A stretch of DNA of 61,462 bases, from IMG/VR virus record IMGVR_UViG_3300034168_000141, positions 1-61,462 of that record; one strand, given 5' to 3'. Numbering within the stretch: position 1 is the first letter of the stretch; each line of letters begins with the position of its first letter. This document shows positions 1 through 61,462 of the stretch, one piece after another. The notes under the pieces were generated by a model that did no database searches, was not told the origin of the DNA, and worked only from the letters and a program-made list of their open reading frames with translations. The stretch is from a virus (Duplodnaviria > Caudoviricetes). A program made the translations under genes and the position numbers.

Positions 1-106
1 AATGTTAAAGAAGAACCACCGCCTGATGAAGCAGGGAAGTTAGCCAAGCTACCATCACCTCTCACATATTGTGATACAGTACCTGCTCCTGTAACCGCTA
101 TATCTC
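1..106 (+). repeat. Terminal direct repeat, left copy (circular overlap)
   Basis: Identical to 61357-61462 and to 31116-31221. Confidence 0.97.
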
Positions 107-1712
107 CACTACTTGTAATAGGGCTGTTCGCTACACTAAATGCTGAAGGCATTGTTAAGCCCACACTTGTAACTGTTCCTCCACTGGAAGGCGCTGAGTT
201 AGTTACTGTGAAGTTAGGATAAGTTCCTGTAACTCCAATACCGGTACCAGCTGTTAATGCTACTACTTGGTCAGGTGCTGTATTCGTTATTGTCTGATTA
301 GGATATGCTCCTGTAATACTTATTCCTGTTCCTGCGGTTGGATTGTATTGAGCAGGTATAACAGGAAATGTAGCTAAGCTGCCATCACCTCTGAGATATT
401 GCAGAGTAGTTCCAGTTGGTGTGTTAAACTTGCCGTTAAAAATTAACCAATCACTTGAAAGTAAATATCCATTAGTCGTGCCATTAGCAGATGACATAGA
501 TAGGTTAGGAGTAGATCCACCTGTAGATGACATTGGAGCAGTAGCCGTAACAGCCGTAACCGTTCCACCTGAAGGTGCATTATTGGTAATGGTAAAGTTC
601 GGATATGTACCCGTTACTGCTATACCACTCCCTGCGGTTAACGCTACCACCTGATCAGGAGCTGAGTTAGTTACCGTAATGCTTCCGCTACTTGTTACCG
701 GGCTACCGCTTACGCTGATCCCTGTGCCTGCCGTTACACCTACACTTGTTACTGTTCCATTTGTCAGCGTTGGCTTGTTAAGAATTTGACTCACCCCACT
801 TGTGCTATTCCAATCTGAATTAACCTGAGCAGCAGGGATAGTAGGCTTATTGAGAATCTGAGCTACTCCACTAACTGCATTCCAATCGCTATTAACTTGG
901 GCCGCTGGTATAGTCGGCTTGTTATCTAAATCATCATAGTCATTACTAAAGGCAGTAGCTCCTAAATCAGCAGTGTTAGCTTTTAAAGCTATCTCAGCTT
1001 GCAGAGCTGCAATGTCATCAACTATAGAAATGATAACAGCGCATTCAGGTAAATCTTCACAAGTTAAACCACCTGCCTCAAGTACATGCCATCCTTTTAC
1101 ACCTTCAGCATCTGTACCATAGTAATAAGTGTTGCCAGGTGTTTCCTCGTCATTAACTAATGAGACATTAAAGCCCTGCTGAGTGATGCTATTAATGAAT
1201 GTAAGATAGTTATTTGCTTCGCTTGGTGAATCTGTAGGTGTGTTATAGTTCCAGCTTGCAGGAATAGAGCATGCGCTCCAATCGTAATCTAAGCTCAGCT
1301 CTACTATTCCTGTTACCCCTGTTAGCGTATGAGTGTACTGCTCTACAAATGGCTCAGCATTTACCGGGCGAGTAAGCACTACATCTGAGCCGAACATATT
1401 ACCCAGGTAAATCTCGTTAATTAAATCTTGAAATATTAGTGAGCAGTCAGTAATACTTTCCGCTTGGTAGCCTGTCTTATCTTCCTTATCTCTTGGTAGA
1501 TCGCTAATGAATATCTCAAAGCTGAAGCTCCGGGTACCTGGTGCGTAGTTAATAGCACGTGGCTTAACGTGCAGCCAAGGCCACTCTGCCTCTTTCTCTA
1601 AATCGGCTTGGCTAATCTCACCATGTGTAAACCTGCGCAGCTGAAAGTGTCCATCTGCAAATTGTCTAAAACGGTCTACTATGACGTTATATGTATAATT
1701 GATTGTGCTCAT
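1..1712 (-). CDS. Fibre protein of genome A, 5' part (N-terminal tail-completion-like domain plus Gly/Thr-rich repeats); runs off the left end
   Basis: Not in ORF track; ATG at 1712 (MSTINYTYNVIVDRFRQFADGHF...), homologous to the N-terminus of 29858..32101; in frame with both 60141..61421 and the 3' part of 29858..32101 across the repeat. Confidence 0.88.
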   Translation of the reverse strand, partial: MSTINYTYNVIVDRFRQFADGHFQLRRFTHGEISQADLEKEAEWPWLHVKPRAINYAPGTRSFSFEIFISDLPRDKEDKTGYQAESITDCSLIFQDLINEIYLGNMFGSDVVLTRPVNAEPFVEQYTHTLTGVTGIVELSLDYDWSACSIPASWNYNTPTDSPSEANNYLTFINSITQQGFNVSLVNDEETPGNTYYYGTDAEGVKGWHVLEAGGLTCEDLPECAVIISIVDDIAALQAEIALKANTADLGATAFSNDYDDLDNKPTIPAAQVNSDWNAVSGVAQILNKPTIPAAQVNSDWNSTSGVSQILNKPTLTNGTVTSVGVTAGTGISVSGSPVTSSGSITVTNSAPDQVVALTAGSGIAVTGTYPNFTITNNAPSGGTVTAVTATAPMSSTGGSTPNLSMSSANGTTNGYLLSSDWLIFNGKFNTPTGTTLQYLRGDGSLATFPVIPAQYNPTAGTGISITGAYPNQTITNTAPDQVVALTAGTGIGVTGTYPNFTVTNSAPSSGGTVTSVGLTMPSAFSVANSPITSSGDIAVTGAGTVSQYVRGDGSLANFPASSGGGSSLT

Positions 1713-1882
1713 ATCTTATAGTGTAAATTAAGACAGCTTTTGTTGTAATGCGTTTGCGTAATCCATAGCATAGGTTAAATGGGTAAATATTGTTGAAGCT
1801 CTCGTATTAGTTATAGCATCAAACTTAGTTATATCTCGCTCAGCCATCTCCTCTATCACGTGCCACCATTGGTACACACTTG

Positions 1883-2467
1883 CTAATGTTTCACCTCTTC
1901 TGCTAATTGACTGATCTCCCTCTTCAATGTCTCCAGCTCCTGCTCTAAATATTCGGGTGTACTGTTCACTAAATCGTTTCTGAGTGTCGAAAAAAAAAGC
2001 AGCGCAGCATTCACATTGGCTAAATTCATCTTCCTCATTTGAGGCACGTACTTCATGTGAGTAGTGCTATCATAATCCTCTATCTTGTATTGCAGATTAA
2101 TCTCAGCTGTTACCGGTCTATAGAGAATGCACATAAGCTCAGGCATCTGATGGGGGAAGTTCTTACTAAACTCAGATAGATCTAACCACTCTCCAAAGGT
2201 CATGCTCTTGAGATCAGGATGAAAGCCGAACTTAACCCCATCTATCTCTATGAACTTCTGAAATATCTTCTCGTCATTCTTTAAGCCTGCTGCATAGGTG
2301 CTTACTATCTTATCAATAGTAGGCATGTCTATCTTGCGTATATCATCTCGCTTTAATCCTGTGATGGCTGCTATCTGAGATATGCTATCTGTACCGGCAG
2401 CTATAAAATCTACATAAGTACCCAGTGTCTGATCTGAATACTTAGTGCTAATTATCTTCTCGCTCAT
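1883..2467 (-). CDS. Putative tail assembly chaperone; -1 frameshift at T9 (1990-1998) extends it to the stop at 1728-1730
   Basis: Homologue of 32240..32824; CTT TTT TTT TCG slippery site with an open, conserved -1 frame. Confidence 0.7.
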   Translation of the reverse strand: MSEKIISTKYSDQTLGTYVDFIAAGTDSISQIAAITGLKRDDIRKIDMPTIDKIVSTYAAGLKNDEKIFQKFIEIDGVKFGFHPDLKSMTFGEWLDLSEFSKNFPHQMPELMCILYRPVTAEINLQYKIEDYDSTTHMKYVPQMRKMNLANVNAALLFFSTLRNDLVNSTPEYLEQELETLKREISQLAEEVKH

Positions 2468-2871
2468 ATGTTTGTACCATCAATAGTTATGTTAATGCTC
2501 TTTATCTCTGTGCTCAGCTCTTGCCTCTCTATGTAACCTCTCTGCTTACCTTGAGTCTTAAGGTAAAAGATAACAGCTGATGTGTTAGGTGCATCTTTAA
2601 TAGTTACCACATCACCATCATGGGTGAGCGCTTGGCGCTCTGCTCCCTCCATCAGCTTCTTAAGCTGCGACTCAGCAAAGTCTAAAGCTACATTCTTAAG
2701 TGAAGCTACAGCAGCGTTATACTCAGCATCATCTTTGAGCCATTCATAGTGAATAGTTCTACTGATCCCCAACTTCTCACAGGCTTCAGTTACGTTACCT
2801 AAAGAAGCAGTAAGCGCCTGAAGCATAGCATCTTTTTTCAGCGTTAACTTTTGTACAGGCTCCTCACTCAT
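2464..2871 (-). CDS. terS: Putative terminase small subunit (HTH)
   Basis: N-terminal HTH (GNVTEACEKLGISRTIHYEW) and AVIFYLKTQGKQRGYIER motif typical of phage TerS; same slot as B 33267..33647. Confidence 0.65.
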   Translation of the reverse strand: MSEEPVQKLTLKKDAMLQALTASLGNVTEACEKLGISRTIHYEWLKDDAEYNAAVASLKNVALDFAESQLKKLMEGAERQALTHDGDVVTIKDAPNTSAVIFYLKTQGKQRGYIERQELSTEIKSINITIDGTNI

Positions 2872-3221
2872 GCTAACTTATTCTTAAAGTGTGTTATTAA
2901 TTGCTCCATCTTACTATCATAGTATTTAGCAAAGGTAGTAAATCCCTCTGAATCAGCCTCATAAACCCTAAACATTATTCCTCTTAATCTCTGTGATGGC
3001 TTTTTGAGTGTATCTTCTAACTCTGATTTCAAGCTTTCTACTGCATCCAGCTCCTCACGTCTAAAGCTCTCGTCTTTAAACGCAAGATACCCGAACTGAT
3101 TAGCTGTACCAAACAGCTCAGCAGCCTGAGAAGGTGTGAGCTCATTAGTGCCAAAGGTAAGTTTTAAAGTCTTATCTTTTCTTGTGCCTACTGATTCAAG
3201 CTGCGCTGGTATTAATATCAT
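2868..3221 (-). CDS. Phage hypothetical protein
   Basis: ORF coupled to neighbours by 4-nt overlaps. Confidence 0.7.
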   Translation of the reverse strand: MILIPAQLESVGTRKDKTLKLTFGTNELTPSQAAELFGTANQFGYLAFKDESFRREELDAVESLKSELEDTLKKPSQRLRGIMFRVYEADSEGFTTFAKYYDSKMEQLITHFKNKLA

Positions 3222-3613
3222 TTGTTTAATATGATTGAATTGAATTCGGTTTCTGCATTTATAATGTTATTTGTAATTTCCTTATGAAGCGTATTAATGT
3301 TAAAAGCAATTTCATAAAATTCCAATTCAATAGCATCTGCCTTAGCCATTAAACAACAGTCCAAAAAGTATTGAGTATTAATAGTAGATTGATTACCTGC
3401 ATGATATCCTAACCAAAATCCTGTTATCAAACCATCTGAATTGCCATTGTAATACAAAAATTTAAAATTATTACCTTTAATATTGCTTTTTAACATAGCC
3501 CATGAAGCACCGTCAGTTTGGAAATCATCGTCATTAATGAATCCATAGTTTTCATCAAACCATTTAATTTGATGTTCTGGAACTATTACAAGTTTGGTTT
3601 CAGTAAATATCAT
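3218..3613 (-). CDS. Hypothetical protein, AT-rich accessory gene
   Basis: 131 aa ORF, more AT-rich than flanks, no counterpart seen in B. Confidence 0.65.
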   Translation of the reverse strand: MIFTETKLVIVPEHQIKWFDENYGFINDDDFQTDGASWAMLKSNIKGNNFKFLYYNGNSDGLITGFWLGYHAGNQSTINTQYFLDCCLMAKADAIELEFYEIAFNINTLHKEITNNIINAETEFNSIILNK

Positions 3614-3622
3614 CTGTTAGTT

Positions 3623-3772
3623 TTACGATCCACAATAAAGACAGTCCTCATCTTCTGCACCCTCTCCAGCATTTAGAATCTTCTCACATTCTTTGTCAAT
3701 CTGCTGATCAGTCCAAGTAGGATTAAACATTTTCACCTGAGCCCTCAAAAAGTTATACTTATTGTCATTCAT
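3623..3772 (-). CDS. 49 aa protein ending EDEDCLYCGS (RNR-tail-like CxxC)
   Basis: Manual translation MNDNKYNFLRAQVKMFNPTWTDQQIDKECEKILNAGEGAEDEDCLYCGS; homologue at 32873..33028. Confidence 0.85.
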   Translation of the reverse strand: MNDNKYNFLRAQVKMFNPTWTDQQIDKECEKILNAGEGAEDEDCLYCGS

Positions 3773-4130
3773 TAGATTTAATTTTAAAAGTTACATCTAA
3801 TAGTGTAATTAGCTATAAGCTTTAGCTATTAACTCTATGCTTAGAGCTTAGATTCTGAGCTAAATGAGAGATAGAAGTATCCAAGCAAAAAGATTACTCT
3901 TTCTGTTGGGCTCTCATTTAAATGACTGTCTCTCTGCTTGTCGCTTGAGTTCTTTCGCCATTATGAGTTAGTGTCATCAGCAATGTGCACTAACATGGTA
4001 TCTATCTTTTAGAGTAATTGCCTACCCTAAGTAACCTGGAGCTTATACCTTAGCCATACTCCTGAGCTTTGTTACTATCCCGCAGTAGCTCGTTTCATTC
4101 TCTATGCTGCCGTTAATCGATTCCGCACAT

Positions 4131-4214
4131 AAAAAATATAGCCCTAAGGATGCAGGGTGAGAACATCCAAAGGGCGTATAAAACCTTAAATCAAATCTAC
4201 AGTAATACCACCCT
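4131..4214 (-). ncRNA. Candidate structured small RNA or attenuator leader (5' end complementary to terminator loop)
   Basis: TACATTTG box, 4 nt, AGGGUG ... hairpin GCCCU-UU-GGAUG/CAUCC-UU-AGGGC with CACCCU in the loop, then UAUAUUUUUU; same architecture at 35197-35266. Confidence 0.65.
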
Positions 4215-4218
4215 GTAA

Positions 4219-4226
4219 CAAATGTA
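4219..4226 (-). promoter_or_regulatory. Bacteroidota -7 promoter element TACATTTG
   Basis: Matches TAnnTTTG; intergenic; syntenic box at 35271-35278. Confidence 0.7.
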
Positions 4227-4262
4227 TTTAATATGTGTTACAAATTCTACCAATGTTAAAAA

Positions 4263-4454
4263 CTATTTTGGCTGTTGAAAACGTAGCACTGTAATGTACA
4301 CCCAAAATGGCAGCCATACAAGGCCTGTAAAAGCCACACCCACATAAGCGTACCAATGGTAGTTAGATAGGTGTCTCTGATGCTTGTAAATGTTCAGGCT
4401 CAGTATTCCAAAGTGTAGGATAAAGCCAATTAAATAAATGGTTAATAGTGTCAT
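4263..4454 (-). CDS. Small two-TM membrane protein
   Basis: Two hydrophobic segments; 4-nt overlap with upstream gene. Confidence 0.65.
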   Translation of the reverse strand: MTLLTIYLIGFILHFGILSLNIYKHQRHLSNYHWYAYVGVAFTGLVWLPFWVYITVLRFQQPK

Positions 4455-4966
4455 ATCTTTTTTCTTTTTGCTTTACGTTTCTTTATACGTTCAGGAGTAA
4501 TCTCTACTTGCGTTAATTCAGTTAATGCAGCCTTCTGCAAATCTTCTACTAATGATCTCTCTAATCTATCTAACAGCTCATTCATGCAGGGAGTGCAAGT
4601 AGTAAAGCTCTTGTTATCTTTAATGCCAAGATACTCACGTCTGAGTTTAAACAGCTGCTGCATCTCTCCAGCTTGTACACTTCCTCTCTTTCTAATAGCT
4701 CTAATTTGCTCAAGTGTTGGCATCTGCCATTCTTTTTGGTTGAGCGTTGGCCACTTCTTAGCTGGGCAGCTCGTTACTGCATAAGACGCTAAGTGATCTA
4801 CCGGGCAGCCACAAGGTTTAAAGACTACACCATCTAATGTAGTAGGCTGCTTAAATGGATTGATAGCATTTATTGGAGGTCCGCATGTTTTGTAACGCTC
4901 GTTAAATACAGGGCATGCCTTGCAGATATTTATCCTTGCTTCATAATCTGATGTGCTAATCATCAT
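4451..4966 (-). CDS. Cys-rich putative Zn-binding protein (DUF6171-like)
   Basis: RxxICxxC...CG...CGC...SCPxxKW plus a C-terminal CxxC; homologue 35319..35759. Confidence 0.7.
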   Translation of the reverse strand: MMISTSDYEARINICKACPVFNERYKTCGPPINAINPFKQPTTLDGVVFKPCGCPVDHLASYAVTSCPAKKWPTLNQKEWQMPTLEQIRAIRKRGSVQAGEMQQLFKLRREYLGIKDNKSFTTCTPCMNELLDRLERSLVEDLQKAALTELTQVEITPERIKKRKAKRKKI

Positions 4967-5466
4967 ATCTGTAATGAATTTCTTAGTGTTGTTTTAGCTT
5001 TCTGAATTGTCCTATAAAGATAGGCTAAAGGTATCCCTGTTTCTTTCGCCAATGCCTGATAAGAAAAATCATCTAAGGCATAGAGAAAGAATAGCTCACG
5101 CTCAAAGTATGGCAGTCTACTGATAAAGATATCTAACTGCTCATTCTCTAATCTCATCCCTACACTCTTATTCACATCATCCATGATATCATCTTTCAGA
5201 TCATTGCGTATCTTCTCAAACTTCCTCAGCGTATAATTAAAGCTGCTGTTACTACAGCGTGCAGCAAGTCTTATGCTATTGCTTACGTAATTGTTCAGCT
5301 TACCTCTGTTATGAATATCTTGCAGCTTATCCTTATCTGATTCTAATATCTTAAGTAGCGTGTCATGTAAAAGTTCATCTGCTACATCTGCACGCACTAC
5401 ACTATGCGCCACCCTGCGCCACTCTAAATAACACTTATCGAACTCAGAGCGCCAGGTATTCATCAA
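4963..5466 (-). CDS. Sigma-70/ECF-like RNA polymerase sigma factor
   Basis: Region-2-like ADELLHDTLLKI and region-4 HTH (ISRLPYFERELF...SYQALAKETGIP); homologue 35737..36240. Confidence 0.75.
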   Translation of the reverse strand: MMNTWRSEFDKCYLEWRRVAHSVVRADVADELLHDTLLKILESDKDKLQDIHNRGKLNNYVSNSIRLAARCSNSSFNYTLRKFEKIRNDLKDDIMDDVNKSVGMRLENEQLDIFISRLPYFERELFFLYALDDFSYQALAKETGIPLAYLYRTIQKAKTTLRNSLQI

Positions 5467-5788
5467 TAATTATTTGTGCCTGATCAAAGCTCTTGCATGT
5501 TACTGCTATGTAGCCTCTCTTCATTAATTTATTTTGCCATTCTTTCTGATGCTCACTCATTACACCCTTAGCTGTTTTCATTTCAATAGCTAAGCCATGC
5601 CATTCTTTTTTAGGCTCATAGATGAAGATATCAGGAAAGCCTTTAACGTATCCTGTTTTTTTCATCTTTACTGCCTGCTTCATGGAAGTTCTTACTCCTC
5701 CAGCTGAAGCACAATAAAGCGCCTTAGGATACTGCGCCACTAAATAGTTAATAACTGCTTCCTGTATTAGAGCTTCCTCATTCTTCAT
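5444..5788 (-). CDS. VRR-NUC domain nuclease (putative resolvase)
   Basis: E..IQ...KGFPD...AIEMKT.KG.MS..QKEW PD-(D/E)xK pattern. Confidence 0.85.
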   Translation of the reverse strand: MKNEEALIQEAVINYLVAQYPKALYCASAGGVRTSMKQAVKMKKTGYVKGFPDIFIYEPKKEWHGLAIEMKTAKGVMSEHQKEWQNKLMKRGYIAVTCKSFDQAQIIIDEYLAL

Positions 5789-5792
5789 GATT

Positions 5793-5800
5793 CAAAATTA
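5793..5800 (-). promoter_or_regulatory. -7 element TAATTTTG, 4 nt before the ATG at 5788 (possibly leaderless mRNA)
   Basis: TAnnTTTG consensus. Confidence 0.5.
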
Positions 5801-5817
5801 GCTAATTAACTTATCCT

Positions 5818-5849
5818 CTATCCACATCTTGTTAACATACTTATTCACA
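5818..5849 (+). promoter_or_regulatory. Cluster of DnaA-box-like 9-mers
   Basis: CTATCCACA 5818, TTGTTAACA 5829, TTATTCACA 5841 (last fits TTWTNCACA); 11-12 bp spacing. Confidence 0.45.
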
Positions 5850-5863
5850 TATGATTTAATCAA

Positions 5864-5871
5864 TATATTTG
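5864..5871 (+). promoter_or_regulatory. -7 element TATATTTG driving a plus-strand non-coding transcript
   Basis: TAnnTTTG consensus on the non-coding strand, followed by a terminator ~55 nt downstream. Confidence 0.65.
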
Positions 5872-5875
5872 GCTA

Positions 5876-5957
5876 TCCATTTTAGCCTTTTGGTTTAGGT
5901 TTAGATTGATTATTGATTGCTGAATAGCCTTGCAAACGTGCAGGGCTATTTTGTTTT
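5876..5957 (+). ncRNA. Candidate trans-acting sRNA complementary to early-gene translation initiation regions
   Basis: Promoter, U/G-rich core TTTTGGTTTAGGTTTAGATTGATTATTGATT, intrinsic terminator; core matches 9752-9772 and 10168-10177. Confidence 0.55.
5923..5957 (+). terminator. Intrinsic terminator (may also terminate terL on the minus strand)
   Basis: AATAGCCTTGCA-AACG-TGCAGGGCTATT followed by TTGTTTT. Confidence 0.75.
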
Positions 5958-7275
5958 AAATGAATGCGTACTTCGTGTAGTTCCTATTCAGCTCAAAGTA
6001 AGCTCTCATCATAATAGCATCTGCTATATCGGGAGATATCCCTCCGGTGCGCTGGCTGATTGTATCCTTAGAAGTAACTCGCAGCTTTCCTTCCTTATCA
6101 GGATCTACTCTTCTCACTAACTCCAGCTCTTTAATAATATCTTCCTGATATTTAATGGGGAAGGTAATCTCATTCTTATCTATGAGCTCACCTAATCTAA
6201 AGTAGCAGTCAGCTTTTAGATTCATGTACTGAGTGCCTCTTACTGCTTTGCTACCATTCATGAATTCTCTGCACCTAAGACTATCTACCAATCCACCGCC
6301 TACCCCATCAGCATCTGCAAGCACGTTGCTAAGTCTAATGCTGTGAGTGTTCATTAATCTTTGTATCTCTGCCTTTACTTCATCTTGTCTTTTTTGCTTA
6401 AGCACTACTATATCAATACAGCTTAATCCCTTCCATACACAAAGCACAGTTCTATCTTTACCCAAACGTGCTATATCCGCAGTGATGTATCCCTCTCCTA
6501 CATTCATTGGCTCTCTAAAGCAGCGCACTAATTCATCATACATATAAAGTCTATCTGAGCTGTTATCAAATTCCCAATCTCCCTCTAAGAGTCTCTTCCT
6601 GTCCGCTTCAGGTAATCGGCTAAGGCTTGTTACGTAGGAATCGGGTAAGTGTATATTATCACCAGGTAGCGCTTGAATAAATGCCCTGTGTTGGGGTAAA
6701 TTCTGATTCTTATAGGGTAAGTAGAATTGGTTATAGATCCATCCCTTTGAAGGATTGCAAGTGAGTAATATCTTAGGCTTAAGCCCAAACTCGTTTAGCT
6801 TGTACCTGATACGTGAGCTAACAATAGAATAAGCTTTCTCAGTTATCTCTGTAGCTTCGTCAATAAATGCATCTGTAATTTCAAGGCCACCTAAATCAGT
6901 CATCATCGGATCTGATGGATACAAAAACAAATCGGCTAAAATAATCTCTGAGCCATTGCTGAATTTAATGATATGGCTCTGCTGATTATAAATGAAATCT
7001 TCGCCTGCCTTTAAGCCTATTTCATGAGCCACCTGAAAGAAGGTAGCCATGGTAGTCTTTTTAAGCGTATCTAATTTAGCTCGGCCTATGAGAGATCGTG
7101 TACCTGGATACTTTAAGCGCCTAAGAATTTGCCACATGCAGCCAAGCATAGTCTTACCCCCTCCTGCTGCTCCTCCATAGAGAATAGTCTCAACGTCTGA
7201 ATCTACTGAAAGAAATTTAAGTGCCTCGCTTTGCCTTGTTAGTGGCTTAAAATTATAATCTATTTGTCTCTCCAT
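5956..7275 (-). CDS. terL: Terminase large subunit
   Basis: Walker A GGAAGGGKT, Walker B FIDE, TCNP coupling motif, nuclease DIARLGKD...SPDIADA. Confidence 0.95.
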   Translation of the reverse strand: MERQIDYNFKPLTRQSEALKFLSVDSDVETILYGGAAGGGKTMLGCMWQILRRLKYPGTRSLIGRAKLDTLKKTTMATFFQVAHEIGLKAGEDFIYNQQSHIIKFSNGSEIILADLFLYPSDPMMTDLGGLEITDAFIDEATEITEKAYSIVSSRIRYKLNEFGLKPKILLTCNPSKGWIYNQFYLPYKNQNLPQHRAFIQALPGDNIHLPDSYVTSLSRLPEADRKRLLEGDWEFDNSSDRLYMYDELVRCFREPMNVGEGYITADIARLGKDRTVLCVWKGLSCIDIVVLKQKRQDEVKAEIQRLMNTHSIRLSNVLADADGVGGGLVDSLRCREFMNGSKAVRGTQYMNLKADCYFRLGELIDKNEITFPIKYQEDIIKELELVRRVDPDKEGKLRVTSKDTISQRTGGISPDIADAIMMRAYFELNRNYTKYAFI

Positions 7276-8138
7276 TGCACAAAATTAGGTACAATGAGGT
7301 GAGTATCAACAGGTTTCTTAATTCTTTCTAAATTTAATTCTAATAGATAAGCACCCAAAGGTTTAGGAGGTCTCATACGCTCTACGTGAAAGCCCATAAA
7401 GCCCTCATCATACTCTTCTTTATAACTTGCTGTTCTAATGTGATGCACATATCTCATGTTAATTCTATAGCCTGAGTTACTTGCATAGCATAACTCTTCT
7501 ACCATATCAGCATGATGGTAAAGTTCATGCACATGGCCGGTCCAAATGCAATCAGCTCCATCTATCATTACACCCATACGGTTATTCTGAATTACTCCCT
7601 TAGTAACTACTCCTCCTCCTCCTGATCCATGATAATACTTTGTCTTAAATACAAAAGTGCTCGTCTTAGTAGCTTGCACTCTATGTATCCACCAACCGCC
7701 ATAACCACCTACTAATACATTAGAGTTAGCTTCTCGGTTTAATCCACTTACAAATCTCTCTATTAAATCAGTTTCACAGTTCTTTATAATTGCAGTCTCA
7801 TGGTTACCATATCCCACAAATATCATCAAATGAGCATAAGGCTTAAACCAATCTATCGCAGTATTAACTAAAGCATCTAAGTAATTAGCTACGTTATGCT
7901 CCGGTAGAATATCCTGCTTACTTCTACGTGGATCATACTTGCCCTGCATGCAGCAGAACAAATCACCATTAACAGCAAAAGAAATATTTTCTTCTAAGCA
8001 CTTATCTAAATGCGCTTTAAGTAGCTTTCTATCGCAATGGGGATTATCCCAGTGCAGATCACTCATCATTAAAAACTTATCACCGCTTTTGCAAGTAGTA
8101 ACTATGACATTTCTACCCTCTCGATATGATGTAATCAT
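7260..8138 (-). CDS. Calcineurin-like metallophosphoesterase
   Basis: SDLH, NGD, GNHE, YHG, GHVH motifs. Confidence 0.85.
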   Translation of the reverse strand: MITSYREGRNVIVTTCKSGDKFLMMSDLHWDNPHCDRKLLKAHLDKCLEENISFAVNGDLFCCMQGKYDPRRSKQDILPEHNVANYLDALVNTAIDWFKPYAHLMIFVGYGNHETAIIKNCETDLIERFVSGLNREANSNVLVGGYGGWWIHRVQATKTSTFVFKTKYYHGSGGGGVVTKGVIQNNRMGVMIDGADCIWTGHVHELYHHADMVEELCYASNSGYRINMRYVHHIRTASYKEEYDEGFMGFHVERMRPPKPLGAYLLELNLERIKKPVDTHLIVPNFVQWRDK

Positions 8139-8469
8139 TTGTAATTATATTAGATTTAAGCTCCTGAAAATGTTTCTTGAATTCGTTATAAGGCACATCT
8201 ATTACTACTGCATTATCTATGCCTTGCATAAGCGCTAAGGTGCGTTCTCCTACGTAGTACGTGCCATCTTTCCTAAACTCTACCTCAGCTTGAATACCCA
8301 CACATTTGCGAGCATCAAACATAAAGGGGATATCCTCAGCATAAGTAGCCTCTAAGCCTATGTCATCGCTGTAATTCCATTGAATTATCGTGCAGCTGCA
8401 TAGCTCAGGCAATAGTTTAGCGTTTAAATCTATTGGCTCCTTCTTTCTTTTAAATAGATTCATAGACAA
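8113..8469 (-). CDS. Hypothetical protein
   Basis: ORF in operon. Confidence 0.65.
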   Translation of the reverse strand: MSMNLFKRKKEPIDLNAKLLPELCSCTIIQWNYSDDIGLEATYAEDIPFMFDARKCVGIQAEVEFRKDGTYYVGERTLALMQGIDNAVVIDVPYNEFKKHFQELKSNIITNDYIISRG

Positions 8470-8477
8470 AGGTTAAC

Positions 8478-8506
8478 AAAAAAGCCGAGCAATGAGCTCA
8501 GCTTTT
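8478..8506 (-). terminator. Intrinsic terminator-like hairpin
   Basis: AAAAGC(C)GAGC...GCTC(A)GCTTTT flanked by A/T runs, intergenic. Confidence 0.55.
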
Positions 8507-8552
8507 CAAATTAGTTACTAACATCTATTTGTTAGTGGAAGAAATTAGATAA

Positions 8553-8747
8553 TTATATTTTTTCCTCCCGAATCTCTATCTTAAATAGTTCTTTAAGTAT
8601 TTCTATCTCCGCATCTTTCCAGTTGCTAATTCCCTGCTCTCTCAGGCAATAGTTACTTTGCTCTATGCCTAACTTATAAGCTAGGTAGTCTTGCTTGTAT
8701 CCATAGAATAACCTATAGCATTTAATTGATTTGTGAAATGGTATCAT
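8553..8747 (-). CDS. XRE-family HTH protein
   Basis: IKCYRLFYGYKQDYLAYKLGIEQSNYCLREQG XRE pattern. Confidence 0.75.
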   Translation of the reverse strand: MIPFHKSIKCYRLFYGYKQDYLAYKLGIEQSNYCLREQGISNWKDAEIEILKELFKIEIREEKI

Positions 8748-9487
8748 GATTGTTTGATTATTTTTTTAATAATGTCTATGTAAATTAATCTGCTCAGCTC
8801 TATCTTTTGGTAGCCATCAAACTCTTCTTGGGCAGATGGGCCTAACACTACTCGGTTAGATGCTTTAAATTTAGCCTCTGTTTTCTGCTTAGCCAAGTCA
8901 TCAAAGCGTGCCCATACCTCTGCATCCCATTCCGATTTCTTATAGATGCCCTGCCTAAATAAGCGCTGACAGTTGTAAGGTGCAGATATTTCTACCCAGG
9001 TCTCCTTACCATCTTGCCATCTTTCTACATCAGCGTGCAGCGCAGTTAATGGATCAGTAGGTTCAGCTCTTATAATCTCAGGCTCTGGTAATATCAGCGC
9101 CTTGTTAAGCTCTCGCCATACTTTGCTCTTATACTCTTCATAGCGCTTAAATACATCACTCATAAAAGCTACGCTAAATAGATTAAATGCATCTATTCTG
9201 TCAAAGTCTTTACCTATTGCATTGTATAAGAAAGCATTTTGCCAATCTTTTATAGAGAGCTGCATGTAAGTAGTCAATACTACTTGCTTAAGCAGGCTAA
9301 CTTCGATGTCTGAAGGCAGAGATTTAATGCCATTAACTACAGCTGCTTGTGCTATGAGCTCTCTAAACTCTTGCTCATTCAAACATATAAGCTTATCTGA
9401 GCTCATGCAGGCCACGATGTTCTTCTCTTCAGCGCTTAGTAAACGACTGAAGCTCGGATGTACTAATACGGCCAATTCTTTGCTCAT
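8744..9487 (-). CDS. Putative replication protein (helicase-loader position)
   Basis: Follows the initiator-like gene; homologue 40823..41578; function inferred from position only. Confidence 0.45.
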   Translation of the reverse strand: MSKELAVLVHPSFSRLLSAEEKNIVACMSSDKLICLNEQEFRELIAQAAVVNGIKSLPSDIEVSLLKQVVLTTYMQLSIKDWQNAFLYNAIGKDFDRIDAFNLFSVAFMSDVFKRYEEYKSKVWRELNKALILPEPEIIRAEPTDPLTALHADVERWQDGKETWVEISAPYNCQRLFRQGIYKKSEWDAEVWARFDDLAKQKTEAKFKASNRVVLGPSAQEEFDGYQKIELSRLIYIDIIKKIIKQS

Positions 9488-9752
9488 CTTGTTCTGTTTT
9501 ATTTTGGTTTATATCTCTTGCTCTCCACTGATCAGCAGCAGCCTTCCAGCTCTTCATGGAATTCTTGCCTACCTTCCATCCATTGCTCTCATAAAAGCAA
9601 TAGAATCTTTTAGATAGAACTATATCATCTGTGTAGGCTATGATGTCTGAGAGTGATGGAGGTGTAAATTTGATAGAAGGTAAACGCTTTGTTTCAAGCG
9701 CTTTAACCCTCTCCTCTAGCGCTTCGATGCGCTTTAATAAGATAGTCATCAT
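9429..9752 (-). CDS. Replication-initiator-like protein (FxPP...FYESNGWKVG...WKAA domain)
   Basis: Motif common in phage replisome-organiser C-termini; likely start 9752 (A-rich leader) rather than 9803; homologue 40498..40890. Confidence 0.6.
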   Translation of the reverse strand: MMTILLKRIEALEERVKALETKRLPSIKFTPPSLSDIIAYTDDIVLSKRFYCFYESNGWKVGKNSMKSWKAAADQWRARDINQNKTEQDEQRIGRISTSELQSFTKR

Positions 9753-9763
9753 TTGGTTTAGTA

Positions 9764-10168
9764 TTATTGATTCGCCAAATATAACAGAAATCTCTTCCAC
9801 CAAGGCAATGCTACTGCTTTTTTCTCTTTAAGCTCAGAGATATACTTAAAGCCTTTAGGCTTAGTCCATTCGTATTCGGTAATATTATTCTCTGCTTTTG
9901 TTTGCTGAATCTGCTCATAGTATCTATTCTTAGCCTCAATAAATTGATTGAACTTATCTTGTCTTAAATGCTTTGCAGCTTCCCAATCACGTGAGCCCAC
10001 CTTTTTAATAATGCCTACTTCTCGCATAAGTTGCAGGTATTGCTTTCCCATTCGCTCATGCTTGAGTGCTGCGCTTGGTGTCATTCCAGCATTGACTAAA
10101 ACACACACGCTTTTTACTCGCTCTATAGTTACCTTACCGGTATCATAACTAATGCTTAATTGTTTCAT
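9764..10168 (-). CDS. Hypothetical early protein
   Basis: Homologue 39104..39523 (IERVKSVCVLVNAG vs IARVREFCKLVNEG). Confidence 0.75.
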   Translation of the reverse strand: MKQLSISYDTGKVTIERVKSVCVLVNAGMTPSAALKHERMGKQYLQLMREVGIIKKVGSRDWEAAKHLRQDKFNQFIEAKNRYYEQIQQTKAENNITEYEWTKPKGFKYISELKEKKAVALPWWKRFLLYLANQ

Positions 10169-10188
10169 TTGGTTTAGTGATTTATTAA

Positions 10189-10677
10189 TTATTTACTTAA
10201 TCTGTTAAATGCTCGGTTTAAATCTTGGCTATCTATGTGATTTAGAATCTGCTCCACATGACCTCTATACATTCGATCTGTTTGGATTAAAGCCTCCACA
10301 TGCTTAACAGCGTGCAGCACTGTAGCGTGATGCCTATTAAATACCTTGCCTACATCATAGAAGCTCATGCTGGTACCCTTGCGAATAATCCACATAGCAG
10401 TTTGCCTGATATCGTTTAGTTCTCGCTTTCTACATTTGCCCTTCATCTCACTCCAATCCACCTGAGTAAGATTGCAAATCACTTTCATCATATCATTAGT
10501 GAGTTTCTCGTTAATAGATTCTACCTCTCCATTAATTGACTGCCAATTAAGCTCCGGTATCTCACTTTCATTCACAGCTCTGATTAAGTTATCTATGCGC
10601 TTGCGTGCAAAGTGCTGATGATCTGATGGTATAAGCAGAATTAAATCTGCTATCTTTTTTTCTACTGCGTTACTCAT
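10189..10677 (-). CDS. DnaA C-terminal (domain IV) HTH protein
   Basis: RKRELNDIRQTAMWII...SFYDVGKVFNRHHATVLHAVKHV resembles Bac_DnaA_C; homologue 39752..40285. Confidence 0.8.
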   Translation of the reverse strand: MSNAVEKKIADLILLIPSDHQHFARKRIDNLIRAVNESEIPELNWQSINGEVESINEKLTNDMMKVICNLTQVDWSEMKGKCRKRELNDIRQTAMWIIRKGTSMSFYDVGKVFNRHHATVLHAVKHVEALIQTDRMYRGHVEQILNHIDSQDLNRAFNRLSK

Positions 10678-10907
10678 TTGCTATCCTTCATTAATTCGAT
10701 TATGTATGGTATCTCTTCCTCAGTTACATTAGCGAGCTTACCTATGTGTGATACCTTCATAGTAAACGGTTGCTTAATGAACTTTTGAGCTGTGGGGTAA
10801 CTTACCTCCAGCACCTCCGCAAAGTGTGCAACAGTCATAAAATGACTGCGCACCCATGCGTGAAACGGTGTAAGCTTAGAATGGCATTTCATCGTTGCTA
10901 ATTTCAT
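10674..10907 (-). CDS. Small HTH protein
   Basis: FAEVLEVSYPTAQKFI; homologue 39520..39759. Confidence 0.65.
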   Translation of the reverse strand: MKLATMKCHSKLTPFHAWVRSHFMTVAHFAEVLEVSYPTAQKFIKQPFTMKVSHIGKLANVTEEEIPYIIELMKDSK

Positions 10908-11499
10908 TGGTTAAATCTAATTTAGTTTCTATAATAGACTCGCCTTTAAGCCATGCTAAGAATATCTCAGCAGTATCTAATACATCACCTGGCTTACTTC
11001 CCTTTTGCTCTTTGCAGAATAGCACAGCATTGTTTAGAGCTACTGATTTGCTTATAGAATTCTGCACATCAGGTGATTCTTTGCGGTAATTAACAGCGCT
11101 ATTTACCGCACCACCTTGAGCAGAAGATGGACCACTGTACTGCATTGGATTCTGCATCTTAAAGTTAGTAGTCTTTTTACCTGTAGGACCTGTACGCTCT
11201 TCAGCAGTGTAATGCAAGGTAGCACCTACTGCTATCTTAGGGCTGTTCATATCCTTAACTCCTATTTGACCTACCTCTCCATTTTCGAGAAGTAAATCAA
11301 AGTAATGGATAGCTCCTGAAGGTCCATCCCACGTTCTAACAAATTTCTGTGATTTAACTGTTGACTGATTCATAACTGTTTGTTTTATTTTGTTTTTATT
11401 TATGTATTTATCTAACTTACTTGCTAACTTTTCTTCCTGCTCATCCCAATCTATTGATGGCTTCAGCTTATCCCAATTAGGTTCTCTTGTGTAACTCAT
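10876..11499 (-). CDS. Putative single-stranded DNA-binding protein
   Basis: OB-like beta-rich core, acidic tail NDEMPF; candidate starts at 11499 and 11373. Confidence 0.55.
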   Translation of the reverse strand: MSYTREPNWDKLKPSIDWDEQEEKLASKLDKYINKNKIKQTVMNQSTVKSQKFVRTWDGPSGAIHYFDLLLENGEVGQIGVKDMNSPKIAVGATLHYTAEERTGPTGKKTTNFKMQNPMQYSGPSSAQGGAVNSAVNYRKESPDVQNSISKSVALNNAVLFCKEQKGSKPGDVLDTAEIFLAWLKGESIIETKLDLTNEISNDEMPF

Positions 11500-11725
11500 C
11501 AGGATTGTTTTGAAAGTATGAGCGCCAGCTCTCATAAACTACTTTCTGAGCCATTTCGTTGAACTCTAACTCCTCTCCCGGTAGTGAGCTCTGCACGCAG
11601 ATAAATCTGCTTTGGTAGCGATCAGATAACATAGCGATCAGACATAAAGTAGTCATGCACATTATTTTCATCTTCGCTCTCAAATTGGTAGAGGAAGGTC
11701 CCATCATCAGGGAATACCTCACCAT
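11477..11725 (-). CDS. Hypothetical early protein (true start probably downstream)
   Basis: FICVQSS segment matches FICVSSS in 37300..37656. Confidence 0.5.
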   Translation of the reverse strand: MVRYSLMMGPSSTNLRAKMKIMCMTTLCLIAMLSDRYQSRFICVQSSLPGEELEFNEMAQKVVYESWRSYFQNNPDELHKRT

Positions 11726-11852
11726 GCTTTTTAGCTGTTGAGAAATCAGTTAGTGAATAGGAGTGAGCTGATGTATACAGCCTCCATTTGCATCCTTCGG
11801 CATCCCACCGAGATACGATAACCTTACCGGTTATGTTGTTTGGTTTATTCAT
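11622..11852 (-). CDS. Hypothetical early protein
   Basis: ORF with A-rich leader. Confidence 0.65.
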   Translation of the reverse strand: MNKPNNITGKVIVSRWDAEGCKWRLYTSAHSYSLTDFSTAKKHGEVFPDDGTFLYQFESEDENNVHDYFMSDRYVI

Positions 11853-11877
11853 GATTATTAATTAAGTTGCTAATATA

Positions 11878-12114
11878 CTAAATTCTTTTTATACTGATAA
11901 CTACCTCGTCATTTTCCCACTCATACAATGCGCCTTCGTTATACTCTTCTATCCATACTGGAGTATAATCAAATTTGTAAATCTTCATGAGTAGTGGTAG
12001 CATCTGCTGCGCTACTTCCCATGTATCTGCTATGAATAAGTTAGCAGTGCCTAAGCGCTCAGCTATTGAGATTGCTACCTCGTCTAATGGTGTAACTACT
12101 ACGTGGTACTTCAT
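11878..12114 (-). CDS. Hypothetical early protein
   Basis: ORF coupled to upstream gene. Confidence 0.65.
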   Translation of the reverse strand: MKYHVVVTPLDEVAISIAERLGTANLFIADTWEVAQQMLPLLMKIYKFDYTPVWIEEYNEGALYEWENDEVVISIKRI

Positions 12115-12293
12115 AGCTCTACCTCCTTACTTAATAGGATAGTCTTAGTAGGTATCCAGGTAATAGCTTCCTCATACTCAGCCTTAGCCTCTTCAAAGGT
12201 TGCAAATGATTTCTGATAGCTGCCATCAATTTTAAGATAGTAGCGTGTGCCATCATACTTGGCTTGCTCTTCAATTTCAAATAGTTTAGTCAT
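12111..12293 (-). CDS. Hypothetical early protein
   Basis: Homologue 37108..37278. Confidence 0.75.
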   Translation of the reverse strand: MTKLFEIEEQAKYDGTRYYLKIDGSYQKSFATFEEAKAEYEEAITWIPTKTILLSKEVEL

Positions 12294-12295
12294 GA

Positions 12296-12412
12296 TTATT
12301 TATAATTTATATTGGTTTCTATTTTTTCTAACTCTGCTGTCTGAGCATCGAATGTGCCAGCAATTAACATTCCTGCGAAGAGGACTAAGATGATGAGTAG
12401 TGCTTTTTTCAT
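12296..12412 (-). CDS. 38 aa single-TM early peptide
   Basis: Manual translation MKKALLIILVLFAGMLIAGTFDAQTAELEKIETNINYK; homologue 36998..37111. Confidence 0.8.
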   Translation of the reverse strand: MKKALLIILVLFAGMLIAGTFDAQTAELEKIETNINYK

Positions 12413-12434
12413 TTGCTTATTGATTTAATTTTAG

Positions 12435-12465
12435 CAAATGTACTACAATATTTTAGATATGCAAA
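12435..12465 (-). promoter_or_regulatory. Early promoter of genome A (TTTG-N19-TACATTTG)
   Basis: Full Bacteroidota -33/-7 consensus directly upstream of the first early gene. Confidence 0.8.
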
Positions 12466-12512
12466 AGAAACCTTACTAATTTTAGTAAAGTTATTAACAA
12501 AGATTTGTTAGC

Positions 12513-12911
12513 TTAGAAAAATACAGTGAAGATAATACCCCCTATAAATGAGATGGGAATACCTATAAGCGCTGTATTGCGCCATGATTCTTTACGTGCA
12601 GATTCTTTATCTCGCTCTTGCTGTGCTGCGCTTAGATTAATTGCCATGCGCTCGTTTAGTACACTGTATTCATCTATAGATTTAGCCTGATCACTAATGA
12701 CATAAGATGCAATACTATCACTTTTAGTCAATAAGACTACCTGAGATTTGAGATAATCACGCTCTATCTTTAATTTAAGTAATGATCTTACTTGCTCAGT
12801 CGTTAGTGTTACCAGGGTATCTTTCCCCGGCAAGGCTTGAGAGTAGATTGTGCATGGCTCTGCGCAGGCCATTCCTATCAAGAGAATCAATAGCGCTAAT
12901 GTTTGCTTCAT
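12513..12911 (-). CDS. Putative spanin component (signal/lipobox-like N-terminus, coiled coil, C-terminal TM)
   Basis: End of lysis cassette, overlaps 12796..13170 in another frame. Confidence 0.5.
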   Translation of the reverse strand: MKQTLALLILLIGMACAEPCTIYSQALPGKDTLVTLTTEQVRSLLKLKIERDYLKSQVVLLTKSDSIASYVISDQAKSIDEYSVLNERMAINLSAAQQERDKESARKESWRNTALIGIPISFIGGIIFTVFF

Positions 12912-13170
12912 ATCTTTCTTTGTTACGTTCTAATTGCACATTCAGTTGTTCAATTTCAAGCATGCGCTGCACGTTAGTAGCTTCTAATGAATCAATAACA
13001 TGAGTAGCTCTGTCTGCTCTGCGCTCATAACCTTCAATAGCTTTCTTGCTATCCTTTAAAGCTATGTATAATAGCTGAATAGTAATGCAGATGGATAGTG
13101 CTACTACCATAACTGCAGCTGCTTTAATTTGAGTCTTGGCCTGTTGAGTCATTTGATTTCTTTTTACCAA
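12796..13170 (-). CDS. Putative inner-membrane spanin
   Basis: N-terminal TM plus coiled coil in lysis cassette. Confidence 0.5.
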   Translation of the reverse strand: MVKRNQMTQQAKTQIKAAAVMVVALSICITIQLLYIALKDSKKAIEGYERRADRATHVIDSLEATNVQRMLEIEQLNVQLERNKERYEANISAIDSLDRNGLRRAMHNLLSSLAGERYPGNTND

Positions 13171-13369
13171 AGATAGATTCTATAACTGTTAATCCCAAGC
13201 CTCCTCCTGCTAAAATTAGCAAGCCGTCAAACATATACTCAGGGCATTTATACTCTGTAAAGGTACCGATGTAAGATAAGTTGATGCATACAAGTAATGT
13301 TACTATAGACGCTACTCTTTTGGAGCTGGCATCTCCCTCATTACTAAATATGCTCCTTAACCATTTCAT
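13124..13369 (-). CDS. Putative holin (2 TM)
   Basis: SSKR followed by two TMs; homologue 45367..45621. Confidence 0.6.
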   Translation of the reverse strand: MKWLRSIFSNEGDASSKRVASIVTLLVCINLSYIGTFTEYKCPEYMFDGLLILAGGGLGLTVIESIFGKKKSNDSTGQDSN

Positions 13370-13539
13370 CTTTTCTTACGCATCTTATAGATCGTAAAGA
13401 TAGATGCAGCTGCTGATAGTAATAAACAAAATATCTTTAATGCGAATTCAACATCTACCATCCATGCTGGAACACTAAGCAAGATGCTGCTAACTGTACC
13501 GGTTACTCCTTCGGCTATCTGCTGCTGATTATTACTCAT
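13366..13539 (-). CDS. 57 aa membrane protein (holin/antiholin-like)
   Basis: Manual translation MSNNQQQIAEGVTGTVSSILLSVPAWMVDVEFALKIFCLLLSAAASIFTIYKMRKKR; 4-nt overlaps with both neighbours. Confidence 0.65.
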   Translation of the reverse strand: MSNNQQQIAEGVTGTVSSILLSVPAWMVDVEFALKIFCLLLSAAASIFTIYKMRKKR

Positions 13540-14081
13540 GATTCTTTCAGTAGTGTGTATGTAAATGATTTTTTACCTGATTTAATACAGGCTTGTATAA
13601 GCTCTTTGAATTGCTTAGGATTGTTTAGCACCTGGCAGCCTGCACTCCACTTGTCAATATTCTTAGATTCTGTTAATTCGTTAGCTCTATGAATGTTAAT
13701 TCCAAATAGGCCCGTATCCTCTTTGCCCTGCTCCTCAGCAATGCTATCCTTATCGGCATCTCTGAATACAGTAACTTTCTTTGACTGTACTAATGCGTTG
13801 TATTTGCCCTTATGCAAGCCTAATACATAGGTATCTACGTATTGCCCTGCCTTAAGTACAGCAGTCCCTAAAGAATTGATAGGATTATTCAGCCAAAATG
13901 TACCTGGATTAGTCGTACCGGTGTACCATTGCACCTGATCACCTTGCACCAATCCTATTAAATCATCAAATTTATTAGGCTCATTTGCTTTAGACCTGAT
14001 ACCTACCACGTGAATAGTAGGCCATTTGTAGCCAAGCTCTGTAAATTGAGCTTTAAGCTCTTCTGCTGTTGGTGCTTTCAT
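13536..14081 (-). CDS. Putative endolysin with L,D-transpeptidase-like catalytic motif
   Basis: GINIHRA...WSAGCQV (H...SxGC); occupies the slot of B's lysozyme. Confidence 0.6.
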   Translation of the reverse strand: MKAPTAEELKAQFTELGYKWPTIHVVGIRSKANEPNKFDDLIGLVQGDQVQWYTGTTNPGTFWLNNPINSLGTAVLKAGQYVDTYVLGLHKGKYNALVQSKKVTVFRDADKDSIAEEQGKEDTGLFGINIHRANELTESKNIDKWSAGCQVLNNPKQFKELIQACIKSGKKSFTYTLLKES

Positions 14082-14172
14082 GCTTTCTTAATTCTTTATC
14101 TCGTTTAGTTAGATAGACCTTTAGCTTACGCTCATAGTCTTTTCTTGTTTGCTCTTCCTTTGTTATCTTCAT

Positions 14173-14748
14173 TTAGTTAGTAAAGTTTCTAATGCTAAAT
14201 CTATTCCATGGATTTGCTGCATCATTAGCAGCTCTGCTAAATGCTATTTGGCTCTGCCTGTTAACTACTCTGATGGGTGTAATATCAGGCGAAGTATTAT
14301 TGCTATATTCGGGATAGTCTGAGTTATTAGCACAAAGGTAATCTACCAATCTTTGAGTATAGTAGTTAGCATTCTCACGAGCCATATCTCGTAAAGATGA
14401 TAGTTCACTCTGAGAGATCGCTGTAGTATTCTCTGATTGGCGAGTAACTAAGTTACCGTTATCGTGCTTATACATAAGCATAGGGTAAAGCTCTACCATA
14501 GTCCACCATGCAGTAGGCTTAACTATGTATTCATTTAGCAAAGTCTCATAGACTCCTGCTAAAGTGCCATTCTCTATCTCGTTCTTAATCTTATTAGTTA
14601 GATTAGTACCTAACCACAAAGTAATATACTTATCTTGAGCTAAGTAAATTGCAGGGCGAATAAGGTTAGTATCTACAGCTTCATTCAGCTGAGTATATTT
14701 CTTAAGGAATTCCTCGTTAATGAAAAGTATTTCGGGTGCTATTGCCAT
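14173..14748 (-). CDS. Putative head-tail adaptor
   Basis: Directly downstream of portal; homologue 46433..47005. Confidence 0.55.
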   Translation of the reverse strand: MAIAPEILFINEEFLKKYTQLNEAVDTNLIRPAIYLAQDKYITLWLGTNLTNKIKNEIENGTLAGVYETLLNEYIVKPTAWWTMVELYPMLMYKHDNGNLVTRQSENTTAISQSELSSLRDMARENANYYTQRLVDYLCANNSDYPEYSNNTSPDITPIRVVNRQSQIAFSRAANDAANPWNRFSIRNFTN

Positions 14749-14759
14749 GTTATTAATGT

Positions 14760-16766
14760 TTAATTTGTTCCTGGGTATCTGCCTTGGTCGGGCATGTCAA
14801 ATGGTCGAGTATTAGCTGTAGCAAAGTCTTTAGCTATATCTTTTAAAGGCATGCCTGCTCTGATTGCTTTTGCTACTGATATAGGATCAGATGATTCTAA
14901 ACCATTATCTTTTACAAACTTTCCCTTCTCACGCTTTCTGAAGTATACTCTACGCTCCCAGTTATGCTTACAATTAACTCCGCCTTTATACAACCATACA
15001 GAATAGGTAGCTCCATTGTGGCCCATGTTAGGATTCAGCTCATTAGTATCTGATTCCATTTTAGTTAAATCTTCGTAACGGTATACATAACCATTACGTG
15101 CAGCGTTAGCCATTTGTCTACAGAACTTTCTACTCTTAGCGCTTGTATTTTTAGAGTAGGCATAACGCACTTTGTATAATCCGCTATCCATTTCAGATGG
15201 CTTATCAGGATCAGAGTAGCTTCTAACTGATGCAAGATTAACAGGCTCAGCTTCGATAAGCTCCCACTCCTCCTCATCTACTATCTCGCCCTTATCATCT
15301 AAGAATTCACACCACCAATTCTCATCCTCATCGGTAAAGATTGGCTTATCTGTGGAATCACTTAAATTAGTCTTTTTTTTTTGAGCAGATAGTTTAGCTA
15401 CAGCGTTGCCTCCGGTAGCTTCAAACATTGCAGTAGCTACGTCAATAGGTAACTGTAAGAACTGAACTAAGAATACAATGGCTTGCTCTTTAGTTAATGC
15501 TCCTGTCCCTACAGCTGCTACAATTTCTAAAGCGCTTGCTATCTGTGCACCGTTATAAGTTACATCACTTACTGATGCTCCTGCTGGTGCTACCGGTGCA
15601 GCTGTGTTAGAATCAGTTGTTGCATTATCTGCAACAGTTGAATCTATTGCTGCTGCTGCTGCATCCATCTCATCAGAGAATAAGTCGTTAGATTCAATAT
15701 AAACATCAGCCATAATGCCCATACCTTTAAATACTTCCTCAATACTATCTGTAACAATTTGCTGATATGGCTCAATTATATTCTTATTAAAAATTCTGTA
15801 AGCTTGTTTCATCTCATCAGCATTACTACCTAATCCTCCTGCATCACGAATACCAAAAAGTAGTGGTGATGTTACTCTGTGAGCGCCTAAGATGTTCTCT
15901 CTTGACTGAGTGCTTAACTCCATCCATTGCTTATCAGCATCGGACATAGGTACTAAGTCTAAACGTGGAGCTCTATCAGCAGATTCATTAAATGTAAATA
16001 CTACTTTGCCTGCCTTCTTAGCACCTACCATAGTCTCCCAATTTCTGCGGATAGCCATTTGCTCCTCAGGATCAGGAATACCGTTATTCATGTGAAGGAA
16101 ATAAGACGGTGCCATACCATTGCTTAAGAAAGCTCGGTAGAATTCGCTGATTTCTCTTGTTATTTCGATGTAATTGATAGCACTATAGTAGTCAGGCTTA
16201 GGATAGTAAGCACTGCCTGGAGTCATGATGCCCACAAATAGCACCTGAGAAGGCTCATCTGCTTTTGTAGTTGGATTATACATCGGGATAAATGTCGGAA
16301 TGTTCTTCTTTTTGCGCATATCATTCCAATCTTTAGAATAATAAACACCAGGTATAACATCTTCATCATTAGAAACAGCCAATCTAACATTCTCATAAGG
16401 CAAATGATTAATCTTAGCTACTGTTGTTCTATCTACACTCCAAATAATCTCTAAGTAGTAACCCCCTTGCATCTTAGCATCAAGCGTTATAGGCCTTCTT
16501 ATAGTGTTTAATTTCAATCTATCTATCTCACGTTGCGCTGTTGGATTAGTGCTCTTAAATTCCTTCCCTGCAATCATAAACGCTATGCTCATAGTAAGCG
16601 CTGAATGCACTGGTGAGCTATAGTATAAATCTATAAGGTAATTTGGGAATGAGTTAGCTTCACCAAGCGTTACCCATCCTTTGGGAGTTTCTTTCTCGTT
16701 AGCCTCTTGAGGCATTGCTGCTCCCAAGTTAACAAGCATTGGCGCTGAGTGTGCTATCTTATCCAT
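14760..16766 (-). CDS. Portal protein with C-terminal extension domain
   Basis: Portal-like core (YYPKPDY...NGMAPS...GAKKAGK...HRVTSP); A10 run at 15373-15382 precedes a Cys/His domain. Confidence 0.8.
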   Translation of the reverse strand: MDKIAHSAPMLVNLGAAMPQEANEKETPKGWVTLGEANSFPNYLIDLYYSSPVHSALTMSIAFMIAGKEFKSTNPTAQREIDRLKLNTIRRPITLDAKMQGGYYLEIIWSVDRTTVAKINHLPYENVRLAVSNDEDVIPGVYYSKDWNDMRKKKNIPTFIPMYNPTTKADEPSQVLFVGIMTPGSAYYPKPDYYSAINYIEITREISEFYRAFLSNGMAPSYFLHMNNGIPDPEEQMAIRRNWETMVGAKKAGKVVFTFNESADRAPRLDLVPMSDADKQWMELSTQSRENILGAHRVTSPLLFGIRDAGGLGSNADEMKQAYRIFNKNIIEPYQQIVTDSIEEVFKGMGIMADVYIESNDLFSDEMDAAAAAIDSTVADNATTDSNTAAPVAPAGASVSDVTYNGAQIASALEIVAAVGTGALTKEQAIVFLVQFLQLPIDVATAMFEATGGNAVAKLSAQKKKTNLSDSTDKPIFTDEDENWWCEFLDDKGEIVDEEEWELIEAEPVNLASVRSYSDPDKPSEMDSGLYKVRYAYSKNTSAKSRKFCRQMANAARNGYVYRYEDLTKMESDTNELNPNMGHNGATYSVWLYKGGVNCKHNWERRVYFRKREKGKFVKDNGLESSDPISVAKAIRAGMPLKDIAKDFATANTRPFDMPDQGRYPGTN

Positions 16767-17169
16767 TATATGCTATATCGTTATCTATTGTTAAATTCGG
16801 CTCTGTGAAACGAGGAGTAGTGATATCTTCTACTATTAAATACCCCTTCTCTATTACTCCTACTACTGCCGCATTTGTAGGATCTAAATTAGTGCTGCTA
16901 TTTTGCCCATAAACAATATAACTAAATCGTGCTGGATAGTTAATCAATAGGCTTGCAGCTGTTGGATTGTTGGCATTAGTGCCAATCTGAATGGTAGTGT
17001 ATCTATCATTCTGTGCTATCTGTGTTGGGATAGCATAAATCTTTTGAAGTGTCTGCTCGTTAGTTAATTCAAGCAGATAATGCGTATAAGTATTAGCAAG
17101 CAAAAGCTCCCCTTCCTTAAGGCTAAGGTAGAGGAGCTGAGTTGCTGTATTTTTTAGTAAGTAAATCAT
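16759..17169 (-). CDS. Virion structural protein (possible head closure)
   Basis: Between tail tube and portal; homologue 48700..49083 (YGQNS..NLDPTNA.VVG). Confidence 0.5.
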   Translation of the reverse strand: MIYLLKNTATQLLYLSLKEGELLLANTYTHYLLELTNEQTLQKIYAIPTQIAQNDRYTTIQIGTNANNPTAASLLINYPARFSYIVYGQNSSTNLDPTNAAVVGVIEKGYLIVEDITTPRFTEPNLTIDNDIAYNG

Positions 17170-17193
17170 TGGCTAAAGATAGCTCAAATTTAC

Positions 17194-17742
17194 TTATAGT
17201 GAACCTGGTACTACAGTAACAGTTGCGAAATCTTCAAATGGATTATCTCCAGCATCTTGGTCAAGTAAATATGCCTTATCTTTCTCCTCACCTGTGAAGG
17301 TAACGGTATATCCTACCATATCACCTTTCGCAGTACCGGTAGTAGTAGTGAATGCAGTAACCTCAACACCATCTTTATATCCACACATCCAAATGTTATC
17401 GTTATTGTCTTGTACAAAAAGTACGTTGCGACCTTTAGCAATATTTTGAAGTTGTAGTGCACGTGCAGCGCTCATTCCATGGAATGAACACACGATAGTC
17501 TGAGTGTAATATACAGTGCCATTTTCGATAGAGATTGCAGCCTCTTCTGTGAATGATCCTGTGTGCTTTGGTAATTCGAATTCGTAAACGCTACCTGTAG
17601 GTAGAGCAGTTACTAAATTGCTTGTAGGATCAATAGTAGCGTCATTAGCAAATGTAGCGTAAGCGCCAAGATAAACAGCTTTGATGCCACCAATCGCCTC
17701 TTTGCAATTAATTTGAAAGCCTAATGTGGTTAAACAGCTCAT
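17194..17742 (-). CDS. Major tail tube protein (putative)
   Basis: Follows capsid gene; beta-rich; TGTAKGDMVGYTVTF; homologue 49157..49663. Confidence 0.65.
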   Translation of the reverse strand: MSCLTTLGFQINCKEAIGGIKAVYLGAYATFANDATIDPTSNLVTALPTGSVYEFELPKHTGSFTEEAAISIENGTVYYTQTIVCSFHGMSAARALQLQNIAKGRNVLFVQDNNDNIWMCGYKDGVEVTAFTTTTGTAKGDMVGYTVTFTGEEKDKAYLLDQDAGDNPFEDFATVTVVPGSL

Positions 17743-17777
17743 GGTTATTTTTTATTATTTAGTTAAAATATCTTTGC

Positions 17778-17812
17778 AAAGAATGGGCAGCTCATAGCTT
17801 ACCCACTCTTTT
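17778..17812 (-). terminator. Hairpin/terminator after major capsid gene
   Basis: AAAGAATGGG...CCCACTCTTT imperfect inverted repeat; syntenic hairpin at 49687-49720. Confidence 0.6.
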
Positions 17813-17828
17813 AACAAAGGAGTATAAT

Positions 17829-18752
17829 TTAGTTATCGAATCCGATAACGATATCACCAAGCACTGCGTACTGAACACCAGCTCTGAATCTCATAGCCAT
17901 ACGCACGTTATCAGAAGCATCAGTGAAGCTCATATCTACAACCTTAACTTCGTTGAAATCTGATGTCAAATCAGTTCCGAATACCAAGTTAGCAGGAGTA
18001 GCTAAGATAACTACTGAATCAGAGATACCTGGACATACATACACATCATAACCGTTGAAAGTTAATGGAAATTGTACAGTACCTTGGAATGTTTGCAAGT
18101 ATCCAGCAGTAGCCAAAGCTTGACGGTATAACTGTGCAGTCTTACGGTTAACGTAGATCTTAAGATCAGGGCTTCCTACCAATGTAGCAGGCAATGCATC
18201 TGTACATAACTGAAGCTTAGCGATTACGTTAGTAGCATCCAAAGGAGCTGCGAAATCTACATCAGGAGTGCCACCTTTACCGGCATCAATTAAGTATTGC
18301 AATCCGTTAAATCCTGTGAATCCTGAAGATGGCCAGTTACCTTTCCAAATGTTGCACTCAATCTCCTGTGCTACTTTAGCAGCCAAGTGAGAGATTAAGA
18401 AATCAGAGAAGTTAGCAGGTACTACATCATTGATAAATCCACGACCTGTTTGAGCCGCTTCCCAATCTTTTGTAAATTCTGCTTTGCAAAGTTGGATATT
18501 AACCATAAGGTCAGTTACAGTCAATACTTTCTCCTCAAGAGTAAGAGCAGAAGTAGAATTGTCAAAGTCGCATGTAGCGCTCTTAACTAATCCTGAAGAT
18601 GCAAGTACCTTAAGTACAGCTTTGTATTTTACATTTTCCTTTACGGTAATGTAGTTGTTTGCAATAGTGTCTCCTGAAAGAACTGCTGCTGCAATGTACG
18701 GTAGCGCTAATTCGCCAGCGTAGGTTGAGGTGATGGTCAAGTTATCAGCCAT
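17829..18752 (-). CDS. Major capsid protein
   Basis: About 300 aa, after protease and scaffold, followed by terminator; homologue 49747..50649. Confidence 0.8.
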   Translation of the reverse strand: MADNLTITSTYAGELALPYIAAAVLSGDTIANNYITVKENVKYKAVLKVLASSGLVKSATCDFDNSTSALTLEEKVLTVTDLMVNIQLCKAEFTKDWEAAQTGRGFINDVVPANFSDFLISHLAAKVAQEIECNIWKGNWPSSGFTGFNGLQYLIDAGKGGTPDVDFAAPLDATNVIAKLQLCTDALPATLVGSPDLKIYVNRKTAQLYRQALATAGYLQTFQGTVQFPLTFNGYDVYVCPGISDSVVILATPANLVFGTDLTSDFNEVKVVDMSFTDASDNVRMAMRFRAGVQYAVLGDIVIGFDN

Positions 18753-18767
18753 TTTGTTTTTGTTTTA

Positions 18768-19346
18768 TTATTTGTTTTTGTATTTTGCTACTATTGCACG
18801 AGTTCTATCTTCGATATTACCCATTGCTTTGATGTTTAAAGGTGCTTCGTTTGAAGCTTGGCGAGACTGCTTAACAGTTGTCGCTGCTGGTGCTTGTGAA
18901 AGCTCAGTAATCTTGCTCTCAGCAGCGCTTAACTTAGCTTCGAACTCAGAGATAATGTTATTTAACAATCCCTCTACTTGCTCCTTAGAGTAAGTCTCAG
19001 CCACTTCTTGCTCTACTGTTACCTCTACTTCTGTAGAAGGCTCTTCAGCATCAGAGATAGATGCGATTAAACCACTTGCTACAACAATCATTTTACCGTT
19101 GTCTAAAGTGTATTCGCCATCTGCTAAAGGTGAAGGATTGCCATCTGCATCCATTACGAATATCTCTACTCCCTCAGCCCATTCGGCAGCAGGTGAATAG
19201 ATCATAGTGCCATCCATCAAAGCGCCCTCAGCCATCATCTCTACCTTAGTAGTTTCAGCTACAGGAGTCTCTTCAACAGATAACTTCACTCCATGCTTCA
19301 TAAGCTGCGGAGCGAACTTTTCTAAAATTTCAGAAATCATGTTCAT
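18768..19346 (-). CDS. Putative scaffold protein
   Basis: Very acidic, DGEY motif, coiled coil; between protease and capsid. Confidence 0.6.
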   Translation of the reverse strand: MNMISEILEKFAPQLMKHGVKLSVEETPVAETTKVEMMAEGALMDGTMIYSPAAEWAEGVEIFVMDADGNPSPLADGEYTLDNGKMIVVASGLIASISDAEEPSTEVEVTVEQEVAETYSKEQVEGLLNNIISEFEAKLSAAESKITELSQAPAATTVKQSRQASNEAPLNIKAMGNIEDRTRAIVAKYKNK

Positions 19347-19371
19347 AGTTTATAATTATTAGTGGAAAAAA

Positions 19372-19971
19372 TTACATATTCATTTCAAGTGCAGCAGCTA
19401 ATTCAGCTAATAGCTTCTCAAGGTCCTTCTCTTCTACCTTAGTCTCAGCCATTGGAGTAAACCATCCCTCTATAGAGAAGCCCTTAACCTCGCCATTCTT
19501 TACAGCAGCCCAAGTAGCATCATCATCTACCTTTACACCTATCATCCAGGTACCATCCGGTAACTCAAAGCCATAATTATCACCCTTATCAGCGCCTGCC
19601 TTAATCCAAGATTCAACAACAGTTAAGTTGTTTACCGGCATCTCATGCTGGATAGTGTGATTATGGTGCATATTACGCTTAAGGAATTCCTGAGCAGTCT
19701 GCTCAATAGTCTCTTTGCTGTATGTGATGAAATACTTTTCACCGTTACCATCGTAACGTACTATAGGCTGATTAGGGATCAGTGCAGGACCATATAACAT
19801 ACGCTTCTCACCATCCTCTACTCTTGCTAATAGCAAGTTAGCTTTAGATAGTGCTACAAAGTCTACCATTATAGCAGGCTCACTAACAAGGCTCACAGCG
19901 TACACTCCCATGTTATCCTCTTCCTCGCCTAAGCCGTATTCAATTAATTTTACATCACTCATAAGTTTCAT
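19372..19971 (-). CDS. XkdF-like prohead serine protease
   Basis: AVSLVSEPAI...GPALIP...H...VESW...GTWM...KGFSIEG. Confidence 0.75.
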   Translation of the reverse strand: MKLMSDVKLIEYGLGEEEDNMGVYAVSLVSEPAIMVDFVALSKANLLLARVEDGEKRMLYGPALIPNQPIVRYDGNGEKYFITYSKETIEQTAQEFLKRNMHHNHTIQHEMPVNNLTVVESWIKAGADKGDNYGFELPDGTWMIGVKVDDDATWAAVKNGEVKGFSIEGWFTPMAETKVEEKDLEKLLAELAAALEMNM

Positions 19972-20112
19972 TTATTTCAAAAATTATAGCATCAATTATT
20001 TCGTCTATGATAGTATCAGTATCTTCTAATCCTGTTTTATCAATTTCAGATAGTGCGTTTCTTACTCCTCTTGCTACGCACTTTTTTAATAGTGGAAAAT
20101 TCGACATATTTG

Positions 20113-22281
20113 TTATAAGTATGATTGATCTATTATCTTTTGACGTGCCTCTAAAGCGTTGGCTACATTGCCTGCTAATACATAAGTCTCTACTGTACCC
20201 GGTGCGTTATTATTAAAGTTACCTCCGCTGAAGTCTACAGCTGGAGCATTAGCTTGAGTATTAGTAGCACCTCCTCCCTGATCCATTGAAGTATTAGGAG
20301 CTCCTCCACCAAATTGAGTTTTAGCTATCTTAGCTACGTTAGCAAATCCCATTACACCAACCGCAACAGCTTGAGCTATCTTAACTGATGTTGGAACAGT
20401 CTCAGGTGAATTAAGAGCTTTAACAATAGCCGCATAAGTATCTACTAAAGACATAGCTATATTAAGAGCCTTGTTTACGTTGAACTGTCTCTTAGCAGTT
20501 TTCTCAGTACGTGCAGTAAAGCTTTCATTTAATGCAGTTAATGCAGATAAACCTTGTTTAACTGTATCTACTCTTAACTGCGCTTCTGCTTCAGCGTATT
20601 TCTTGGTAATAGCTAACTCAGCTTTAGCTTGCTGATCTTTTAATGTTTGTGCATTTTGGCCATAGTATTCAGCCTCAGTAATAAGTTGAAAATAATGCTC
20701 TCTTAATTGCTTTAATTCTAAATCTTGAGCCGATAAGCCAGCTTCATAAATACCCTCTTGAATAGTGTCAATAATTGTTTGCTCATCAGCCATAGCTTGA
20801 GTGTAAGCATCATTATAAGCTTTTTGTTTAGCAAGTTTTTTATCATTTTTATCCTTTTCTAAATTAACTTCTCTTTCTGTTTGGGTAAGTAATAATTCTA
20901 TTACTGCATTATTATACCACTCTTCTACAAGCAATCTATCAGCACCATTCTTTTGAGCCTCTTTCTTTTTCTTTTCGTATTGTTGGCGCAGTAACTCTAA
21001 TTCGTAAACATCAGCAGTGCTAAATGATTTTAATAATTCATTACGTAAATCTTGCTCAAAATCGGCACGTGTATCTATTTTAGCTTGTCTTGCATCAGCA
21101 GCTTCTTTTTCAATTTGCCTTTCTGTTTTAGCAATTACATCTTGAAGCAATTTAATATCTGCTTCAGTCTGTTTAAGGCCAAATATATCAGCATCTTTCC
21201 AAACCTTCTCGTTATTATCCTTAACCTGTTCACCTAATGAAGCTACAAAATCAGCAGCTCCACCCATTTCAGTAGTTACGTTAGCTTGTAACGCTTGCTG
21301 CTCTTTTAACTTTACATTAGCCTCATCTAAAAGCTGATTTAACTTTTGTGTAGATTGCTGTTTCTTTAATTCAGTAGCTTGTGCATCACCTAATAAACCA
21401 TAGGCTTCTACCAATCCATCATTATATTCTTTCTGAGCAGTAGCCTGATTAGTTGCTAATTGATTTTGCAACTCAAGCTTTTTATTATAAGCCTCTTGTA
21501 ACTTATCTTTATCTTTACTTATTTGAGCAAGTCTCATTTGAGTTTCTTGCTGTTTAATCTGATTGTTTAATAACTGCTCTTGTAATCTGTACTGAACAAA
21601 AGTAGAATCTCCATAAGCCTTACTTAAAGCTATTTGTTTATTTAAAATCTGCTCTTGCTTTTTCATAGCGTCAAGCGACTTTTCTAAATGATATCTAACT
21701 TTAGCTACTCCATTAGCTTGGTACATTTCAAATAGAGCCGTTAGCTCTTCCCAATAAGTATAAATAGCAGTAAGAACTCCAATAAGCAACCAAATAGGAT
21801 TCTCTTTTATAGCTGTTCCTAAAGCTTTAAATGCTGCTTTTCCTGCTGTGCCTATAGCTCTTAATCCATTGCTTATATCTTCAGGCTTAATTCGTGCAAG
21901 ATTACCAGCTACTAAATTTATTGATTGACTCAATCCATCAAAGTCAAGGTTGCTAATTTGCATACCCATCAAACCAAATGAATTACTTAAACCTTCAATA
22001 GCAGGCCCGGTATTTCCCTTTACTGCATCAGCAGCATCATTCATTCTATCCTTAAGTTCACCCATTTGAGCCGATAGCTCAGCAAATCGGGCGCTACTTG
22101 GATCATATTTATCTTGCTCTTTTCTTAATGCTGCATATTGCTGCTTTAATCCTTTAGTAGACTCCTCTACTTGAGTAGTAGAATCATCTACTTTTTTAAG
22201 CTCTTTGTTAATCTCCTCTAATCCTGCAAAAGTTCCATCATCATTAAAGAGGAGCTTTAATATCATTTCTTGTGTAGCCAT
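20113..22281 (-). CDS. Tape measure protein
   Basis: Long helical Ala/Lys/Gln-rich protein in the tail module; homologue 52134..54029. Confidence 0.7.
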   Translation of the reverse strand: MATQEMILKLLFNDDGTFAGLEEINKELKKVDDSTTQVEESTKGLKQQYAALRKEQDKYDPSSARFAELSAQMGELKDRMNDAADAVKGNTGPAIEGLSNSFGLMGMQISNLDFDGLSQSINLVAGNLARIKPEDISNGLRAIGTAGKAAFKALGTAIKENPIWLLIGVLTAIYTYWEELTALFEMYQANGVAKVRYHLEKSLDAMKKQEQILNKQIALSKAYGDSTFVQYRLQEQLLNNQIKQQETQMRLAQISKDKDKLQEAYNKKLELQNQLATNQATAQKEYNDGLVEAYGLLGDAQATELKKQQSTQKLNQLLDEANVKLKEQQALQANVTTEMGGAADFVASLGEQVKDNNEKVWKDADIFGLKQTEADIKLLQDVIAKTERQIEKEAADARQAKIDTRADFEQDLRNELLKSFSTADVYELELLRQQYEKKKKEAQKNGADRLLVEEWYNNAVIELLLTQTEREVNLEKDKNDKKLAKQKAYNDAYTQAMADEQTIIDTIQEGIYEAGLSAQDLELKQLREHYFQLITEAEYYGQNAQTLKDQQAKAELAITKKYAEAEAQLRVDTVKQGLSALTALNESFTARTEKTAKRQFNVNKALNIAMSLVDTYAAIVKALNSPETVPTSVKIAQAVAVGVMGFANVAKIAKTQFGGGAPNTSMDQGGGATNTQANAPAVDFSGGNFNNNAPGTVETYVLAGNVANALEARQKIIDQSYL

Positions 22282-22478
22282 TATACTATGCTATAAATTG
22301 TTAATGTAATTAAGCTAAGTAGCCCTATAACTATAGTGTAATTAATAGCTCTTATTTGCCATACCTTAAGCTTGGCATGATGGCTACCTACTGCATGCTG
22401 AAAAGTCTTAGTCTTACCTTGAGCTCCAGCACGCAACAAAGTCATGCTAATCACTATATCTTCTTGAGGATTTGTCAT
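22281..22478 (-). CDS. Small membrane protein
   Basis: C-terminal TM; same slot as 54029..54235. Confidence 0.6.
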   Translation of the reverse strand: MTNPQEDIVISMTLLRAGAQGKTKTFQHAVGSHHAKLKVWQIRAINYTIVIGLLSLITLTIYSIV

Positions 22479-25400
22479 ATTATAGGTGTACGTTGGAATT
22501 TAGATTGAGTGTATTGAATAGTGGCGCTTACTACTGCCGTTTTACCGGTTAACTTGCACGTGATGTACGGTGCTATTTTATTACTTACTACTGGCATGTA
22601 CAAATCAAACAAGCTCGCACCAAATCCACTATAAAATTGGTTAACCAAAATCGGAGTAGAGCTGAACTGAGTTGTTTTATCTTTCCATAACATAGAGCTG
22701 TATTCTAAGCTTGCTACCCTTCCTATAAAGTCGGTTACATTATAGTCATATTCAAGTATAGAAATGTATACTTTAACCATCCATACTGTCTCAGTAGGCA
22801 TCACTATAGAGCCACCGCTAATACCATCTAACAATAGATTAATATTTGTAGGATTAGCATTTAAAGCACCTAACCCCATAAGCTGAATAAAGCCATGCTG
22901 TGATCTACCTGGTATAGTTGTCCCGTAGTTACTTGTTCCATCGTACCATGTACCACCTCCAAAGTGCACCCCTCTTACATCTGCCTCTGCCCATCTGCCC
23001 ATTACAGTAGTACCTTCTAAGTTAGGTCTGATAAAGTTGCGATATCCTAAAGCTTGGCTATAGTTGTTGTTAGGTGAGATACCATGCCCTAAGCCACTAA
23101 CAAAAATGCGCTCGTTATTGTTTTCTATTTCACCTCTAACTACGTTACCCATACCTGTGGCGCTCTTTTGGTTACCGCTTGTATTAGTGATATTGCTGCC
23201 GCCTGAGTTATTAGGTGAGCCAATTATACCGCCTGTTCCATTTGTTGGAGTAGACGCAAAGCATTGGCCCTTCTTTGAATTCCAAGTATAGCCGTAATAC
23301 TCACAGCATTCCTGTGATCCGTAACTCGTTGCTCCATCGTAATCTAAAAACTCTACTGCTCCTGTGCTTACGTTAATTGTGGATGGTGTGTATTGGCATA
23401 GCGCTCCAATGTCAAGTAAGCGCATGAGCTTGCATTTAGTTACTTGCTCTTCTGCTACAATATAATCTGTTAATTCAATCACTCTCCACCAAGAATCCTT
23501 AATCCAAATCTTATCGTTAAACTTTAGGCCGAATACATCGGTAACATCTAATTGAAAATAAGCTTCCATAATTTTCTGCTCATCATCGTAAATTTCAGCA
23601 ATATACTCTCTCCAATATCTATCCCATAGCGTATGTAATGGCATGGTTTCTATTGGATGCGGAGGAATCTCTTGGCCAAAGTTTAGGTCATCGGTACCTA
23701 TTGCAGTTGGGATTGTTTTATAATGACTAAGTAATGGAATAAATGTAAATGTAGCTTCCTCTGCTACCTCATCATAAACCATAACTACAGCAGATTCAGT
23801 ATCTGCTCTGCGATAAAGTATCCTTGGTCCAGGTGTCATAAATTCACCTTTCTCATTAAAGTATTTAGGGATTACATAATTAGTGTTAGGAATCAGGTCG
23901 CATGGCGAAGCTCCAAATGTTAACTCTACAGTATAATCGTTAGTGCTGAAATCATTGCCCGGATCAGTAAGCCTAAGCTCACCATAAATGCGTTGTGCTC
24001 CTGTCTTATATTGAGCATTAAAATAATCTCCCTGCTCTTTGTAGCTCCATTTTAACATTCTTTTTCTGATATCTGAAGCTGGAGTAAGTGTGATATCTTT
24101 AGATGTGTCAAGTTTACCTGTCCAATCGTAATCCTCACCGCTGCCTAAATACTCCACCATTGGAATAATCTCAACAGCATTAGGTGCGTTAGGATTTGGT
24201 ACTAACACAGCATTAAACATCTTGAGAATATCTCTTAAGAAATCTACCTGCTTCATCTCAGGCGCATTGTTAGCTATCTGCACTGGATAGGCATAGCTTA
24301 AACCACTAACGTAACTAAATGCAGCGTAACTATCCGCTTTAATTTCTACATTTTGTGAGCTGCCTGCATGAGCAAAAATGTATAAAGTATACACATCACC
24401 TTGCTGCACGTCTAATTGAAAGTTGCTTGCTACGTTAAATGGATTAATTGGAGTAGTAGGCTGCCATCCTATACCTTGAGTATATTGCAAAGATGTAGGA
24501 CCTACTCCCATAGATAAAGGAAATGGAAAGAATAATTCAGTGCCACTTCTTACTCTCTTCCACATAATATCATACACATGCTGAGTATCTGCAGAATAGC
24601 CTGTAGTATCTACTTCAATATTTAAATCTATTTCAAAATTAGCTTGAAAGCTACCCTGAGCAGTGTATGCATTAGATGCCCAGCTATTAGATGGATCACT
24701 TATTTCGGTCCATCCTGTAAGTTGTTTGTAGTAATTACTTTGATCACCTTGAATATTAATATTAAACGCAGTATCTGCAGCAAATTCTACCTTAAATTTA
24801 GCTTCATCATTACTTAATCCCTCAGTTCGTGGACCTGTAACGTAGGGAACATACATCTTTAATAACTCTTCTTCTATTGTAGTTCCGCTATAAGTAAAGC
24901 CTGCCTCTGTTATTATCTTATTAAGCAGATATTTAGCCTGAAGCGCTAAGGTTAGCTCACCGGTATAGATAGGATTAACATCACTAAATATCCTTCTACT
25001 ACCTATCGCAGTATCTTCACTCCAATTCTGTCCTCTATCAGTTAAAGTATAACATGCAGCACCATCAAATAAACTGCTATTATTTATATCTTTAACATTT
25101 TCAAAAGTATTATCGTGCTCTAAATCAGAATAATCTAATTCTTTGAGTAGCTTATCTCCAATGCTGCGAGCTAAATCTACTGTCTCTCCAAAGAAAGCTA
25201 TAACGAATTCATGTACCTTATCCTGATGCGTAACTGCCTGCTTAAATTGGATGTGTCCCTCCGCAATGGGCAGCGTGTTAACGCTTAGCGTTGCATCAAT
25301 CTTTCTAAGTACGTTAATCTGAGTAGTGTCATTGTTAAGTAAGCTTGGGCTGTATTGCTGCCCAAAGAAATCTACGTTATTCTGCGTTGCAGGTATTCTA

Positions 25401-25546
25401 AACTCACGTGAGAATGCTCCCCTGGTAGTAAACTCAGAAACGCTATTAAAGTTAGATGAGTAACTGATGCTCTCATTCTCGTATAAGTCTACTACTATAG
25501 CAGCGCCATTGCTTGCCGTTACTGTTAAGATTACTTCTGCTCTCAT
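22475..25546 (-). CDS. Large minor tail / tail tip protein
   Basis: 1023 aa; N-terminal ~760 aa homologous to 54232..57084, C-terminus different. Confidence 0.7.
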   Translation of the reverse strand: MRAEVILTVTASNGAAIVVDLYENESISYSSNFNSVSEFTTRGAFSREFRIPATQNNVDFFGQQYSPSLLNNDTTQINVLRKIDATLSVNTLPIAEGHIQFKQAVTHQDKVHEFVIAFFGETVDLARSIGDKLLKELDYSDLEHDNTFENVKDINNSSLFDGAACYTLTDRGQNWSEDTAIGSRRIFSDVNPIYTGELTLALQAKYLLNKIITEAGFTYSGTTIEEELLKMYVPYVTGPRTEGLSNDEAKFKVEFAADTAFNINIQGDQSNYYKQLTGWTEISDPSNSWASNAYTAQGSFQANFEIDLNIEVDTTGYSADTQHVYDIMWKRVRSGTELFFPFPLSMGVGPTSLQYTQGIGWQPTTPINPFNVASNFQLDVQQGDVYTLYIFAHAGSSQNVEIKADSYAAFSYVSGLSYAYPVQIANNAPEMKQVDFLRDILKMFNAVLVPNPNAPNAVEIIPMVEYLGSGEDYDWTGKLDTSKDITLTPASDIRKRMLKWSYKEQGDYFNAQYKTGAQRIYGELRLTDPGNDFSTNDYTVELTFGASPCDLIPNTNYVIPKYFNEKGEFMTPGPRILYRRADTESAVVMVYDEVAEEATFTFIPLLSHYKTIPTAIGTDDLNFGQEIPPHPIETMPLHTLWDRYWREYIAEIYDDEQKIMEAYFQLDVTDVFGLKFNDKIWIKDSWWRVIELTDYIVAEEQVTKCKLMRLLDIGALCQYTPSTINVSTGAVEFLDYDGATSYGSQECCEYYGYTWNSKKGQCFASTPTNGTGGIIGSPNNSGGSNITNTSGNQKSATGMGNVVRGEIENNNERIFVSGLGHGISPNNNYSQALGYRNFIRPNLEGTTVMGRWAEADVRGVHFGGGTWYDGTSNYGTTIPGRSQHGFIQLMGLGALNANPTNINLLLDGISGGSIVMPTETVWMVKVYISILEYDYNVTDFIGRVASLEYSSMLWKDKTTQFSSTPILVNQFYSGFGASLFDLYMPVVSNKIAPYITCKLTGKTAVVSATIQYTQSKFQRTPII

Positions 25547-26832
25547 TATGCTGTATAATCGTTACTGAATTTTAACATCAATTCTAAATCGTTTTTAATG
25601 TAGCTACGTGATTTGATAGCTGTATAGTTATTGCTATCAATTACCACAGGAATAGCTGAGCCATCAGGATTAATGATATAAACAGATTCAGAGTAAATCA
25701 GATTCTTAAGATATTCGAATTGCCCTTCAGTTAAGAAGTCTGTTCTGATTCTTAGCATCTTCTCTACAAATGGATTACGCTCAGTCAAGCCTCTATCATA
25801 TGTGTTAAATCCAAAAGCGCTTTCAGCATCAGCAGTACCATAGTTACCTACTACCTTTCTGTATCGCTTACGCTCCACTGAGTAAGATTCCTCAGATCGT
25901 TTAGTAAAGTTAAAGTAATCCCATCCACCTCTGCTATTAGTCCAGCCTAATCTTATCTTATCAAATCTGCACTCCTCTGCTGCTTTGAATACAGCTATTG
26001 ATCGTGCGACTGTTGAAGCTCCACTATTTCTAAAAGTAATTAAATAGTGATGCCACGCTGCATCTAATCCAAATATAGCATCTATGTTAGCCGGTAATAA
26101 TGGTAAGTGATTAATGTAACCCTCACTTATTAAGCAAGCTAACACATCGGTCTGCACTGGTGCTCCTGCTGCGTTGAACTGAACTATCTGCACATCAAAG
26201 ATATCATTTCCTGTTAAGCTTGCACCATCATCCGCAGGAATAGTAAGCACTCCATAATCATCAGCAAAAGCTGTTATCCCTATCGTGTTAGCGCCTAAAC
26301 TATATTCACTTAATACGTCATCCATTGCATAGGTGCTACGTACTAAATCACTCATGATGTAGCTTGTGGCTGAGTCTAATGCAAAGTAAGTAGATGGATC
26401 AGGATTAAACCCATCTGCAATTTGAAACGCTGCATTTATTAATGCCGCTGCTCCTGTCAATGGATAAGCTGTAGCCTGCTTCTCAAATACACCAAGCACC
26501 TCATAGCCTTCATAAATGTTAGTAGCTACTATCATGATGTTGCGGGCTCTGTCATCATCTTGCACCGTTGTAGATGCAAATAATGAAGGTACCGCATCTG
26601 AAGTGTTTACCCCTAAATCCATCTTCGAATAGACTACAGGATAAAGGTCAAACACTAACGCACCGTTCAGATTAGGCTGCACGTAAAAGGTATTTACTGC
26701 GCCTGCGTTAACGCTAACCTCTACTACATATCTAAAGCCAGGCTGCCCTATGTTAGAAGATGTAGCCACTACTATTAGTTTCTGCTTTAGCGCAGTATAA
26801 GAGTAGGGTTGTTGTTGTATTGTAATTGCCAT
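25546..26832 (-). CDS. Minor tail protein (distal-tail-like)
   Basis: RLGWTNSRGGWDYFNFTK; homologue 57081..58316. Confidence 0.6.
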   Translation of the reverse strand: MAITIQQQPYSYTALKQKLIVVATSSNIGQPGFRYVVEVSVNAGAVNTFYVQPNLNGALVFDLYPVVYSKMDLGVNTSDAVPSLFASTTVQDDDRARNIMIVATNIYEGYEVLGVFEKQATAYPLTGAAALINAAFQIADGFNPDPSTYFALDSATSYIMSDLVRSTYAMDDVLSEYSLGANTIGITAFADDYGVLTIPADDGASLTGNDIFDVQIVQFNAAGAPVQTDVLACLISEGYINHLPLLPANIDAIFGLDAAWHHYLITFRNSGASTVARSIAVFKAAEECRFDKIRLGWTNSRGGWDYFNFTKRSEESYSVERKRYRKVVGNYGTADAESAFGFNTYDRGLTERNPFVEKMLRIRTDFLTEGQFEYLKNLIYSESVYIINPDGSAIPVVIDSNNYTAIKSRSYIKNDLELMLKFSNDYTA

Positions 26833-27455
26833 TATGCAGGTTTAATATTAGTTAATTTTCTCGTTTGATTTAAGATATAAATGTTAACAGCCTCACCCAT
26901 TGCAGCGTTAAGCTGTGGGCCATATTCAGGTAATGTCTCTAAGTAGGCATCTCTCCAATAATATAGGGGAGCAATACCTTTTTTCTCTATGCTCTTAGCC
27001 ATTGCATTAGCTACCATCCTGCGCTGATCCTCATCTTTGTTTACTGCGCTCTTAGCAAACTTAGTCATTTTGCCAGTGTCTCCCATTGCACGTAATCTAA
27101 TCTTCTTTAGATTCATCCAAGTAAGTATAGCCTCTACCGGAGGCTTAGCTGCACTTGCTGCGAAGCGTGTATCTATTCCTTTGTAGTTACTCTCCTTACC
27201 CTGCCTACCATACTCTACCCACTTGCCATAATCAGCTGATGAGTTGAATGAGATAGATGGAGTAGTACCGGTAACATCCATATCATAATATAGCGAAGCT
27301 GCGAGTGTACCTGTAGTATTAGCTTTGCGCTTCTTTCCGTATCTCGTTTGCTGGATACGAATATTTGAGCGTGCCCGATCAGTAACGGTCTCACCGAAAT
27401 CTAAGAGCACATCATACAGTGCTCCTTGTTCAAACAGCTCAGCTAATATGCTCAT
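26832..27455 (-). CDS. Putative tail completion protein (HK97 gp10-like)
   Basis: Basic; TGTLAASL...YGKWVEYGR...PPVEAI; homologue 58322..58924. Confidence 0.5.
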   Translation of the reverse strand: MSILAELFEQGALYDVLLDFGETVTDRARSNIRIQQTRYGKKRKANTTGTLAASLYYDMDVTGTTPSISFNSSADYGKWVEYGRQGKESNYKGIDTRFAASAAKPPVEAILTWMNLKKIRLRAMGDTGKMTKFAKSAVNKDEDQRRMVANAMAKSIEKKGIAPLYYWRDAYLETLPEYGPQLNAAMGEAVNIYILNQTRKLTNIKPA

Positions 27456-27457
27456 AG

Positions 27458-27655
27458 TTATTCGCTCTGTTCGTTAGGCATCGTTTCCTCTGAGACTACA
27501 GGAGATTCGTCAAACCAATACCACCCATCTATTGGGTATGTGTGTTCATCTTTATTCTCTCTTGTTAACTCATAGTCTGCCGAATACACAAAGTTAGGAG
27601 CAAACATCCATTCTGCTACTTCATTTTGTTTGTAAAATCCTGATGTATTTTCCAT
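27458..27655 (-). CDS. Small hypothetical protein accompanying the repeat protein
   Basis: ORF tightly packed after 27657..29855. Confidence 0.65.
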   Translation of the reverse strand: MENTSGFYKQNEVAEWMFAPNFVYSADYELTRENKDEHTYPIDGWYWFDESPVVSEETMPNEQSE

Positions 27656-27656
27656 A

Positions 27657-29855
27657 TTATCCTATTATAGCCCAACCTTTTGATGTTATTATTAATCTAT
27701 TTGCAGCAGTAAGGCCTGCTGTTCCCGTTGCTGTTGTTATATTAATTGTTTTAGATGTAACTGCTGGTTGTGCAGCCATATCATTAAACAACTGTATTAA
27801 GTTAGCTGTAGACATATTAGTATGAGAAACATTTATTTGTGGAGATGATCCTGTCCATTGACCTGCTGACGTGTTTAATAATCTTACTGATTGAACATCT
27901 GTTCTTTGTGTAGATCCTTGACCATTAATTTGAAGATCTATTAGAGGGCATGAAAATGATATTGATAATAATCTAGAAAATGTATTACCCAATGCACTAA
28001 CCAATGGTGTAGCAGTTAACGATCCTAACTTATCAAAATTATTTATAGTAGATAAATTAGCGCAGAATTGAAACATATACTGTATGGATGTCAATAAAGA
28101 CATCTGATTTGTGGGGAATGTTATTGATTTCAAACTATTACAATTTTGAAACGCATACGCAAATATAGTAGCTGCAGAAGATACAGTTGCTGGTAAAACA
28201 ATAGTTTGTATTTTTCTGCAAGAATTAAACATATTAGTAAAACTAGTACAAGCAGACATACTAGTAGGTAAGGTAACAGATATTAGAGAAGAGCATGCGC
28301 TAAACATTGAGTCAACAATTGTTACAGCGTTCATAGTTGAAGGAAATGTTACAGCTTCTAAATTAACACAGTTATTGAAGCATTGTGATAAAGTTGTTAC
28401 AGCGTTCATACTCGTGGGCATGTTTATCGTTTTCAATAAAGTACACTGTAAAAAAGTATTATTTAAATTAGTTAAACTATTTTGAACACCTGGAGACCAA
28501 TTTAATGTCTTTAAAGAAGTACAAGATTGAAATGTAGCAGCTAAAGTAGTAAACAGATATGATGAGTTTATAGTTATACTTTCTAATGATCTACAATTTT
28601 GAAATGCTCCCGAAAAATTTACACCAGAAGAAGAAACATTAGAAGGTAAAGTAACATCAGTAAGATTTACACACCCCGCAAACATACTTGACATGTTAGT
28701 GCAAAAAGGCATATCCGACTGAAAAACAACTCTTTTTAAATTTGTACAACTACCAAACAAAGAACTCACAGTAGTTGCACTAAAATTTAAAGGCAAAACA
28801 ATAGATTTTAAATTAGTACAGTTTGAAAAAGCAGTACTAAAAGTATATCTAGCATTTGAAGAACATGATGATGGAAAATATACGTTTTGAAGATTAGGGC
28901 AGCCAGTTATTCCCGATGAAAAATTGACTGTTGTAGCACTTGCAAATGTTGGTAAACTTGTAAACCTAACCCATTCTATTGAAGTGCAATTATTAATGAA
29001 ACTACTAAAATTTGTACAAGTATTAACAGATGGAACTGTTACATTTTTTAAAGCATAGCAACTAGCAAAAACATTGGATAAATTAGTACAGCTATTAAGT
29101 GAAGTAGGAAAATTAACAGATGTTAAAAAATAACAGTTAAAAAATGTCTGATTAAGAGAACTTATATTTATTGCATTTGAAGGTATTACAACAGAACGTA
29201 AAGCATAACAGTTCATAAACGTCTGAGCAAATCCCGTTAAATTAGCAGCCGATGTAGGCATTACAACAACAGCAAGATTGAAACATTCTTGAAAAGTATA
29301 TGACATGTCAGTCCATGTAATAACAGAAGGTAGTTTTGCATATTCTAAATAACTATAACTGCCTAAACCATTGCTGAAGCTATAGTAAGTTGCCATGCTT
29401 ACTGTTTGAGTACCATCTCCATAATACATCTCTAAAACATAACAGGTAGTATATACATTACTACTATTAAGAGAAACTCGTACTGGAAGTATTCTACAGG
29501 CTGCCAATACTGAAACACCTGTACCTGTAAAGTATATTCTAATTTTAAATGTTGTGTACCCTAAAGAGCAGGGAGTTCCTGTACCTGGAGTATAAACATG
29601 TGTTGTATCAGTCTGAGTTGCTGCAATAGTAAGAGTATCTGTTGTACCATCTCCCCAATCAATAATTAAATTTTGAGATCCCGATGTTCTACTAAACTGC
29701 GTTCTGATAGTACATGAAGCATCATTTATATCAGACATTAAAAATTGAACCTCGTTTGCAGCATCTGTAATTACAGGCCAATCAGCAGGTCTTACATAAG
29801 GTGTAGGCTGAACTGTTCTACTAAAAAAATTCTGTACTGGTAAATTAAATGCCAT
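27657..29855 (-). CDS. BspA/DUF285-like leucine-rich-repeat protein (putative receptor-binding protein)
   Basis: N-terminal IDWGDG PKD-like motif, then many ~23-26 aa repeats LxSVxLPxSxxxxTxxxxxFxxC. Confidence 0.75.
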   Translation of the reverse strand: MAFNLPVQNFFSRTVQPTPYVRPADWPVITDAANEVQFLMSDINDASCTIRTQFSRTSGSQNLIIDWGDGTTDTLTIAATQTDTTHVYTPGTGTPCSLGYTTFKIRIYFTGTGVSVLAACRILPVRVSLNSSNVYTTCYVLEMYYGDGTQTVSMATYYSFSNGLGSYSYLEYAKLPSVITWTDMSYTFQECFNLAVVVMPTSAANLTGFAQTFMNCYALRSVVIPSNAINISSLNQTFFNCYFLTSVNFPTSLNSCTNLSNVFASCYALKNVTVPSVNTCTNFSSFINNCTSIEWVRFTSLPTFASATTVNFSSGITGCPNLQNVYFPSSCSSNARYTFSTAFSNCTNLKSIVLPLNFSATTVSSLFGSCTNLKRVVFQSDMPFCTNMSSMFAGCVNLTDVTLPSNVSSSGVNFSGAFQNCRSLESITINSSYLFTTLAATFQSCTSLKTLNWSPGVQNSLTNLNNTFLQCTLLKTINMPTSMNAVTTLSQCFNNCVNLEAVTFPSTMNAVTIVDSMFSACSSLISVTLPTSMSACTSFTNMFNSCRKIQTIVLPATVSSAATIFAYAFQNCNSLKSITFPTNQMSLLTSIQYMFQFCANLSTINNFDKLGSLTATPLVSALGNTFSRLLSISFSCPLIDLQINGQGSTQRTDVQSVRLLNTSAGQWTGSSPQINVSHTNMSTANLIQLFNDMAAQPAVTSKTINITTATGTAGLTAANRLIITSKGWAIIG

Positions 29856-29857
29856 AG

Positions 29858-32101
29858 TTATACTGTTGGAAATATAGTTACTTCTCCTGTTATATTAGTT
29901 TGCGGTGGAAACAAAGAATAAAATGTACAACTTCCTGCTGTTACGTCAACTTGTGGTAACATACCGCAGGTAGTAACCTCTGAATAACTAGCATTACCTG
30001 GAGTAAAATCTACTCGGGTATTAGTTGTTATATTAACATTTGAAAATGTATATGTATAATATCCACTTACTAAAACCCAGCTTGCAGCTGTTAGTGTCTG
30101 AGCTGTTAATTTATATATTGTACCTCCACCTCCGCCACCACCCGAATACTGCGGAATGTTTAATGTAGCACCTACCAAAGTAGCTGCGCCACTTGTTCCT
30201 GTTGTAGTTAAAGTGAGCGTGTCTTGCTTAGCGTTTAATGCTGTTTGCGTTGCAGTTGAGATAGGCTTGTTAAGATCGCTTGTGTTGTCTACATTGGCCA
30301 AACCTACTGCTGTTTTGTCTAATGTTTGAAACGTCTTATCGCCTCTGTAATAATCGCCTGTTGTTCCTGCCGTAATCGTTGGCTCTACTGCTATATTACC
30401 ACTACCCAAAAGAGTAGTGCTATTGACAGTCTTTATATTAGTATTGCTAACGAGTAGATCTTGCTTTCCATTAAACGTAGTCCAATCCGCAGAACTTAAT
30501 GCGCCTCTATTCGCTGCGCTTGCTGTTGGAAGGTTAAACGTATGCGTACTTGTCGCAGATGAGATACCGAAGTCAGTGCCACTCGTTCCAGTTGCGAAGT
30601 TCTGCACCTGTGCAGTTAAGCCATTCAATGCAGTTAAGCCTGTTGAGAAGGTAGTTATTACTTCACACAGGTGACTGTTTTCGGTGTGGAGTGTAATCGT
30701 TCTGCCCGAGTGCGTAACGTATATTCTAACCGCTAATCTATCAGTAGCCGCTAACGTAGTTTGAGGTATAGCTAACGCACTAACATAAAGGTCTATTGCC
30801 GTTCCGTTGGTGATGCCTTCGGGAGTAGCTGAATTAGACGCTATCAAAGATAAGGTTGCTCCATCCCATTTATACAATTCAATATAAAATGAAGGAGTGC
30901 CACCGCTACTTGATGCGCTGAAATATGTTTCAAAGTTCCAATTTCCTCCAGGTATCTCTAATAGATTTGGAACATTCGCATCTGTGATAAAAGATTGAAT
31001 GTAACCGTCTGCTGCTATTGTGAAATCTGTTCCTGCACCTAAGACAGGAGTTCTGTCCATTTCCTTAAATGCTACACCTCCAAATGTACCTTGCGCTACT
31101 GATCCGTTGAGGTAAAATGTTAAAGAAGAACCACCGCCTGATGAAGCAGGGAAGTTAGCCAAGCTACCATCACCTCTCACATATTGTGATACAGTACCTG
31201 CTCCTGTAACCGCTATATCTCCACTACTTGTAATGGGACTATTCGCTACACTAAATGCGGAAGGCATTGTTAAGCCCACGCTTGTAACTGTTCCAGTTGG
31301 TATTGTCGGAAGGTTGTCGAGGTCGTTATAGTTGTTGCTGAAACCAACCGCGCTGATGCTGGTGATGTCAGCCTTCAAAAGTATTTCTTCTTCGAGTGCG
31401 TCAATGGCTGCTTCAATGTCTATAATAGTTTGACAATCACCAATCGTTTCGCAGGTTAATCCACTTGCTTCAAGTAAGTACCAACCGCGCACTCCTTCCT
31501 CGTCCGTTCCGTAGTAATAGTTTGGTGCTGGTGTTGCCTCATCATTCACTAACGACACGTTGCCGTTCTCGTCGCGTGTAATTGAATCAATGAACGTTAA
31601 GATTGAACCCGTACCACCGCTTCCGCTTTCAAAAAAGTCGTTCCACTCCGCAGGAATTGAACACGCGTCCCAATAATAAGGAACAAGCAATTCAAGACTA
31701 ATCGTCCAACCTGTTAACGTGTTGTGAAATTCTTCAAGGAAGGGTTCTAACGTGACATTTTGCACCGTGATTAAGTCGCCAAACAAAACGCGGTGGTTTG
31801 TTATCTCGGCAACTAAATCTTCAGCTATGCGTTGAAGGTCAGAAAGAACCTCACGTTGAAACTCAACCTTGTCGTCTTTATCTCTAGGAAGATCCGCAAG
31901 GACAATCTGAAAAGAGAATGTCTTAGTACCTTTTGCGTAAGTAACGTTCGAAGGTACAACGTGCATAAATGGATATTCGGTAAACTTTTCAAGGTCTGCC
32001 GTGTCAATCTGACCATGTGAAAAGGTCTTAAGAATAAAGTGTCCAGAGGCAAATGCCTTGAATCTATCTATAAGTGCGTTGTAGCTTTGTACGTTCGACA
32101 T
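29858..32101 (-). CDS. Fibre protein; as assembled, B-type N-terminus joined to A-side C-terminus through the shared segment
   Basis: 747 aa ORF spanning the A/B junction; Gly/Thr-rich fibre motifs (VGLANVDNTSDLNKPISTATQTALNAKQD). Confidence 0.8.
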   Translation of the reverse strand: MSNVQSYNALIDRFKAFASGHFILKTFSHGQIDTADLEKFTEYPFMHVVPSNVTYAKGTKTFSFQIVLADLPRDKDDKVEFQREVLSDLQRIAEDLVAEITNHRVLFGDLITVQNVTLEPFLEEFHNTLTGWTISLELLVPYYWDACSIPAEWNDFFESGSGGTGSILTFIDSITRDENGNVSLVNDEATPAPNYYYGTDEEGVRGWYLLEASGLTCETIGDCQTIIDIEAAIDALEEEILLKADITSISAVGFSNNYNDLDNLPTIPTGTVTSVGLTMPSAFSVANSPITSSGDIAVTGAGTVSQYVRGDGSLANFPASSGGGSSLTFYLNGSVAQGTFGGVAFKEMDRTPVLGAGTDFTIAADGYIQSFITDANVPNLLEIPGGNWNFETYFSASSSGGTPSFYIELYKWDGATLSLIASNSATPEGITNGTAIDLYVSALAIPQTTLAATDRLAVRIYVTHSGRTITLHTENSHLCEVITTFSTGLTALNGLTAQVQNFATGTSGTDFGISSATSTHTFNLPTASAANRGALSSADWTTFNGKQDLLVSNTNIKTVNSTTLLGSGNIAVEPTITAGTTGDYYRGDKTFQTLDKTAVGLANVDNTSDLNKPISTATQTALNAKQDTLTLTTTGTSGAATLVGATLNIPQYSGGGGGGGTIYKLTAQTLTAASWVLVSGYYTYTFSNVNITTNTRVDFTPGNASYSEVTTCGMLPQVDVTAGSCTFYSLFPPQTNITGEVTIFPTV
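30446..31294 (+). repeat. Shared fibre-gene segment, copy 1 (identical core 31095-31234)
   Basis: Aligns at constant offset 30241 with 60687-61462 and continues into 107-179; differences mostly synonymous. Confidence 0.95.
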
Positions 32102-32239
32102 AATTGTAGTCTATTAGGTAAGTCATATATGTAAATATCTCCCACGCGCTTTTTTCCGTAATTGAATCTAATTTAGTTATGTCACGTCCGCATGCTTCCA
32201 TGAAAAGGTGATACCAACCGTATCTTCCAAGCACATGAT

Positions 32240-32824
32240 TTAAGTTGTCTCTGTCTTCAATTGCTCCGTCAGTTCCTCCGTCAACTTCTGTACTTCCTTC
32301 TCCAAATAGTCTAGCGAAGTGTTGCTTAGTTCGTTGAGCAAAGTCGAAAAAAAAAGCATCGCACCATTGAATTGTTCAAGCGTCATCTGCTCAACGTAGC
32401 CTTCAACGAGTTCTCTGTTTTGTTTGCTGTGTGGGACGATTGTATACTTTGAACCTACGCGTTTGTCTATTGGTCGGTAAAGCGTTCCCATTATTTTGAC
32501 CATGTTCTCACCTACATTTGCAGCCCACGTTGAAATGTCAGCGTACTCACCCATTGAGATAGAATACAGGTCAGGAATGAAACCAAAGTCCTTGTCTTTG
32601 ATTGTTATCGTTTCAAAGAACTTTGCGCTTTCGTTAGCGAGTGTATCTTCAAACGCTCCTAACAATGTCGGCAAATGTTGGAAGGGAATTTGTTCCGCTT
32701 GTTCTTTCAGTAGGTTACTAATGCTAACCAACTTGTCGATGTCGTTCTTCGCTGCGTGGTAGTCAACGTATTGCTTGACGCTTATTGAAGAATAGTCAGC
32801 AGGTATACTTACTTTTATACTCAT
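32240..32824 (-). CDS. Putative tail assembly chaperone; -1 frameshift at T9 (32347-32355) extends it to the stop at 32064-32066
   Basis: Homologue of 1883..2467 with identical CTT TTT TTT TCG site. Confidence 0.7.
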   Translation of the reverse strand: MSIKVSIPADYSSISVKQYVDYHAAKNDIDKLVSISNLLKEQAEQIPFQHLPTLLGAFEDTLANESAKFFETITIKDKDFGFIPDLYSISMGEYADISTWAANVGENMVKIMGTLYRPIDKRVGSKYTIVPHSKQNRELVEGYVEQMTLEQFNGAMLFFSTLLNELSNTSLDYLEKEVQKLTEELTEQLKTETT

Positions 32825-32833
32825 ATTCGTAAC

Positions 32834-32873
32834 TTTCGTAATGGTTTAGTAATTTTCGTAATGGTTTAGTAAT
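32834..32873 (+). repeat. Perfect 2 x 20 bp tandem repeat TTTCGTAATGGTTTAGTAAT
   Basis: Read directly; fills most of the intergenic gap. Confidence 0.9.
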
Positions 32874-33028
32874 TAAGATCCGCAATAAAGACAACCTTCA
32901 TCGTCGTCGTCGATAGTGTTTGCTTCTTCGTGTACGCGTATGGCTTCCATGTGTACTTGTTCCTTCGTCCATTCGGGGTGGAACATCGCAATCTGCGAAC
33001 GCAAAAAGTTCAATTTGTTTTCGCTCAT
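32873..33028 (-). CDS. 51 aa protein ending DDDDEGCLYCGS (RNR-tail-like CxxC)
   Basis: Manual translation MSENKLNFLRSQIAMFHPEWTKEQVHMEAIRVHEEANTIDDDDEGCLYCGS; homologue 3623..3772. Confidence 0.85.
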   Translation of the reverse strand: MSENKLNFLRSQIAMFHPEWTKEQVHMEAIRVHEEANTIDDDDEGCLYCGS

Positions 33029-33270
33029 TTTATTAATTGTTCAATGTTTATTTCGTGATGACTAAGTAGTGCGCGAAAGTATTCGAATACTTCTTCAATA
33101 CCTTCTTGATATGCGCCTTCCTGTCGCTCATTGTATTTCGTAAACTTGCGATATCCATTCATTTCAATTTCCCAAAGTAACGAAGCCATATCACGAGCCT
33201 TTGTTGCTCTGTTGAACTCCACCCGATCGTTGGAATCTGAAAGGTCAAATGTCAAAGTTGCTTTGCTCAT
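33025..33270 (-). CDS. Phage hypothetical protein
   Basis: ORF coupled by 4-nt overlaps. Confidence 0.7.
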   Translation of the reverse strand: MSKATLTFDLSDSNDRVEFNRATKARDMASLLWEIEMNGYRKFTKYNERQEGAYQEGIEEVFEYFRALLSHHEINIEQLIK

Positions 33271-33647
33271 AACTTGTCGTTTATGATTATTTGTATCGGT
33301 TCGCTGTTGGCTCCTGTTAACTCTGTCATTTGTTTTGGGTTACCAAACGCACGGCTTAACAATGTTTCCAACGAATACAACGAACCCTTCTTTAACGAAG
33401 TCATCATTGCGTTGGCTATTGTCTTTTCAAGTATCGTTGCGCGTGGGTTATCCCAAACGCTTTTCAGTTCGTCCATATCCATAGCCATCATAGCTTGTAT
33501 GGTGTCGTTTATTTCGCTCAACTTGTAACCGCTTTCCTTCAACAACGAAACGTATTTCTTCGGTCGTCCGTTGGGGTTGCCGCTTTCTCCTTTCTTGTAT
33601 GGTATTAAATGTTCTTTGCTCATTCTGTTATTGTTCTGTTTTAGCAT
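33267..33647 (-). CDS. terS: Putative terminase small subunit (DUF5681-like)
   Basis: KKGESGNPNGRPK N-terminal motif and ELTGANSEPIQI tail. Confidence 0.65.
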   Translation of the reverse strand: MLKQNNNRMSKEHLIPYKKGESGNPNGRPKKYVSLLKESGYKLSEINDTIQAMMAMDMDELKSVWDNPRATILEKTIANAMMTSLKKGSLYSLETLLSRAFGNPKQMTELTGANSEPIQIIINDKL

Positions 33648-34911
33648 ACGTTTGACCGTTACGCTTTACGCTCAACGAAGGGTCTAGTTTCAACATTCTA
33701 TCTATTATCACTTGACAATACTTTGGGTCGAGTTCCATTCCATAACACTTGCGATTAAGTTGGTGCGCTGCAACCATTGTTGAACCCGAACCCAAGAAAG
33801 CATCTGCAACTATTTCATTTTCTTTTGAGCTGTTTTGAATTAATGGAGCCAATAAAAGTATTGGTTTCATTGTTGGGTGTTCTGTGCTTCTAGTTGGTTT
33901 GTCGCAATGTATTATTGTTGACTTGGTTTTATCGCTTAGCATTTCAGTAAGCATTTTTTTCATTTCGTCTTTTGTAAGTTTTTTAATATCTATCTTGTCT
34001 TCTATTACGGTTGTATGATTTCTTTCGTTTGTAAAATAATGAGCAGCTCCTTCCTTCCATCCGTATAAACAAAGTTCGTGTTTCCATTGGTAATCTTGCC
34101 TTCCCATAACCATTGAATTTTTGACCCACACAAGGTATTGTTTTAATAAAAGTCCTGAATTTCTCATAGCTGTTGAGAAGTTTGCGGTTTCTGTCGAGGC
34201 GTGCCAAACATACCAAGCACCGCCCTTTTTTGTGTAGCTTCCTAACGCTGTGTAAAAATCATATAAAAATTGGTAGAAATTGGAATCGGACATATCATCA
34301 TTTTGTATTGTTAAAGCGTCCTTTGTTTTTCCAATGTAAGCAATATTATACGGAGGATCAGTCATAACCATGTCGCAAAGTTTTTCATTCATTACTTTGT
34401 CCCAAGTGTCTACTTGTGTACTATCTCCACACAACAAACGATGTTCGCCTATCTCAAATAAATCTCCAATTACAATGTTGGTATTTATTTCATCTGGTAT
34501 TTCGTAATCATCTTCTTCAACTTCTATTTCTTCTTCAACTATTAAATCTGAAGGCAAGTCTAAACCCCACTGGTCCAATTGTTCCGCGTCCCATTCGTTT
34601 GCTAACGCATCCCAGTCCCATTCACCAAAACCAACATTGTCTTTAATAATAAAGGCGCGTTGTTGTTCTTCGTTTAATTCAGATGCTTTGATAATTGGTA
34701 TTTCTTTAAGTCCTGCTTCTTTGCACGCTTTCAATCTCATGTTACCACCAAGAACAATCATATCTTCATTTACGACTATTGGACGTAATTCCAACATTTG
34801 TGGAAGTTCTTTGATTGAAGCAACGAGTTTCTTGAATTTATCGTCCTTAATAATTCTTGGATTATTAGGATTAGATTTTACTTCGTTGATAGGGACAGTT
34901 TGTGTCTTCAT
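33628..34911 (-). CDS. ParB-N domain fused to N6/N4 DNA methyltransferase
   Basis: NPNNPR...LRPIVV...GGNMRLKA; LLCGDS, TDPPY, HPTMKP, DAFLGSGST, GMELDPKY. Confidence 0.9.
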   Translation of the reverse strand: MKTQTVPINEVKSNPNNPRIIKDDKFKKLVASIKELPQMLELRPIVVNEDMIVLGGNMRLKACKEAGLKEIPIIKASELNEEQQRAFIIKDNVGFGEWDWDALANEWDAEQLDQWGLDLPSDLIVEEEIEVEEDDYEIPDEINTNIVIGDLFEIGEHRLLCGDSTQVDTWDKVMNEKLCDMVMTDPPYNIAYIGKTKDALTIQNDDMSDSNFYQFLYDFYTALGSYTKKGGAWYVWHASTETANFSTAMRNSGLLLKQYLVWVKNSMVMGRQDYQWKHELCLYGWKEGAAHYFTNERNHTTVIEDKIDIKKLTKDEMKKMLTEMLSDKTKSTIIHCDKPTRSTEHPTMKPILLLAPLIQNSSKENEIVADAFLGSGSTMVAAHQLNRKCYGMELDPKYCQVIIDRMLKLDPSLSVKRNGQTYAKTEQ

Positions 34912-35196
34912 ATAAGTTAAATATATTATTGTGCTAATTTACTTCAGTTGTTCCTTTTGTGTCACTAAACTTATTGACTGTCTTAAATGTGCAAAGAAAA
35001 CAAAACAAACAAAAACAAAAAGGTAAAACAAAAAGAAAGAAAAGAAAAAGTCTCCCCAAGAAAAACAAACTGTCTTTGCTCTTAAAAGAGCAGTTGCGCG
35101 ATCCAAGCATTGATGTATTGCAAGTGTAGTCATTGGTTACTTCGCTGTGACTTACGAAGGAGGTTGTTGTTCTTATCCAGTTTGTTTCATTTACTT

Positions 35197-35266
35197 AAAA
35201 AATATACCCCCAATTGTTTCTAGCCGCCAAGCAAAAACAAAAGGGGGTAATAAGTTATTACTTGGC
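35197..35266 (-). ncRNA. Candidate structured small RNA or attenuator leader, homologue of 4131-4214
   Basis: TATATTTG, 4 nt, GCCAAG ... CCCCC-UU-UUGUUUU/GAAACAA-UU-GGGGG with CUUGGC in the loop, then UAUAUUUUUU. Confidence 0.65.
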
Positions 35267-35270
35267 TATA

Positions 35271-35278
35271 CAAATATA
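35271..35278 (-). promoter_or_regulatory. -7 element TATATTTG
   Basis: TAnnTTTG consensus, syntenic with 4219-4226. Confidence 0.7.
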
Positions 35279-35318
35279 CGTTTGTACTTCTAAAAGTTGC
35301 CTAAGAAGTTTTAAGTTC

Positions 35319-35759
35319 TTAATTGTTCAAATCAACATCGACATCTTTCATTGATTCAAGAAACGTATTGATGTCTTTCTTAACGCAAGGCGGACACGTT
35401 GAACGCTCGTTGAACGCTCCTGTGGCTTTATCCTTAAAATAATAAAACTTTAACATATCTTTCTGCTCTAAACGTCCCTGAGCCTTCATATCGAGCAAGA
35501 ATCGTTTGAACTCTATTTGTTCGTCCATTGAAAGAACACCGTTCCATTTAGACGCTGGACAAGATGCGAAGGCGAGTTTTGCTTTGACTGGCATGACACA
35601 ACCACATAACTTAATTGACTTCTTGCGGAATAGAACTTCAGTTTCTACTTCGTCGCCTAAAATTAAAGTACCGCACGACTGCGTTGAAGGTTCGAAGAAT
35701 TTGCAAGCACGACAAATGTCTAACCTGCGTTTGTACTCATTGTGTTTTGCGAATAACAT
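35319..35759 (-). CDS. Cys-rich putative Zn-binding protein (DUF6171-like)
   Basis: RLDICRAC...CG...CGC...SCPASKW; homologue 4451..4966. Confidence 0.7.
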   Translation of the reverse strand: MLFAKHNEYKRRLDICRACKFFEPSTQSCGTLILGDEVETEVLFRKKSIKLCGCVMPVKAKLAFASCPASKWNGVLSMDEQIEFKRFLLDMKAQGRLEQKDMLKFYYFKDKATGAFNERSTCPPCVKKDINTFLESMKDVDVDLNN

Positions 35760-36240
35760 TTGCTCTTATTTTTTGTTTGATATTATCAATGGTTCGGTAA
35801 AGGAATGGAGTAGGTATTCCCGTCTGTTTGGATAGTTCACGATAGGTAAAATCTTCAAGTATGTATTCCTGAAAGATAAGACGCTCAAACTCGCTCAACC
35901 TACTTATAAGAATATCCAGTTGCTCGTTGGTCATTCGTGCGCCGAGCCAAGTCTTGTCCACTTCGTGCGCATAGTCTTTGAAGTCGCGGCGGTTTCTATT
36001 CCAGGCTATTGTTTGTTTATAGAAAGGCGACGTTGGACTGTTGACCGACAAATACATAACGCGAATAAGATAAAACTCAAAGTCGCCTGTGTCAATTAGG
36101 TTTTCAATGTGTTTACTACCAAACATAGAAAGCAAAGAGTCGTGCAAAAGATCCTCGTAGTAATCTTCGCCTCGCGAAATGTTCTTCGCAAGTTCTTTGA
36201 ACTTTTTATAGTTACCTTCTATGTAGTGGTCAAGTGTCAC
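35737..36240 (-). CDS. Sigma-70/ECF-like sigma factor
   Basis: EDLLHDSLL; region-4 HTH TYRELSKQTGIP. Confidence 0.75.
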   Translation of the reverse strand: MTLDHYIEGNYKKFKELAKNISRGEDYYEDLLHDSLLSMFGSKHIENLIDTGDFEFYLIRVMYLSVNSPTSPFYKQTIAWNRNRRDFKDYAHEVDKTWLGARMTNEQLDILISRLSEFERLIFQEYILEDFTYRELSKQTGIPTPFLYRTIDNIKQKIRANVIRKTQ

Positions 36241-36647
36241 ATGTTAAAGTATTCGTCTATTATCTTTATAGCTTCCTCGCTACCTTTACAAATATAAGAA
36301 CAATAACCTCTGTTTCTTAATTGTTCCTGCCAAGCTATTTGCTCGGGTTCTATTTTACTTCCCTTTACTTTCTTCATTTCAATTGCAAGACCGTGAAATT
36401 GACCGCGCGACTCGTATATGAATAAGTCTGGAAACCCTTTGACATATCCTGCCTTTGCCATTTTGATTCTTTGCGAATCGCTTGTCCACATTCCACCTGC
36501 TGAAGCACAATACAACGCGTCGGGGTATGCTAAACGAAGGTACTTAATTACTATTTCTTGTTGGTTTTGTTCCGATTCGGGTGTTATTTTACGCTTCACA
36601 ACACTTTTTTTATAAGTTTTCTTAAAAGTTTTCACGTTCATTTTCAA
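36237..36647 (-). CDS. VRR-NUC domain nuclease
   Basis: ALYCASAGG...KGFPDLFIYE...AIEMK. Confidence 0.85.
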   Translation of the reverse strand: MKMNVKTFKKTYKKSVVKRKITPESEQNQQEIVIKYLRLAYPDALYCASAGGMWTSDSQRIKMAKAGYVKGFPDLFIYESRGQFHGLAIEMKKVKGSKIEPEQIAWQEQLRNRGYCSYICKGSEEAIKIIDEYFNM

Positions 36648-36682
36648 TTAGTTAGAAATTATTTTCAATTTATTTTCATTTT

Positions 36683-36716
36683 TTTGTTGTGTATTCAAAA
36701 GTTTAGCATATATTTG
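36683..36716 (+). promoter_or_regulatory. Early promoter of genome B (TTTG ... TATATTTG)
   Basis: -7 box at 36709-36716 at the strand switch, upstream of the early operon. Confidence 0.75.
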
Positions 36717-36751
36717 TCAAACAATTAACAACAACACCAAAGATACACAAA

Positions 36752-36976
36752 ATGAACACAACGAAAACAAACAGAGTTAAAGAAGTAATTTCACAAGTAG
36801 CAGGAATCGCAGTTGACTTTACAATCAGAGGCGAAAAGTCTTTCACATTTCACTTTGAAGGAAAGAACGAAAGAGCAATGAACAGAATTGCAAACTATTT
36901 TATTTCAGGCAACGCATCGGTTCAATCAGAATACGATTCAGAAATCGATTACACTTGCATCTTTATTGAAGCATAA
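36752..36976 (+). CDS. Hypothetical first early protein
   Basis: ORF with A-rich leader. Confidence 0.7.
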   Translation: MNTTKTNRVKEVISQVAGIAVDFTIRGEKSFTFHFEGKNERAMNRIANYFISGNASVQSEYDSEIDYTCIFIEA

Positions 36977-36997
36977 CAACTAAAACCAAATAATCAA

Positions 36998-37111
36998 ATG
37001 AAAAAACAACTACTGTACATCGCGCTTCTATTCGGAGCAATGTTAATCGCAGGAACGATTGACGAACAAACAAGAATCTTAGAACAACAACCAAACACAA
37101 CAAACAAATGA
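36998..37111 (+). CDS. 37 aa single-TM early peptide
   Basis: Manual translation MKKQLLYIALLFGAMLIAGTIDEQTRILEQQPNTTNK; homologue 12296..12412. Confidence 0.8.
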   Translation: MKKQLLYIALLFGAMLIAGTIDEQTRILEQQPNTTNK

Positions 37112-37278
37112 AAGTAGAACTAATTCAAAAAACAACGTTGACCGATATGTACTACAAGATTGTAGTCAACGGAGAGTTTCATATGTCGTACAACGACTAC
37201 GACGAAGCGGTGCGCGCTTACGACAAAATCAAGTCAGCCATTCCACGCGAAGAAGTAATCTTATCAAAAGAAATTTAA
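37108..37278 (+). CDS. 56 aa hypothetical early protein
   Basis: Manual translation MKVELIQKTTLTDMYYKIVVNG...VILSKEI; homologue 12111..12293. Confidence 0.75.
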   Translation: MKVELIQKTTLTDMYYKIVVNGEFHMSYNDYDEAVRAYDKIKSAIPREEVILSKEI

Positions 37279-37292
37279 AACCAACAAACAAA

Positions 37293-37520
37293 ATGAACAA
37301 TGAAAAACATCTTTACACAACCCCGTTCTTATTTGAAAACGACGTTAAACTCATTATGGATTCAATCATGCAAACCCAAGATTATTGGGGTAGCAAGAGA
37401 AATGGAACACTGGCTTGGGATACGTTTTGTCAAAGTCGAATTGACGAACTTGAACCACTACTCAACAAACTTGATTCAACATCTTGGAAAGAACTACCAG
37501 AGCCAACAAAAGAAATCTAA
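37293..37520 (+). CDS. Hypothetical early protein
   Basis: ORF with A-rich leader. Confidence 0.65.
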   Translation: MNNEKHLYTTPFLFENDVKLIMDSIMQTQDYWGSKRNGTLAWDTFCQSRIDELEPLLNKLDSTSWKELPEPTKEI

Positions 37521-37656
37521 CTTTATTTGCGTTTCTTCGTCAGCGTCAGCGTACAACCTAACACACAACGAAGTCGCAGCCAACATTGAGAAACATCAAA
37601 AACTTTCGGAAGCGCGTTGGAACGACAACTTAATTGAATATATTTGTAACCACTAA
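37300..37656 (+). CDS. Hypothetical early protein (true start probably downstream)
   Basis: 3' part similar to 11477..11725. Confidence 0.45.
   Translation: MKNIFTQPRSYLKTTLNSLWIQSCKPKIIGVAREMEHWLGIRFVKVELTNLNHYSTNLIQHLGKNYQSQQKKSNFICVSSSASAYNLTHNEVAANIEKHQKLSEARWNDNLIEYICNH
37639..37646 (+). promoter_or_regulatory. Internal -7 element TATATTTG
   Basis: Consensus box 24 nt upstream of the ATG at 37671. Confidence 0.55.
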
Positions 37657-37670
37657 AAATCAAATAAACT

Positions 37671-37961
37671 ATGTACTGTCCTAAAATCACTTACTGCTTT
37701 AACGATGACGATATACGCACGTTGAACGAAAGAATTAAATCAATCGCAAACAACTACAACGACGACCGCACAGGCTGGTTTGAAGTAGACGAACAACAAC
37801 ACCTGACATTTGTAGACGAACAAGACAATATGTACACAATCAGTTTGCGCGGTCGCTTCTGGAAGAACGACGATCCTGAATTTGACTTGGACTACGTGAC
37901 GTTAGAAAAGGACGGTGTTTCGTTTAGCTTCGACATTAACATTTTTGATGACCACGTGTAA
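37671..37961 (+). CDS. Acidic hypothetical protein
   Basis: ORF; its start region is the best match to the 51291-51363 sRNA. Confidence 0.7.
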   Translation: MYCPKITYCFNDDDIRTLNERIKSIANNYNDDRTGWFEVDEQQHLTFVDEQDNMYTISLRGRFWKNDDPEFDLDYVTLEKDGVSFSFDINIFDDHV

Positions 37962-38752
37962 TGGGTTACTTCAAACGGATAAACGAACAATCCGACATTC
38001 ACGACAGTCAGTTGAGGCATATCCAAAGCGACCACGAACTCGCTATAAAGTTCGAAGAATACTTAAATCAATTTAATAACAACAAAATAAACAACAACAT
38101 GAGCATCATTGCACAACAAACAAACAACGGCGGCGGCGGACAAACAGTACCTGCTGGAACACACGTAGCACGCTGCTACCAAATCATTCACATCGGAACA
38201 ATCCTCGACACCTTTCAAGGTGAGGAGAAGTTAGTTAACAAAGTTCGTTTGGTATTCGAACTACCTTTAGAAACCGCCGACTTCGGTAAAGGTGAACAAC
38301 CATTCTCAATTGGTCGCGACTTTACTTTGTCTATGCACGAAAAGAGCGGACTGAGAGCCTTCGTTCAAGGTTGGTTAGGCAAAGCATTCAGCGACGCAGA
38401 AGCTAATAAATTTGACATCGCAACGCTGTTAGGTAAGGAAGGAATGGTGAACGTAATGCACCGCACCGCGAACACAGGACGCACCTACGCAGACATCAAA
38501 GGTGCTTCGCCACTTGTTAAGGGTATGACTTGTCCCCCATTGGTGAACTCGGCTTTCCTTTTGGACTACGATAGCGAAGATTTTGACTTGCGTTTTAAGA
38601 TGTTACCAGAGTGGTTGCAAAACAAGGTCAGCACGTCGGCTGAATTTAGCAACCGATTGGACCGCGCTGCGGATCAAATGAACAAGGCAAAACAGATGCT
38701 TGAAAAAAGCGGTTTAGTTTCTACTGACGAAACAGACGATATGCCATTCTAA
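37961..38752 (+). CDS. Putative SSB / recombination-replication protein
   Basis: VPAGTHVARCYQIIHIGT core, acidic tail TDDMPF; second start at 38099. Confidence 0.55.
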   Translation: MGYFKRINEQSDIHDSQLRHIQSDHELAIKFEEYLNQFNNNKINNNMSIIAQQTNNGGGGQTVPAGTHVARCYQIIHIGTILDTFQGEEKLVNKVRLVFELPLETADFGKGEQPFSIGRDFTLSMHEKSGLRAFVQGWLGKAFSDAEANKFDIATLLGKEGMVNVMHRTANTGRTYADIKGASPLVKGMTCPPLVNSAFLLDYDSEDFDLRFKMLPEWLQNKVSTSAEFSNRLDRAADQMNKAKQMLEKSGLVSTDETDDMPF

Positions 38753-38759
38753 ATAATAC

Positions 38760-38784
38760 GAGAGGGTTGAAATATACCCTCTCT
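38760..38784 (+). terminator. Hairpin after SSB-like gene
   Basis: GAGAGGGT...ACCCTCTC inverted repeat; weak U-tract. Confidence 0.55.
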
Positions 38785-38813
38785 AATTTCAAAAACCACA
38801 CAATCAAAACACA

Positions 38814-39107
38814 ATGAAAAAATTAGTATCACTTGAAAACCGCGTTGAGAAACTACTTAAGAAGTACAAATTTCTCCGCAACAACAACAACGCACTTTGC
38901 GTGAAAGTTTGGGAACAACAGTTCGACGAACGCAAGGACATTACAAGCAACTTCTTTGCTATGTACGAAAGCGGCAAGTACGTCAGCGCGGACAACATCA
39001 CACGCATAGCACGACTTGTTAAGCAATACAATCCAGAACTACGCGGAACAAATGACAAAGACAACAAGAAGAAAGCGCAACTAATCAAACCACTATTAAG
39101 AAAATGA
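38814..39107 (+). CDS. Basic hypothetical protein
   Basis: ORF with A-rich leader. Confidence 0.7.
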   Translation: MKKLVSLENRVEKLLKKYKFLRNNNNALCVKVWEQQFDERKDITSNFFAMYESGKYVSADNITRIARLVKQYNPELRGTNDKDNKKKAQLIKPLLRK

Positions 39108-39523
39108 AAACAAGAAAAGAATTTAACATTGCAAGAGTTCGTGAATTTTGCAAATTAGTAAATGAAGGAATAAAACCTCACCACGCATTGACACAAATGA
39201 ACGCGTGTAGCGGTTACGTTAGACCACTAAAAAAATCGGGCTTATACTGGAAAGAAAAAAACGGAACGTATAAAGCCGTTGAGCGTATCCGAGCAGATCG
39301 TTATGAATTGTTTGTTAAAGCTAAAAACGAATACAACAAAATGAACTACTTAAAGTATGAAAAGCAATCTATTGAAAAGAAAAGGTCTTATACCAAATTC
39401 GTAAAACAAGCAACGCTTTTCAATCAGGCAAAAGAACCAAAACAAAAGACAACAATACCAGTTCGAAAAAAAATACAACTGTCCTTCATTCAACGCGTGG
39501 TAAAATCACTTTTTAAACTATGA
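39104..39523 (+). CDS. Hypothetical early protein
   Basis: Homologue 9764..10168. Confidence 0.75.
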   Translation: MKTRKEFNIARVREFCKLVNEGIKPHHALTQMNACSGYVRPLKKSGLYWKEKNGTYKAVERIRADRYELFVKAKNEYNKMNYLKYEKQSIEKKRSYTKFVKQATLFNQAKEPKQKTTIPVRKKIQLSFIQRVVKSLFKL

Positions 39524-39759
39524 ACAAACAAATCTATAAAACGCCCTTCGGTCGCCTTGTTAAGATAAACTTTAAGACAATGCAGAACTTCAAGAACGTT
39601 CTCCGCATCAGCGATCCAACGGCACGACTTTACGTTACGCATCCAGAACGAATGAGAATCAAAGACTTCAACAACATCTGTTTGCACACAGGATTGTCGC
39701 GCGAAGAAGTATTTAGCACCTTTACACCAACCAAATTAATAAACGAAGAAAATGACTAA
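39520..39759 (+). CDS. Small HTH protein
   Basis: FKNVLRISDPTARLYV; homologue 10674..10907. Confidence 0.65.
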   Translation: MNKQIYKTPFGRLVKINFKTMQNFKNVLRISDPTARLYVTHPERMRIKDFNNICLHTGLSREEVFSTFTPTKLINEEND

Positions 39760-40285
39760 CGAACAGATAAGAAACGAAGTGCTTGACATGATACCATTCA
39801 GACACATGGAACGCTTCGAAACACTTTGGCTTATGCTGACGCCACGCTACGAAAGATTGACGACGGAACAAATAAAGATGCAACAAGAACTGGAGAATGA
39901 ACGTGAAATGTTTTGGTCAGCATTGGAAGATATAACGTGCAGCGTGTTGGGAATACCTTCGCAAGCGTTATACACACCAACAAGACGACGTGAGATTGTA
40001 ACAGCAAGACAAGTTATATTCTTTCTTATTCGTCCTTGCTACCTTCAAAGCTACGAATCAATAGGGAAGCACTACGGCAAGGATCACGCAACGGTTATGC
40101 ACGGAGTGAAGCAAGTAAGTTGGCAAATTGAGTGCGACAAGAACTATGCAGCCAACGTTGAACGCATCTGTTATTTATTAAATGATATGGGTTATGCTAA
40201 ACCAATAAAATTTTACACTAAATTTGTCGAGCATCTGGAACATCAAAAACAAATCAAACTTAAAAAACAACTAAAAAGAAAATGA
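39752..40285 (+). CDS. DnaA C-terminal (domain IV) HTH protein
   Basis: RRREIVTARQVIFFL...SYESIGKHYGKDHATVMHGVKQV. Confidence 0.8.
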   Translation: MTNEQIRNEVLDMIPFRHMERFETLWLMLTPRYERLTTEQIKMQQELENEREMFWSALEDITCSVLGIPSQALYTPTRRREIVTARQVIFFLIRPCYLQSYESIGKHYGKDHATVMHGVKQVSWQIECDKNYAANVERICYLLNDMGYAKPIKFYTKFVEHLEHQKQIKLKKQLKRK

Positions 40286-40485
40286 AATCAGAATTAATCT
40301 TTTGTCCGAATTGCGAAAGCAAAGAACTCGGAGAGCGAGTTGATGAAATCTTACGTGACCAACAGCTTGAAGATTGGGACACCGCCTACGAATTTGTTGA
40401 CGACGAAGGAGAAATCAAAGTGTGCTTCGATTGTCAGGACTGGGACGACGCAGACGACGACGCAAAAGGTGAGGGTTGGGACTAA
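40282..40485 (+). CDS. Small acidic Zn-ribbon protein
   Basis: CPNC...CFDC. Confidence 0.65.
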   Translation: MKSELIFCPNCESKELGERVDEILRDQQLEDWDTAYEFVDDEGEIKVCFDCQDWDDADDDAKGEGWD

Positions 40486-40497
40486 ATAAAAAACAAA

Positions 40498-40890
40498 ATG
40501 ATGTTAATACTACAACTAAAAAAGAGAATTGAGATTCTCGAAGCGCAGGTTCAACAATTGTTGACAGCGCAAACAACACCAACGCTAATCGCAAAAGAAA
40601 AGAAGTCGCCATTTGTCAAACCAACTGTTGTTGAAATCTACGATTATGCCTGTGAGAAATTAAGCAACGACGACGCATTGAAATTCACCGAGAAATTCCA
40701 CGCACACTACGAAGCAAATGGCTGGAAGGTCGGACGCAATCAAATGAAAGACTGGAAGGCTGCCGTTCGTAAGTGGGACTTATCTACCTTTGTAACTACA
40801 AACCAAACTACAAAAATCAAAAATGGAAAATTCGACTCCGATGCTGCGCAACGCATCTACAACGACGCTCACAATTACACAAAGGGTTGA
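40498..40890 (+). CDS. Replication-initiator-like protein
   Basis: FVKPT...HYEANGWKVGRNQMKDWKAAVRKW. Confidence 0.6.
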   Translation: MMLILQLKKRIEILEAQVQQLLTAQTTPTLIAKEKKSPFVKPTVVEIYDYACEKLSNDDALKFTEKFHAHYEANGWKVGRNQMKDWKAAVRKWDLSTFVTTNQTTKIKNGKFDSDAAQRIYNDAHNYTKG

Positions 40891-41578
40891 TCGTGCGGAA
40901 CGTGAAAGCGCGTTTGTTGCCGACTACGAACTCCCTGCATTCGTTAAGTTATGCTCAAAGGTCTGCGCTATGTACGGCATCGCACTTCCTGAAGCGCAAC
41001 TGTTGCAAATGTTGCATGAGTTCATAGGCAAGCACTTTCGTTGGGTTACGTTCGAACACTTCAACCTCGCGTTTGAATTGAACGCAGCGAATGAGTTAGA
41101 CAAAAAGTGTGAGCATTATGGAGCGTTAAGCGTGTCGTTTATAGGCGACGTGTTAACGGCTTACAAACCACACCGCGACAAGGCGAACCTGCAAATTCAG
41201 AGAGAAATTGCGGAACAAAAAGAAGAACAAACCAAACAATTAAAGGAAAGCGAAATGGCGGTAAACGATGATAGCTGGAGAAGAATGCTTGCGGAAGACT
41301 TGCAGAACTATAAGAAAGGAAAATATACGGTCATTGAGATTCGTGCGGTGTCGCTTATGCGTTGGCTCGAAGAAAGCAAAATAATAAACGCTGAAACCTT
41401 CACCGAAGAAGAATACCGCCTTTGCAAAGCGAACGCAAAGAAGAACGTGTATTTCGAACAACAACTCGTTCAATCAATGGTTGACCGCATGAGCGACCGC
41501 AAAAGAATGTTGTTGAAGGAATCAATACGTTTCGAAGGTATGCGTGAGTTGTACAAATTATATCTAAGTAAACAATAA
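40823..41578 (+). CDS. Putative replication protein (helicase-loader position)
   Basis: Homologue 8744..9487. Confidence 0.45.
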   Translation: MENSTPMLRNASTTTLTITQRVDRAERESAFVADYELPAFVKLCSKVCAMYGIALPEAQLLQMLHEFIGKHFRWVTFEHFNLAFELNAANELDKKCEHYGALSVSFIGDVLTAYKPHRDKANLQIQREIAEQKEEQTKQLKESEMAVNDDSWRRMLAEDLQNYKKGKYTVIEIRAVSLMRWLEESKIINAETFTEEEYRLCKANAKKNVYFEQQLVQSMVDRMSDRKRMLLKESIRFEGMRELYKLYLSKQ

Positions 41579-41692
41579 AACAATGGACACAAAAGACAAA
41601 ATTTTAGCAGTGATTGGTTTTGTATTATCACTTGCGTTAAACGTTACGATCGTTGGCGGAATTGCCTATATTATTTATCACTTCATTACTAA

Positions 41693-43012
41693 ATGGTGGT
41701 AAACAAACCATACAAACCAAACTACCTGCCGCGTCAGATTGAAGCGTTAAACTACCTGAACACCGATAGTATCGTTGAACAGTTGTTATACGGTGGCGCG
41801 GCAGGAGGTGGTAAGACGAAGTTTGGTTGTATGTGGCAGATTCAACGTCGTTTGAAGTACGCAGGGACACGTTCTCTTATTGGACGTAGCAAATTAGATA
41901 CGTTGAAAAAGACGACCTTAAACACCTTCTTTGAAACGGCTGAGGAGTTTGGATTGATAGCGAATAAACACTACACTTTCAACGGACAATCCAACGTGAT
42001 TAAGTTCTTCAACGGAAGTGAAATTGTTTTGAAAGATTTATTCGCATACCCTTCCGATGTAAATTTCAACAGTCTTGGTTCGTTAGAAATCACAGATTAT
42101 TTTATAGACGAATGTTCCGAAGTAACAGAAAAGGCGGTGAGCATTGTTCACTCCAGATGCCGTTATAAGTTGAACGAGTTCGGGTTAATACCCAAAGGTT
42201 TCTTATCCTGCAATCCTGCGAAGGGTTGGTTGTACAATGAGTTCTACATGAAGAACAACCGCAACGAACTACCTTCACACCGCGCATTTGTTCAAGCGTT
42301 ACCGCAAGACAATCCATTCCTTCCTGTTGCTTACATCGAATCTCTTAGACGCCTTCCTGAATACGACCGCAAAAGACTACTCGAAGGGAACTGGGAGTTC
42401 GACGATGATAGCGACAAGTTGTTTCAAACCGAGAACTTATTGCGAATGTTTCGAAACGAAGTAATCAATGAAGGCAAGAAATACATAACAGCCGACATAG
42501 CGCGTTTCGGTAAGGATAGAACCATTATCTGCGTTTGGGAAGGTCTAACTATCATTGATATAATTGAGCTCAACAGAGCAGCCATTGACGAAGTCGTGAA
42601 CAAGATTCGCGTTGTAATGAAAGACCATTCTATTCTTCTTCAAAATGTTATCGCAGATGAAGACGGCATCGGCGCGGGTGCGGTTGACTATCTGAAGTGC
42701 GTCGGATTTCAGAATGGATCTAAACCCAAACACCCACAATACCAAAATCTGAAAAGCGAATGTTATTACAAATTGGCGCAATACGTCGAAGAAAATAAAG
42801 TCACTATCTTATCCAGTACGCGCAAAGAACAAATCGTTCGTGAACTCGAAATGATTAAGCGACACCGCGCGGACGTGGACGGAAAACTTATGGTCACACC
42901 GAAGGACGTTATCAAGAACCGCGAAGGTATTTCTCCTGACGTTGCCGACGCAATCATGATGCGAATGTATTTCGAACTTAATCCTTCTTATGGACAATAT
43001 GTTGTCGGTTAG
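41693..43012 (+). CDS. terL: Terminase large subunit
   Basis: GGAAGGGKT, FIDE, SCNP, DIARFGKD, SPDVADA; same length as the A copy. Confidence 0.95.
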   Translation: MVVNKPYKPNYLPRQIEALNYLNTDSIVEQLLYGGAAGGGKTKFGCMWQIQRRLKYAGTRSLIGRSKLDTLKKTTLNTFFETAEEFGLIANKHYTFNGQSNVIKFFNGSEIVLKDLFAYPSDVNFNSLGSLEITDYFIDECSEVTEKAVSIVHSRCRYKLNEFGLIPKGFLSCNPAKGWLYNEFYMKNNRNELPSHRAFVQALPQDNPFLPVAYIESLRRLPEYDRKRLLEGNWEFDDDSDKLFQTENLLRMFRNEVINEGKKYITADIARFGKDRTIICVWEGLTIIDIIELNRAAIDEVVNKIRVVMKDHSILLQNVIADEDGIGAGAVDYLKCVGFQNGSKPKHPQYQNLKSECYYKLAQYVEENKVTILSSTRKEQIVRELEMIKRHRADVDGKLMVTPKDVIKNREGISPDVADAIMMRMYFELNPSYGQYVVG

Positions 43013-43036
43013 AATTATTTAGCATACATTTACAAT

Positions 43037-43249
43037 ATGGAAGCAAAAGAAAGGGCAGAAGAACTGTTCAACAAGTATTGCATTTATTTGCGAGCAGGTT
43101 TATTATACGATGACGAGGCAAGGGAAGATGCAAAGCAATGCGCTTTAATTGCAGTAGACGAAAGTTTAGAGTATGTGAATTCTCTTGATAATGATACAAT
43201 AGAATTTCTTATGGATGTAAAACAAGCAATAGAAAAAATAATAATATGA
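43037..43249 (+). CDS. Hypothetical protein
   Basis: ORF in operon. Confidence 0.65.
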   Translation: MEAKERAEELFNKYCIYLRAGLLYDDEAREDAKQCALIAVDESLEYVNSLDNDTIEFLMDVKQAIEKIII

Positions 43250-43461
43250 AAAACACACCACTATACGAGTCTTTAAAAATGACTTACGACAGAGAGCGAG
43301 AAATTGTTAATTCAATTGCAACCTACTTTCAACAAGGTAAGATTCTCGGAGATATTCTTCTGGAACTTTCACAACGAAAAGACTTAAACGCAAAAGAGAA
43401 AATCTACTTAGCGTTAATGATTGGAAGTATGATGTCTAAACCAAACGAAGATGCAAACTAG
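43246..43461 (+). CDS. Hypothetical protein
   Basis: Coupled ORF. Confidence 0.65.
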   Translation: MKNTPLYESLKMTYDREREIVNSIATYFQQGKILGDILLELSQRKDLNAKEKIYLALMIGSMMSKPNEDAN

Positions 43462-43702
43462 TATTGATTGGCTTATATCTGAATTTGAAAAACAGATTCA
43501 ATTTAGACCTGATTCAGAATTGGATATTTGGTTTAAGGAATTATTTCCAAAAGCTAAAGAACTTCATAAAATGGAAATTGAAAATGCTTATTTAGATGGA
43601 GATTCTAATGGTTGTGGTTGCTACGATTATAGCACAGAACAAGATGCAGAAGAATACTACAATTCAAAAAATTATATAACAGATGGCGCAGAGCAAAACT
43701 AA
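43451..43702 (+). CDS. Hypothetical protein
   Basis: Coupled ORF, CG-poor relative to the rest of B. Confidence 0.65.
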   Translation: MQTSIDWLISEFEKQIQFRPDSELDIWFKELFPKAKELHKMEIENAYLDGDSNGCGCYDYSTEQDAEEYYNSKNYITDGAEQN

Positions 43703-43868
43703 AAAAGGAATATGTGTTTACTTACACAAAGACCTGTGGAATGAGATTGACGAGAAACGTGGGGAGAATAGCCGCAACATTTTTTTAAGCGAAGCTATCC
43801 AGTTCTCAATGAAATTCTACATTCCTGAATCTAAAGTAAAATTGAAAGAACAAACGTCGACAAAATAG
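43683..43868 (+). CDS. Ribbon-helix-helix-like small protein
   Basis: ICVYLHKDLWNEIDEKRGENSRNIFLSEAI pattern. Confidence 0.55.
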   Translation: MAQSKTKKGICVYLHKDLWNEIDEKRGENSRNIFLSEAIQFSMKFYIPESKVKLKEQTSTK

Positions 43869-44406
43869 CGACGGTTGACGTAACGACTAAAGCGTGGTTT
43901 CTGCGCTTTTTTTGTTTCTCTAATTTCTTTTTATCAGCAGCGAGATTGTTAATTTCTTCGGTTAATATGTTTTCCTTCTGTTCATAAGCAACAACCACTT
44001 CTTGTAAGTTGTTTATTTTTTCTTCTTCGATGTTTAATTGTTCTTTTAGGTTGTTAATTACCAATGAATCGGAAGCAATAACGCTATCGCAAGAGTTCAC
44101 CAAAGTGATAACATCAACCCTATTAATAGTATCTCGAATAATAATAGCAGAACGAGTTCTTTTATAGGTGGTTTTGGCTGTAAGTTGAGCATCTTCATAC
44201 GTTCTCAGTTGTTTGTAAAGTTCTATTTGTTCTTGAAGTAGTCGGTCGTATTCGCCAACGTTGTAGTTAATGACGCTATCTTGTTTTTGTACGTTTTCTT
44301 GTACGCTTTTTTTAGGCGTACAACCCCACCAATTCCAACACAACACCAACCAAAGCAAAGACGTTCCAATAAATAGCAGCAATGCCGCAAGTATATTCCT
44401 TCTCAT
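43831..44406 (-). CDS. Putative unimolecular spanin-like protein
   Basis: N-terminal hydrophobic segment with Cys (WWGC), coiled coil, C-terminal TM; end of lysis cassette. Confidence 0.5.
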   Translation of the reverse strand: MRRNILAALLLFIGTSLLWLVLCWNWWGCTPKKSVQENVQKQDSVINYNVGEYDRLLQEQIELYKQLRTYEDAQLTAKTTYKRTRSAIIIRDTINRVDVITLVNSCDSVIASDSLVINNLKEQLNIEEEKINNLQEVVVAYEQKENILTEEINNLAADKKKLEKQKKRRNHALVVTSTVAILSTFVLSILL

Positions 44407-45431
44407 AATATCTGACCTTCGTGTATTCTTAAATTCTTAACGCTGTAACTTCCATTCGTTCCTTTTTCAACAATAGCAAAGCCGTGATTGTACTTCGAAT
44501 ATGGGTTGTAGTCAGGACTTAATTCAGATAAGCAACCAACACCCCAACAAGTGATAAACTTGCCGTTAGCGTCCCTTTCGTTGTGTTCCGCCGTCTGGTG
44601 ATGATGTCCACACAACGCAGAAACTTTTGTCTTCATAAACAATCCACGCGCTACGTTGACCGACGGAAGGAATTGTTTTCCAAACTCATGTCCGTGAAAG
44701 ATTGAAAGTTTACCGATATTCAATTTGCTCTTGCCGTCAATCCAAGTGATGTTGTGTTTGTCTAAATGACACAATGAAGCAAAGTCGAAAGCGTCAATGT
44801 CGAATAGTTCTGGCGCTTTAATACGCATATATCTCCAATATCTTTCTTCGTGGTTTCCTTCCTTATAATAAATGTGAGCTGTTGGAAATTGTTTGCGTAA
44901 CGTATCTACAAACTGACGCATTGCGTACAACTCGTCTTTGAATTTTCTTTTGCGTGGATCTTTGACAAAGTCGCTAATCATGTGACAGTCCAACGCGTCC
45001 CCGTTTAGAATAACCGCGTCGCACCCCTGACGAACACCTTCGTTAATTGCAACCGTTAACGCTTCGTTATCCTGATAAGGAATGTGAACGTCGCAAAGAA
45101 TCAAAAACTTCGTTCCCTTAACCTCAACGTGTCTGCGCTTTTTAGCATACGACTTCGGAAGGGCAAATGGGTTAAGTGGTCGTGGCTTTGCTTCAAACAA
45201 TGACTTGTCCGTTGTTCTCTTTCTTTCAAGGTTACCATGCTTACCACGAATAGTGCGGATAAAGTCACGCGCGTGTTCTTCTGTTGTGTAAACTTCGGGA
45301 TATTCTGCAAACAATTTCTTCGCAAGAGTGAGCGAAGGAGCGTCTTTGAATTTAGAACAAACTTCCTCAGCTATTAATCTCGCTGGTGTTTTCGGTGTTG
45401 CCATTCTTTGCTTGTTTTGTGAATCTCTCAA
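44403..45431 (-). CDS. Calcineurin-like metallophosphoesterase
   Basis: CDVH, NGD, GNHE, FHGH, GHHH. Confidence 0.85.
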   Translation of the reverse strand: MRDSQNKQRMATPKTPARLIAEEVCSKFKDAPSLTLAKKLFAEYPEVYTTEEHARDFIRTIRGKHGNLERKRTTDKSLFEAKPRPLNPFALPKSYAKKRRHVEVKGTKFLILCDVHIPYQDNEALTVAINEGVRQGCDAVILNGDALDCHMISDFVKDPRKRKFKDELYAMRQFVDTLRKQFPTAHIYYKEGNHEERYWRYMRIKAPELFDIDAFDFASLCHLDKHNITWIDGKSKLNIGKLSIFHGHEFGKQFLPSVNVARGLFMKTKVSALCGHHHQTAEHNERDANGKFITCWGVGCLSELSPDYNPYSKYNHGFAIVEKGTNGSYSVKNLRIHEGQIL

Positions 45432-45621
45432 TTACAGTACCACCGAACAATCCTGCGGTCAACAATGCTAATGTGTCAAACATTGCAATGGGACAAACGT
45501 AGGTTGTAAAAGTCGCAACATAGGTGAAAGCAATTAGGTTAATTGTAACAAATATAGCAACAATTCGTTTCGAACTAACTTTTGAACACGAACTTAACAA
45601 AGATATTAACCATTCTTTCAT
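45367..45621 (-). CDS. Putative holin (2 TM)
   Basis: Homologue 13124..13369. Confidence 0.6.
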   Translation of the reverse strand: MKEWLISLLSSCSKVSSKRIVAIFVTINLIAFTYVATFTTYVCPIAMFDTLALLTAGLFGGTVIERFTKQAKNGNTENTSEINS

Positions 45622-45866
45622 ATTAGACGCAAGACAAGTTGAACAATAAGACCACCAACGACACCAGCAGCGGTTGCAATACCACTAAAACGAGCGACTT
45701 GTAAACGTTGGTTTTGAATATACTTGTCGTGTTTTTGAACCTTACTCACAAGACCTTCGATTTTCATTTCGTCATCACCAATAAGAACGTGATAAATGCG
45801 GTCTATCTTCTTATTCATATTCTGCAATTCCTCGTGTATCAAAGCTATCTCGTTTTCGGTGTTCAT
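45618..45866 (-). CDS. Coiled-coil protein with C-terminal TM (holin/antiholin-like)
   Basis: Likely start 45866 (MNTENEI); between lysozyme and holin. Confidence 0.6.
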   Translation of the reverse strand: MNTENEIALIHEELQNMNKKIDRIYHVLIGDDEMKIEGLVSKVQKHDKYIQNQRLQVARFSGIATAAGVVGGLIVQLVLRLI

Positions 45867-45867
45867 G

Positions 45868-46311
45868 TCATTTGAAGTATAGTTGTATTTCTGCCTCTCT
45901 GCGTGTAACCAAACCATTTAAGACTTTACCACCGCCCTTGTTCCAAAGTTTGAAAGAATCTGCAATTGTTGGATCTTGTGGATTGATATTTAATTTCTTA
46001 AACACCGAAGAACGTTTAAAGCCACCCGTACCAATGTTGTACGCAAGTGAAACACACGCGCTAAATTGATTATCGTTGAGTGGTTTCAAAATAAAAGGAG
46101 TGATTGAAACTGCGAACTGGTCAATTATAAACTTCGCTAATTCGTCAGCACGTTGCTGAGTGATTACGTCGCCTTCTTTCACCTTATCTCCGTTCTCGTA
46201 GAAAGTATTTCCAAAGCCAATAGTCCACACGTTTGCAGGACATTTATACGCTTTCAATCTACAACCTTCAAAACGCTTTATTAGAGCGTATCCTTCTGCG
46301 TTAACTTTCAT
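45868..46311 (-). CDS. GH24 phage lysozyme (endolysin)
   Basis: IKRFEGCRLKAYKCPANVWTIGFG...AYNIG...GLVTRREAE. Confidence 0.92.
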   Translation of the reverse strand: MKVNAEGYALIKRFEGCRLKAYKCPANVWTIGFGNTFYENGDKVKEGDVITQQRADELAKFIIDQFAVSITPFILKPLNDNQFSACVSLAYNIGTGGFKRSSVFKKLNINPQDPTIADSFKLWNKGGGKVLNGLVTRREAEIQLYFK

Positions 46312-46432
46312 TCACCAATCTTTTTATTTGTTTCTCTTTTCGAATTAAATACTTACGGAATTTCTCCTCGTAAATCTTTTGCTTAACCATGTCTTTCTTG
46401 CGTCCCCTTGTAGCCATGTTTTGTTTTATTCG

Positions 46433-47005
46433 TTATCTAATCCACCCCAAACCTTGTCTTCTGTAAGTGTATGCGTATCTATCGCGTCCTGTACTAATCT
46501 CAAAAGCGTTGGAAGGGTACACGTTAGTCTGCGACCATATCTGTTGAGTTACGTTTGTCGTGTACTCTGGAAAGTCCGATTGATTAAAACACAAATAGTC
46601 AACCATTCTTTGAGTGTAAAACATAGCTTGTGAACGTGCTTGGTCGCGGTAGTTCTGCAAGTCGGTTTGTGTTATTGGTGTAGTGTCTTCGCTTGTGCGA
46701 ATTACTAAACTTCCGTTATCCGTTTTAACGTACAAATGAGGCAGCATTTCATACAAAGACCACCACATAATCATTCGACGCAAGTAATTGTCAAGAAGGG
46801 TTGCGTATGCGCCCGTGATGTCATCGTTGACAACATCTTCTTTCACTTTGTTATAAAGGTCAGTTCCTAAATACAACTGCGCGTACTTGTCCTGCGACAA
46901 ATAGATAGCAGGGTACATAAGCAACGGATCGACTGAGCCGTTAATCCAACTATATTTTTTTATGTAGTTTTCGTCAATGAGTAGAACTTCGGGTTGTAGT
47001 GCCAT
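46433..47005 (-). CDS. Putative head-tail adaptor
   Basis: Homologue 14173..14748. Confidence 0.55.
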   Translation of the reverse strand: MALQPEVLLIDENYIKKYSWINGSVDPLLMYPAIYLSQDKYAQLYLGTDLYNKVKEDVVNDDITGAYATLLDNYLRRMIMWWSLYEMLPHLYVKTDNGSLVIRTSEDTTPITQTDLQNYRDQARSQAMFYTQRMVDYLCFNQSDFPEYTTNVTQQIWSQTNVYPSNAFEISTGRDRYAYTYRRQGLGWIR

Positions 47006-47008
47006 TTT

Positions 47009-48697
47009 TTATGAGTATTTAATTGAACCTCGTGAGGGTGTGTTAATTGGAGCAACACCTTCAGCTCCTTTTTGCGGTACAAATGGATTGTTACCAACGC
47101 GCTTGTCGTTATTTAATCCGTCGTTAGGAAGTACACGTCCTTTTGAATCTCTTTTACGAATGTAAATTTGACGCTTCCAAAAGTGATGACAAAACGCGCC
47201 ACCTTTCCAAATAAATATGTCGTAGGTGTTTGAACCGCCTGGTCCGAAATCGGGGTTAATGTCGGGATCTTTGCTCATCTTTTCAATATCTTCATATCTA
47301 AAAGACAAACCTGCTTGAGAAATACCTACCATTTCTTGACAAAACTCACGACTATTTTCGCTTAAGTTTTGTGAGTAAGCATAACGTAATTTGTAAAGTC
47401 CTGTGTCGCCAAAAGCAGACCTTTCGTCAGCGTTTGCGTAACTACGAACACTCATATATTCCTGACGGAAATTAGCCTCGTTTTCGGGTTCTGTTACGTC
47501 TTCTTCACTCAACAACTCCCACTCGTCTAAATCGACTAATTCAGCTTTTTCTTTTAGCGCGTTAATCCAAAGACGACCTTGCTCATCTGAAAAATCATTT
47601 TCAGCAGCAACTACTTTTTTTTTTAACTCAGCAGTTTGAACCGTTGGTTGAACAACAACTACTTCGTCGAATACGCTGTTCATTGTGATAGTTAAATCAC
47701 TTCCAAGAATAGGCGCGAATGTATTTGTAATGATTCTTTGGTATGGCTTGATTACTTGATTGTTGAATATCTCCATTCCAACCAACATTTCGTCCTTATT
47801 CGAACCGAATCCTGTTGTATCTCTAATTCCGTGAATCAATGGCGACACAACGCGGTGTCCTACCATGATTTGCTTTGCGGTTTCTTCTGATAAGAACTGA
47901 TATTGTTTGTCAGCGTCCGACAAAGGAAAGTCTTGTATTTGTGGAGCGCGTGTAGGATCTTCGTTGAAAGTCATTAAGAACTTCCCTGCGTTACTTGCAC
48001 CGCTCAATCTTTCTTCCCACTCACGACGTATTGCCTCACGTTCTTCTTTCTGCGGTATTCCGTTTAAGAAGTTAATGATGAATGAAGGAAATAATCCGTT
48101 TAAGATATTGTTGACGTGGTATAGTCCCATTTGATAAGACAACTCAACGTAGTTCAACGCTCCGAAGTAGTCAGGCTTTGCGTAGTACGAAGAACCTGCC
48201 ATCATTCCGTGAGCGTAGATAACTTGACGCGGTTGTTCTTCCGCCTGTGAAGGATTGAATGCAGGAATGAACTCAGGCTTTCCTTTTTTGCTTCGTGAGT
48301 TAGCCCAGTCACGTGAATACCAAATTCCTGTAATGTCATCTTCTTCTTTGTCGTAAGCAAGACGACAGTTCTCAAAAGGCAAGTGGTTGATTTTAACAAC
48401 GCGAGTGAAGTCCATTGACCAAATCACTTCGGCAACAAATGCACCTTGAAGTTTTAAGTCGAACGCAATACCTTGCAATGCGTTGTCGAGAATCGTACCG
48501 GTACCTTTGCCTTCAATCATGTAAGCAATTGAGTTCGTCAATGCGTTGTGAATAGGACTGTTATAATAAAGCGTGATTAGGTGCTGAGGAAATAAGTTGT
48601 TGTAACCGTAGTCAATCCAACCAGCACGGTTCTCTTTTTCAGTTGCTTCAACTGGTTCGTATGCCGATAAGTTAATTGCTTGAATGTTATTTTCCAT
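47009..48697 (-). CDS. Portal protein with C-terminal extension domain
   Basis: Homologue 14760..16766; A10 run at 47615-47624. Confidence 0.8.
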   Translation of the reverse strand: MENNIQAINLSAYEPVEATEKENRAGWIDYGYNNLFPQHLITLYYNSPIHNALTNSIAYMIEGKGTGTILDNALQGIAFDLKLQGAFVAEVIWSMDFTRVVKINHLPFENCRLAYDKEEDDITGIWYSRDWANSRSKKGKPEFIPAFNPSQAEEQPRQVIYAHGMMAGSSYYAKPDYFGALNYVELSYQMGLYHVNNILNGLFPSFIINFLNGIPQKEEREAIRREWEERLSGASNAGKFLMTFNEDPTRAPQIQDFPLSDADKQYQFLSEETAKQIMVGHRVVSPLIHGIRDTTGFGSNKDEMLVGMEIFNNQVIKPYQRIITNTFAPILGSDLTITMNSVFDEVVVVQPTVQTAELKKKVVAAENDFSDEQGRLWINALKEKAELVDLDEWELLSEEDVTEPENEANFRQEYMSVRSYANADERSAFGDTGLYKLRYAYSQNLSENSREFCQEMVGISQAGLSFRYEDIEKMSKDPDINPDFGPGGSNTYDIFIWKGGAFCHHFWKRQIYIRKRDSKGRVLPNDGLNNDKRVGNNPFVPQKGAEGVAPINTPSRGSIKYS

Positions 48698-48699
48698 AG

Positions 48700-49083
48700 T
48701 TATGCACCTGTATAAATTACGTCTACGGGAATCGTAGGCGAAGAAACGTCGAAGTAAATTGTTCCATCTTGAAGTATCATTGAACCACGTTCAACCAAAC
48801 CTACAACGGAAGCGTTTGTTGGATCTAAATTAACCGCGCTGTTTTGTCCGTACACGTCGTACTTATATTTTCCAGCGTCAACAAGACCAACTGTTGTCAA
48901 ACGTATTTTAGTAACACGTTCATTTTCGTTTATGACCTCTACGACCTGACCAAGTTGTTCACCTGTCATTTCGTATGTCATAACAAGAAGGTAATTTGTA
49001 AACGCAACATTGAAGTAAGCACGTCCCTCGTCTAACGAAAGCCATGCGTATTGATTCGCAGTATTTGTATTCAAATAAACCAT
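48700..49083 (-). CDS. Virion structural protein
   Basis: Homologue 16759..17169. Confidence 0.5.
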   Translation of the reverse strand: MVYLNTNTANQYAWLSLDEGRAYFNVAFTNYLLVMTYEMTGEQLGQVVEVINENERVTKIRLTTVGLVDAGKYKYDVYGQNSAVNLDPTNASVVGLVERGSMILQDGTIYFDVSSPTIPVDVIYTGA

Positions 49084-49117
49084 TCTAACTTTTATTTGTT
49101 TGCTAAAATTACATCAC

Positions 49118-49138
49118 AGAGGGACGCTTTGCCCCTCT
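49118..49138 (-). terminator. Hairpin after tail tube gene
   Basis: AGAGGG...CCCTCT inverted repeat. Confidence 0.45.
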
Positions 49139-49156
49139 ATGTGTAAAAGTTTTTTG

Positions 49157-49663
49157 TTAGTCAAGGATTGACAAAGGCGCACCGCTCAATTTGTACGCTC
49201 TTTTTGGAGTTTCGTGTACAAATGCAAGTGTGTATCCGTTCATATCACCTAAAGCTGTTCCTGTCGCTGCTGTTCCTGTTGAAAGGTCAGCACCGAACTC
49301 ATAACCAACAGCCCACCAATTATCGCTGGAATCGTTAACGAAAACCATTGGACGACCTTGTGCAACTGTTTGCAACTCCAAACGCTTTGGAGCGCTCAAT
49401 TTGTTCAACATAACGTTTACCGTCTGCGTGTAGAAAATAGTTCCTGCATCGCGGTTGAAGTTAATTGTTTCTTCAAACGATCCTGTTTGTGTTGGCAATT
49501 CGTATGTGTACAAATCACCTGAGATTGGGCCAACGATAGCAGTAACAATTTCGTTTGCGTCAAAAGTTAACGAAGTAACCGTGTCGCAAAGAATGATTTT
49601 CTTAATACCACCGATGCCGTCTTTGCAATCGAGTGTGAAACCTGTGCTTAATTCACATGCCAT
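49157..49663 (-). CDS. Major tail tube protein (putative)
   Basis: Homologue 17194..17742. Confidence 0.65.
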   Translation of the reverse strand: MACELSTGFTLDCKDGIGGIKKIILCDTVTSLTFDANEIVTAIVGPISGDLYTYELPTQTGSFEETINFNRDAGTIFYTQTVNVMLNKLSAPKRLELQTVAQGRPMVFVNDSSDNWWAVGYEFGADLSTGTAATGTALGDMNGYTLAFVHETPKRAYKLSGAPLSILD

Positions 49664-49686
49664 ATTATTAATGTTTTTATTAGCAC

Positions 49687-49720
49687 AAAAGAGGGGTGGT
49701 TTTTATGCCACCACCTCTCT
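49687..49720 (-). terminator. Terminator after major capsid gene
   Basis: GAGG-GGTGG...CCACC-ACCTC hairpin with a U run on the minus strand. Confidence 0.65.
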
Positions 49721-49746
49721 ATATGCAAGGGTTAGAATGGTTGAGA

Positions 49747-50649
49747 TTAGGCAGTATATTGGTAGAACGCGATTTCGTTTCCGAATCCGTATTGTACACC
49801 TGCGAAGAAAGACGCTGCGAAACGTACGTTGTCAGAAAGGTCGTATTGGTACATATCTAAAACCGCTACGTTGTTCCATTGGTCAAGTAAGTTAGTACCG
49901 AACCAAAGGTTTGATTTTTGGTAAAACGCCATTGTGTCGTCGCTCATTCCAGGACATTCGATAACGTCGTATTGTCCCTGCCAGTTCATTACAACTGATT
50001 CACCTTGATACAAGTAGTATCCACCACCAAGACCAAGAATTGCGCTTCTGTATGCTTCAGCAACATTTGAAGAAACTGCGATAACAGGCTTTTCAGTAGC
50101 ACGACGAACGCGTGTTGGAAGTGTCAAAACAAGTTTACCCATTTCCTCGATTACGTTTGCAGAAGTGATTGCCTCTGGAGCATCAACGTCAAGAACATCT
50201 CCGTCAGCTAAGAACAAAGTTTCGAAACCTGCGTACTCACCAGCGTTAGCGTTAACACCCTGCCATATCAATACTTCGTTGCGTGCTGCAACACCCGCCA
50301 ATACGTTAGCGATTAAAGCGTCAGTCAATGAAGCGTGAAGGAATCCGTCTTGCTCAGACTTAGCTTCCCAATCAGTCAAGAAATCTTTCTTGCAAAGTTG
50401 ACGGTGAACTTGGAATTTCTCCAAAGTCAAGATACGCTCTGTAAGAGTAACAGTTCCAGTTGGTGTGAAGTCACAAGTCGCGTTTGCGAAAGTGATAGAA
50501 TCAACTAATTTGCGAACAACTTGCTTGTACTCGATGTTCTCTTTGAAAGTAACAGCAGCAAGTGATTCGTTGCTTAAAAACGCAGCGCGGATATATCCTG
50601 CTGCTTCGCGACCTGCGTAGGTCGTAGTTAATGAAGTGGTAGTAGCCAT
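49747..50649 (-). CDS. Major capsid protein
   Basis: Homologue 17829..18752. Confidence 0.8.
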   Translation of the reverse strand: MATTTSLTTTYAGREAAGYIRAAFLSNESLAAVTFKENIEYKQVVRKLVDSITFANATCDFTPTGTVTLTERILTLEKFQVHRQLCKKDFLTDWEAKSEQDGFLHASLTDALIANVLAGVAARNEVLIWQGVNANAGEYAGFETLFLADGDVLDVDAPEAITSANVIEEMGKLVLTLPTRVRRATEKPVIAVSSNVAEAYRSAILGLGGGYYLYQGESVVMNWQGQYDVIECPGMSDDTMAFYQKSNLWFGTNLLDQWNNVAVLDMYQYDLSDNVRFAASFFAGVQYGFGNEIAFYQYTA

Positions 50650-50665
50650 TTTTTATTTTGTTTTT

Positions 50666-51235
50666 TTATTTTTTTAAGTGAAATAAGAAGCGTTCTTCTG
50701 CTGACATTTTATTGTAGCTTTTTGAAGGTGCGCTTACTTTTGATTGTTTAACTTCTTTGATTGATGTTGCCGCAGGTTGTGCGCTCAACTTCTCTACGTT
50801 AGCAGAAAGTTCGGTGTTTGCCTTCTTGATGTCGGCAAGTTCGCTTTCTAATTTAGCAACCAAAGACAAAAGACCTTCAACCTCTGCGTTGAATGTGTCC
50901 TCAACAACAACTTCCGTTGATTGTTCTTCTTCGATTGTTATTTCAACCTCTGGTTCTTCAACCATTGGCTTCAATTCAACAAGTAGTCCGTCAGTAACAA
51001 CTACAATAACCCCTTCGGCTGTTGTGTATTCTCCGTCCGCTACAACAACTTCGTTGCCTTCTGCGTCTTTTGCGAATACACGAACTCCAGGCGCCCATGT
51101 GTCGCTGTCTGAATAGATGCTTGTTCCGTCCTCTAATACCGCTTCAACCATTTGCTTAACCTCAACTACTTCTTCAGCAGATAGGCTTACATTGTGCTTT
51201 GCGAAAAGAGCGTTAACTTTTTCTCTTAAGTTCAT
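50666..51235 (-). CDS. Putative scaffold protein
   Basis: Start 51235 (MNLREKVNALFAKHNVSLS) aligns with the start of the A homologue. Confidence 0.6.
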   Translation of the reverse strand: MNLREKVNALFAKHNVSLSAEEVVEVKQMVEAVLEDGTSIYSDSDTWAPGVRVFAKDAEGNEVVVADGEYTTAEGVIVVVTDGLLVELKPMVEEPEVEITIEEEQSTEVVVEDTFNAEVEGLLSLVAKLESELADIKKANTELSANVEKLSAQPAATSIKEVKQSKVSAPSKSYNKMSAEERFLFHLKK

Positions 51236-51278
51236 ATAAGTGTTTATTAAATGTTTAGTTCCTAAATAGAAAAACCTG

Positions 51279-51286
51279 TATATTTG
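51279..51286 (+). promoter_or_regulatory. -7 element TATATTTG driving a plus-strand non-coding transcript
   Basis: Consensus box on the non-coding strand, terminator ~47 nt downstream. Confidence 0.65.
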
Positions 51287-51290
51287 TTTC

Positions 51291-51363
51291 ACAATTCGGC
51301 TTTTCATAGTTGATTTTGATTTTTAGGTTTGACGAGGGGAGTAGTTACCCCTCGTTTTTTTTT
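51291..51363 (+). ncRNA. Candidate trans-acting sRNA complementary to early-gene translation initiation regions
   Basis: Core TTTTCATAGTTGATTTTGATTTTTAGGTTT, then ACGAGGG..CCCTCGT hairpin and T run; near-complementary to 37653-37673. Confidence 0.6.
51332..51363 (+). terminator. Intrinsic terminator
   Basis: ACGAGGGG-agtagtta-CCCCTCGT followed by a T run. Confidence 0.8.
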
Positions 51364-51538
51364 ACCCTAAAGAATCCAATATCGTGTTTAGCGTCTTCAT
51401 TTCGTCGTCGGTCAATCCGTAAGACTTGAACCCCATTTTACCGCCATCGTCCGTTATCTTGGTGAGTGCGTTGAGAAACAGGGTAGCATCGTCGTTGAAT
51501 AGTTCGACCTTTAAGAACCCCCCTGCTTCTATGTTCAT

Positions 51539-52129
51539 TTAATCCTCTTTCAAAAGGTCATTTAGTTCTTCAAGAATGGCAGCAAACTCGTCGTGTGAGT
51601 GCAAATACATTTCTTTCTCAACTTCAAATTTTCCTTCGATTGAGAAACCCAACACTTCTTTGTTTTGTATCTGCTGTTTCACTTCTTCGTTGTCCACTTT
51701 CATGCAACCGAACCACGTTCCTTCTGGAAGGTCGAAGCCGAAGTTCTTTGACTTGTCGTTTTCGCCTTCAATGATCCACGTTTCCACCAAAGAAACACCG
51801 TCAACCACTTTCGCGTGTTCAACTGTTGCGTTGTTGGTCATGTTTTGCTTTAAGTAGTTGTAAGCAATTGAGCGAATGGTGTCCTTTGAATACTTAACGT
51901 AGTATTCTTCATTCGTCTTGTCGTCACGTCGGTAGATTAGTTGGTCAGGAATCAATAGAGCGCCGTATAAAAGACCTCTAAAATCTTCTTTGAACTTTAC
52001 CGTATGTTGTTCGCTTAACGCAACGAAATCGACACCTATTGCAGGTTGTTCTACCACGCTGATTGCGAATACTCCGAGCGAACCTTCGTCGTCCACTCCG
52101 TATTCAATAACTTTAATTTTTTTGTTCAT
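51539..52129 (-). CDS. XkdF-like prohead serine protease
   Basis: AISVVEQPAI...GALLIPD...VETW...GTWF...GFSIEG. Confidence 0.75.
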   Translation of the reverse strand: MNKKIKVIEYGVDDEGSLGVFAISVVEQPAIGVDFVALSEQHTVKFKEDFRGLLYGALLIPDQLIYRRDDKTNEEYYVKYSKDTIRSIAYNYLKQNMTNNATVEHAKVVDGVSLVETWIIEGENDKSKNFGFDLPEGTWFGCMKVDNEEVKQQIQNKEVLGFSIEGKFEVEKEMYLHSHDEFAAILEELNDLLKED

Positions 52130-52133
52130 GTTT

Positions 52134-54029
52134 TTATCCTCCTAATCGTGATTGGTTTTGAATTAACTGTTGTGCTTCTAAGTTGCTTGACACTTGACCG
52201 CCTAAGACGTACGCTTGCAATGGTGGTTGTTGGTTGGGTTGCTGACTGATAAAGTCGTAGTTAGCAGGGGAAGGTGCTGTTGTTCCACCACTTGCGCTTG
52301 GTACACTTCCACCGCCACCACCACCACTTGTTCCACTTGTTCCTTGAAATTGTTGTTTGCTTATAATGGCGACACGCGCAAGACCTTGTGCTATTGCTAT
52401 TCCTGCTGCTATTGCTGCACGAACAGGTGCGTCTGGTGTACTAATAGCCATTTGCGAACGATACGCTCCTTGTGCGGCAAGATATGTGTCTATGGTAGCT
52501 GTTGCTATACTTACACCCTTTTGTATTGCAAATGCTTTCTTCTGTTGCGCTTCAGACTTTCCTGCAAATGCCGCTGCTAAATCTCCAATGATTGATAAAG
52601 ACGTTTTTAATGCGTCAACGCGAAGTTGTGCTTTTGCTGCTTCCGCTTGTCTTAATTCTTCAAGTTCTTCTTGTGTATGTATAGATTTTAAGGCGGTAAG
52701 ATTTGCATGTGACTGCATTTCGGCAAGAAGTTTTGCATCTGCTTTTTTCTTTTCTCTTGCCTTTAAATCTTCGTAGCTAATAGATGCCATTCTATCATCT
52801 TCAGCCATCATTTCGTCGTTTAATTTTTTACGACGTTCTAACTCATCTTTATCTGATTGTTCTTGCAAACGTTTCTTTTCATCTTCTTCTTTTTCTCTTG
52901 CAGTTTTTGCTGCTTTAGTTCTTTCATGAATTGCTTTTACTTCGGTGTCAATAGTAGCTAATACCGCAGAAGATGCTTCTTGTTCAAGATATGCTATTCT
53001 TTGAGTAGATTCTTCTAAATCTAAAGCAGCTTTTCCTATTCCTTCTGTACCATTGTACCATTCACTTATATTTTGGTTTGTTTCTTTAAATAATGTTTGT
53101 GTATTAAATCTTGCTGTTTCTACTGCTTTATCAAATTCTTGTTGAGTTAATTTTCCTTTTTTAGCAGCAAGTTCTTGTTCTAACGCTATTTTCTTTGCAT
53201 ATTCTTGTTCTAATAATCCTTTTGCTGCATTTGCTTTTGCTTCTTTTTTTATGTTGTCAATTAACTTTACTTTTGCTGCATTTAACGCTTCTGTATCGTT
53301 AATATCTCCATTGATATTTGAGAAGTATGCTGGATACATATCTTCTAAATCACTCAATGCTTTTCTTCTTTCTTTTTCTGTTAAATTATGGTCTTGAACT
53401 CTTTGAGTTAATATCTCAATTTGAGCAATATTTTCTGCTCCTTTTGCAAGTTCTTGTTTTGTTGCTTCATTTAAATCATTAGTAACTCTTGTAAGATTTT
53501 GTTGTTCTATTGAAGTTTGTTTTGACCATGTAGCAATTTCTTTCCAATTGTAAGCAATAGCAGCTAAAACACCAACAGTTAAAAAGAAAGGATTAGATAC
53601 AACAGAAGCAGCAAGATTTCCTAAACCTTTAACTAATCCTCCTACTTCTTCTTTAATTGTTTTAAAATCTATTTTTCGAACCGCTGTTCCCATTCCTGTA
53701 AGCGCTTGTCCTGCGCCTTTCAAGTCCAAGTCCATAAGACGTGAACCGAACAAACCAACGTTGTTAGAAAGACCTTCGAAGGCGTTACCAGCGTTAGCAC
53801 TAATCTCTGCGCCTAAGTCGGAAATGTTGTCCTTCAACTCAGCAGCACGTGCAGACGCTTTTTTGAACGCGTCGCTCGTTTGATCCATCGTGAGCAACTG
53901 ATTATTCAGCGCACGAAGTTCAGCCTTTGCGCTCTTGAATCCTGTCGCCGTATTGTCCGCAGCGTTTGCGGTTTGGTTGAGGATATTAACCGCATTTGTG
54001 CTTACGTTGAAATCTATTGTATTCGCCAT
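52134..54029 (-). CDS. Tape measure protein
   Basis: Ends homologous to 20113..22281. Confidence 0.7.
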   Translation of the reverse strand: MANTIDFNVSTNAVNILNQTANAADNTATGFKSAKAELRALNNQLLTMDQTSDAFKKASARAAELKDNISDLGAEISANAGNAFEGLSNNVGLFGSRLMDLDLKGAGQALTGMGTAVRKIDFKTIKEEVGGLVKGLGNLAASVVSNPFFLTVGVLAAIAYNWKEIATWSKQTSIEQQNLTRVTNDLNEATKQELAKGAENIAQIEILTQRVQDHNLTEKERRKALSDLEDMYPAYFSNINGDINDTEALNAAKVKLIDNIKKEAKANAAKGLLEQEYAKKIALEQELAAKKGKLTQQEFDKAVETARFNTQTLFKETNQNISEWYNGTEGIGKAALDLEESTQRIAYLEQEASSAVLATIDTEVKAIHERTKAAKTAREKEEDEKKRLQEQSDKDELERRKKLNDEMMAEDDRMASISYEDLKAREKKKADAKLLAEMQSHANLTALKSIHTQEELEELRQAEAAKAQLRVDALKTSLSIIGDLAAAFAGKSEAQQKKAFAIQKGVSIATATIDTYLAAQGAYRSQMAISTPDAPVRAAIAAGIAIAQGLARVAIISKQQFQGTSGTSGGGGGGSVPSASGGTTAPSPANYDFISQQPNQQPPLQAYVLGGQVSSNLEAQQLIQNQSRLGG

Positions 54030-54235
54030 TATGAGAGTAGTTTATAAAGTATAAATATCCAAAACGCTACGTTTAACGAAATACGTGTCACTTTCCAAGC
54101 GTAGTGCTTCCACATTTCCAACTTACGTTTGCCGTTAGCCATTATTCCGCTCTCGCCTTTTGTCTTGATATTCAACTTAATGAACTCTAAACAAGCGACC
54201 ATTGAGTGTGCTTTATTTTGAAAATTATTTATCAT
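54029..54235 (-). CDS. Small membrane protein
   Basis: C-terminal TM; syntenic with 22281..22478. Confidence 0.6.
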   Translation of the reverse strand: MINNFQNKAHSMVACLEFIKLNIKTKGESGIMANGKRKLEMWKHYAWKVTRISLNVAFWIFILYKLLS

Positions 54236-57084
54236 GCTCTTTCGATTATTGCGTTAACAACAGACGCTGTATTTGCGGTGAAAGCAATAGCACTTCCAAC
54301 CGCTATATTGTTTCCTAAAGTATAAGCACTTCCGTCGTCGGTAATGGTTACAACAGGACTATTCTTTACGTTGTCAATCTTGTTAATGATTAAGTCGTAA
54401 GGAGCGAAAACGGTAGCCGTTAAACTGCTCATGAAGTCAATAGTCCACGTTATCGTGTTGTCGTTTTCGCTATCAATCTTCCAGTTGCTGCCGTCGCTCA
54501 CCAAAGTCACGACACTACCGCTTGTTTTTATTGTGTACGTTATTGCGCTTTCAATCTTTTGCCCTGTGTATGCGTGAAGCGTTGCGCCATAATCGTCGCT
54601 TGCTAATTTTATGCTGATGATTGTCCCTCTCGTTGTTTGTGCAGAAGGAAGGTAAACATCAATATCTGCGGCTAAGTCAGTAAGTAAAATCGTTCTGTCG
54701 AAATTAGTCACTACATAATCGGTACTTATTGACCTTACTGGCTGCGATACCGACGCGTTAAAGCTCACAGGCGCACCGAAGCGTGTTGGTGCTAACGTTG
54801 GTGCTTCTGCCGTAATGAATGAACGTGTGCCGATGTTTGGAACAGAGAAACAATTATTCTTCGCAGAGTTCCAATAGTAGCCAAAGCGACGACAACAATC
54901 TTCGGTGACTACCGCAGGATCTCCGTTTGGTGTTTCCCAATTTATTGTTTGGTCAAGATTGGCGGTGATAGGTAAAATGTCGCAGTCGTTGTCTATGTCC
55001 AAAATACGAATAAGTTTTACCTTTGTCATGTTTTGCTCACCTACAACGTAGCCTTCGATGTCTAACACTCTCCACCATGAATCAACAATCCATATTTTAT
55101 CTGACCATTGAAAAGTAAATATGTCGTTTAGTGTTAGTGCAAACATACCCTCTAATATGCGCGCTTGTCCGTCGTATAACTCGCGGTAATAGTTACGCCA
55201 CCAACGGTTGTAAAGGTTGTTGTATGGGGGCGCTATGATTGTGTGAAGTGGTACTTCGGGTGCAAAGTTTAAGTCTGAATCTCCGACACTTGCGTTCATT
55301 GTCGAATAGTTATTCAAACACTTAACAGCCGTTTGCACTACTGTATTTGTAACCTCATCGTACATATTCACGAAGAAGTCAGCGAAGTAATAAAGTATGC
55401 GTGGTTTTGGTTGCACGAATTGACCTTCGCCATTGATGAAACGAGGAACTACAACGTCAGTATTCTCAACCGCCCGTGAAGGTGTTGGTGCAAATGCTAA
55501 CTCAACCTTTTCTTCTCCAGTTGCAAACTCGTTGATTACTTCAAAGTCGTTCTCCGTTACTTCGTAGCTTCCGAAGATATGACCGTTGTCTTTGTAGACG
55601 TTGTTGTAATAGTCTGAATCTTCGGTGTACGTGAAGGTGAACTTAGCCTTTTGAAGGTCGGTTGTTGGATAGTACGTTATGTCTTTTGAAAGGTCGAGTT
55701 TCTCCGTCCAATCTAACGTGTTACCGCTTCCGATATATTCAACAAGTGGTTCAATGCGTAATGTGTTTGGAAGTGTGCGGTCGGGAACGAAGGCAAGGTT
55801 GAACATCTTTTGAATAGACGTGATAAAGTCTATTTGCTTCATGTCTGGAGCGTTGTATTCCATAACACACGCATCACCTGTTAAAGATGTTCCAATGCTT
55901 ACAATTTCCAATCCTGTTCCAAAAGAATCTACTGCTCCCGTTCCGAATAAATCAACGTCCCAAGTAAATGTTCCTGCGGTTGAATCTTGTGGAAGTATTT
56001 GCAACTTGAATTTTACTTGTTGTCCTGCATTAAATGCAAAAGTTTGCGTTGTATCTAAATAAAACAAATAACTTGTTTGAAGCAATTCGTAGTCATAAGT
56101 AAACACATCGTCAACATAAACCAAAACACGCAAAGGATAGTTTCCAAAATCCTCTCCATTCAAAGTATTTACTCTGCCGTGAGCAGTAATGCGAAAAGAG
56201 TATTGTGCGGAATATGGAACAGTAAATACTCCAGCACTCCAATTTGCACCTGCATCTTCATATTCAGTTAGTGCGCTGTATAAATTATAAATGTTGTTTG
56301 AAGGTGCAAATGTTAATCCGTTAACGTTAGACGCTACTGCTAAATTTGCAGCGTTATCGTTTAGCCCAAGTGTTGCGTTCAAATACTGACCATTGACAAA
56401 TGGAACATACACGTGTTCAAGACATTCGGTCAATGTATTACTTGCCCATTGAACTCCTGCGTCTTTAAGTATCTCGTCGAACAGATATTGAGCCCTCACG
56501 GCAGGTGTCAAGTGTCCTACTTTAAGCGAATTAGGAATATCAGAAGAATAAATTACTTGTCCCTCTGTGTTTGTTGCTGTTAAGTTCCACTTATCGCAAA
56601 GCGTCAATATCGTGTGTGCGTTAGGCGGTGTTCCCACGTTAGCGTGAAGCAAGTCGTAGTCCAAGTCACCTGCAACGATGCTCTCAATATCGCGTAGTTT
56701 CTTTTCATTTAATAAACGTGAAAGGTTAGGTACTTCACCGAAGAAAACAACTTCAAATTCAAACAATTTTCCACTCTGCCAATAAAGTTTTTTCACTTGA
56801 ATGTGACCACTTGCTATTGGGATAGTGTTAACCGTTAAGTTCGCAGTCACCTTCTTACGGAAGTCAAACCACCCGTTGAAGTTAACGTTGAAGATAGCAC
56901 CGAAGAAGTCTACGTTTGTCGCGCTTGCTGGTATGCGAAACTCCTGCGAGTAGTTACCGACAGAACTAAAGTTCGTGAGATCCGTGAACTTATAGTTGAG
57001 GTGCATTTTCTCATTCTCGTAAAGGTCAATCGTTGACGCGTTGCCGTTGCTATCGGTCAGCGTTAGTATTACTTCGTTCATCAT
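54232..57084 (-). CDS. Large minor tail / tail tip protein
   Basis: Homologue 22475..25546. Confidence 0.7.
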   Translation of the reverse strand: MMNEVILTLTDSNGNASTIDLYENEKMHLNYKFTDLTNFSSVGNYSQEFRIPASATNVDFFGAIFNVNFNGWFDFRKKVTANLTVNTIPIASGHIQVKKLYWQSGKLFEFEVVFFGEVPNLSRLLNEKKLRDIESIVAGDLDYDLLHANVGTPPNAHTILTLCDKWNLTATNTEGQVIYSSDIPNSLKVGHLTPAVRAQYLFDEILKDAGVQWASNTLTECLEHVYVPFVNGQYLNATLGLNDNAANLAVASNVNGLTFAPSNNIYNLYSALTEYEDAGANWSAGVFTVPYSAQYSFRITAHGRVNTLNGEDFGNYPLRVLVYVDDVFTYDYELLQTSYLFYLDTTQTFAFNAGQQVKFKLQILPQDSTAGTFTWDVDLFGTGAVDSFGTGLEIVSIGTSLTGDACVMEYNAPDMKQIDFITSIQKMFNLAFVPDRTLPNTLRIEPLVEYIGSGNTLDWTEKLDLSKDITYYPTTDLQKAKFTFTYTEDSDYYNNVYKDNGHIFGSYEVTENDFEVINEFATGEEKVELAFAPTPSRAVENTDVVVPRFINGEGQFVQPKPRILYYFADFFVNMYDEVTNTVVQTAVKCLNNYSTMNASVGDSDLNFAPEVPLHTIIAPPYNNLYNRWWRNYYRELYDGQARILEGMFALTLNDIFTFQWSDKIWIVDSWWRVLDIEGYVVGEQNMTKVKLIRILDIDNDCDILPITANLDQTINWETPNGDPAVVTEDCCRRFGYYWNSAKNNCFSVPNIGTRSFITAEAPTLAPTRFGAPVSFNASVSQPVRSISTDYVVTNFDRTILLTDLAADIDVYLPSAQTTRGTIISIKLASDDYGATLHAYTGQKIESAITYTIKTSGSVVTLVSDGSNWKIDSENDNTITWTIDFMSSLTATVFAPYDLIINKIDNVKNSPVVTITDDGSAYTLGNNIAVGSAIAFTANTASVVNAIIERA

Positions 57085-58316
57085 AAGCCAACAGGTTGTG
57101 AGTATTTAAGGTTCAAAGTAACGTTGTAAAGTTTCGAATATCTTTCGTCCTTGATAACAAAGTTTTGAGTGTCGACAAGAACAGGTGTCAGCGTTGCGTC
57201 GTCGTTGATTATAAACACGTCGTTGGAACGACAAAGCGTTTGCAATAATTCAAACTCTCCAACGGAAACCCAGTCGCTATTTATTTGTAGTCCTTTCGTT
57301 GTCTTAACGTAGCGGTCGGTTGTTCCCCTGTCCCATGTGTTGAATGAAAACGTTGCAGCGTTGTATTGACCTACTACTTTTTGGTATTGTTTGCGGTCGT
57401 AGTTATACGATAGTTCCGACTTCTTCGTGAAGTTGAAGTAATCCACACCGCCGCAAGTGTTTGTCCAACCCAAACGCACGTTGTCAAAGCGACAATCATC
57501 AGCGACAATATAAAAACAATAGACGCGTGAAGCAGGTGTGTAAACGGGGAAGGCAATTTCTTTTCCAAATTGTATTGTGTAGTATTTAGCACCTGTCAAG
57601 TCTATTCCTGTCGCAGCGACGTTTTGATAAAATGCAGCTACTATGTTAACAACAGAATCATTGTTGCCTATTGCAATTGATATTGTATCAATCAAAGTAT
57701 TTGTGTTGTCGTAGGTCGTAATTACGGCAATGTCGAAGTCATTATCTATAAGCAATGTGGTATAAGAAGGAGCGTACAAAACACCGTAGTCAGCTAATCG
57801 AGTAGGAATATAAACCCAATCGTTAGATAGTCCGCGTGCGCTTGCTTCAATCCATTTGTGCGTATCTGTTGTGCGTTCACTCATTGCGTATTTCGTGATG
57901 CCGTCTAACGCGTAACGTGTGTTTGGGTTTGGTTTATATCCGTCGCTTACTTGATATTCAGCAAGGAAAGCAAAAACGTCGTCAATGTCAGCCATTCCTG
58001 CGCCACTAACGGTGAACACTCCGTCAATCAACCAACCTTCTTTTATTGTGCATGAGATAAACGCTACGCTGGTGTTCTCTGTTCCTGTTGTTTGGAAGTG
58101 TTCGTTCGCTTCGTGTTGTAGTTGCTCACGAAATATCGGAGCAAGGTCTAAAATACCTTTGTTTGAAGCGTTAGGTTGCACGTTGACTTGGAACGCACCG
58201 AAGTCAAACACAAAACGAAAGCCTGTATTTGCGACGTTGGTTGAACTGCACACGATCATCAGCCGTTGTCCGATAGGTGTGTATTGGTATGGTTGTTCGT
58301 TTATTGTAATTGCCAT
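57081..58316 (-). CDS. Minor tail protein (distal-tail-like)
   Basis: RLGWTNTCGGVDYFNFTK. Confidence 0.6.
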   Translation of the reverse strand: MAITINEQPYQYTPIGQRLMIVCSSTNVANTGFRFVFDFGAFQVNVQPNASNKGILDLAPIFREQLQHEANEHFQTTGTENTSVAFISCTIKEGWLIDGVFTVSGAGMADIDDVFAFLAEYQVSDGYKPNPNTRYALDGITKYAMSERTTDTHKWIEASARGLSNDWVYIPTRLADYGVLYAPSYTTLLIDNDFDIAVITTYDNTNTLIDTISIAIGNNDSVVNIVAAFYQNVAATGIDLTGAKYYTIQFGKEIAFPVYTPASRVYCFYIVADDCRFDNVRLGWTNTCGGVDYFNFTKKSELSYNYDRKQYQKVVGQYNAATFSFNTWDRGTTDRYVKTTKGLQINSDWVSVGEFELLQTLCRSNDVFIINDDATLTPVLVDTQNFVIKDERYSKLYNVTLNLKYSQPVGL

Positions 58317-58321
58317 ATTTG

Positions 58322-58924
58322 TTAAATGTCTTTTAGTTGGTTTTCTAAAACTGCGTTAAAGTCTTTTCCGTATGCTTCGACCACCTTCGCTTCGTACTCG
58401 TCCCAAATGTTTTCAAAGGCATATTCAAATGCGTTCCACCCCTTGATACCGTCACGACGAACCTTGAACATAATGAGTTTCGCAACCTGTTGTTTTAAGT
58501 CCTCTGTTGATTTCTTAAACTTTCCGCTACTCTTATCGCGTAGTCGTATTCCCTTAATTGTCATCCAGTCGTAGATGCTTTTCTGCATTGGCGACATTTG
58601 ACCTTTCGCAGGTTTGCTTCCGCTTCCTTTCTTAAATGAGTAGGGTGCGCCTTGCGACTTGCTCGTTCCATTCACACCCTTTTCACGAAACAGGAAGTAT
58701 TGTCCTGCCTTGCCTTTTGCGTACACCGCGACGTTTATCTCTTTGCCTTTAATCTTCAATCGATAAGTTAACGACTTTTCAAGCGTACCACTTGCTACCG
58801 CGTTGGTGAAGTTGCGTCCCACCTTTCGCTTCATGCGATAGTCGGACTGCATCAACTCAACAAAGCGTTTCGCCATGTCGTTGACCACAGCGAAGAAGTT
58901 GGGTGCGCTCTGTTCGTTAGGCAT
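58322..58924 (-). CDS. Putative tail completion protein
   Basis: Homologue 26832..27455. Confidence 0.5.
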   Translation of the reverse strand: MPNEQSAPNFFAVVNDMAKRFVELMQSDYRMKRKVGRNFTNAVASGTLEKSLTYRLKIKGKEINVAVYAKGKAGQYFLFREKGVNGTSKSQGAPYSFKKGSGSKPAKGQMSPMQKSIYDWMTIKGIRLRDKSSGKFKKSTEDLKQQVAKLIMFKVRRDGIKGWNAFEYAFENIWDEYEAKVVEAYGKDFNAVLENQLKDI

Positions 58925-59147
58925 TAGCTTTTAATGCTTCAACAAATAAATTAATATCTGTATATTTTGAATCGTTAATAGTACAAGAAAGGTCAAGTAA
59001 GATTAAGCCACTTGTGGTTGAGATTAATGCTTGACTGCTGCTTATTATTTCATTTTCTCCTTCGAAAGTATATTCGATTGAATTGAAAATAAATCCGTTT
59101 TGTGTTGTTTCTATATTCATATTAAATATATTTAGTTGCCCTTGCAA
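58917..59147 (-). CDS. Small fibre-partner protein, copy 2
   Basis: LLDLSCTINDSKYTDINLF; paralogue of 59840..60139; probable start at MNIETT. Confidence 0.65.
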   Translation of the reverse strand: MQGQLNIFNMNIETTQNGFIFNSIEYTFEGENEIISSSQALISTTSGLILLDLSCTINDSKYTDINLFVEALKANA

Positions 59148-59847
59148 ATTTAATCACTGCGCTATCACTTGAATTAGTTAATTGAATTGAAAATAATAAA
59201 TAATATGATGTATTTGTATTGTATGTTATATTACTAACACTTCCAGCAATACTAAAATCTCCCAAAGTCGCTGTATTTGCTTGAATAGTGCTTAAAGTAT
59301 TACTCTTTATACTCATATTTCTTATGGATTGAAAAAATTGAGAATTAGTATTTACTAATGTAGCTATCAATGTTGCTCCTGTTATAGTATTTGATGTATT
59401 CAAATAAATGCGGATTGCAGCGTTTCCTGCGCTACCTGTTTTTAACGCTCTTGTTATTATTTCAAGCATTCCGCTTGTGGTAAAAGTATTTGCAGCAATT
59501 AACATTGATTTAGACAACGTATCTGCGGTTGTTCCCGTTACAACTGTGCCGTCAGTTATATCTAATGAAATGACTGACGGATTACTGCTTCCACCAACTA
59601 CTAAATCACCACTTCCTAAAACCGAACTTCCATTAATGGTTTTGATGTTAGTACCACTAACAAGAGCTGCCTGTTTTGCGTTGAAGGTAGCCCAATCCGT
59701 AGCCGATAAATAACCGTCAACCAAACTGGTAGCAGCAGGCATACTGATAGCAGGTGTCGCTCCACCTGACGACACAACAGGTGCTGTCCCTGTTACGGAA
59801 GTTACACCACTCGCAGCCGCTGCTTTTATGTAGACGTTGTTAACCAT
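59122..59847 (-). CDS. Short second fibre protein
   Basis: LVSGTNIKTINGSSVLGSGDLVVGGSSNPS plus C-terminal domain paralogous to that of 60141..61421. Confidence 0.7.
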   Translation of the reverse strand: MVNNVYIKAAAASGVTSVTGTAPVVSSGGATPAISMPAATSLVDGYLSATDWATFNAKQAALVSGTNIKTINGSSVLGSGDLVVGGSSNPSVISLDITDGTVVTGTTADTLSKSMLIAANTFTTSGMLEIITRALKTGSAGNAAIRIYLNTSNTITGATLIATLVNTNSQFFQSIRNMSIKSNTLSTIQANTATLGDFSIAGSVSNITYNTNTSYYLLFSIQLTNSSDSAVIKFARATKYI

Positions 59848-60139
59848 TTGTTTTCAGTCGCTTCAGTTCCTCAAACATCTCAAGAAGTTGCGCTTCTTTT
59901 TGCGCTATTAATTCCTCTTGCGTTGGTTCTTTAATTATTTCAACAATTCCTAACGCACTAATAAAATTATTAATATCGGTAAATGATACATCTTGAATTG
60001 TACAAGACAAATCTAATAACACATTACCTTTGTCAGTGTATGCCAATATTTGTGTGCTATTTAAGATTTCAATTGAACTTAAAATATAATCATTTTCTTT
60101 GAAGAAAATAATATTGTTTGGTTTAATTACTATATTCAT
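59840..60139 (-). CDS. Small fibre-partner protein, copy 1
   Basis: LLDLSCTIQDVSFTDINNF. Confidence 0.65.
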   Translation of the reverse strand: MNIVIKPNNIIFFKENDYILSSIEILNSTQILAYTDKGNVLLDLSCTIQDVSFTDINNFISALGIVEIIKEPTQEELIAQKEAQLLEMFEELKRLKTNG

Positions 60140-60140
60140 G

Positions 60141-61462
60141 TTAAAAGTATTTTGTTAATAAAGCTGCTTCAGTTCTTGCGGTATCACCTCCACCCACTGT
60201 TCTTATACAAAACAACAAATAATTATCAACAGTTGTATTGAATGGTGTTGTCATCATTTGATCTGCAACGAAATCTGTAAGTTGAGCTCCAGTAGTCCCA
60301 AAGTAACATAAATTACCAGCTGTTAAATGAAAATTTCGTGTAAGAGTTGCATAAGTTTGAGTCGTGCCTATTGTCGGACAAGCTGCTACTATAATTGCTC
60401 CTGATAAACTATTTGATGTGTTTAGAAAAGCAGAACCAGTAATACCACTTGCAGCACCTGTAATTCTTTTTACTTTGTAAATAACTTCTAACATAGAATT
60501 ACTTGTTAATGTGTTTGCAGGTATTAAAACTGACAAACTAATTATTTGAGTAAATGGAGTACCAACAGTTGCACCACCTGTTGTATTTATATAAACTGTT
60601 GAGGGATTACTGCTTCCACCTCCTCCTACTACTAAATCCCCACTACCAAGCAACGAGTTGCCGTTAATAGTCTTGATGTTAGTACCGCTAACGAGTAGAT
60701 CTTGCTTGCCATTAAACGTTGTCCAATCCGCAGAACTTAATGCGCCTCTATTGGCTGCGCTTGCTGTTGGAAGGTTAAACGTATGCGTACTTGTCGCTGA
60801 TGAGATACCGAAGTCAGTGCCACTCGTTCCAGTTGCGAAGTTCTGCACCTGTGCCGTTAAGCCATTCAATGCAGTAACACCTGTTGAGAAGGTAGTAATG
60901 ACTTGACAAAGATGACTATTTTCAGTATGAAGTGTAATCGTTCTGCCTGAGTGCGTAACGTAGATTCTTATTGCTAACCTATCCGTTACCGTTAACACTG
61001 TTTGCGGTACTGCTAATGCACTAACGTAAAGGTGTATTGCCGTTCCGTTGGTGATGCCTTCGGGAGTAGCCGAGTTAGACGCTATCAAAGACAATGTTGC
61101 TCCATCCCATTTGTATAACTCAATATAAAATGAAGGAGTGCCACCGCTACTTGATGCGCTGAAATATGTTTCAAAGTTCCAATTTCCTCCAGGTATCTCT
61201 AATAGATTTGGAACATTCGCATCTGTAATAAAAGACTGAATGTAACCATCTGCTGCTATTGTGAAATCTGTTCCTGCACCTAAGATAGGCACTCTGTCCA
61301 TTTCCTTAAACGCTACACCGCCAAATGTTCCTTGTGCTACTGATCCGTTGAGGTAAAATGTTAAAGAAGAACCACCGCCTGATGAAGCAGGGAAGTTAGC
61401 CAAGCTACCATCACCTCTCACATATTGTGATACAGTACCTGCTCCTGTAACCGCTATATCTC
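60141..61462 (-). CDS. Fibre protein, 3' part (5' part lies across the circular junction)
   Basis: Frame is open to the window end and continuous with 1..1712; the track's start at 61421 is an internal Val. Confidence 0.85.
   Translation of the reverse strand, partial: DIAVTGAGTVSQYVRGDGSLANFPASSGGGSSLTFYLNGSVAQGTFGGVAFKEMDRVPILGAGTDFTIAADGYIQSFITDANVPNLLEIPGGNWNFETYFSASSSGGTPSFYIELYKWDGATLSLIASNSATPEGITNGTAIHLYVSALAVPQTVLTVTDRLAIRIYVTHSGRTITLHTENSHLCQVITTFSTGVTALNGLTAQVQNFATGTSGTDFGISSATSTHTFNLPTASAANRGALSSADWTTFNGKQDLLVSGTNIKTINGNSLLGSGDLVVGGGGSSNPSTVYINTTGGATVGTPFTQIISLSVLIPANTLTSNSMLEVIYKVKRITGAASGITGSAFLNTSNSLSGAIIVAACPTIGTTQTYATLTRNFHLTAGNLCYFGTTGAQLTDFVADQMMTTPFNTTVDNYLLFCIRTVGGGDTARTEAALLTKYF
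60687..61462 (+). repeat. Shared fibre-gene segment, copy 2 (continues across the origin to 179)
   Basis: Near-identical to 30446-31221. Confidence 0.95.
61357..61462 (+). repeat. Terminal direct repeat, right copy
   Basis: Identical to 1-106. Confidence 0.97.

Follow-up and report, generated by a model that had tools for sequence, protein, structure and literature searches.

Here, we describe a noncoding element in a family of freshwater phages in which the first nucleotides of a predicted transcript pair with the apical loop of its own terminator-like hairpin, forming an H-type pseudoknot whose two strands change together among relatives. The window, i.e., the whole stretch of 61,462 nt that was analysed, holds two diverged genomes of ~30 kb, head to tail, of a phage of a Bacteroidota-type host, and the initial annotation was thus correct in speaking of both genomes. 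Each carries one copy of the element on the minus strand, copy B lying in the second genome. The copies are unrelated in sequence and share one layout, which reads, from 5' to 3', -7 box, 4 nt, 5' strand, linker, hairpin, and UAUAUUUUUU. The hairpin is G+C-based with a 2x2 U.U internal loop, and its apical loop carries the complement of the 5' strand. All of these parts had been named beforehand and are present in the sequence (Table 1). With a probability of roughly 40%, we interpret the element as a terminator that lies close to its promoter, is clamped by the pseudoknot and stands at the head of a structured leader upstream of small-terminase genes; the main rival reading is a stand-alone stable sRNA. 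The two options of the initial annotation, an attenuator of late transcription or a stable sRNA, remain the two leading readings.

Table 1. Positions of the two element copies and of the modules that follow them, in window coordinates.
Feature	Positions	Strand	Description
Element, copy A	4226..4131	-	
-7 box TACATTTG, copy A	4219..4226	-	Bacteroidota sigma-A type TAnnTTTG; read in sequence
Spacer TTAC, copy A	between box and AGGGTG	-	read in sequence
5' pseudoknot strand (C)AGGGUG, copy A	4209..4215; AGGGTG = 4214-4209	-	complement of 4153-4159; predicted 5' end of transcript
Linker GUAUUACUGUAGAUUUGAUUUAAGGUUUUAUAC, copy A	4176..4208	-	33 nt, A/U-rich; read in sequence
Terminator hairpin GCCCU-UU-GGAUG / CAUCC-UU-AGGGC, copy A	4141..4175	-	lower stem GCCCU/AGGGC, 2x2 UU/UU, upper stem GGAUG/CAUCC, 11-nt loop TTCTCACCCTG; MFE and centroid fold
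3' pseudoknot strand CACCCUG, copy A	4153..4159; CACCCT = 4159-4154	-	in apical loop
U tract UAUAUUUUUU (DNA TATATTTTTT), copy A	4131..4140	-	doubles as 5' strand of module X helix P1
Module X, structured RNA	4034..4137	-	directly after / overlapping terminator; sub-threshold relative of Rfam Betaproteobacteria-1 (RF02932)
Element, copy B	35278..35197	-	
-7 box TATATTTG, copy B	35271..35278	-	read in sequence
Spacer TATA, copy B	before GCCAAG (35266-35261)	-	13-nt linker after GCCAAG; read in sequence
5' pseudoknot strand GCCAAG(UAA), copy B	35258..35266	-	complementarity and alignment
Terminator hairpin CCCCC-UU-UUGUUU / AAACAA-UU-GGGGG, copy B	35207..35247	-	15-nt loop TTGCTTGGCGGCTAG
3' pseudoknot strand (UUG)CUUGGC, copy B	35226..35234; CTTGGC = 35231-35226	-	in loop
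U tract UAUAUUUUUU (DNA TATATTTTTT), copy B	35197..35206	-	
Module Y, conserved structured noncoding region	35052..35196	-	alternative to X after terminator

A hexamer had been proposed as the pairing unit. The pairing itself stands, and its length had to be revised to CAGGGTG/CACCCTG in copy A and to 8-9 pairs, G.U included, in copy B. Allelic variants of the copy A 5' strand in relatives stay complementary to the loop. In an alignment of 40 distinct B-type sequences, 19 pairs are formed in 760 of 760 cells, and seven of them change on both sides. None of 500 shuffles matched the number of paired cells, the number of both-side-changed cells or the covariation score, and 7 of the 500 reached the count of both-side-changed pairs; slid controls were 39-56% paired. 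The pseudoknot helix (columns 14-21/51-58) pairs in 40 out of 40 sequences (320/320 cells), with both sides changing in four of its eight pairs, and the 11 stem pairs of the hairpin are formed in 100% of the cells. Among the A-type copies designated 'AUG', the six core pseudoknot pairs are kept in 22 out of 22, and two of the six change on both sides (pair 16-80, CG 17 / UA 5; pair 18-78, CG 11 / UA 6 / AU 5). Covariation thus bears out the annotated H-type pseudoknot RNA of ~70-85 nt, which lies between a promoter box and a terminator of its own and is compensatory in stems and pseudoknot alike: the loop pairs outside the hairpin, with compensatory changes in types A and B.

Support for the structure comes from covariation and not from folding energy. 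The single-sequence fold of copy A is unremarkable (z = -1.58; 13 out of 200 shuffles fold equally well), and that of copy B is clearer (z = -3.03). On the model-fitted alignment, the A-clade hairpin is only 77.7% paired because one subtype lies two columns out of register, and it was judged by per-sequence folds instead. As far as the aligned sequences tell, the RNA strand is established as well, since 21 U-G cells of the B alignment would be C.A mismatches if read on the other strand.

The element is widespread among relatives, and the 5'-strand/loop complementarity is kept there, as anticipated. The full design is found in 137 of the 159 related loci compared, which are the best of ~380 relatives (273 + 108); 20 loci end before the site and two are imperfect, L054 pairing through G.U only and L105 being a mismatched hybrid. 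The 5'-strand/loop pairs that stay complementary can be sorted into about 19 distinct pseudoknot alleles, which appear to form three types without sequence relationship; the three have the fold in common but not the sequence. Each of 46 structural classes has a hairpin plus T run, and 34 of them have UU/UU. The third type (C) is inverted: in 14 loci it lies on the strand opposite to the sigma operon, with the same box-to-strand spacing. This inversion, the similarity to relatives that mostly begins at the box (BLAST), and the flanks 3' of the U tract that vary independently among relatives show the element to be an independent module. On the two strands of the 61 kb window, a descriptor of the whole design matches nothing but copies A and B, and its chance rate is one in 80 unrelated viral loci picked for a box and a T run at the right spacing. 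A single model for all types was dropped, since R1, a model of the type A copies, missed copy B at E <= 0.01. In a related clade with a 42%-identical sigma, five loci lack a box candidate with the design within 2 kb after the sigma gene; there, the box lies closely upstream of the next reading frame. BLAST of positions 3200-7300 against the phage collection gave nothing but a 141-nt TerL match to Flavobacterium phage 11b, and the genome-collection scan yielded one 1.9-kb Cytophagaceae MAG contig, which ends short of the site.

The design matches no catalogued RNA family, in line with the initial annotation, which could not assign it to a known one. Rfam 15 gave 0 matches for the whole window, and for positions 3600-4500 only four matches at E <= 10, none of which reaches the gathering score. 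Two of these overlap the element: suhB/mmgR (18.6 bits versus 41) and Betaproteobacteria-1 (4034-4137), which shares the U tract only. No comparable phage RNA was found in the literature searched.

The -7 box is the best-conserved segment of the element, with a mean pairwise identity of 0.93 in 40 distinct A-type rows and of 0.97 in 40 distinct B-type copies. No -33 element is evident at the usual spacing upstream of either box. Relatives do not conserve a second -7 box in the A linker (TAGATTTG, 4199), which was therefore rejected as a promoter or pause element. In F. psychrophilum, the TAnnTTTG box is placed at -12 to -5 in the excerpted text of PMC9723704; by this analogy, +1 of copy A is predicted to be the first base of AGGGUG. 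In 32 of 43 A/B classes, the paired region starts 4 nt downstream of the box, which is the predicted +1 if the box has this placement. We regard the box as a putative promoter and the start site as a prediction.

At the other end, a G+C-rich hairpin followed by a U-rich tract on the transcribed strand has the make-up of an intrinsic (Rho-independent) terminator, and the copy A hairpin appears as a terminator-like site in the terminator listing; the RNA would presumably end here. The U-tract word occurs in four copies in the window versus 0.76 expected, two of them at the two elements.

Upstream of the element lie genes for a VRR-NUC, an ECF-like sigma and a Cys-rich protein, and types A and B follow the sigma/Cys-rich operon on the same strand. 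The Cys-rich protein has 8 invariant Cys, a weak match to DUF6171, an AlphaFold model with a mean pLDDT of 56.7, and only viral hypothetical proteins as look-alikes in the Atlas. Small-terminase-like HTH proteins are encoded downstream, and both TerL and TerS-like genes are present in these phages. All copies are followed by ~290-360 nt without ORFs on their own strand and then by ORFs, the next of which differs by type (49 aa, a methyltransferase, or 75 aa). In type C, the RNA points away from the terminase genes, and only the 75-aa ORF of no known family follows. TAGCT/AAGCT-rich repeats occur 300 nt beyond the element.

After the terminator, either module X or module Y stands before the same downstream genes. 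Module X aligns full length to the 120-position model of Betaproteobacteria-1. Its score of 28.6 bits stays below the gathering score of 49.4, so it is not counted as a member; 5 of the 11 related loci scanned score 28.5-33.4 bits. The likeness in conserved words and helices is real, though below the gathering score: module X has the CGG...ACGGCAGC, CUGnGGGA and UGGC.AAG words and three helices. Of its predicted pairs, 5 out of 18 covary, and pair 13-36 occurs as CG 15 / GC 13 / AU 10. Helix P1 (RNAalifold) comprises nine pairs, formed in 341 of 342 cells, and takes the U tract as its first strand. Module X differs from Betaproteobacteria-1 in this use of the preceding terminator's U tract for P1 and in its phylum context. 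The main text of the discovery paper (PMC5737381) does not give a function for Betaproteobacteria-1, and the term is absent from it. Module Y folds into a hairpin CUUCG-UAAGUCACAG-CGAAG, a second hairpin and a long-range closing stem. It is conserved in 27 loci of the A clade and up to 36 of the B clade, with compensatory changes in the hairpins on visual inspection; four Y-type loci (L034, L071, L114, L134) gave no Rfam match at E <= 0.5.

The U tract and module X have no TAnnTTTG box between them. Read-through is expected to occur, because the U tract doubles as the first helix strand of this conserved module. The alignments thereby point firmly to structural selection on the read-through RNA, which is indirect evidence for the attenuator of the initial annotation; read-through may be regulated.

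According to the clamped-terminator reading, the host sigma-A -7 box (TAnnTTTG) would start the RNA of a self-contained transcription unit, whose first 6-10 nt would pair with the apical loop of its own intrinsic-terminator hairpin to give the H-type pseudoknot. The clamped hairpin would consist of a G+C-rich base, the U.U/U.U internal loop and a short upper stem, and would be followed by the U tract. At this tract, the majority of transcripts would stop, leaving a compact RNA of 70-100 nt with its 5' end locked to the terminator loop. The remainder would read through into the conserved structured noncoding leader, X or Y, beyond which transcription would enter small ORFs and then the small-terminase-like genes. 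Placed just after the phage's own sigma-factor and Cys-rich protein genes, the element would set the amount of early host-sigma transcription that reaches leader and packaging genes. A search for an alternative antiterminator pairing gave none, and in types A and B complementarity ends at the loop; termination may therefore be merely leaky and not regulated. A plain terminator needs no pseudoknot, so that the RNA product itself may matter. Also counting against this reading are the orientation of type C away from the terminase genes, the unremarkable copy A fold, the low pairing of the A-clade hairpin on the model-fitted alignment, and the five loci without the design in the clade with the 42%-identical sigma.

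A stand-alone stable sRNA is possible, though we consider it the less probable account. Here, the pseudoknot would hide the 5' end and brace the terminator, and the compact, nuclease-resistant RNA would act in trans, either through its shape, as a decoy or sponge for proteins, or through base pairing with host RNAs; any read-through into X or Y would then be a by-product or have a function of its own. This is in good agreement with an element that has its own promoter box and terminator, occurs in either orientation, is exchanged as a module and keeps its fold, not its sequence, in all three types. Most B-type copies have a short linker of 7-12 nt, which leaves little beyond the fold. A precedent exists in RydC, whose pseudoknot, according to the portion of PMC4337610 drawn on here, is needed for in vivo stability, with a half-life of ~2 min once the fold is broken. 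On the other hand, a common single-stranded seed is lacking, and in type B no segment is less conserved than the linker (identity 0.48). The linker core TTGATTTAAGG is largely kept in A-type copies (linker mean identity 0.69), but a duplex scan for targets of the A linker in its own genome did no better than with shuffled linkers, and the 6-7-mers complementary to gene leaders were A-rich low-complexity words only. The sRNA reading also does not account for the structured RNA that always comes next, which has no promoter of its own and draws on the U tract.

Unlikely, in our view, is a third reading in which the pairing is an allele-specific code of ~19 variants, by which terminated RNAs would dock in trans on other copies or on nascent transcripts of the same allele. 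The outcome might be an allele-specific control of read-through (immunity or incompatibility, by analogy with P4 CI, P1/P7 c4 and plasmid RNA I) or a self-assembling RNA, by analogy with phi29 pRNA. Such a code would fit the many alleles among close relatives, apparently at least ten in the B clade, and contig L099, which carries two element copies with different alleles. In the B clade, the pseudoknot strands (mean identity 0.74 and 0.67) are far more variable than the hairpin arms (0.93 and 0.96), an excess that could just reflect extra constraint on the arms. Where 9-10 nt of an 11-nt loop are paired, e.g., in L009, the helix looks too long for a closed loop; an intramolecular helix of 6-8 bp, however, seems sterically possible at the observed loop lengths and would compete with intermolecular pairing. 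Targets for the pairing words were sought in the window, in 3-kb flanks and in ten whole records. G001, G002 and G007, three genomes rated 98-100% complete, have the 9-nt words at the two sites of the element and nowhere else. Additional copies are present in G003, G006 and G008 at inconsistent places, and no co-varying second site was found within 3 kb of the 84 elements with a pairing word of at least 7 nt. Two candidate target words were discarded: CAGGGTGG in the sigma gene (5416-5409) is present at only some loci and does not change with the allele, nor does AAUGCUUGG in module Y, a word similar to that of the B loop. Comparison of the 69 window proteins, most of them without annotation, with PHROGs revealed no integrase or repressor. 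The similarity to P4 CI or P1 c4 control that the initial annotation had suggested is consequently not supported, as the three genomes with completeness ratings of 98-100% carry the pairing words in the element alone.

It is quite improbable that the element is a plain terminator or 3'-end stabiliser of the sigma operon, with TAnnTTTG not being a promoter and the upstream strand belonging to the 3' UTR. Types A and B do follow that operon on the same strand with no other terminator before the element, and the lack of an evident -33 element would suit such a role. Type C, however, lies on the opposite strand in 14 loci at unchanged spacing. Moreover, no segment is better conserved than the box, similarity to most relatives begins there, and the start of pairing 4 nt after the box would be unexplained if it were not a promoter. 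Least probable is a DNA-level element (an origin, packaging or recombination site made from inverted repeats) or a chance resemblance, despite the long noncoding region adjoining terminase genes and the nearby TAGCT/AAGCT-rich repeats, given that G.U pairs are tolerated on one strand only, that U tract and promoter box flank the structure in the right order, that a three-part non-nested pairing co-varies, and that the descriptor matched only one of 80 control loci.

Small and leader RNAs of Bacteroidota-infecting phages are almost unexplored. The present design is short (promoter box, 5' strand at the predicted +1, terminator loop), covariation proves its tertiary pairing, and natural sequence variants exist in hundreds, which makes it an unusually clean, experiment-ready case whose parts are interchangeable among natural alleles. 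Should the pseudoknot control termination or RNA stability, it would represent a new portable terminator or attenuator design, and this in a phylum whose promoters are unusual and which does not use Shine-Dalgarno sequences. The larger noncoding locus uncovered here, the element plus X or Y, ties a Betaproteobacteria-1-like RNA to phage packaging genes. If the trans code were true, it would amount to RNA-only self/non-self control of read-through into packaging genes, or of replication or packaging, and to a virulent-phage counterpart of plasmid incompatibility RNAs and of P1/P7 heteroimmunity.

Several known systems resemble the element in part. Type III toxin-antitoxin loci (ToxI-like) carry tandem RNA repeats between promoter and terminator, followed by an endoribonuclease toxin gene; the element has no tandem repeats, and its next ORF is ~290-360 nt away and type-dependent. 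The phi29 pRNA, whose loops pair between molecules on the portal, is likewise noncoding; its sequence is very poorly conserved, but its fold is kept, and short complementary words in its loops co-vary. It belongs to a phage without a small/large terminase pair, unlike the phages studied here. The P4 CI and P1/P7 c4 RNAs are cut from longer transcripts, with an RNase P-type release, pair with target words in the phage's own transcripts and stem from a temperate phage or plasmid prophage. They share with the element that a small phage RNA carries short complementary words which decide function and whose allele differences mean specificity. Here, in contrast, the genome has no conserved copy of the two words outside the element, whose RNA comes with a box and a terminator of its own, and Rfam gives no match.

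In lambda pR'-tR', which gives rise to the '6S' late leader RNA, promoter and terminator lie within ~100-200 nt, and Q antitermination allows read-through; such a unit comprises an upstream gene for a Q-family protein together with, early in the transcribed region, a Q-binding element and a sigma-dependent pause. Like the element, it is located just downstream of a regulator gene and upstream of late or packaging genes, and a short RNA is made unless the polymerase reads through. This short RNA is not known for a pseudoknot between 5' end and terminator loop, and the type C orientation does not fit a fixed late operon as in lambda. RydC of enterobacteria has no sequence or Rfam similarity to the element. 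It works with Hfq through a free 5' seed, whereas the very 5' end of the element is paired without a common seed; pairing starts at the predicted +1, and a conserved unpaired 5' segment of the RydC type is absent. Both are nevertheless short RNAs (RydC ~65 nt; PMC4337610) with their own terminator and a conserved pseudoknot fold.

Both genomes in the window carry, on the minus strand, an element composed of a −7 promoter box, a 5' strand, a linker, a terminator hairpin with a loop complementary to that strand, and a U tract. The initial annotation had described a second copy of unlike sequence but the same design, and it could be read in genome B: box, U·U loop and tail are all that copies A and B share in sequence. 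Folding energy by itself is weak evidence for the element, with z = −1.58 for copy A, whose fold is equalled by 13 of 200 shuffles, and z = −3.03 for copy B.

The Flavobacterium psychrophilum sigma-A box TAnnTTTG is placed at −12 to −5 in PMC9723704, so +1 is predicted to be the fifth base downstream of the box. Pairing begins exactly at this base in 32 of 43 classes of types A and B and within 2 nt of it in the rest; the 5' extremity of the predicted RNA would thus be the paired strand. The same boxes precede ORFs elsewhere in both window genomes. Boxes of this kind (TAATTTTG) also precede the VRR-NUC and large-terminase genes, each at a distance of exactly 4 nt from the ATG; assuming box positions −12 to −5, both mRNAs would be leaderless.

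Positions of the element, its modules and neighbouring features (window coordinates unless a locus is named)
Feature	Position	Strand	Composition
Copy A	4226 to 4131	minus	box TACATTTG, TTAC, AGGGTG, 33-nt A/U-rich linker, hairpin GCCCT-TT-GGATG, loop TTCTCACCCTG, CATCC-TT-AGGGC, tail TATATTTTTT
Copy B	35278 to 35197	minus	box TATATTTG, TATA, GCCAAG, 13-nt linker, hairpin CCCCC-TT-TTGTTT, loop TTGCTTGGCGGCTAG, AAACAA-TT-GGGGG, tail TATATTTTTT
Type C example	L090:4595-4504	minus	TATATTTG, AATA, CUCGAUU, long hairpin with AAUCGAG, U tract
Two copies in L099	3952-4035; 5805-5887	plus; minus	
Module X	4034-4140	minus	directly after/overlapping terminator
Module Y	35052-35196	minus	hairpin CUUCG-UAAGUCACAG-CGAAG, second hairpin, long-range closing stem
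−7 boxes before VRR-NUC, large terminase	5800-5785; 7287-7272	minus	
Cys-rich protein genes	4451-4966; 35319-35759	minus	
TAGCT/AAGCT-type repeats	3790-3860	minus	
Genomes A; B	1-31115; 31116-61356		
Identical 106 nt	1-106; 31116-31221; 61357-61462		

The design was captured in a descriptor that requires the box, a hairpin of terminator type ahead of a T run, and a loop able to form six or more Watson-Crick pairs with the first 18 nt that follow the box. Applied to both window strands, it matches copies A and B only. As a control, viral contigs were scanned for TATATTTG, 55–85 nt and TATATTTTTT; among 80 loci fetched from at least 116 matches, one agreed with the descriptor, and its layout differs from that of the element. 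Related loci were collected via the sigma protein: the best 80 of 273 viral-contig relatives for genome A (query aligned with the genome B sigma) and 79 kept of 108 for genome B. The complementarity of 5' strand and loop, on which the initial annotation had staked the element beforehand, is kept under the strict descriptor in 137 of these 159 loci. Twenty others stop less than 1200 nt past the sigma gene, short of the site. Two reach it and fail: L054 pairs only if G·U is allowed and is detected by the type-A covariance model, and in L105, a natural hybrid, the 5' strand and the loop derive from different alleles and mismatch, a situation seen in no other of the 139 loci reaching the site. L099 holds two copies in opposite orientation with different pairing alleles. 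Built on the hairpin alone, the type-A model recovered 71 of the 81 sources, 68 of them at full length and three truncated by the locus end; it did not detect copy B. A further clade, with a sigma 42% identical, was represented by five loci: no box candidate in the 2 kb after sigma has the design, and a box lies closely upstream of the next reading frame.

We class the element as a pseudoknotted small or leader RNA; its design is unusual and has very good support. The compensatory changes in stems and pseudoknot proposed initially are borne out by the relatives. In 40 distinct type B copies, standard pairs occupy 760 of 760 cells (8 pseudoknot and 11 hairpin pairs), and four pseudoknot and three stem pairs have changed on both sides. 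None of 500 shuffles reaches the observed cells paired, cells changed on both sides or covariation score, and 7 of 500 reach the observed number of pairs with two-sided change; with the partner slid by 1–3 columns, pairing is only 39–56%. Among type A, 22 distinct copies beginning with AUG all keep the six core pseudoknot pairs, with pair 16-80 as CG 17 / UA 5 and pair 18-78 as CG 11 / UA 6 / AU 5; their overall pairing is 80.8% because four outer pairs are kept only in some alleles. By our own count from aligned and folded relatives, about 19 different 5'-strand/loop word pairs (alleles) exist, e.g., CAGGGUG/CACCCUG, CAUGUGUGAG/CUCACACAUG, AUGCGC/GCGCAU, CAUGCGACA/UGUCGCAUG, GCCAAGCA/UGCUUGGC, GUCAAACCU/AGGUUUGAC, GUCAAGUG/CACUUGAC and CUCGAUU/AAUCGAG. 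The A-clade hairpin is 77.7% paired on the model-fitted alignment, as one subtype is two columns out of register. When each sequence is folded singly, the hairpin is present in all 46 structural classes. Its internal loop is UU/UU in 34, UCU/UUU or UUU/UUU in three, and AA/GC in three, all type C; in five the helix is uninterrupted, and in four of these a tandem U-G step replaces the loop. In the type B alignment, 21 U-G cells would be C·A mismatches if read from the other strand, which assigns the RNA to the minus strand of the window.

Two further patterns provide hints of alternative conformations. In type B (A4 alignment; columns 19, 53, 60), a pseudoknot loop base also covaries with a position in the 3' part of the loop region (pair 53-60: CG 26 / UA 14). 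For type C, as in L090, there are two possible partners for the loop word, the 5' end and the 5' arm of the upper stem; loop word and both partners differ jointly between the two alleles, the second of which is CUCGUUAA/UUAACGAG.

Upstream on the same strand lie genes for VRR-NUC, an ECF-like sigma (PHROG 1740; Sigma70_r4_2) and a Cys-rich protein with eight invariant Cys, plus, in genome A, a 63-aa ORF whose sequence suggests a membrane-spanning product. The Cys-rich gene overlaps the end of the sigma gene, an arrangement often seen in anti-sigma factors; its sole family match is a weak DUF6171, and the AlphaFold model is poor. Downstream, approximately 290–360 nt without ORFs precede small ORFs and small-terminase-like HTH proteins, with a ParB-methyltransferase also encoded in genome B. 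A cluster of short repeats in the noncoding stretch before a 49-aa ORF could represent protein-binding sites of a packaging or origin region. Among the 19 + 28 + 22 window proteins compared with PHROGs, most of which have no annotation, none was recognised as an integrase or repressor.

The window, an IMG/VR record that has a terminal repeat of 106 nt, contains two diverged phage genomes of about 30 kb, head to tail. They are distant from each other: the sigma proteins are 37% identical (56/152 aligned residues) and the proteins after sigma 23% (32/139). The junction is the 106-nt identical stretch, inside a tail-fibre gene. Relatives are single contigs of 29–31 kb, some of which have terminal repeats and an estimated completeness of 100%. 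Chimeric assembly is the probable origin of the 61 kb record. As to hosts, Bacteroidota are indicated by the promoter type and by a single 1.9-kb contig that had been binned with a Cytophagaceae MAG.

Every copy is followed 3' by one of a few conserved noncoding modules, and the downstream genes are the same after X and after Y. Module X occurs in 32 A-clade and 20 B-clade loci (word test). It aligns over its full length to the Rfam family Betaproteobacteria-1 with 28.5–33.4 bits (28.6 in the window), compared to a gathering score of 49.4, and may extend this family to Bacteroidota-type phages and tie it to packaging genes. For 38 distinct phage copies, RNAalifold gives three helices, with 5 of 18 pairs changed on both sides (pair 13-36: CG 15 / GC 13 / AU 10). 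The first helix joins the terminator's U tract to a purine run 25 nt further on (9 pairs, 341 of 342 cells paired), and no box lies between U tract and module. It follows that RNA extending past the terminator is under structural selection. Module Y, found in 27 loci of the A clade and as many as 36 of the B clade, genome B of the window among them, has hairpins that show compensatory change by eye (CUGAG...CUCAG vs CUUCG...CGAAG); four loci scanned (L034, L071, L114, L134) gave no Rfam match at E <= 0.5.

Since box, 5' strand at +1, complement in the terminator loop, U·U-interrupted hairpin and U tract are universal, the function presumably lies in the fold. Together with the selected read-through RNA and the position between sigma module and packaging genes, this leads us to favour tentatively, at a probability of roughly 0.4, a promoter-proximal, pseudoknot-clamped putative terminator that would head a structured leader. 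A host-type −7 box would start the RNA, and the 5' strand would clamp the loop of its own predicted terminator hairpin; read-through past the U tract would enter X or Y ahead of the packaging genes. Almost as likely is a reading in which the terminated RNA, compact and kept stable by its pseudoknot, is the actual product; PMC4337610 describes such stabilisation for RydC.

Allele-specific action in trans appears improbable. The type B pseudoknot strands (identity 0.74 and 0.67) are far more variable than the hairpin arms (0.93 and 0.96), which keeps a specificity reading alive. Within 3 kb, no second site changes with the allele. The 9-nt words GUCAAACGU and GUCAAACCU do not occur outside the element's two sites in G001, G002 and G007, three records with a completeness rating of 98–100%, and further copies in G003, G006 and G008 are inconsistent in position. 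With an identity of 0.69 in type A and 0.48 in type B, of which it is the least conserved segment, the linker is not a shared seed; searched against its own genome, neither the A nor the B linker finds a partner above the level of shuffled linkers. Words complementary to gene leaders yielded nothing beyond A-rich low-complexity words.

That the element is a mere operon terminator is more doubtful still. In 14 B-clade loci the site is occupied by type C, an unlike RNA that shares the design and is encoded on the opposite strand; similarity to relatives mostly begins at the box, and which sequence follows the U tract is independent of the RNA type. The element is therefore exchanged as a module, rather than being a mere 3' end of the sigma operon. 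A DNA-level element is very hard to credit.

In line with the initial annotation, no Rfam family matched the element, and the literature searched yielded no comparable phage RNA. The suggested likeness to P4 CI and P1 c4 fails on the one defining feature tested: those RNAs have target words elsewhere in the phage, whereas the element's words, in the three near-complete records, stand only at its own two sites. In layout, the proposed element would work like the lambda pR'-tR' unit, without being a member of the lambda system.

Follow-up and report, generated by a model that had tools for sequence, protein, structure and literature searches.

Positions 5864–5957 of the DNA analysed here, which lie between two minus-strand phage genes, raise the question of whether they hold a stand-alone small RNA (sRNA) gene and, if so, which genes its product might act on. 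The original prediction described a promoter-like box, a short core and a strong terminator on the plus strand with no ORF, and proposed that the RNA would base-pair at the start regions of a number of early genes encoded elsewhere in the genome and repress their translation. Throughout, the window is the whole 61,462-nucleotide stretch that was analysed (IMG/VR record IMGVR_UViG_3300034168_000141, Caudoviricetes).

Genomic setting of the locus

The 61,462-bp record contained a 106-nt stretch three times, at 1, 31116 and 61357, and relatives of its first half were found as separate genomes of 30.7–31.3 kb that CheckV rated complete. We accordingly interpret the record as a pair of related phages of ~30 kb, A (1–31115) and B (31116–61356), fused where they have part of a tail-fibre gene in common. 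The large terminases of A and B were 60% identical. The nearest cultured relatives of terL came from phages of Flavobacterium (48%), Cellulophaga, Bacteroides and Polaribacter, which points to a Bacteroidota host. Flavobacterium phage 11b, the source of the nearest terL (48%), had a different gene layout, and its annotation, which was the part examined, contained no sRNA-like element. A megablast search of positions 4000–9000 against cultured phages gave no match.

All ORFs of ≥100 aa in phage A (1–31115) were on the minus strand. The sRNA locus was situated within the 167 bp that separate the terL stop (5956) from a VRR-NUC nuclease gene, which starts at 5788 and in A was followed by a sigma-factor gene. 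No integrase, repressor circuit or immunity genes were found among the ORFs scanned; a weak repressor-like protein was encoded at 8553–8747 (phrog_3, E=7e-4). The gene starting at 9752, a proposed target that had been labelled initiator-like, encodes a protein of unknown function (phrog_15768), and the DnaA-like gene is the one at 10189–10677; we have dropped the label.

A conserved structured RNA is predicted on the plus strand

Every element of the proposed stand-alone cassette was located where it had been placed, and the features of the locus were as follows.

5793–5800, minus strand: divergent -7 box TAATTTTG, preceding the VRR-NUC gene (ATG at 5788)
5828–5851, plus strand: tandem 12-mers CTTGTTAACATA CTTATTCACATA, immediately upstream of the sRNA -7 box
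5864–5871, plus strand: sigma-A type -7 box TATATTTG (consensus TAnnTTTG), putative sRNA promoter
5876–5957, plus strand: predicted sRNA of ~80 nt, 5' end placed from the -7 box, 3' end in the U tract
5884–5901, plus strand: stem-loop 1 (stem 5884–5888/5897–5901) with seed 1, the 8-nt loop UUUGGUUU (5889–5896)
5907–5918, plus strand: single-stranded linker UGAUUAUUGAUU, seed 2, invariant in the alignment apart from an optional T in one clade (TGATTATTTGATT)
5922–5957, plus strand: predicted Rho-independent terminator (13-bp stem, loop AACG, U tract)

A terL search of viral contigs yielded 80 close relatives. The intergenic block was present in 73 of these and comprised 63 distinct sequences; structure analyses (alignment, MAFFT columns, RNAalifold and covariance model) were performed on 53 distinct sequences. 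Within these 53, the sRNA consisted of a variable 5' stretch of ~12 nt, stem-loop 1, a spacer of variable length, the linker and the terminator. The sRNA as it stands in the window folded at -27.8 kcal/mol (z=-3.65). When extracted without an alignment, the loop read TTTGGTTT in 52 sequences and TATGGTTT in 1. The stem that closes it took several forms, most often AGCCT/AGGCT (16) or TTGCT/AGCAA (14, plus 6 longer or shorter) and more rarely TTAGCCT/AGGTTAA (7), AGCCT/AGGTT (3), AGCTC/GAGCT (2) or TTACCT/AGGTAA (1), and it was reduced to 2 pairs in just 2 of the 53 sequences. In MAFFT columns, 3 of its 5 pairs had changed on both sides and 100% of cells were paired. The terminator hairpin at 5922–5951 had 13 pairs followed by TGTTTT (scan tail TGTTTTAAAT); RNAalifold assigned it 14 pairs, 4 of which were compensatory, with both sides changed.

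Strand was indicated by the wobble pairs. Across the 931 pair cells of both helices, 99.2% were paired on the plus strand vs 81.5% on the minus strand, and a U.G wobble was found within the terminator stem on the plus strand in 53/53 sequences. A total of 167 of the 931 cells were G.U on the plus strand (equal to A.C on the minus strand) and only 2 were A.C on the plus strand, which indicates that the structure belongs to a plus-strand RNA. Both helices together contained 7 pairs with double changes, for a covariation score of 0.302 vs 0.186 in shuffled alignments (reached by 0/500 shuffles), and sliding the 3' partner by 1–3 columns as a control left 21–54% of cells paired. No conserved ORF was found in the sRNA, and relatives differed by spacer indels of 1–8 nt.

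The covariance model built from the 53 distinct sequences found the sRNA locus at 98.7 bits (E=4.8e-20) as the sole locus in the window, and matched 54 of 100 further IMG/VR loci retrieved by a loose pattern. The family has >100 members in viral metagenomes. The same loose pattern matched at least 120 stretches of bacterial genomes; of the 80 listed, none scored with the covariance model, and we rejected these stretches as chance matches. Rfam returned zero matches at the gathering threshold for the whole window, and with E up to 10 only sub-threshold look-alikes for 5780–5990 (mir-980, 23.5 vs 47 bits; isrJ, 20.2 vs 37). We rate the phage A RNA as a new RNA family. These results indicate that the prediction of a conserved plus-strand small-RNA gene at 5864–5957 holds.

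The putative promoter is conserved and has a divergent partner

Among the 63 distinct relatives, the -7 box read TATATTTG in 36, TATCTTTG in 26 and TATCTTTA in 1. TAnnTTTG was therefore kept in 62/63, with TATCTTTA as the only misfit, and the 10 nt upstream were free to vary. The distance from the end of the box to the loop was 15–17 nt, again in 62/63. According to extracts from a study of Bacteroidota initiation (PMC9723704), the sigma-A consensus box of this phylum is placed at -12 to -5, which would put the transcript start near 5876. Set against the features by which Bacteroidota sRNAs are recognised, the locus has an intrinsic terminator at its 3' end on the same strand, a conserved TAnnTTTG box from which the start itself is predicted, and a conserved unpaired seed that is complementary, in silico, to translation initiation regions.

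The two-copy 12-mer was also found in 62 of the 63 distinct relatives; further copies in the window were not above chance (10 matches at ≤2 mismatches vs 10.1 expected). These repeats may be a -33 region or a regulator site common to two divergent promoters. On the other side of them, CAAAATTA was present in 63/63 distinct relatives as the minus-strand box before VRR-NUC. If the -12 to -5 rule, as given in those extracts (PMC9723704), is applied to the box at 5793–5800, the VRR-NUC mRNA is predicted to be leaderless, starting on, or 1 nt ahead of, the A of its ATG.

The hairpin is not explained as a terL terminator

The original prediction had itself named a simpler possibility, namely that the hairpin is merely the terL terminator. 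Such a terminator might be bidirectional, with the remainder ordinary intergenic sequence. The window by itself would fit this, as the hairpin ended 5 nt from the terL stop codon and the predicted RNA ended at ~5957, within reach of that codon (5956–5958). The hairpin likewise adjoined terL in 17 of the 73 relatives. In 55/73, however, 65–340 extra non-coding bases were present between the terL stop and the hairpin (one of the 73 loci was mis-measured in these spacing counts), and the hairpin stayed joined to the conserved core, its U tract pointing away from terL. A terminator of terL would have its U tract and best pairing on the minus strand and a fixed position after the stop codon; here the U tract and G.U pairs were on the strand opposite terL, and the minus-strand form of the hairpin had an internal mismatch and no U tract, making it a poor terminator. 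In seven relatives with extra bases inserted at this place, Rfam identified no family. No ORF was found opposite 5876–5955, and the RNA overlapped no gene. We consider the terL terminator explanation hardly credible.

No homologue was found in phage B, in which the early module is inverted

It had also been claimed that B has an analogous cassette. This was not supported: the covariance model found nothing in the B half of the window (best E=1.7 at 38750–38829, a plain intergenic hairpin), and no homologue was detected in 80 B-type terL loci searched over ±4 kb, a span that stops short of the place upstream of VRR-NUC (best E=0.84). In B, the minus strand encodes the VRR-NUC/sigma-factor operon, as in A, but the plus strand encodes terL and the early genes; the early module, to which terL belongs, is thus flipped in one phage relative to the other. 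A plus-strand TATATTTG box at 36709–36716, which on this layout must drive the B early operon, was found 67 nt from the VRR-NUC start, and the A box is 75 nt from the VRR-NUC ATG. The sRNA promoter thus appears to occupy the place equivalent to that of the B early-operon promoter.

The inversion and the similar spacing of the two boxes could mean that the A locus is a leftover promoter, the old early promoter left beside VRR-NUC when the module was flipped from a B-type layout, with a protective terminator, by which antisense firing into terL is stopped, and that the transcript has no function. Nevertheless, a co-varying stem, an invariant 8-nt loop and a 12-nt linker would not be expected across 53 distinct sequences of a functionless transcript, nor would such a transcript be expected to track changes in distant leaders (see below). 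We regard a leftover promoter as improbable.

Both seeds match start regions of early genes

The words of the core that had been reported to recur at the starts of early genes were found at the positions claimed (9752, 10168, 11852, 12293 and 12412). The word TTTGGTTTAG occurred on the plus strand at 5889, 9752 and 10168 and on the minus strand at 43436 (4 vs 0.35 expected, reached by 0/100 shuffles), and ATTATTGATT occurred on the plus strand at 5909 and 9763 and on the minus strand at 29657 (3 vs 0.34 expected). In addition, TTATTGATT was present at 12417 beside the 12412 start, and AATAATCA at the 12293 and 11852 starts. Four candidate target sites were delineated.

12417–12425, minus strand: site in the leader of the first early gene, AAUCAAUAA at -13 to -5, complementary to seed 2
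11839–11857, minus strand: site at the 11852 start, AAUAAUCA-UG-AAUAAACCAAA, with matches to both seeds, order as in the RNA
10168–10177, minus strand: site at the 10168 start, CUAAACCAAA ending on the A of AUG, complementary to seed 1
9752–9772, minus strand: site at the 9752 start, AAUCAAUAAU-A-CUAAACCAAA(UG), with a 10 nt match to each seed

The gene with the 12412 start is the first early gene and encodes a small membrane-type peptide behind an 18-nt leader; the A early promoter, a canonical TTTG-N19-TACATTTG, was located 18 nt before it on the minus strand (12435–12442). Matches spanned -13 to +13 and often covered the A of AUG, and at the 9752 and 11852 starts both seeds matched in the order needed for antiparallel pairing. 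The same pattern was observed for orthologous genes in five complete relatives. The word TAAACCAAA was present at +5 to +13 in 4 of 6 genomes with an 11852-type gene, and (U)AAACCAA stood directly before the AUG of the 9752-type gene in 11/11 genomes and was kept in 8/8 distinct sequences. At the position of the 10168 gene, five relatives had AAUCAAUAAUCAUG instead, a 12–13 nt match to seed 2, and T3-type relatives (defined below) had AAUCAAAUAAUCAUG. Matches at the 8747 and 9487 starts were not conserved in relatives, and these two candidates were dropped. A protein atlas look-up gave nothing usable for the 134-aa target protein; for the 107-aa target protein it gave unnamed viral clusters and a sub-threshold DnaT-like lead at 0.77.

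We compared these matches with shuffled seeds in start windows (-35 to +15) around the 42 starts on the minus strand of A. Of these windows, 6 contained a stretch of ≥9 nt perfectly complementary to 5886–5921, vs 1.19 for dinucleotide shuffles of the seed (p=0.003) and 0.37 for random non-start windows. By module, such complements were found at 6/15 A early starts (null 0.62, p<0.002), with controls at chance for A late (1/27; 0.66), B early (1/16; 0.79) and B late (1/33; 1.31) starts, bearing on a split into early and late that was drawn post hoc, when the matches had already been seen, and with two ORFs flagged in the original prediction added. Duplex energies of the loop seed on early starts also surpassed shuffles (minimum p=0.01; 0/300 reached the top-3 sum or the mean), and on late start regions they did not. 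Energies of the A/U-rich linker seed were no better than those of shuffles (p 0.2–0.4), and those of the whole 36-nt seed over the 42 start regions were marginal (minimum p=0.23, top-3 p=0.06, top-5 p=0.05). Complementarity beyond shuffles was thus seen for perfect complements and for the energies of the loop seed, marginally for those of the whole seed, and not for those of the linker.

Similar A/C-rich words were also observed in leaders of phage B, for example at 36976–36999. Part of the match between the RNA and the A leaders therefore reflects a shared leader vocabulary.

One lineage carries matched changes in the RNA and its leaders

Relatives carried two types of RNA, T2 (UUAUUGAUU) and T3, whose linker contains one additional U (UUAUUUGAUU). 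T2 RNAs accompanied leaders with AAUCAAUAA, and T3 RNAs accompanied AAUCAAAUAA: across 16 genomes or large contigs, counting on the mRNA strand with the RNA locus left out, T2 members had 27 copies of AAUCAAUAA and 1 of AAUCAAAUAA, and T3 members had 7 and 11, respectively (Fisher 2e-5). Orthologous leaders were then compared across 157 loci or genomes with duplicates removed. The leader of the first early gene read AAAUCAAUAAGCAAAUG in 15/15 T2 members and had an extra A in 3 of 4 T3 members (short/long form, 15/0 vs 1/3). Likewise, the leader of the MKQ gene read AAUCAAUAAU(C/U)... in 15 of 16 T2 members and AAUCAAAUAAU(C/U)... in 8/8 T3 members.

The Fisher values for these comparisons (2e-5, 0.004 and 1e-5) are inflated by shared ancestry and overstate the evidence, because T3 genomes formed a single group on the terL tree, with 1 change. 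The co-variation is that of one lineage in which three sites have coincident, complementary 1-nt changes in A/T runs. There were two exceptions, one genome with a T3 RNA and the short form of the first-gene leader (G012) and one locus with a T2 RNA and the long form of the MKQ leader (L187). The sole loop variant, UAUGGUUU (L029/G006), showed no compensating change in its AAACCAAA sites. Co-variation of core and leaders, which the original prediction had proposed to look for in relatives, was therefore seen as an extra U matched by an extra A in two orthologous leaders, and it was confined to one lineage and to the linker.

Matched words could alternatively be DNA operators for a phage regulator (AATCA-N2/3-AATCA), with the one-base change reflecting an altered specificity of that protein. 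The word does hold a direct repeat of AATCA, the first-gene site is at +6 to +14 of the early-promoter transcript, a classic operator position, and the weak repressor-like protein described above could be a binding partner. The remaining sites, however, were in intra-operon gaps of 12–20 nt and on start codons, with no promoter near, and start regions were matched by the loop as well as by the linker, whose words are unrelated. Moreover, the copy at the locus is embedded in a unit of promoter, co-varying stem and plus-only G.U pairs, which a DNA site would not need. An operator function is, in our estimation, decidedly improbable.

A model for repression of early-gene translation

We propose that the locus encodes a putative trans-acting antisense repressor of early-gene translation, a reading that we hold to be somewhat probable from the sequence evidence. 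Host RNA polymerase with sigma-A would start at ~5876, beyond TATATTTG, and stop at the hairpin and U tract (5922–5957), so that a plus-strand RNA of ~80 nt would arise between terL and the VRR-NUC gene. This RNA would consist of a 5-bp stem-loop showing the loop UUUGGUUU, the unpaired UGAUUAUUGAUU and the terminator, and its invariant segments would act in trans on genes 4–6.5 kb away (12412, 11852, 10168 and 9752), pairing with their start codons and short A/C-rich leaders. Bacteroidota ribosomes load on unstructured A-rich leaders. As initiation in this phylum is also not based on Shine-Dalgarno pairing, according to extracts from PMC9723704, a duplex at -13 to +13 would be expected to block initiation, and the synthesis of early proteins would be shut down or throttled.

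Repression is the direction of effect that we infer, since GibS represses across start codons without Hfq, as described in excerpts of PMC7366714, and initiation lacks Shine-Dalgarno pairing (PMC9723704, in extracts); transcription and timing are likewise predicted. Of the multi-target repressor that had been envisaged, the stand-alone sRNA and seeds complementary to several early starts were recovered, and the repressor action belongs to the conditional part of this model.

A different function would act in cis only: collision or pairing of the RNA with read-through RNA would insulate the VRR-NUC, sigma-factor and late genes, and the leader matches would be incidental. Read-through from terL is plausible given the internal mismatch and missing U tract of the minus-strand hairpin; the neighbouring genes are all co-oriented, and the early operon is without a good terminator after terL. 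RNA data were restricted to one metatranscriptome run available as contigs (0.07 word share), which contained only relatives 85–95% alike to the window and from which strand, ends and level could not be read. One strandless RNA-library contig of a relative joined the sRNA region to the 3' end of terL (5824–5958 plus 5969–6633), in agreement with read-through. A purely cis-acting antisense RNA needs no set sequence, yet the loop and linker were invariant while the stems and spacer changed. A cis-only function also leaves unexplained both the enrichment confined to A early starts and the matching extra base in leaders 4–6.5 kb away. We consider it unlikely as the whole explanation. A cis effect on terL read-through may nonetheless operate alongside the trans role, since transcription of the early genes may continue past the poor minus-strand terminator, through the RNA gene and on to the late genes.

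If the RNA does repress in trans, it may explain how early genes are switched off in small phages with genes oriented on a single strand. To our knowledge, phage trans-acting sRNAs are known from a handful of Proteobacteria phages, and Bacteroidota lack Hfq. A full-text search, whose listings were mostly unrelated papers, found no published trans-acting sRNA in a Bacteroidota phage. The computational support is unusually complete, comprising the box, two co-varying helices, strand-specific wobbles, >100 members, early-only enrichment and a matched one-base change, and the locus offers a compact example, open to direct testing, of how translation may be controlled in a phylum without Shine-Dalgarno pairing or Hfq.

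Comparison with known systems

GibS of Bacteroides thetaiotaomicron is, in the excerpts of its description that we draw on (PMC7366714), an intergenic sRNA that starts behind a TAnnTTTG-type box and ends at an intrinsic terminator, in which two conserved unpaired seeds pair across start codons and repress without Hfq. The phage A RNA is similar in its TAnnTTTG box, terminator and two seeds that match start regions. GibS is chromosomal, with a seed at its 5' end and metabolic targets (PMC7366714, same excerpts), whereas the phage A RNA is phage-borne and matches phage genes; no homology between them was seen. PreS of lambda and VpdS of vibriophage VP882 are trans-acting phage sRNAs that regulate mRNAs in infection; as summarised in part of the report on them (bioRxiv 10.1101/2024.10.31.621285), they are Hfq-dependent, belong to Proteobacteria phages and have mainly host-gene targets. 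The phage A RNA shares with them that it is phage-encoded and, as proposed here, trans-acting, but it occurs in a freshwater Bacteroidota-type phage and matches that phage's own early genes.

Among older examples, lambda OOP RNA and P22 sar RNA are short cis-antisense RNAs. Each has a promoter and an intrinsic terminator of its own and overlaps the gene that it targets. The phage A RNA resembles these in having a putative promoter and terminator of its own and in being oriented against its neighbour genes, but its best matches are 4–6.5 kb away, and the overlap with a regulated gene on the opposite strand that defines cis-antisense RNAs was not found. The proposed function is also like that of the T4 RegA protein, which turns off the translation of multiple early mRNAs by covering the region around the start codon; the agent is a protein in T4 and would be an RNA in phage A.

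A further parallel is with the c4 RNAs of P1 and P7 and the CI RNA of P4, small phage RNAs in which two short segments pair with leaders of their own operon and block expression. Specificity types of c4/CI RNAs are distinguished by a few bases at which the RNA and its target vary together. These RNAs are excised from the transcript that they regulate, serve antirepressor or immunity control in temperate enterobacterial phages and act partly via termination. The phage A RNA likewise has two complementary seeds, and its T2/T3 types co-vary with two leaders, in a single lineage. It has the two co-varying segments of the c4 type without processing from the same transcript or an immunity operon, and it differs as a stand-alone convergent gene on the strand opposite all of its targets, with several targets in the early operon. 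More speculatively, and in our judgement rather unlikely, the RNA and its co-varying leaders could form an RNA-based specificity system in a virulent-looking lineage, one in which a single RNA sets when early translation ceases in a host without Shine-Dalgarno pairing and, at co-infection, also silences the early genes of close relatives with the same leader type. In that case T3 would represent an escape or hetero-immune type, similar to the split between P1 and P7 and encoded by a stand-alone gene.

Make-up of the record and orientation of the early module

The 61.5 kb record is classed as being of the direct terminal repeats type. It appears to consist of the genomes of two related phages, A and B, of ~30 kb each, joined via a common 106–179 nt stretch of a tail-fibre gene. 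Separate ~30–31 kb contigs exist for relatives of either half, several of which are rated complete.

Features of the two halves (window coordinates)
1–106, 31116–31221 and 61357–61462: repeated stretch of shared tail-fibre gene sequence
12296–12412 (A, first early gene) and 36999–37110 (B, second early gene): short hydrophobic peptide gene

Relative to the VRR-NUC gene and late operon, the entire early module, including terL, lies in opposite orientation in A (5956–12442) and B (36709–43012), and the two opposed TA(T/C)ATTTG promoters of A (5864, plus strand; 12442, minus strand) coincide with the end-points of this inversion. The early hydrophobic peptide (MKKALL.../MKKQLL...), encoded immediately downstream of the early promoter, is conserved across both phages.

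Promoter region and intergenic block beside the A RNA

The A RNA is the predicted ~80-nt sRNA between terL and VRR-NUC.

Elements between the A RNA and VRR-NUC (window coordinates)
5788–5800, minus strand: TAATTTTG and, 4–5 nt after it, the VRR-NUC start codon
5828–5851: tandem 12-mers CTTGTTAACATA and CTTATTCACATA, between two divergent -7 boxes

Among 63 distinct relatives, TAATTTTG was unchanged in all 63 and the tandem 12-mer pair was kept in 62; a search across the window for extra copies of the 12-mers found none above chance. When the -12 to -5 rule was applied to TAATTTTG, the predicted transcription start fell on the A of the AUG or 1 nt before it, and by this rule the mRNA of the VRR-NUC/sigma-factor operon would be leaderless.

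On the terL side, 55 of 73 relatives carry a non-coding segment of 65–340 nt between the terL stop and the terminator of the RNA (for example, locus L005, 4321–4648), which is absent from the window. All but one of the gaps exceeding 90 nt fell within a single similarity cluster. Most of these segments lacked an ORF of at least 30 aa (the longest seen was 49 aa). The seven relatives with the segment that were compared with Rfam matched no family, and the L005 copy folded with a z-score of -2.8. Possible identities for the segment are a second non-coding element and a site related to packaging.

Hairpin and leader word in phage B

Features of phage B (window coordinates)
38760–38783, minus strand: 8-bp G+C-rich hairpin between two plus-strand early genes
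43436–43445: CTAAACCAAA, 5 nt ahead of a small ORF start (43451), downstream of terL

The original prediction held that B carries an sRNA cassette analogous to that of A, by which the hairpin at 38760–38783 may have been meant. This hairpin shows no homology with the A RNA (E = 1.7), and no clear U tract was found beside it on either strand; the analogy was not borne out. Across 80 B-type terL loci, CTAAACCAAA occurred 62 times on the sense strand compared to once on the opposite strand; this recurrence indicates that CTAAACCAAA is a leader word common to a phage group without the RNA.

Follow-up and report, generated by a model that had tools for sequence, protein, structure and literature searches.

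Between two head genes that are read from the minus strand, the viral contig analysed here carries on its plus strand a promoter-like box, a conserved core and a terminator-like hairpin, an arrangement which raises the question of whether 51279-51363 is the gene of a small RNA running against the head operon and, if so, what such an RNA would pair with. Small RNAs encoded by phages are known in a few models that infect enterobacteria and pseudomonads. To our knowledge, the hosts of the phages concerned here possess neither Hfq nor ProQ, and no Shine-Dalgarno-led initiation. In the literature searched, no small RNA of a Bacteroidota phage was found described, and neither 'Bacteroid' nor 'capsid' occurs in the available text of a review (PMC12197685).

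The feature is most likely a real small-RNA gene and would represent a new family of a known general kind. More specifically, we put at about even odds (roughly 0.5) the reading that 51279-51363 encodes a motif-dependent small RNA of ~70 nt, which would pair in cis and would probably have a target in trans as well.

The window, i.e. the whole stretch of DNA that was analysed, is a viral contig of 61,462 bases with a terminal repeat of 106 bases, and its first 106 bases are found again at 31116. A tail-fibre gene segment of ~910 bases occurs in it in two copies of 90-97% identity, and annotation with PHROGs revealed two gene sets which are complete, syntenic and diverged. Related complete genomes are single and measure 30.2-31.9 kb. 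Two complete gene sets, together with relatives of 30-32 kb, imply that the window consists of two genomes joined via the shared tail-fibre segment, and the two-genome view taken in the initial annotation is thus borne out by the gene sets, the shared segment and the size of the relatives alike. The two genomes are named phage A (1-31115) and phage B (31116-61356). Junctions of the two ~30 kb genomes lie at 1-179, 30385-31294 and 60626-61462; the join is probably an assembly chimera, and it may be a natural recombinant dimer.

Several signals in the sequence point to a Bacteroidota host. The nearest cultured relatives of the portal protein are those of Nonlabens and Bacteroides phages (24-30% identity), the leaders of the window are 48% A, a Shine-Dalgarno-like motif is present in 5 of 89 genes, and TAnnTTTG boxes are enriched in non-coding DNA, with 18 of the 84 boxes falling within 6% of the bases (p = 2e-6).

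Architecture and conservation of the cassette

The initial annotation had described a promoter box, a core and a terminator on the plus strand, antisense within the head operon; all three are located where it placed them, between the 58-aa gene and the scaffold-like gene (Table 1), and they are conserved as a cassette. The box TATATTTG occurs in four copies on the plus strand of the window, all in promoter-like places (5864, 36709, 37639 and 51279). In Flavobacterium the sigma-A box occupies -12 to -5 relative to the transcription start, according to the available text of PMC9723704, which is the reason for placing the predicted start at 51291. The U-rich, unstructured stretch of ~40 bases extends to 51330, and the hairpin which follows is the best terminator-like site found on the plus strand in a scan of 44000-61462; its T9 run extends into the stop codon of the 58-aa gene upstream. 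The fold of the cassette RNA has a z-score of -4.75, and none of 200 shuffles folded equally well.

Table 1. Features of the cassette, its surroundings and the related cassettes, in window coordinates
Feature	Position	Strand	Basis or remarks
Sigma-A -7 box TATATTTG (consensus TAnnTTTG)	51279-51286	+	Perfect Bacteroidota sigma-A box, by sequence match
-33-like element TTTA (TTTG in some relatives)	51254-51257	+	21 nt upstream of the -7 box
Predicted small RNA, ~70 nt: unstructured 5' part of ~40 nt and terminator	51291-51363	+	Start predicted from the box
Conserved single-stranded core TTTGATTTTTAGGTTTG, candidate seed	51315-51331	+	Block entropy 0.156; unpaired in the consensus fold
Intrinsic terminator: hairpin 51331-51356, then T9 run 51355-51363	51331-51363	+	9 pairs, 6 of them G-C
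Scaffold-like gene, conserved start ATG 51235	50666-51235	-	Codon-position variation and alignment with phage A
Upstream ATG with leader-like A-rich stretch, not the conserved scaffold start	51305-51307	-	Variable frame
58-aa gene, stop codon inside the terminator T run	51362-51538	-	ORF
Best candidate trans target: sigma-A box 37639-37646, 5'UTR and start codon of gene 37671-37961	37639-37673	+
Phage A cassette paired with the present one in the initial annotation	5864-5957	+	TAT[A/C]TTTG box, two hairpins, terminator
Phage A gene-sense structured RNA cassette with the core motif	4135-4226	-	TACATTTG box 4226-4219, terminator near 4135

A search of IMG/VR with the scaffold protein recovered 185 relatives, and the 80 loci kept from these yielded 63 distinct spacer sequences, a count which overstates the number of independent events, the genomes being closely related to one another. 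Every one of the 63 sequences retains the box, a purine at 51291 (the predicted start), the core TTTGA(T)TTTTAGGTTTG, a hairpin whose changes are compensatory and a run of T7-T10. Read on the sense strand, all 63 sequences show the stop of the 58-aa gene followed by an A run, the hairpin, CAAACCTAAAA(A)TCAAA and a variable portion of ~8 nt, beyond which come (T)ATGAAAA (ATA in 3) and GAAACAAAT[n]TAC; the latter corresponds to GTA[n]ATTTGTTTC on the plus strand, i.e. the -7 box, and one n position is all that varies in it. The box accordingly reads TA[T/G/C/A]ATTTG throughout (63/63), with T in 42 sequences, G in 9, C in 8 and A in 4. As the box overlaps an open frame and its variable base falls at the third position of a codon there (Ile/Met), its conservation could in part have another cause. 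The -33-like element begins with three T's in all 63 sequences (AAA on the sense strand), and its fourth base is A in 54 and G in 9; the spacing of 21 nt from TTT[A/G] to the box is the same in both, quite different, types of spacer. The box has a block entropy of 0.115 and the core one of 0.156, whereas the synonymous sites of the flanking genes reach 0.42 and 1.12.

Strand-specific signals favour an RNA of the plus strand, a conclusion which the sequence comparison supports. The stem exists in versions that stay paired (CGAGGGG/CCCCTCG, CGGAGGG/CCCTCCG and CGGGGG/CCCCCG), and its G-U pairs are possible on the plus-strand RNA only. Moreover, the T run after the hairpin has a length of 7-10 in 52 of 52 aligned sequences, and the terminator hairpin is the sole consensus structure of the cassette RNA. 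The plus-strand RNA also folds more stably than its complement in 52/52, in a test which inherently favours the U/G-rich strand.

No match at gathering thresholds was obtained when the whole window was searched against Rfam 15. Short sub-threshold matches on the plus strand run across the core and the terminator, namely to AniS (RF02274; 25.2 bits against a gathering threshold of 50), the Bacteroidetes FopS (RF04319; 17.1 against 56) and rteR (RF04181; 16.9 against 72), and this likeness is that of a generic small RNA with a terminator, without family membership.

The RNA data comprised assembled contigs of relatives from two freshwater metatranscriptome runs (0.07 and 0.05 of sampled words). 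On 41500-61400 these contigs fall mostly within 49064-51234 and are sparse upstream, and they show neither strand nor ends; among the contigs listed none bridges 51240-51360, a gap over the spacer which carries no evidential weight. Their concentration on 49064-51234 is as expected if the scaffold and capsid messages are the most abundant.

The core motif and its candidate partners

According to the preferred reading, the host sigma-A RNA polymerase would read 51279-51363 from the plus strand, antisense to the head operon, with transcription beginning near 51291 and stopping at the hairpin and U-run of 51331-51363. The working part would be the most conserved stretch, UUUGAUUUU(U)AGGUUUG, located in the unstructured U-rich 5' part, and it would pair with A-rich, leader-like RNA. 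In cis, it would always meet the perfectly complementary head-operon transcript between the 58-aa and scaffold genes, while in trans it would probably have at least one further target, the best phage candidate being the 5'UTR of the early gene 37671. We infer the production of this RNA, its start point and its binding partners from sequence. If it is made, it would be a conserved example which is simple to test, in uncultured freshwater phages of an abundant group.

A resemblance to early start regions was recorded in the initial annotation, where the reverse complement of the core, AAACCTAAAAATCAAAATCAACT-ATG-AAAA, was compared with sites at 37653-37673, 40812-40825, 36983-37004 and 38802-38820. 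The reverse complement and the four sites are as described there, and the sense copy of the core does resemble the early start regions of phage B: in sequence similarity, the pair which it forms with the 37671 leader ranks second of 4005 leader pairs, with a score of 16 against a mean of 5.7 (sd 1.56), and is outranked only by the pair of the two orthologous capsid leaders. Four of the best five leader partners of the sense core belong to early plus-strand genes. Furthermore, the exact 12-mer CTAAAAATCAAA is present only in the cassette and in the 37671 5'UTR, and the duplex predicted for the small RNA with this 5'UTR has an energy of -23.0 kcal/mol. The island CTAAAA(A)TCAAA of the 5'UTR is readable in 14 related genomes; in 13 it is unchanged apart from the A4/A5 run, and one genome has a single C-to-T substitution. 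The A4/A5 run of the 5'UTR matches the T4/T5 run of the RNA in 10 of the 14, one pair having the same length with a substitution and three being discordant, a concordance in B-type genomes which is suggestive but not significant, and these genomes are kin.

The initial annotation had gone further and proposed that each core fits the leaders of its own genome, as if by co-evolution. This was not supported by the energy tests, in which no preference for cognate over non-cognate start regions emerged: the mean duplex energies were -12.19 for the phage B RNA with B start regions and -12.51 with those of A, and -14.0 for the phage A RNA with A start regions and -13.74 with those of B. Of 48 decoy RNAs taken from other leaders 9 equalled the cassette RNA, as did 21 of 200 shuffles, and start regions were paired no better than coding interiors (-12.19 vs -12.42). 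With the core alone, the 37671 site came approximately ninth genome-wide, behind sites within genes. When cognate and swapped pairs of small RNA and 37671 5'UTR were compared over the 14 genomes, the energies were -14.99 and -14.46 kcal/mol, and 1190 of 5000 permutations were at least as good (p ~0.24). The duplexes, being rich in A and U, are weak, and such sequences are low in complexity. No homolog of 37671 was found in phage A when an ortholog was sought, and no match to the 37671 product or to the 58-aa protein was obtained in PHROGs or Pfam.

Counts of core-like words in the window were also obtained. AAACCTAAA was rejected as a shared DNA motif, with 23 matches at up to one mismatch against 31.6 expected. 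Elsewhere in the window, a core-like 16-mer has 3 matches at up to two mismatches against 0.74 expected, a borderline excess that 5 of 100 shuffles reach. CAAACCTAAAAATCAAA has 5 matches, compared with 0.64 expected in whole-window shuffles, a control which is too lenient because the early region is locally A-rich. The leader of a small ORF of phage B was discarded as a target, being variable among 16 relatives.

The main indication that the motif has a role of its own comes from phage A. The initial annotation had joined 5864-5957 with 51279-51363 into a single system. A covariance model of the phage B cassette, which scores 126.6 bits on itself, misses 5864-5957 in a search at E <= 10 with filters off, and the pairing of the two was consequently dropped. 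The 5864-5957 cassette is conserved in 62 distinct relatives, both of its hairpins show compensatory changes, and its plus-strand RNA is more stable than the complement in 53 of 53. A gene-sense promoter stands back to back with it, and DnaA-box-like repeats separate the two. In the cassette RNA, the invariant block UUGAUUA(U)UUGAUU shows complementarity at 12 of 13 positions to the 5'UTR of the small ORF 12412-12296; an extra U in the RNA and an extra A in this 5'UTR were compared over 22 genomes, of which 19 have neither, 2 have both, 1 has the U only and none the A only, a co-occurrence that may be a single evolutionary event. TAAACCAAAA, in the leader of gene 8744-9487, was rejected as a target of the hairpin loop, as it is not conserved in 4 of 5 relatives.

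Around this cassette, 5789-5871 holds two sigma-A boxes back to back: on the minus strand TAATTTTG (5800-5793) and on the plus strand TATATTTG (5864-5871). The repeats between them conform to the DnaA-box consensus, and one of these, TTAT[T/G]CACA, varies only at 'N' among 53 relatives. A DnaA C-terminal helix-turn-helix domain is present in a protein of both phages (39752-40282 in phage B), and the region may be an origin or a regulated switch. The small ORFs 12296-12412 (minus strand, 38 aa) and 36998-37111 (plus strand, 37 aa) are homologous, both beginning with MKK.LL followed by a hydrophobic stretch. Both are below usual gene-calling lengths; the phage A copy is preceded by a TACATTTG box of its own and by a 5'UTR that hardly varies.

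The core motif recurs instead in the gene-sense cassette 4135-4226 of phage A, which carries GAUUUGAUUUAAGGUUUU mid-RNA with GATTTGATTTAAGGTTTT as its central motif. In the RNA of this cassette, conserved in 28-31 distinct relatives, a 5' helix pairs with the RNA's own terminator loop; at least 5 compensatory versions of this pairing exist, and in some A-type relatives the motif is identical to the B-type core over 14-15 nt. A single copy of the 13-mer TTGATTTWAGGTT is present in each of 43 B-type loci, where it invariably runs antisense to the scaffold gene, and in each of 34 A-type loci, where it invariably lies in a cassette of the 4135-4226 type; it occurs nowhere else in 216 loci. As the 13-mer is thus found in an antisense cassette in one case and in a gene-sense cassette in the other, the motif follows the RNA, as delimited by its promoter and terminator, irrespective of how the flanking genes are oriented. 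It is on these grounds that the U-rich sequence is argued to act beyond pairing with its own template, and mainly for this reason that a motif-dependent role is ranked above a purely cis one.

A further-reaching proposal, which is tentative and rather improbable, would have a portable seed, UUGAUUU(U/A)AGGUU, carried on unrelated RNA scaffolds (antisense in the head operon of B, pseudoknotted and gene-sense in A) and silencing the A-rich 5' leaders of the phages' own early genes, e.g. 37671, or those of host genes; with its perfect complement, the late head-operon transcript would then serve as a sponge and end the silencing late in infection. If one seed is indeed shared by two unrelated RNA scaffolds, this would suggest that seeds, and not whole RNAs, move between these phages.

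Some observations on neighbouring regions may be added. At the positional counterpart of 4135-4226 in phage B (35278-35195, minus strand) the architecture is the same and the core motif is absent. Both cassettes, 4135-4226 and 35195-35278, are downstream of sigma-factor genes, and the terminator-loop pairing is pseudoknot-like. The 649 bases of 3614-4262 in phage A contain no ORF of 50 aa or more, and the single Rfam match there, to Betaproteobacteria-1, is weak and sub-threshold (28.6 vs 49.4 bits). In a spacer of phage B, two copies of TTACTAAACCATTACGAAA form a tandem direct repeat (32825-32872).

Comparison with known small RNAs

In E. coli the cis-antisense RNA GadY, located in an operon spacer, directs processing. 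Like GadY, the predicted cassette RNA is antisense and lies in a spacer between co-directional genes, where pairing could split a polycistronic message.

Among phage antisense small RNAs, the sar RNA of P22 (68/69 nt) and the OOP RNA of lambda (77 nt) are treated in the available text of PMC12197685. With these the predicted RNA shares a length of ~70 nt, a promoter of its own inside a phage operon, an orientation against the flanking genes and an intrinsic terminator. The opposite-strand promoter is present in the cassette at the level of the motif, and a discrete terminator in 52/52 sequences. Both sar and OOP pair with the overlapping message, and so would the cassette RNA, which is perfectly complementary to its own. 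There is no sequence or Rfam relationship between them. Furthermore, the cassette differs from sar and OOP in its Bacteroidota sigma-A promoter, in its location in a head-gene spacer and not in an immunity region, and in overlapping a leader-like stretch and not the conserved start of the downstream gene.

For action in trans, the closest comparison is with GibS of Bacteroides thetaiotaomicron, a trans-acting RNA with an unstructured extended seed which pairs around the start codons of mRNAs lacking a Shine-Dalgarno sequence, as described in the available text of PMC7366714. Both RNAs have a largely unstructured, A/U-rich 5' part followed by a terminator. According to the same text, GibS is chromosomal and intergenic and its targets are shown by experiment, whereas the cassette RNA has candidate targets for which the energy tests were negative. 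The cassette RNA does have a conserved single-stranded seed and, in the 37671 5'UTR, a conserved complementary site in a start region; pairing above controls, with cognate preference and co-variation, was not found for it.

The scaffold start and alternative explanations

The initial annotation had cautioned that the ATG complemented by the core (51307) is in frame with the scaffold gene, and that the cassette might therefore exert cis-antisense control at the scaffold start. The frame is confirmed, ATG 51307 being in frame with the ORF 50666-51307, and the caution itself proved half right, in that 51307 is not the conserved start, which is 51235. On the 3' side of 51235 variation falls at third codon positions, bar one synonymous first-position change, whereas in the 19 codons on its 5' side all three codon positions vary about equally (11, 8 and 10 of 19). 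Moreover, in the alignment M1 of the phage A scaffold falls on residue 21 of the long ORF. The even variation and the phage A start together imply that 51235-51307 is either a non-coding spacer or a leader ORF whose peptide is irrelevant.

Among the 63 sequences the 51307 codon is an in-frame ATG in 45, an out-of-frame ATG in 15 and ATA in 3, and an out-of-frame ATG opens a short frame of its own that closes within ~20 nt of the scaffold ATG. In all 63, however, some upstream ATG or GTG opens a frame which runs into the scaffold ATG, so that ribosome loading at the leader-like site stays a viable idea. The predicted RNA ends 55 nt short of 51235 and has no overlap with this conserved start; it takes in the stop codon of the 58-aa gene as well as the upstream ATG, spanning -23 to +17 of ATG 51307. 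A type I toxin-antitoxin pair formed by the 58-aa gene and the antisense RNA was discarded, the protein being acidic and hydrophilic by eye and the overlap being limited to the stop codon.

These relations bear on the possibility that the RNA acts purely in cis, which we regard as unlikely. It would then pair with the head-operon transcript only, either blocking ATG 51307 as a ribosome loading site for scaffold translation or creating an RNase III site which uncouples the scaffold/capsid mRNA from the upstream tail/protease genes. This is the mode of P22 sar, lambda OOP and E. coli GadY, the complementarity is perfect by construction, the RNA covers the surroundings of the upstream ATG, and in 63/63 some ATG or GTG opens a frame that reaches the scaffold ATG. 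Yet the RNA does not reach the conserved scaffold start, and the upstream ATG is replaced by ATA or out of frame in the sequences counted above. The pile of contigs on 49064-51234, sparse upstream, would fit a transcript boundary in the spacer, but contigs cannot rank expression. Above all, the sequence of an RNA that acts in cis only has no need to be conserved for its own sake, and the core is nevertheless strongly constrained and recurs in a phage A RNA which is antisense to nothing.

More doubtful still is an explanation in which no working RNA is made and the box and terminator are signals at the level of DNA. The antisense promoter would compete with or block sense transcription, for instance through overlap with a late promoter for the phage ECF-like sigma factor (GAAAC-N17-TATTTA, 51290-51263 on the minus strand), or the terminator would stop stray antisense transcription. 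An ECF-like sigma factor is indeed encoded by both phages (phrog_1740; the Pfam Sigma70_r4 match is weak and below cut-off), GAAAC and TAT.TA are conserved on the sense strand at a spacing of 17 nt, and the RNA contigs of relatives become abundant near the scaffold start; in addition, random promoters are common in low-G+C genomes, as stated in the available text of PMC7366714. However, GAAAC-N16-18-TA[T/A].TA has 4 matches in the window, and only that of the cassette is upstream of a late gene, so that the pattern marks no other plausible late promoter. Signals of this kind would explain neither the conserved core between box and terminator nor the presence of the motif in an RNA of the opposite genomic orientation.

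The least probable explanation, which we consider very unlikely, takes ATG 51307 (or the GTG/ATG five codons later) as the scaffold start, the core as its A-rich leader and the hairpin as an mRNA stabiliser or the 3' end of the upstream message, without any antisense RNA: it agrees with the open frame from 51307, with an in-frame upstream ATG or GTG in 63/63 and with tblastn matches to residues 1-213 in many loci, but it is at odds with the even variation of the 19-codon extension and the phage A start at residue 21, with the run of 7-10 A's before the hairpin, which has no role on the sense RNA and is the U-tract of the plus-strand terminator, and with the G-U pairs of the stem, which would be A-C mismatches on the sense RNA.

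Other terminator-like sites were noticed near capsid-like genes. In phage A, 17743-17828, after the capsid-like gene, has a plus-strand TATCTTTG box at 17769-17776 directly before a possible bidirectional terminator hairpin, which may be another very short antisense unit or due to chance. On the minus strand, the capsid-like gene and the one after it are each followed by a terminator-like hairpin in gene sense (49115-49141 and 49695-49712).
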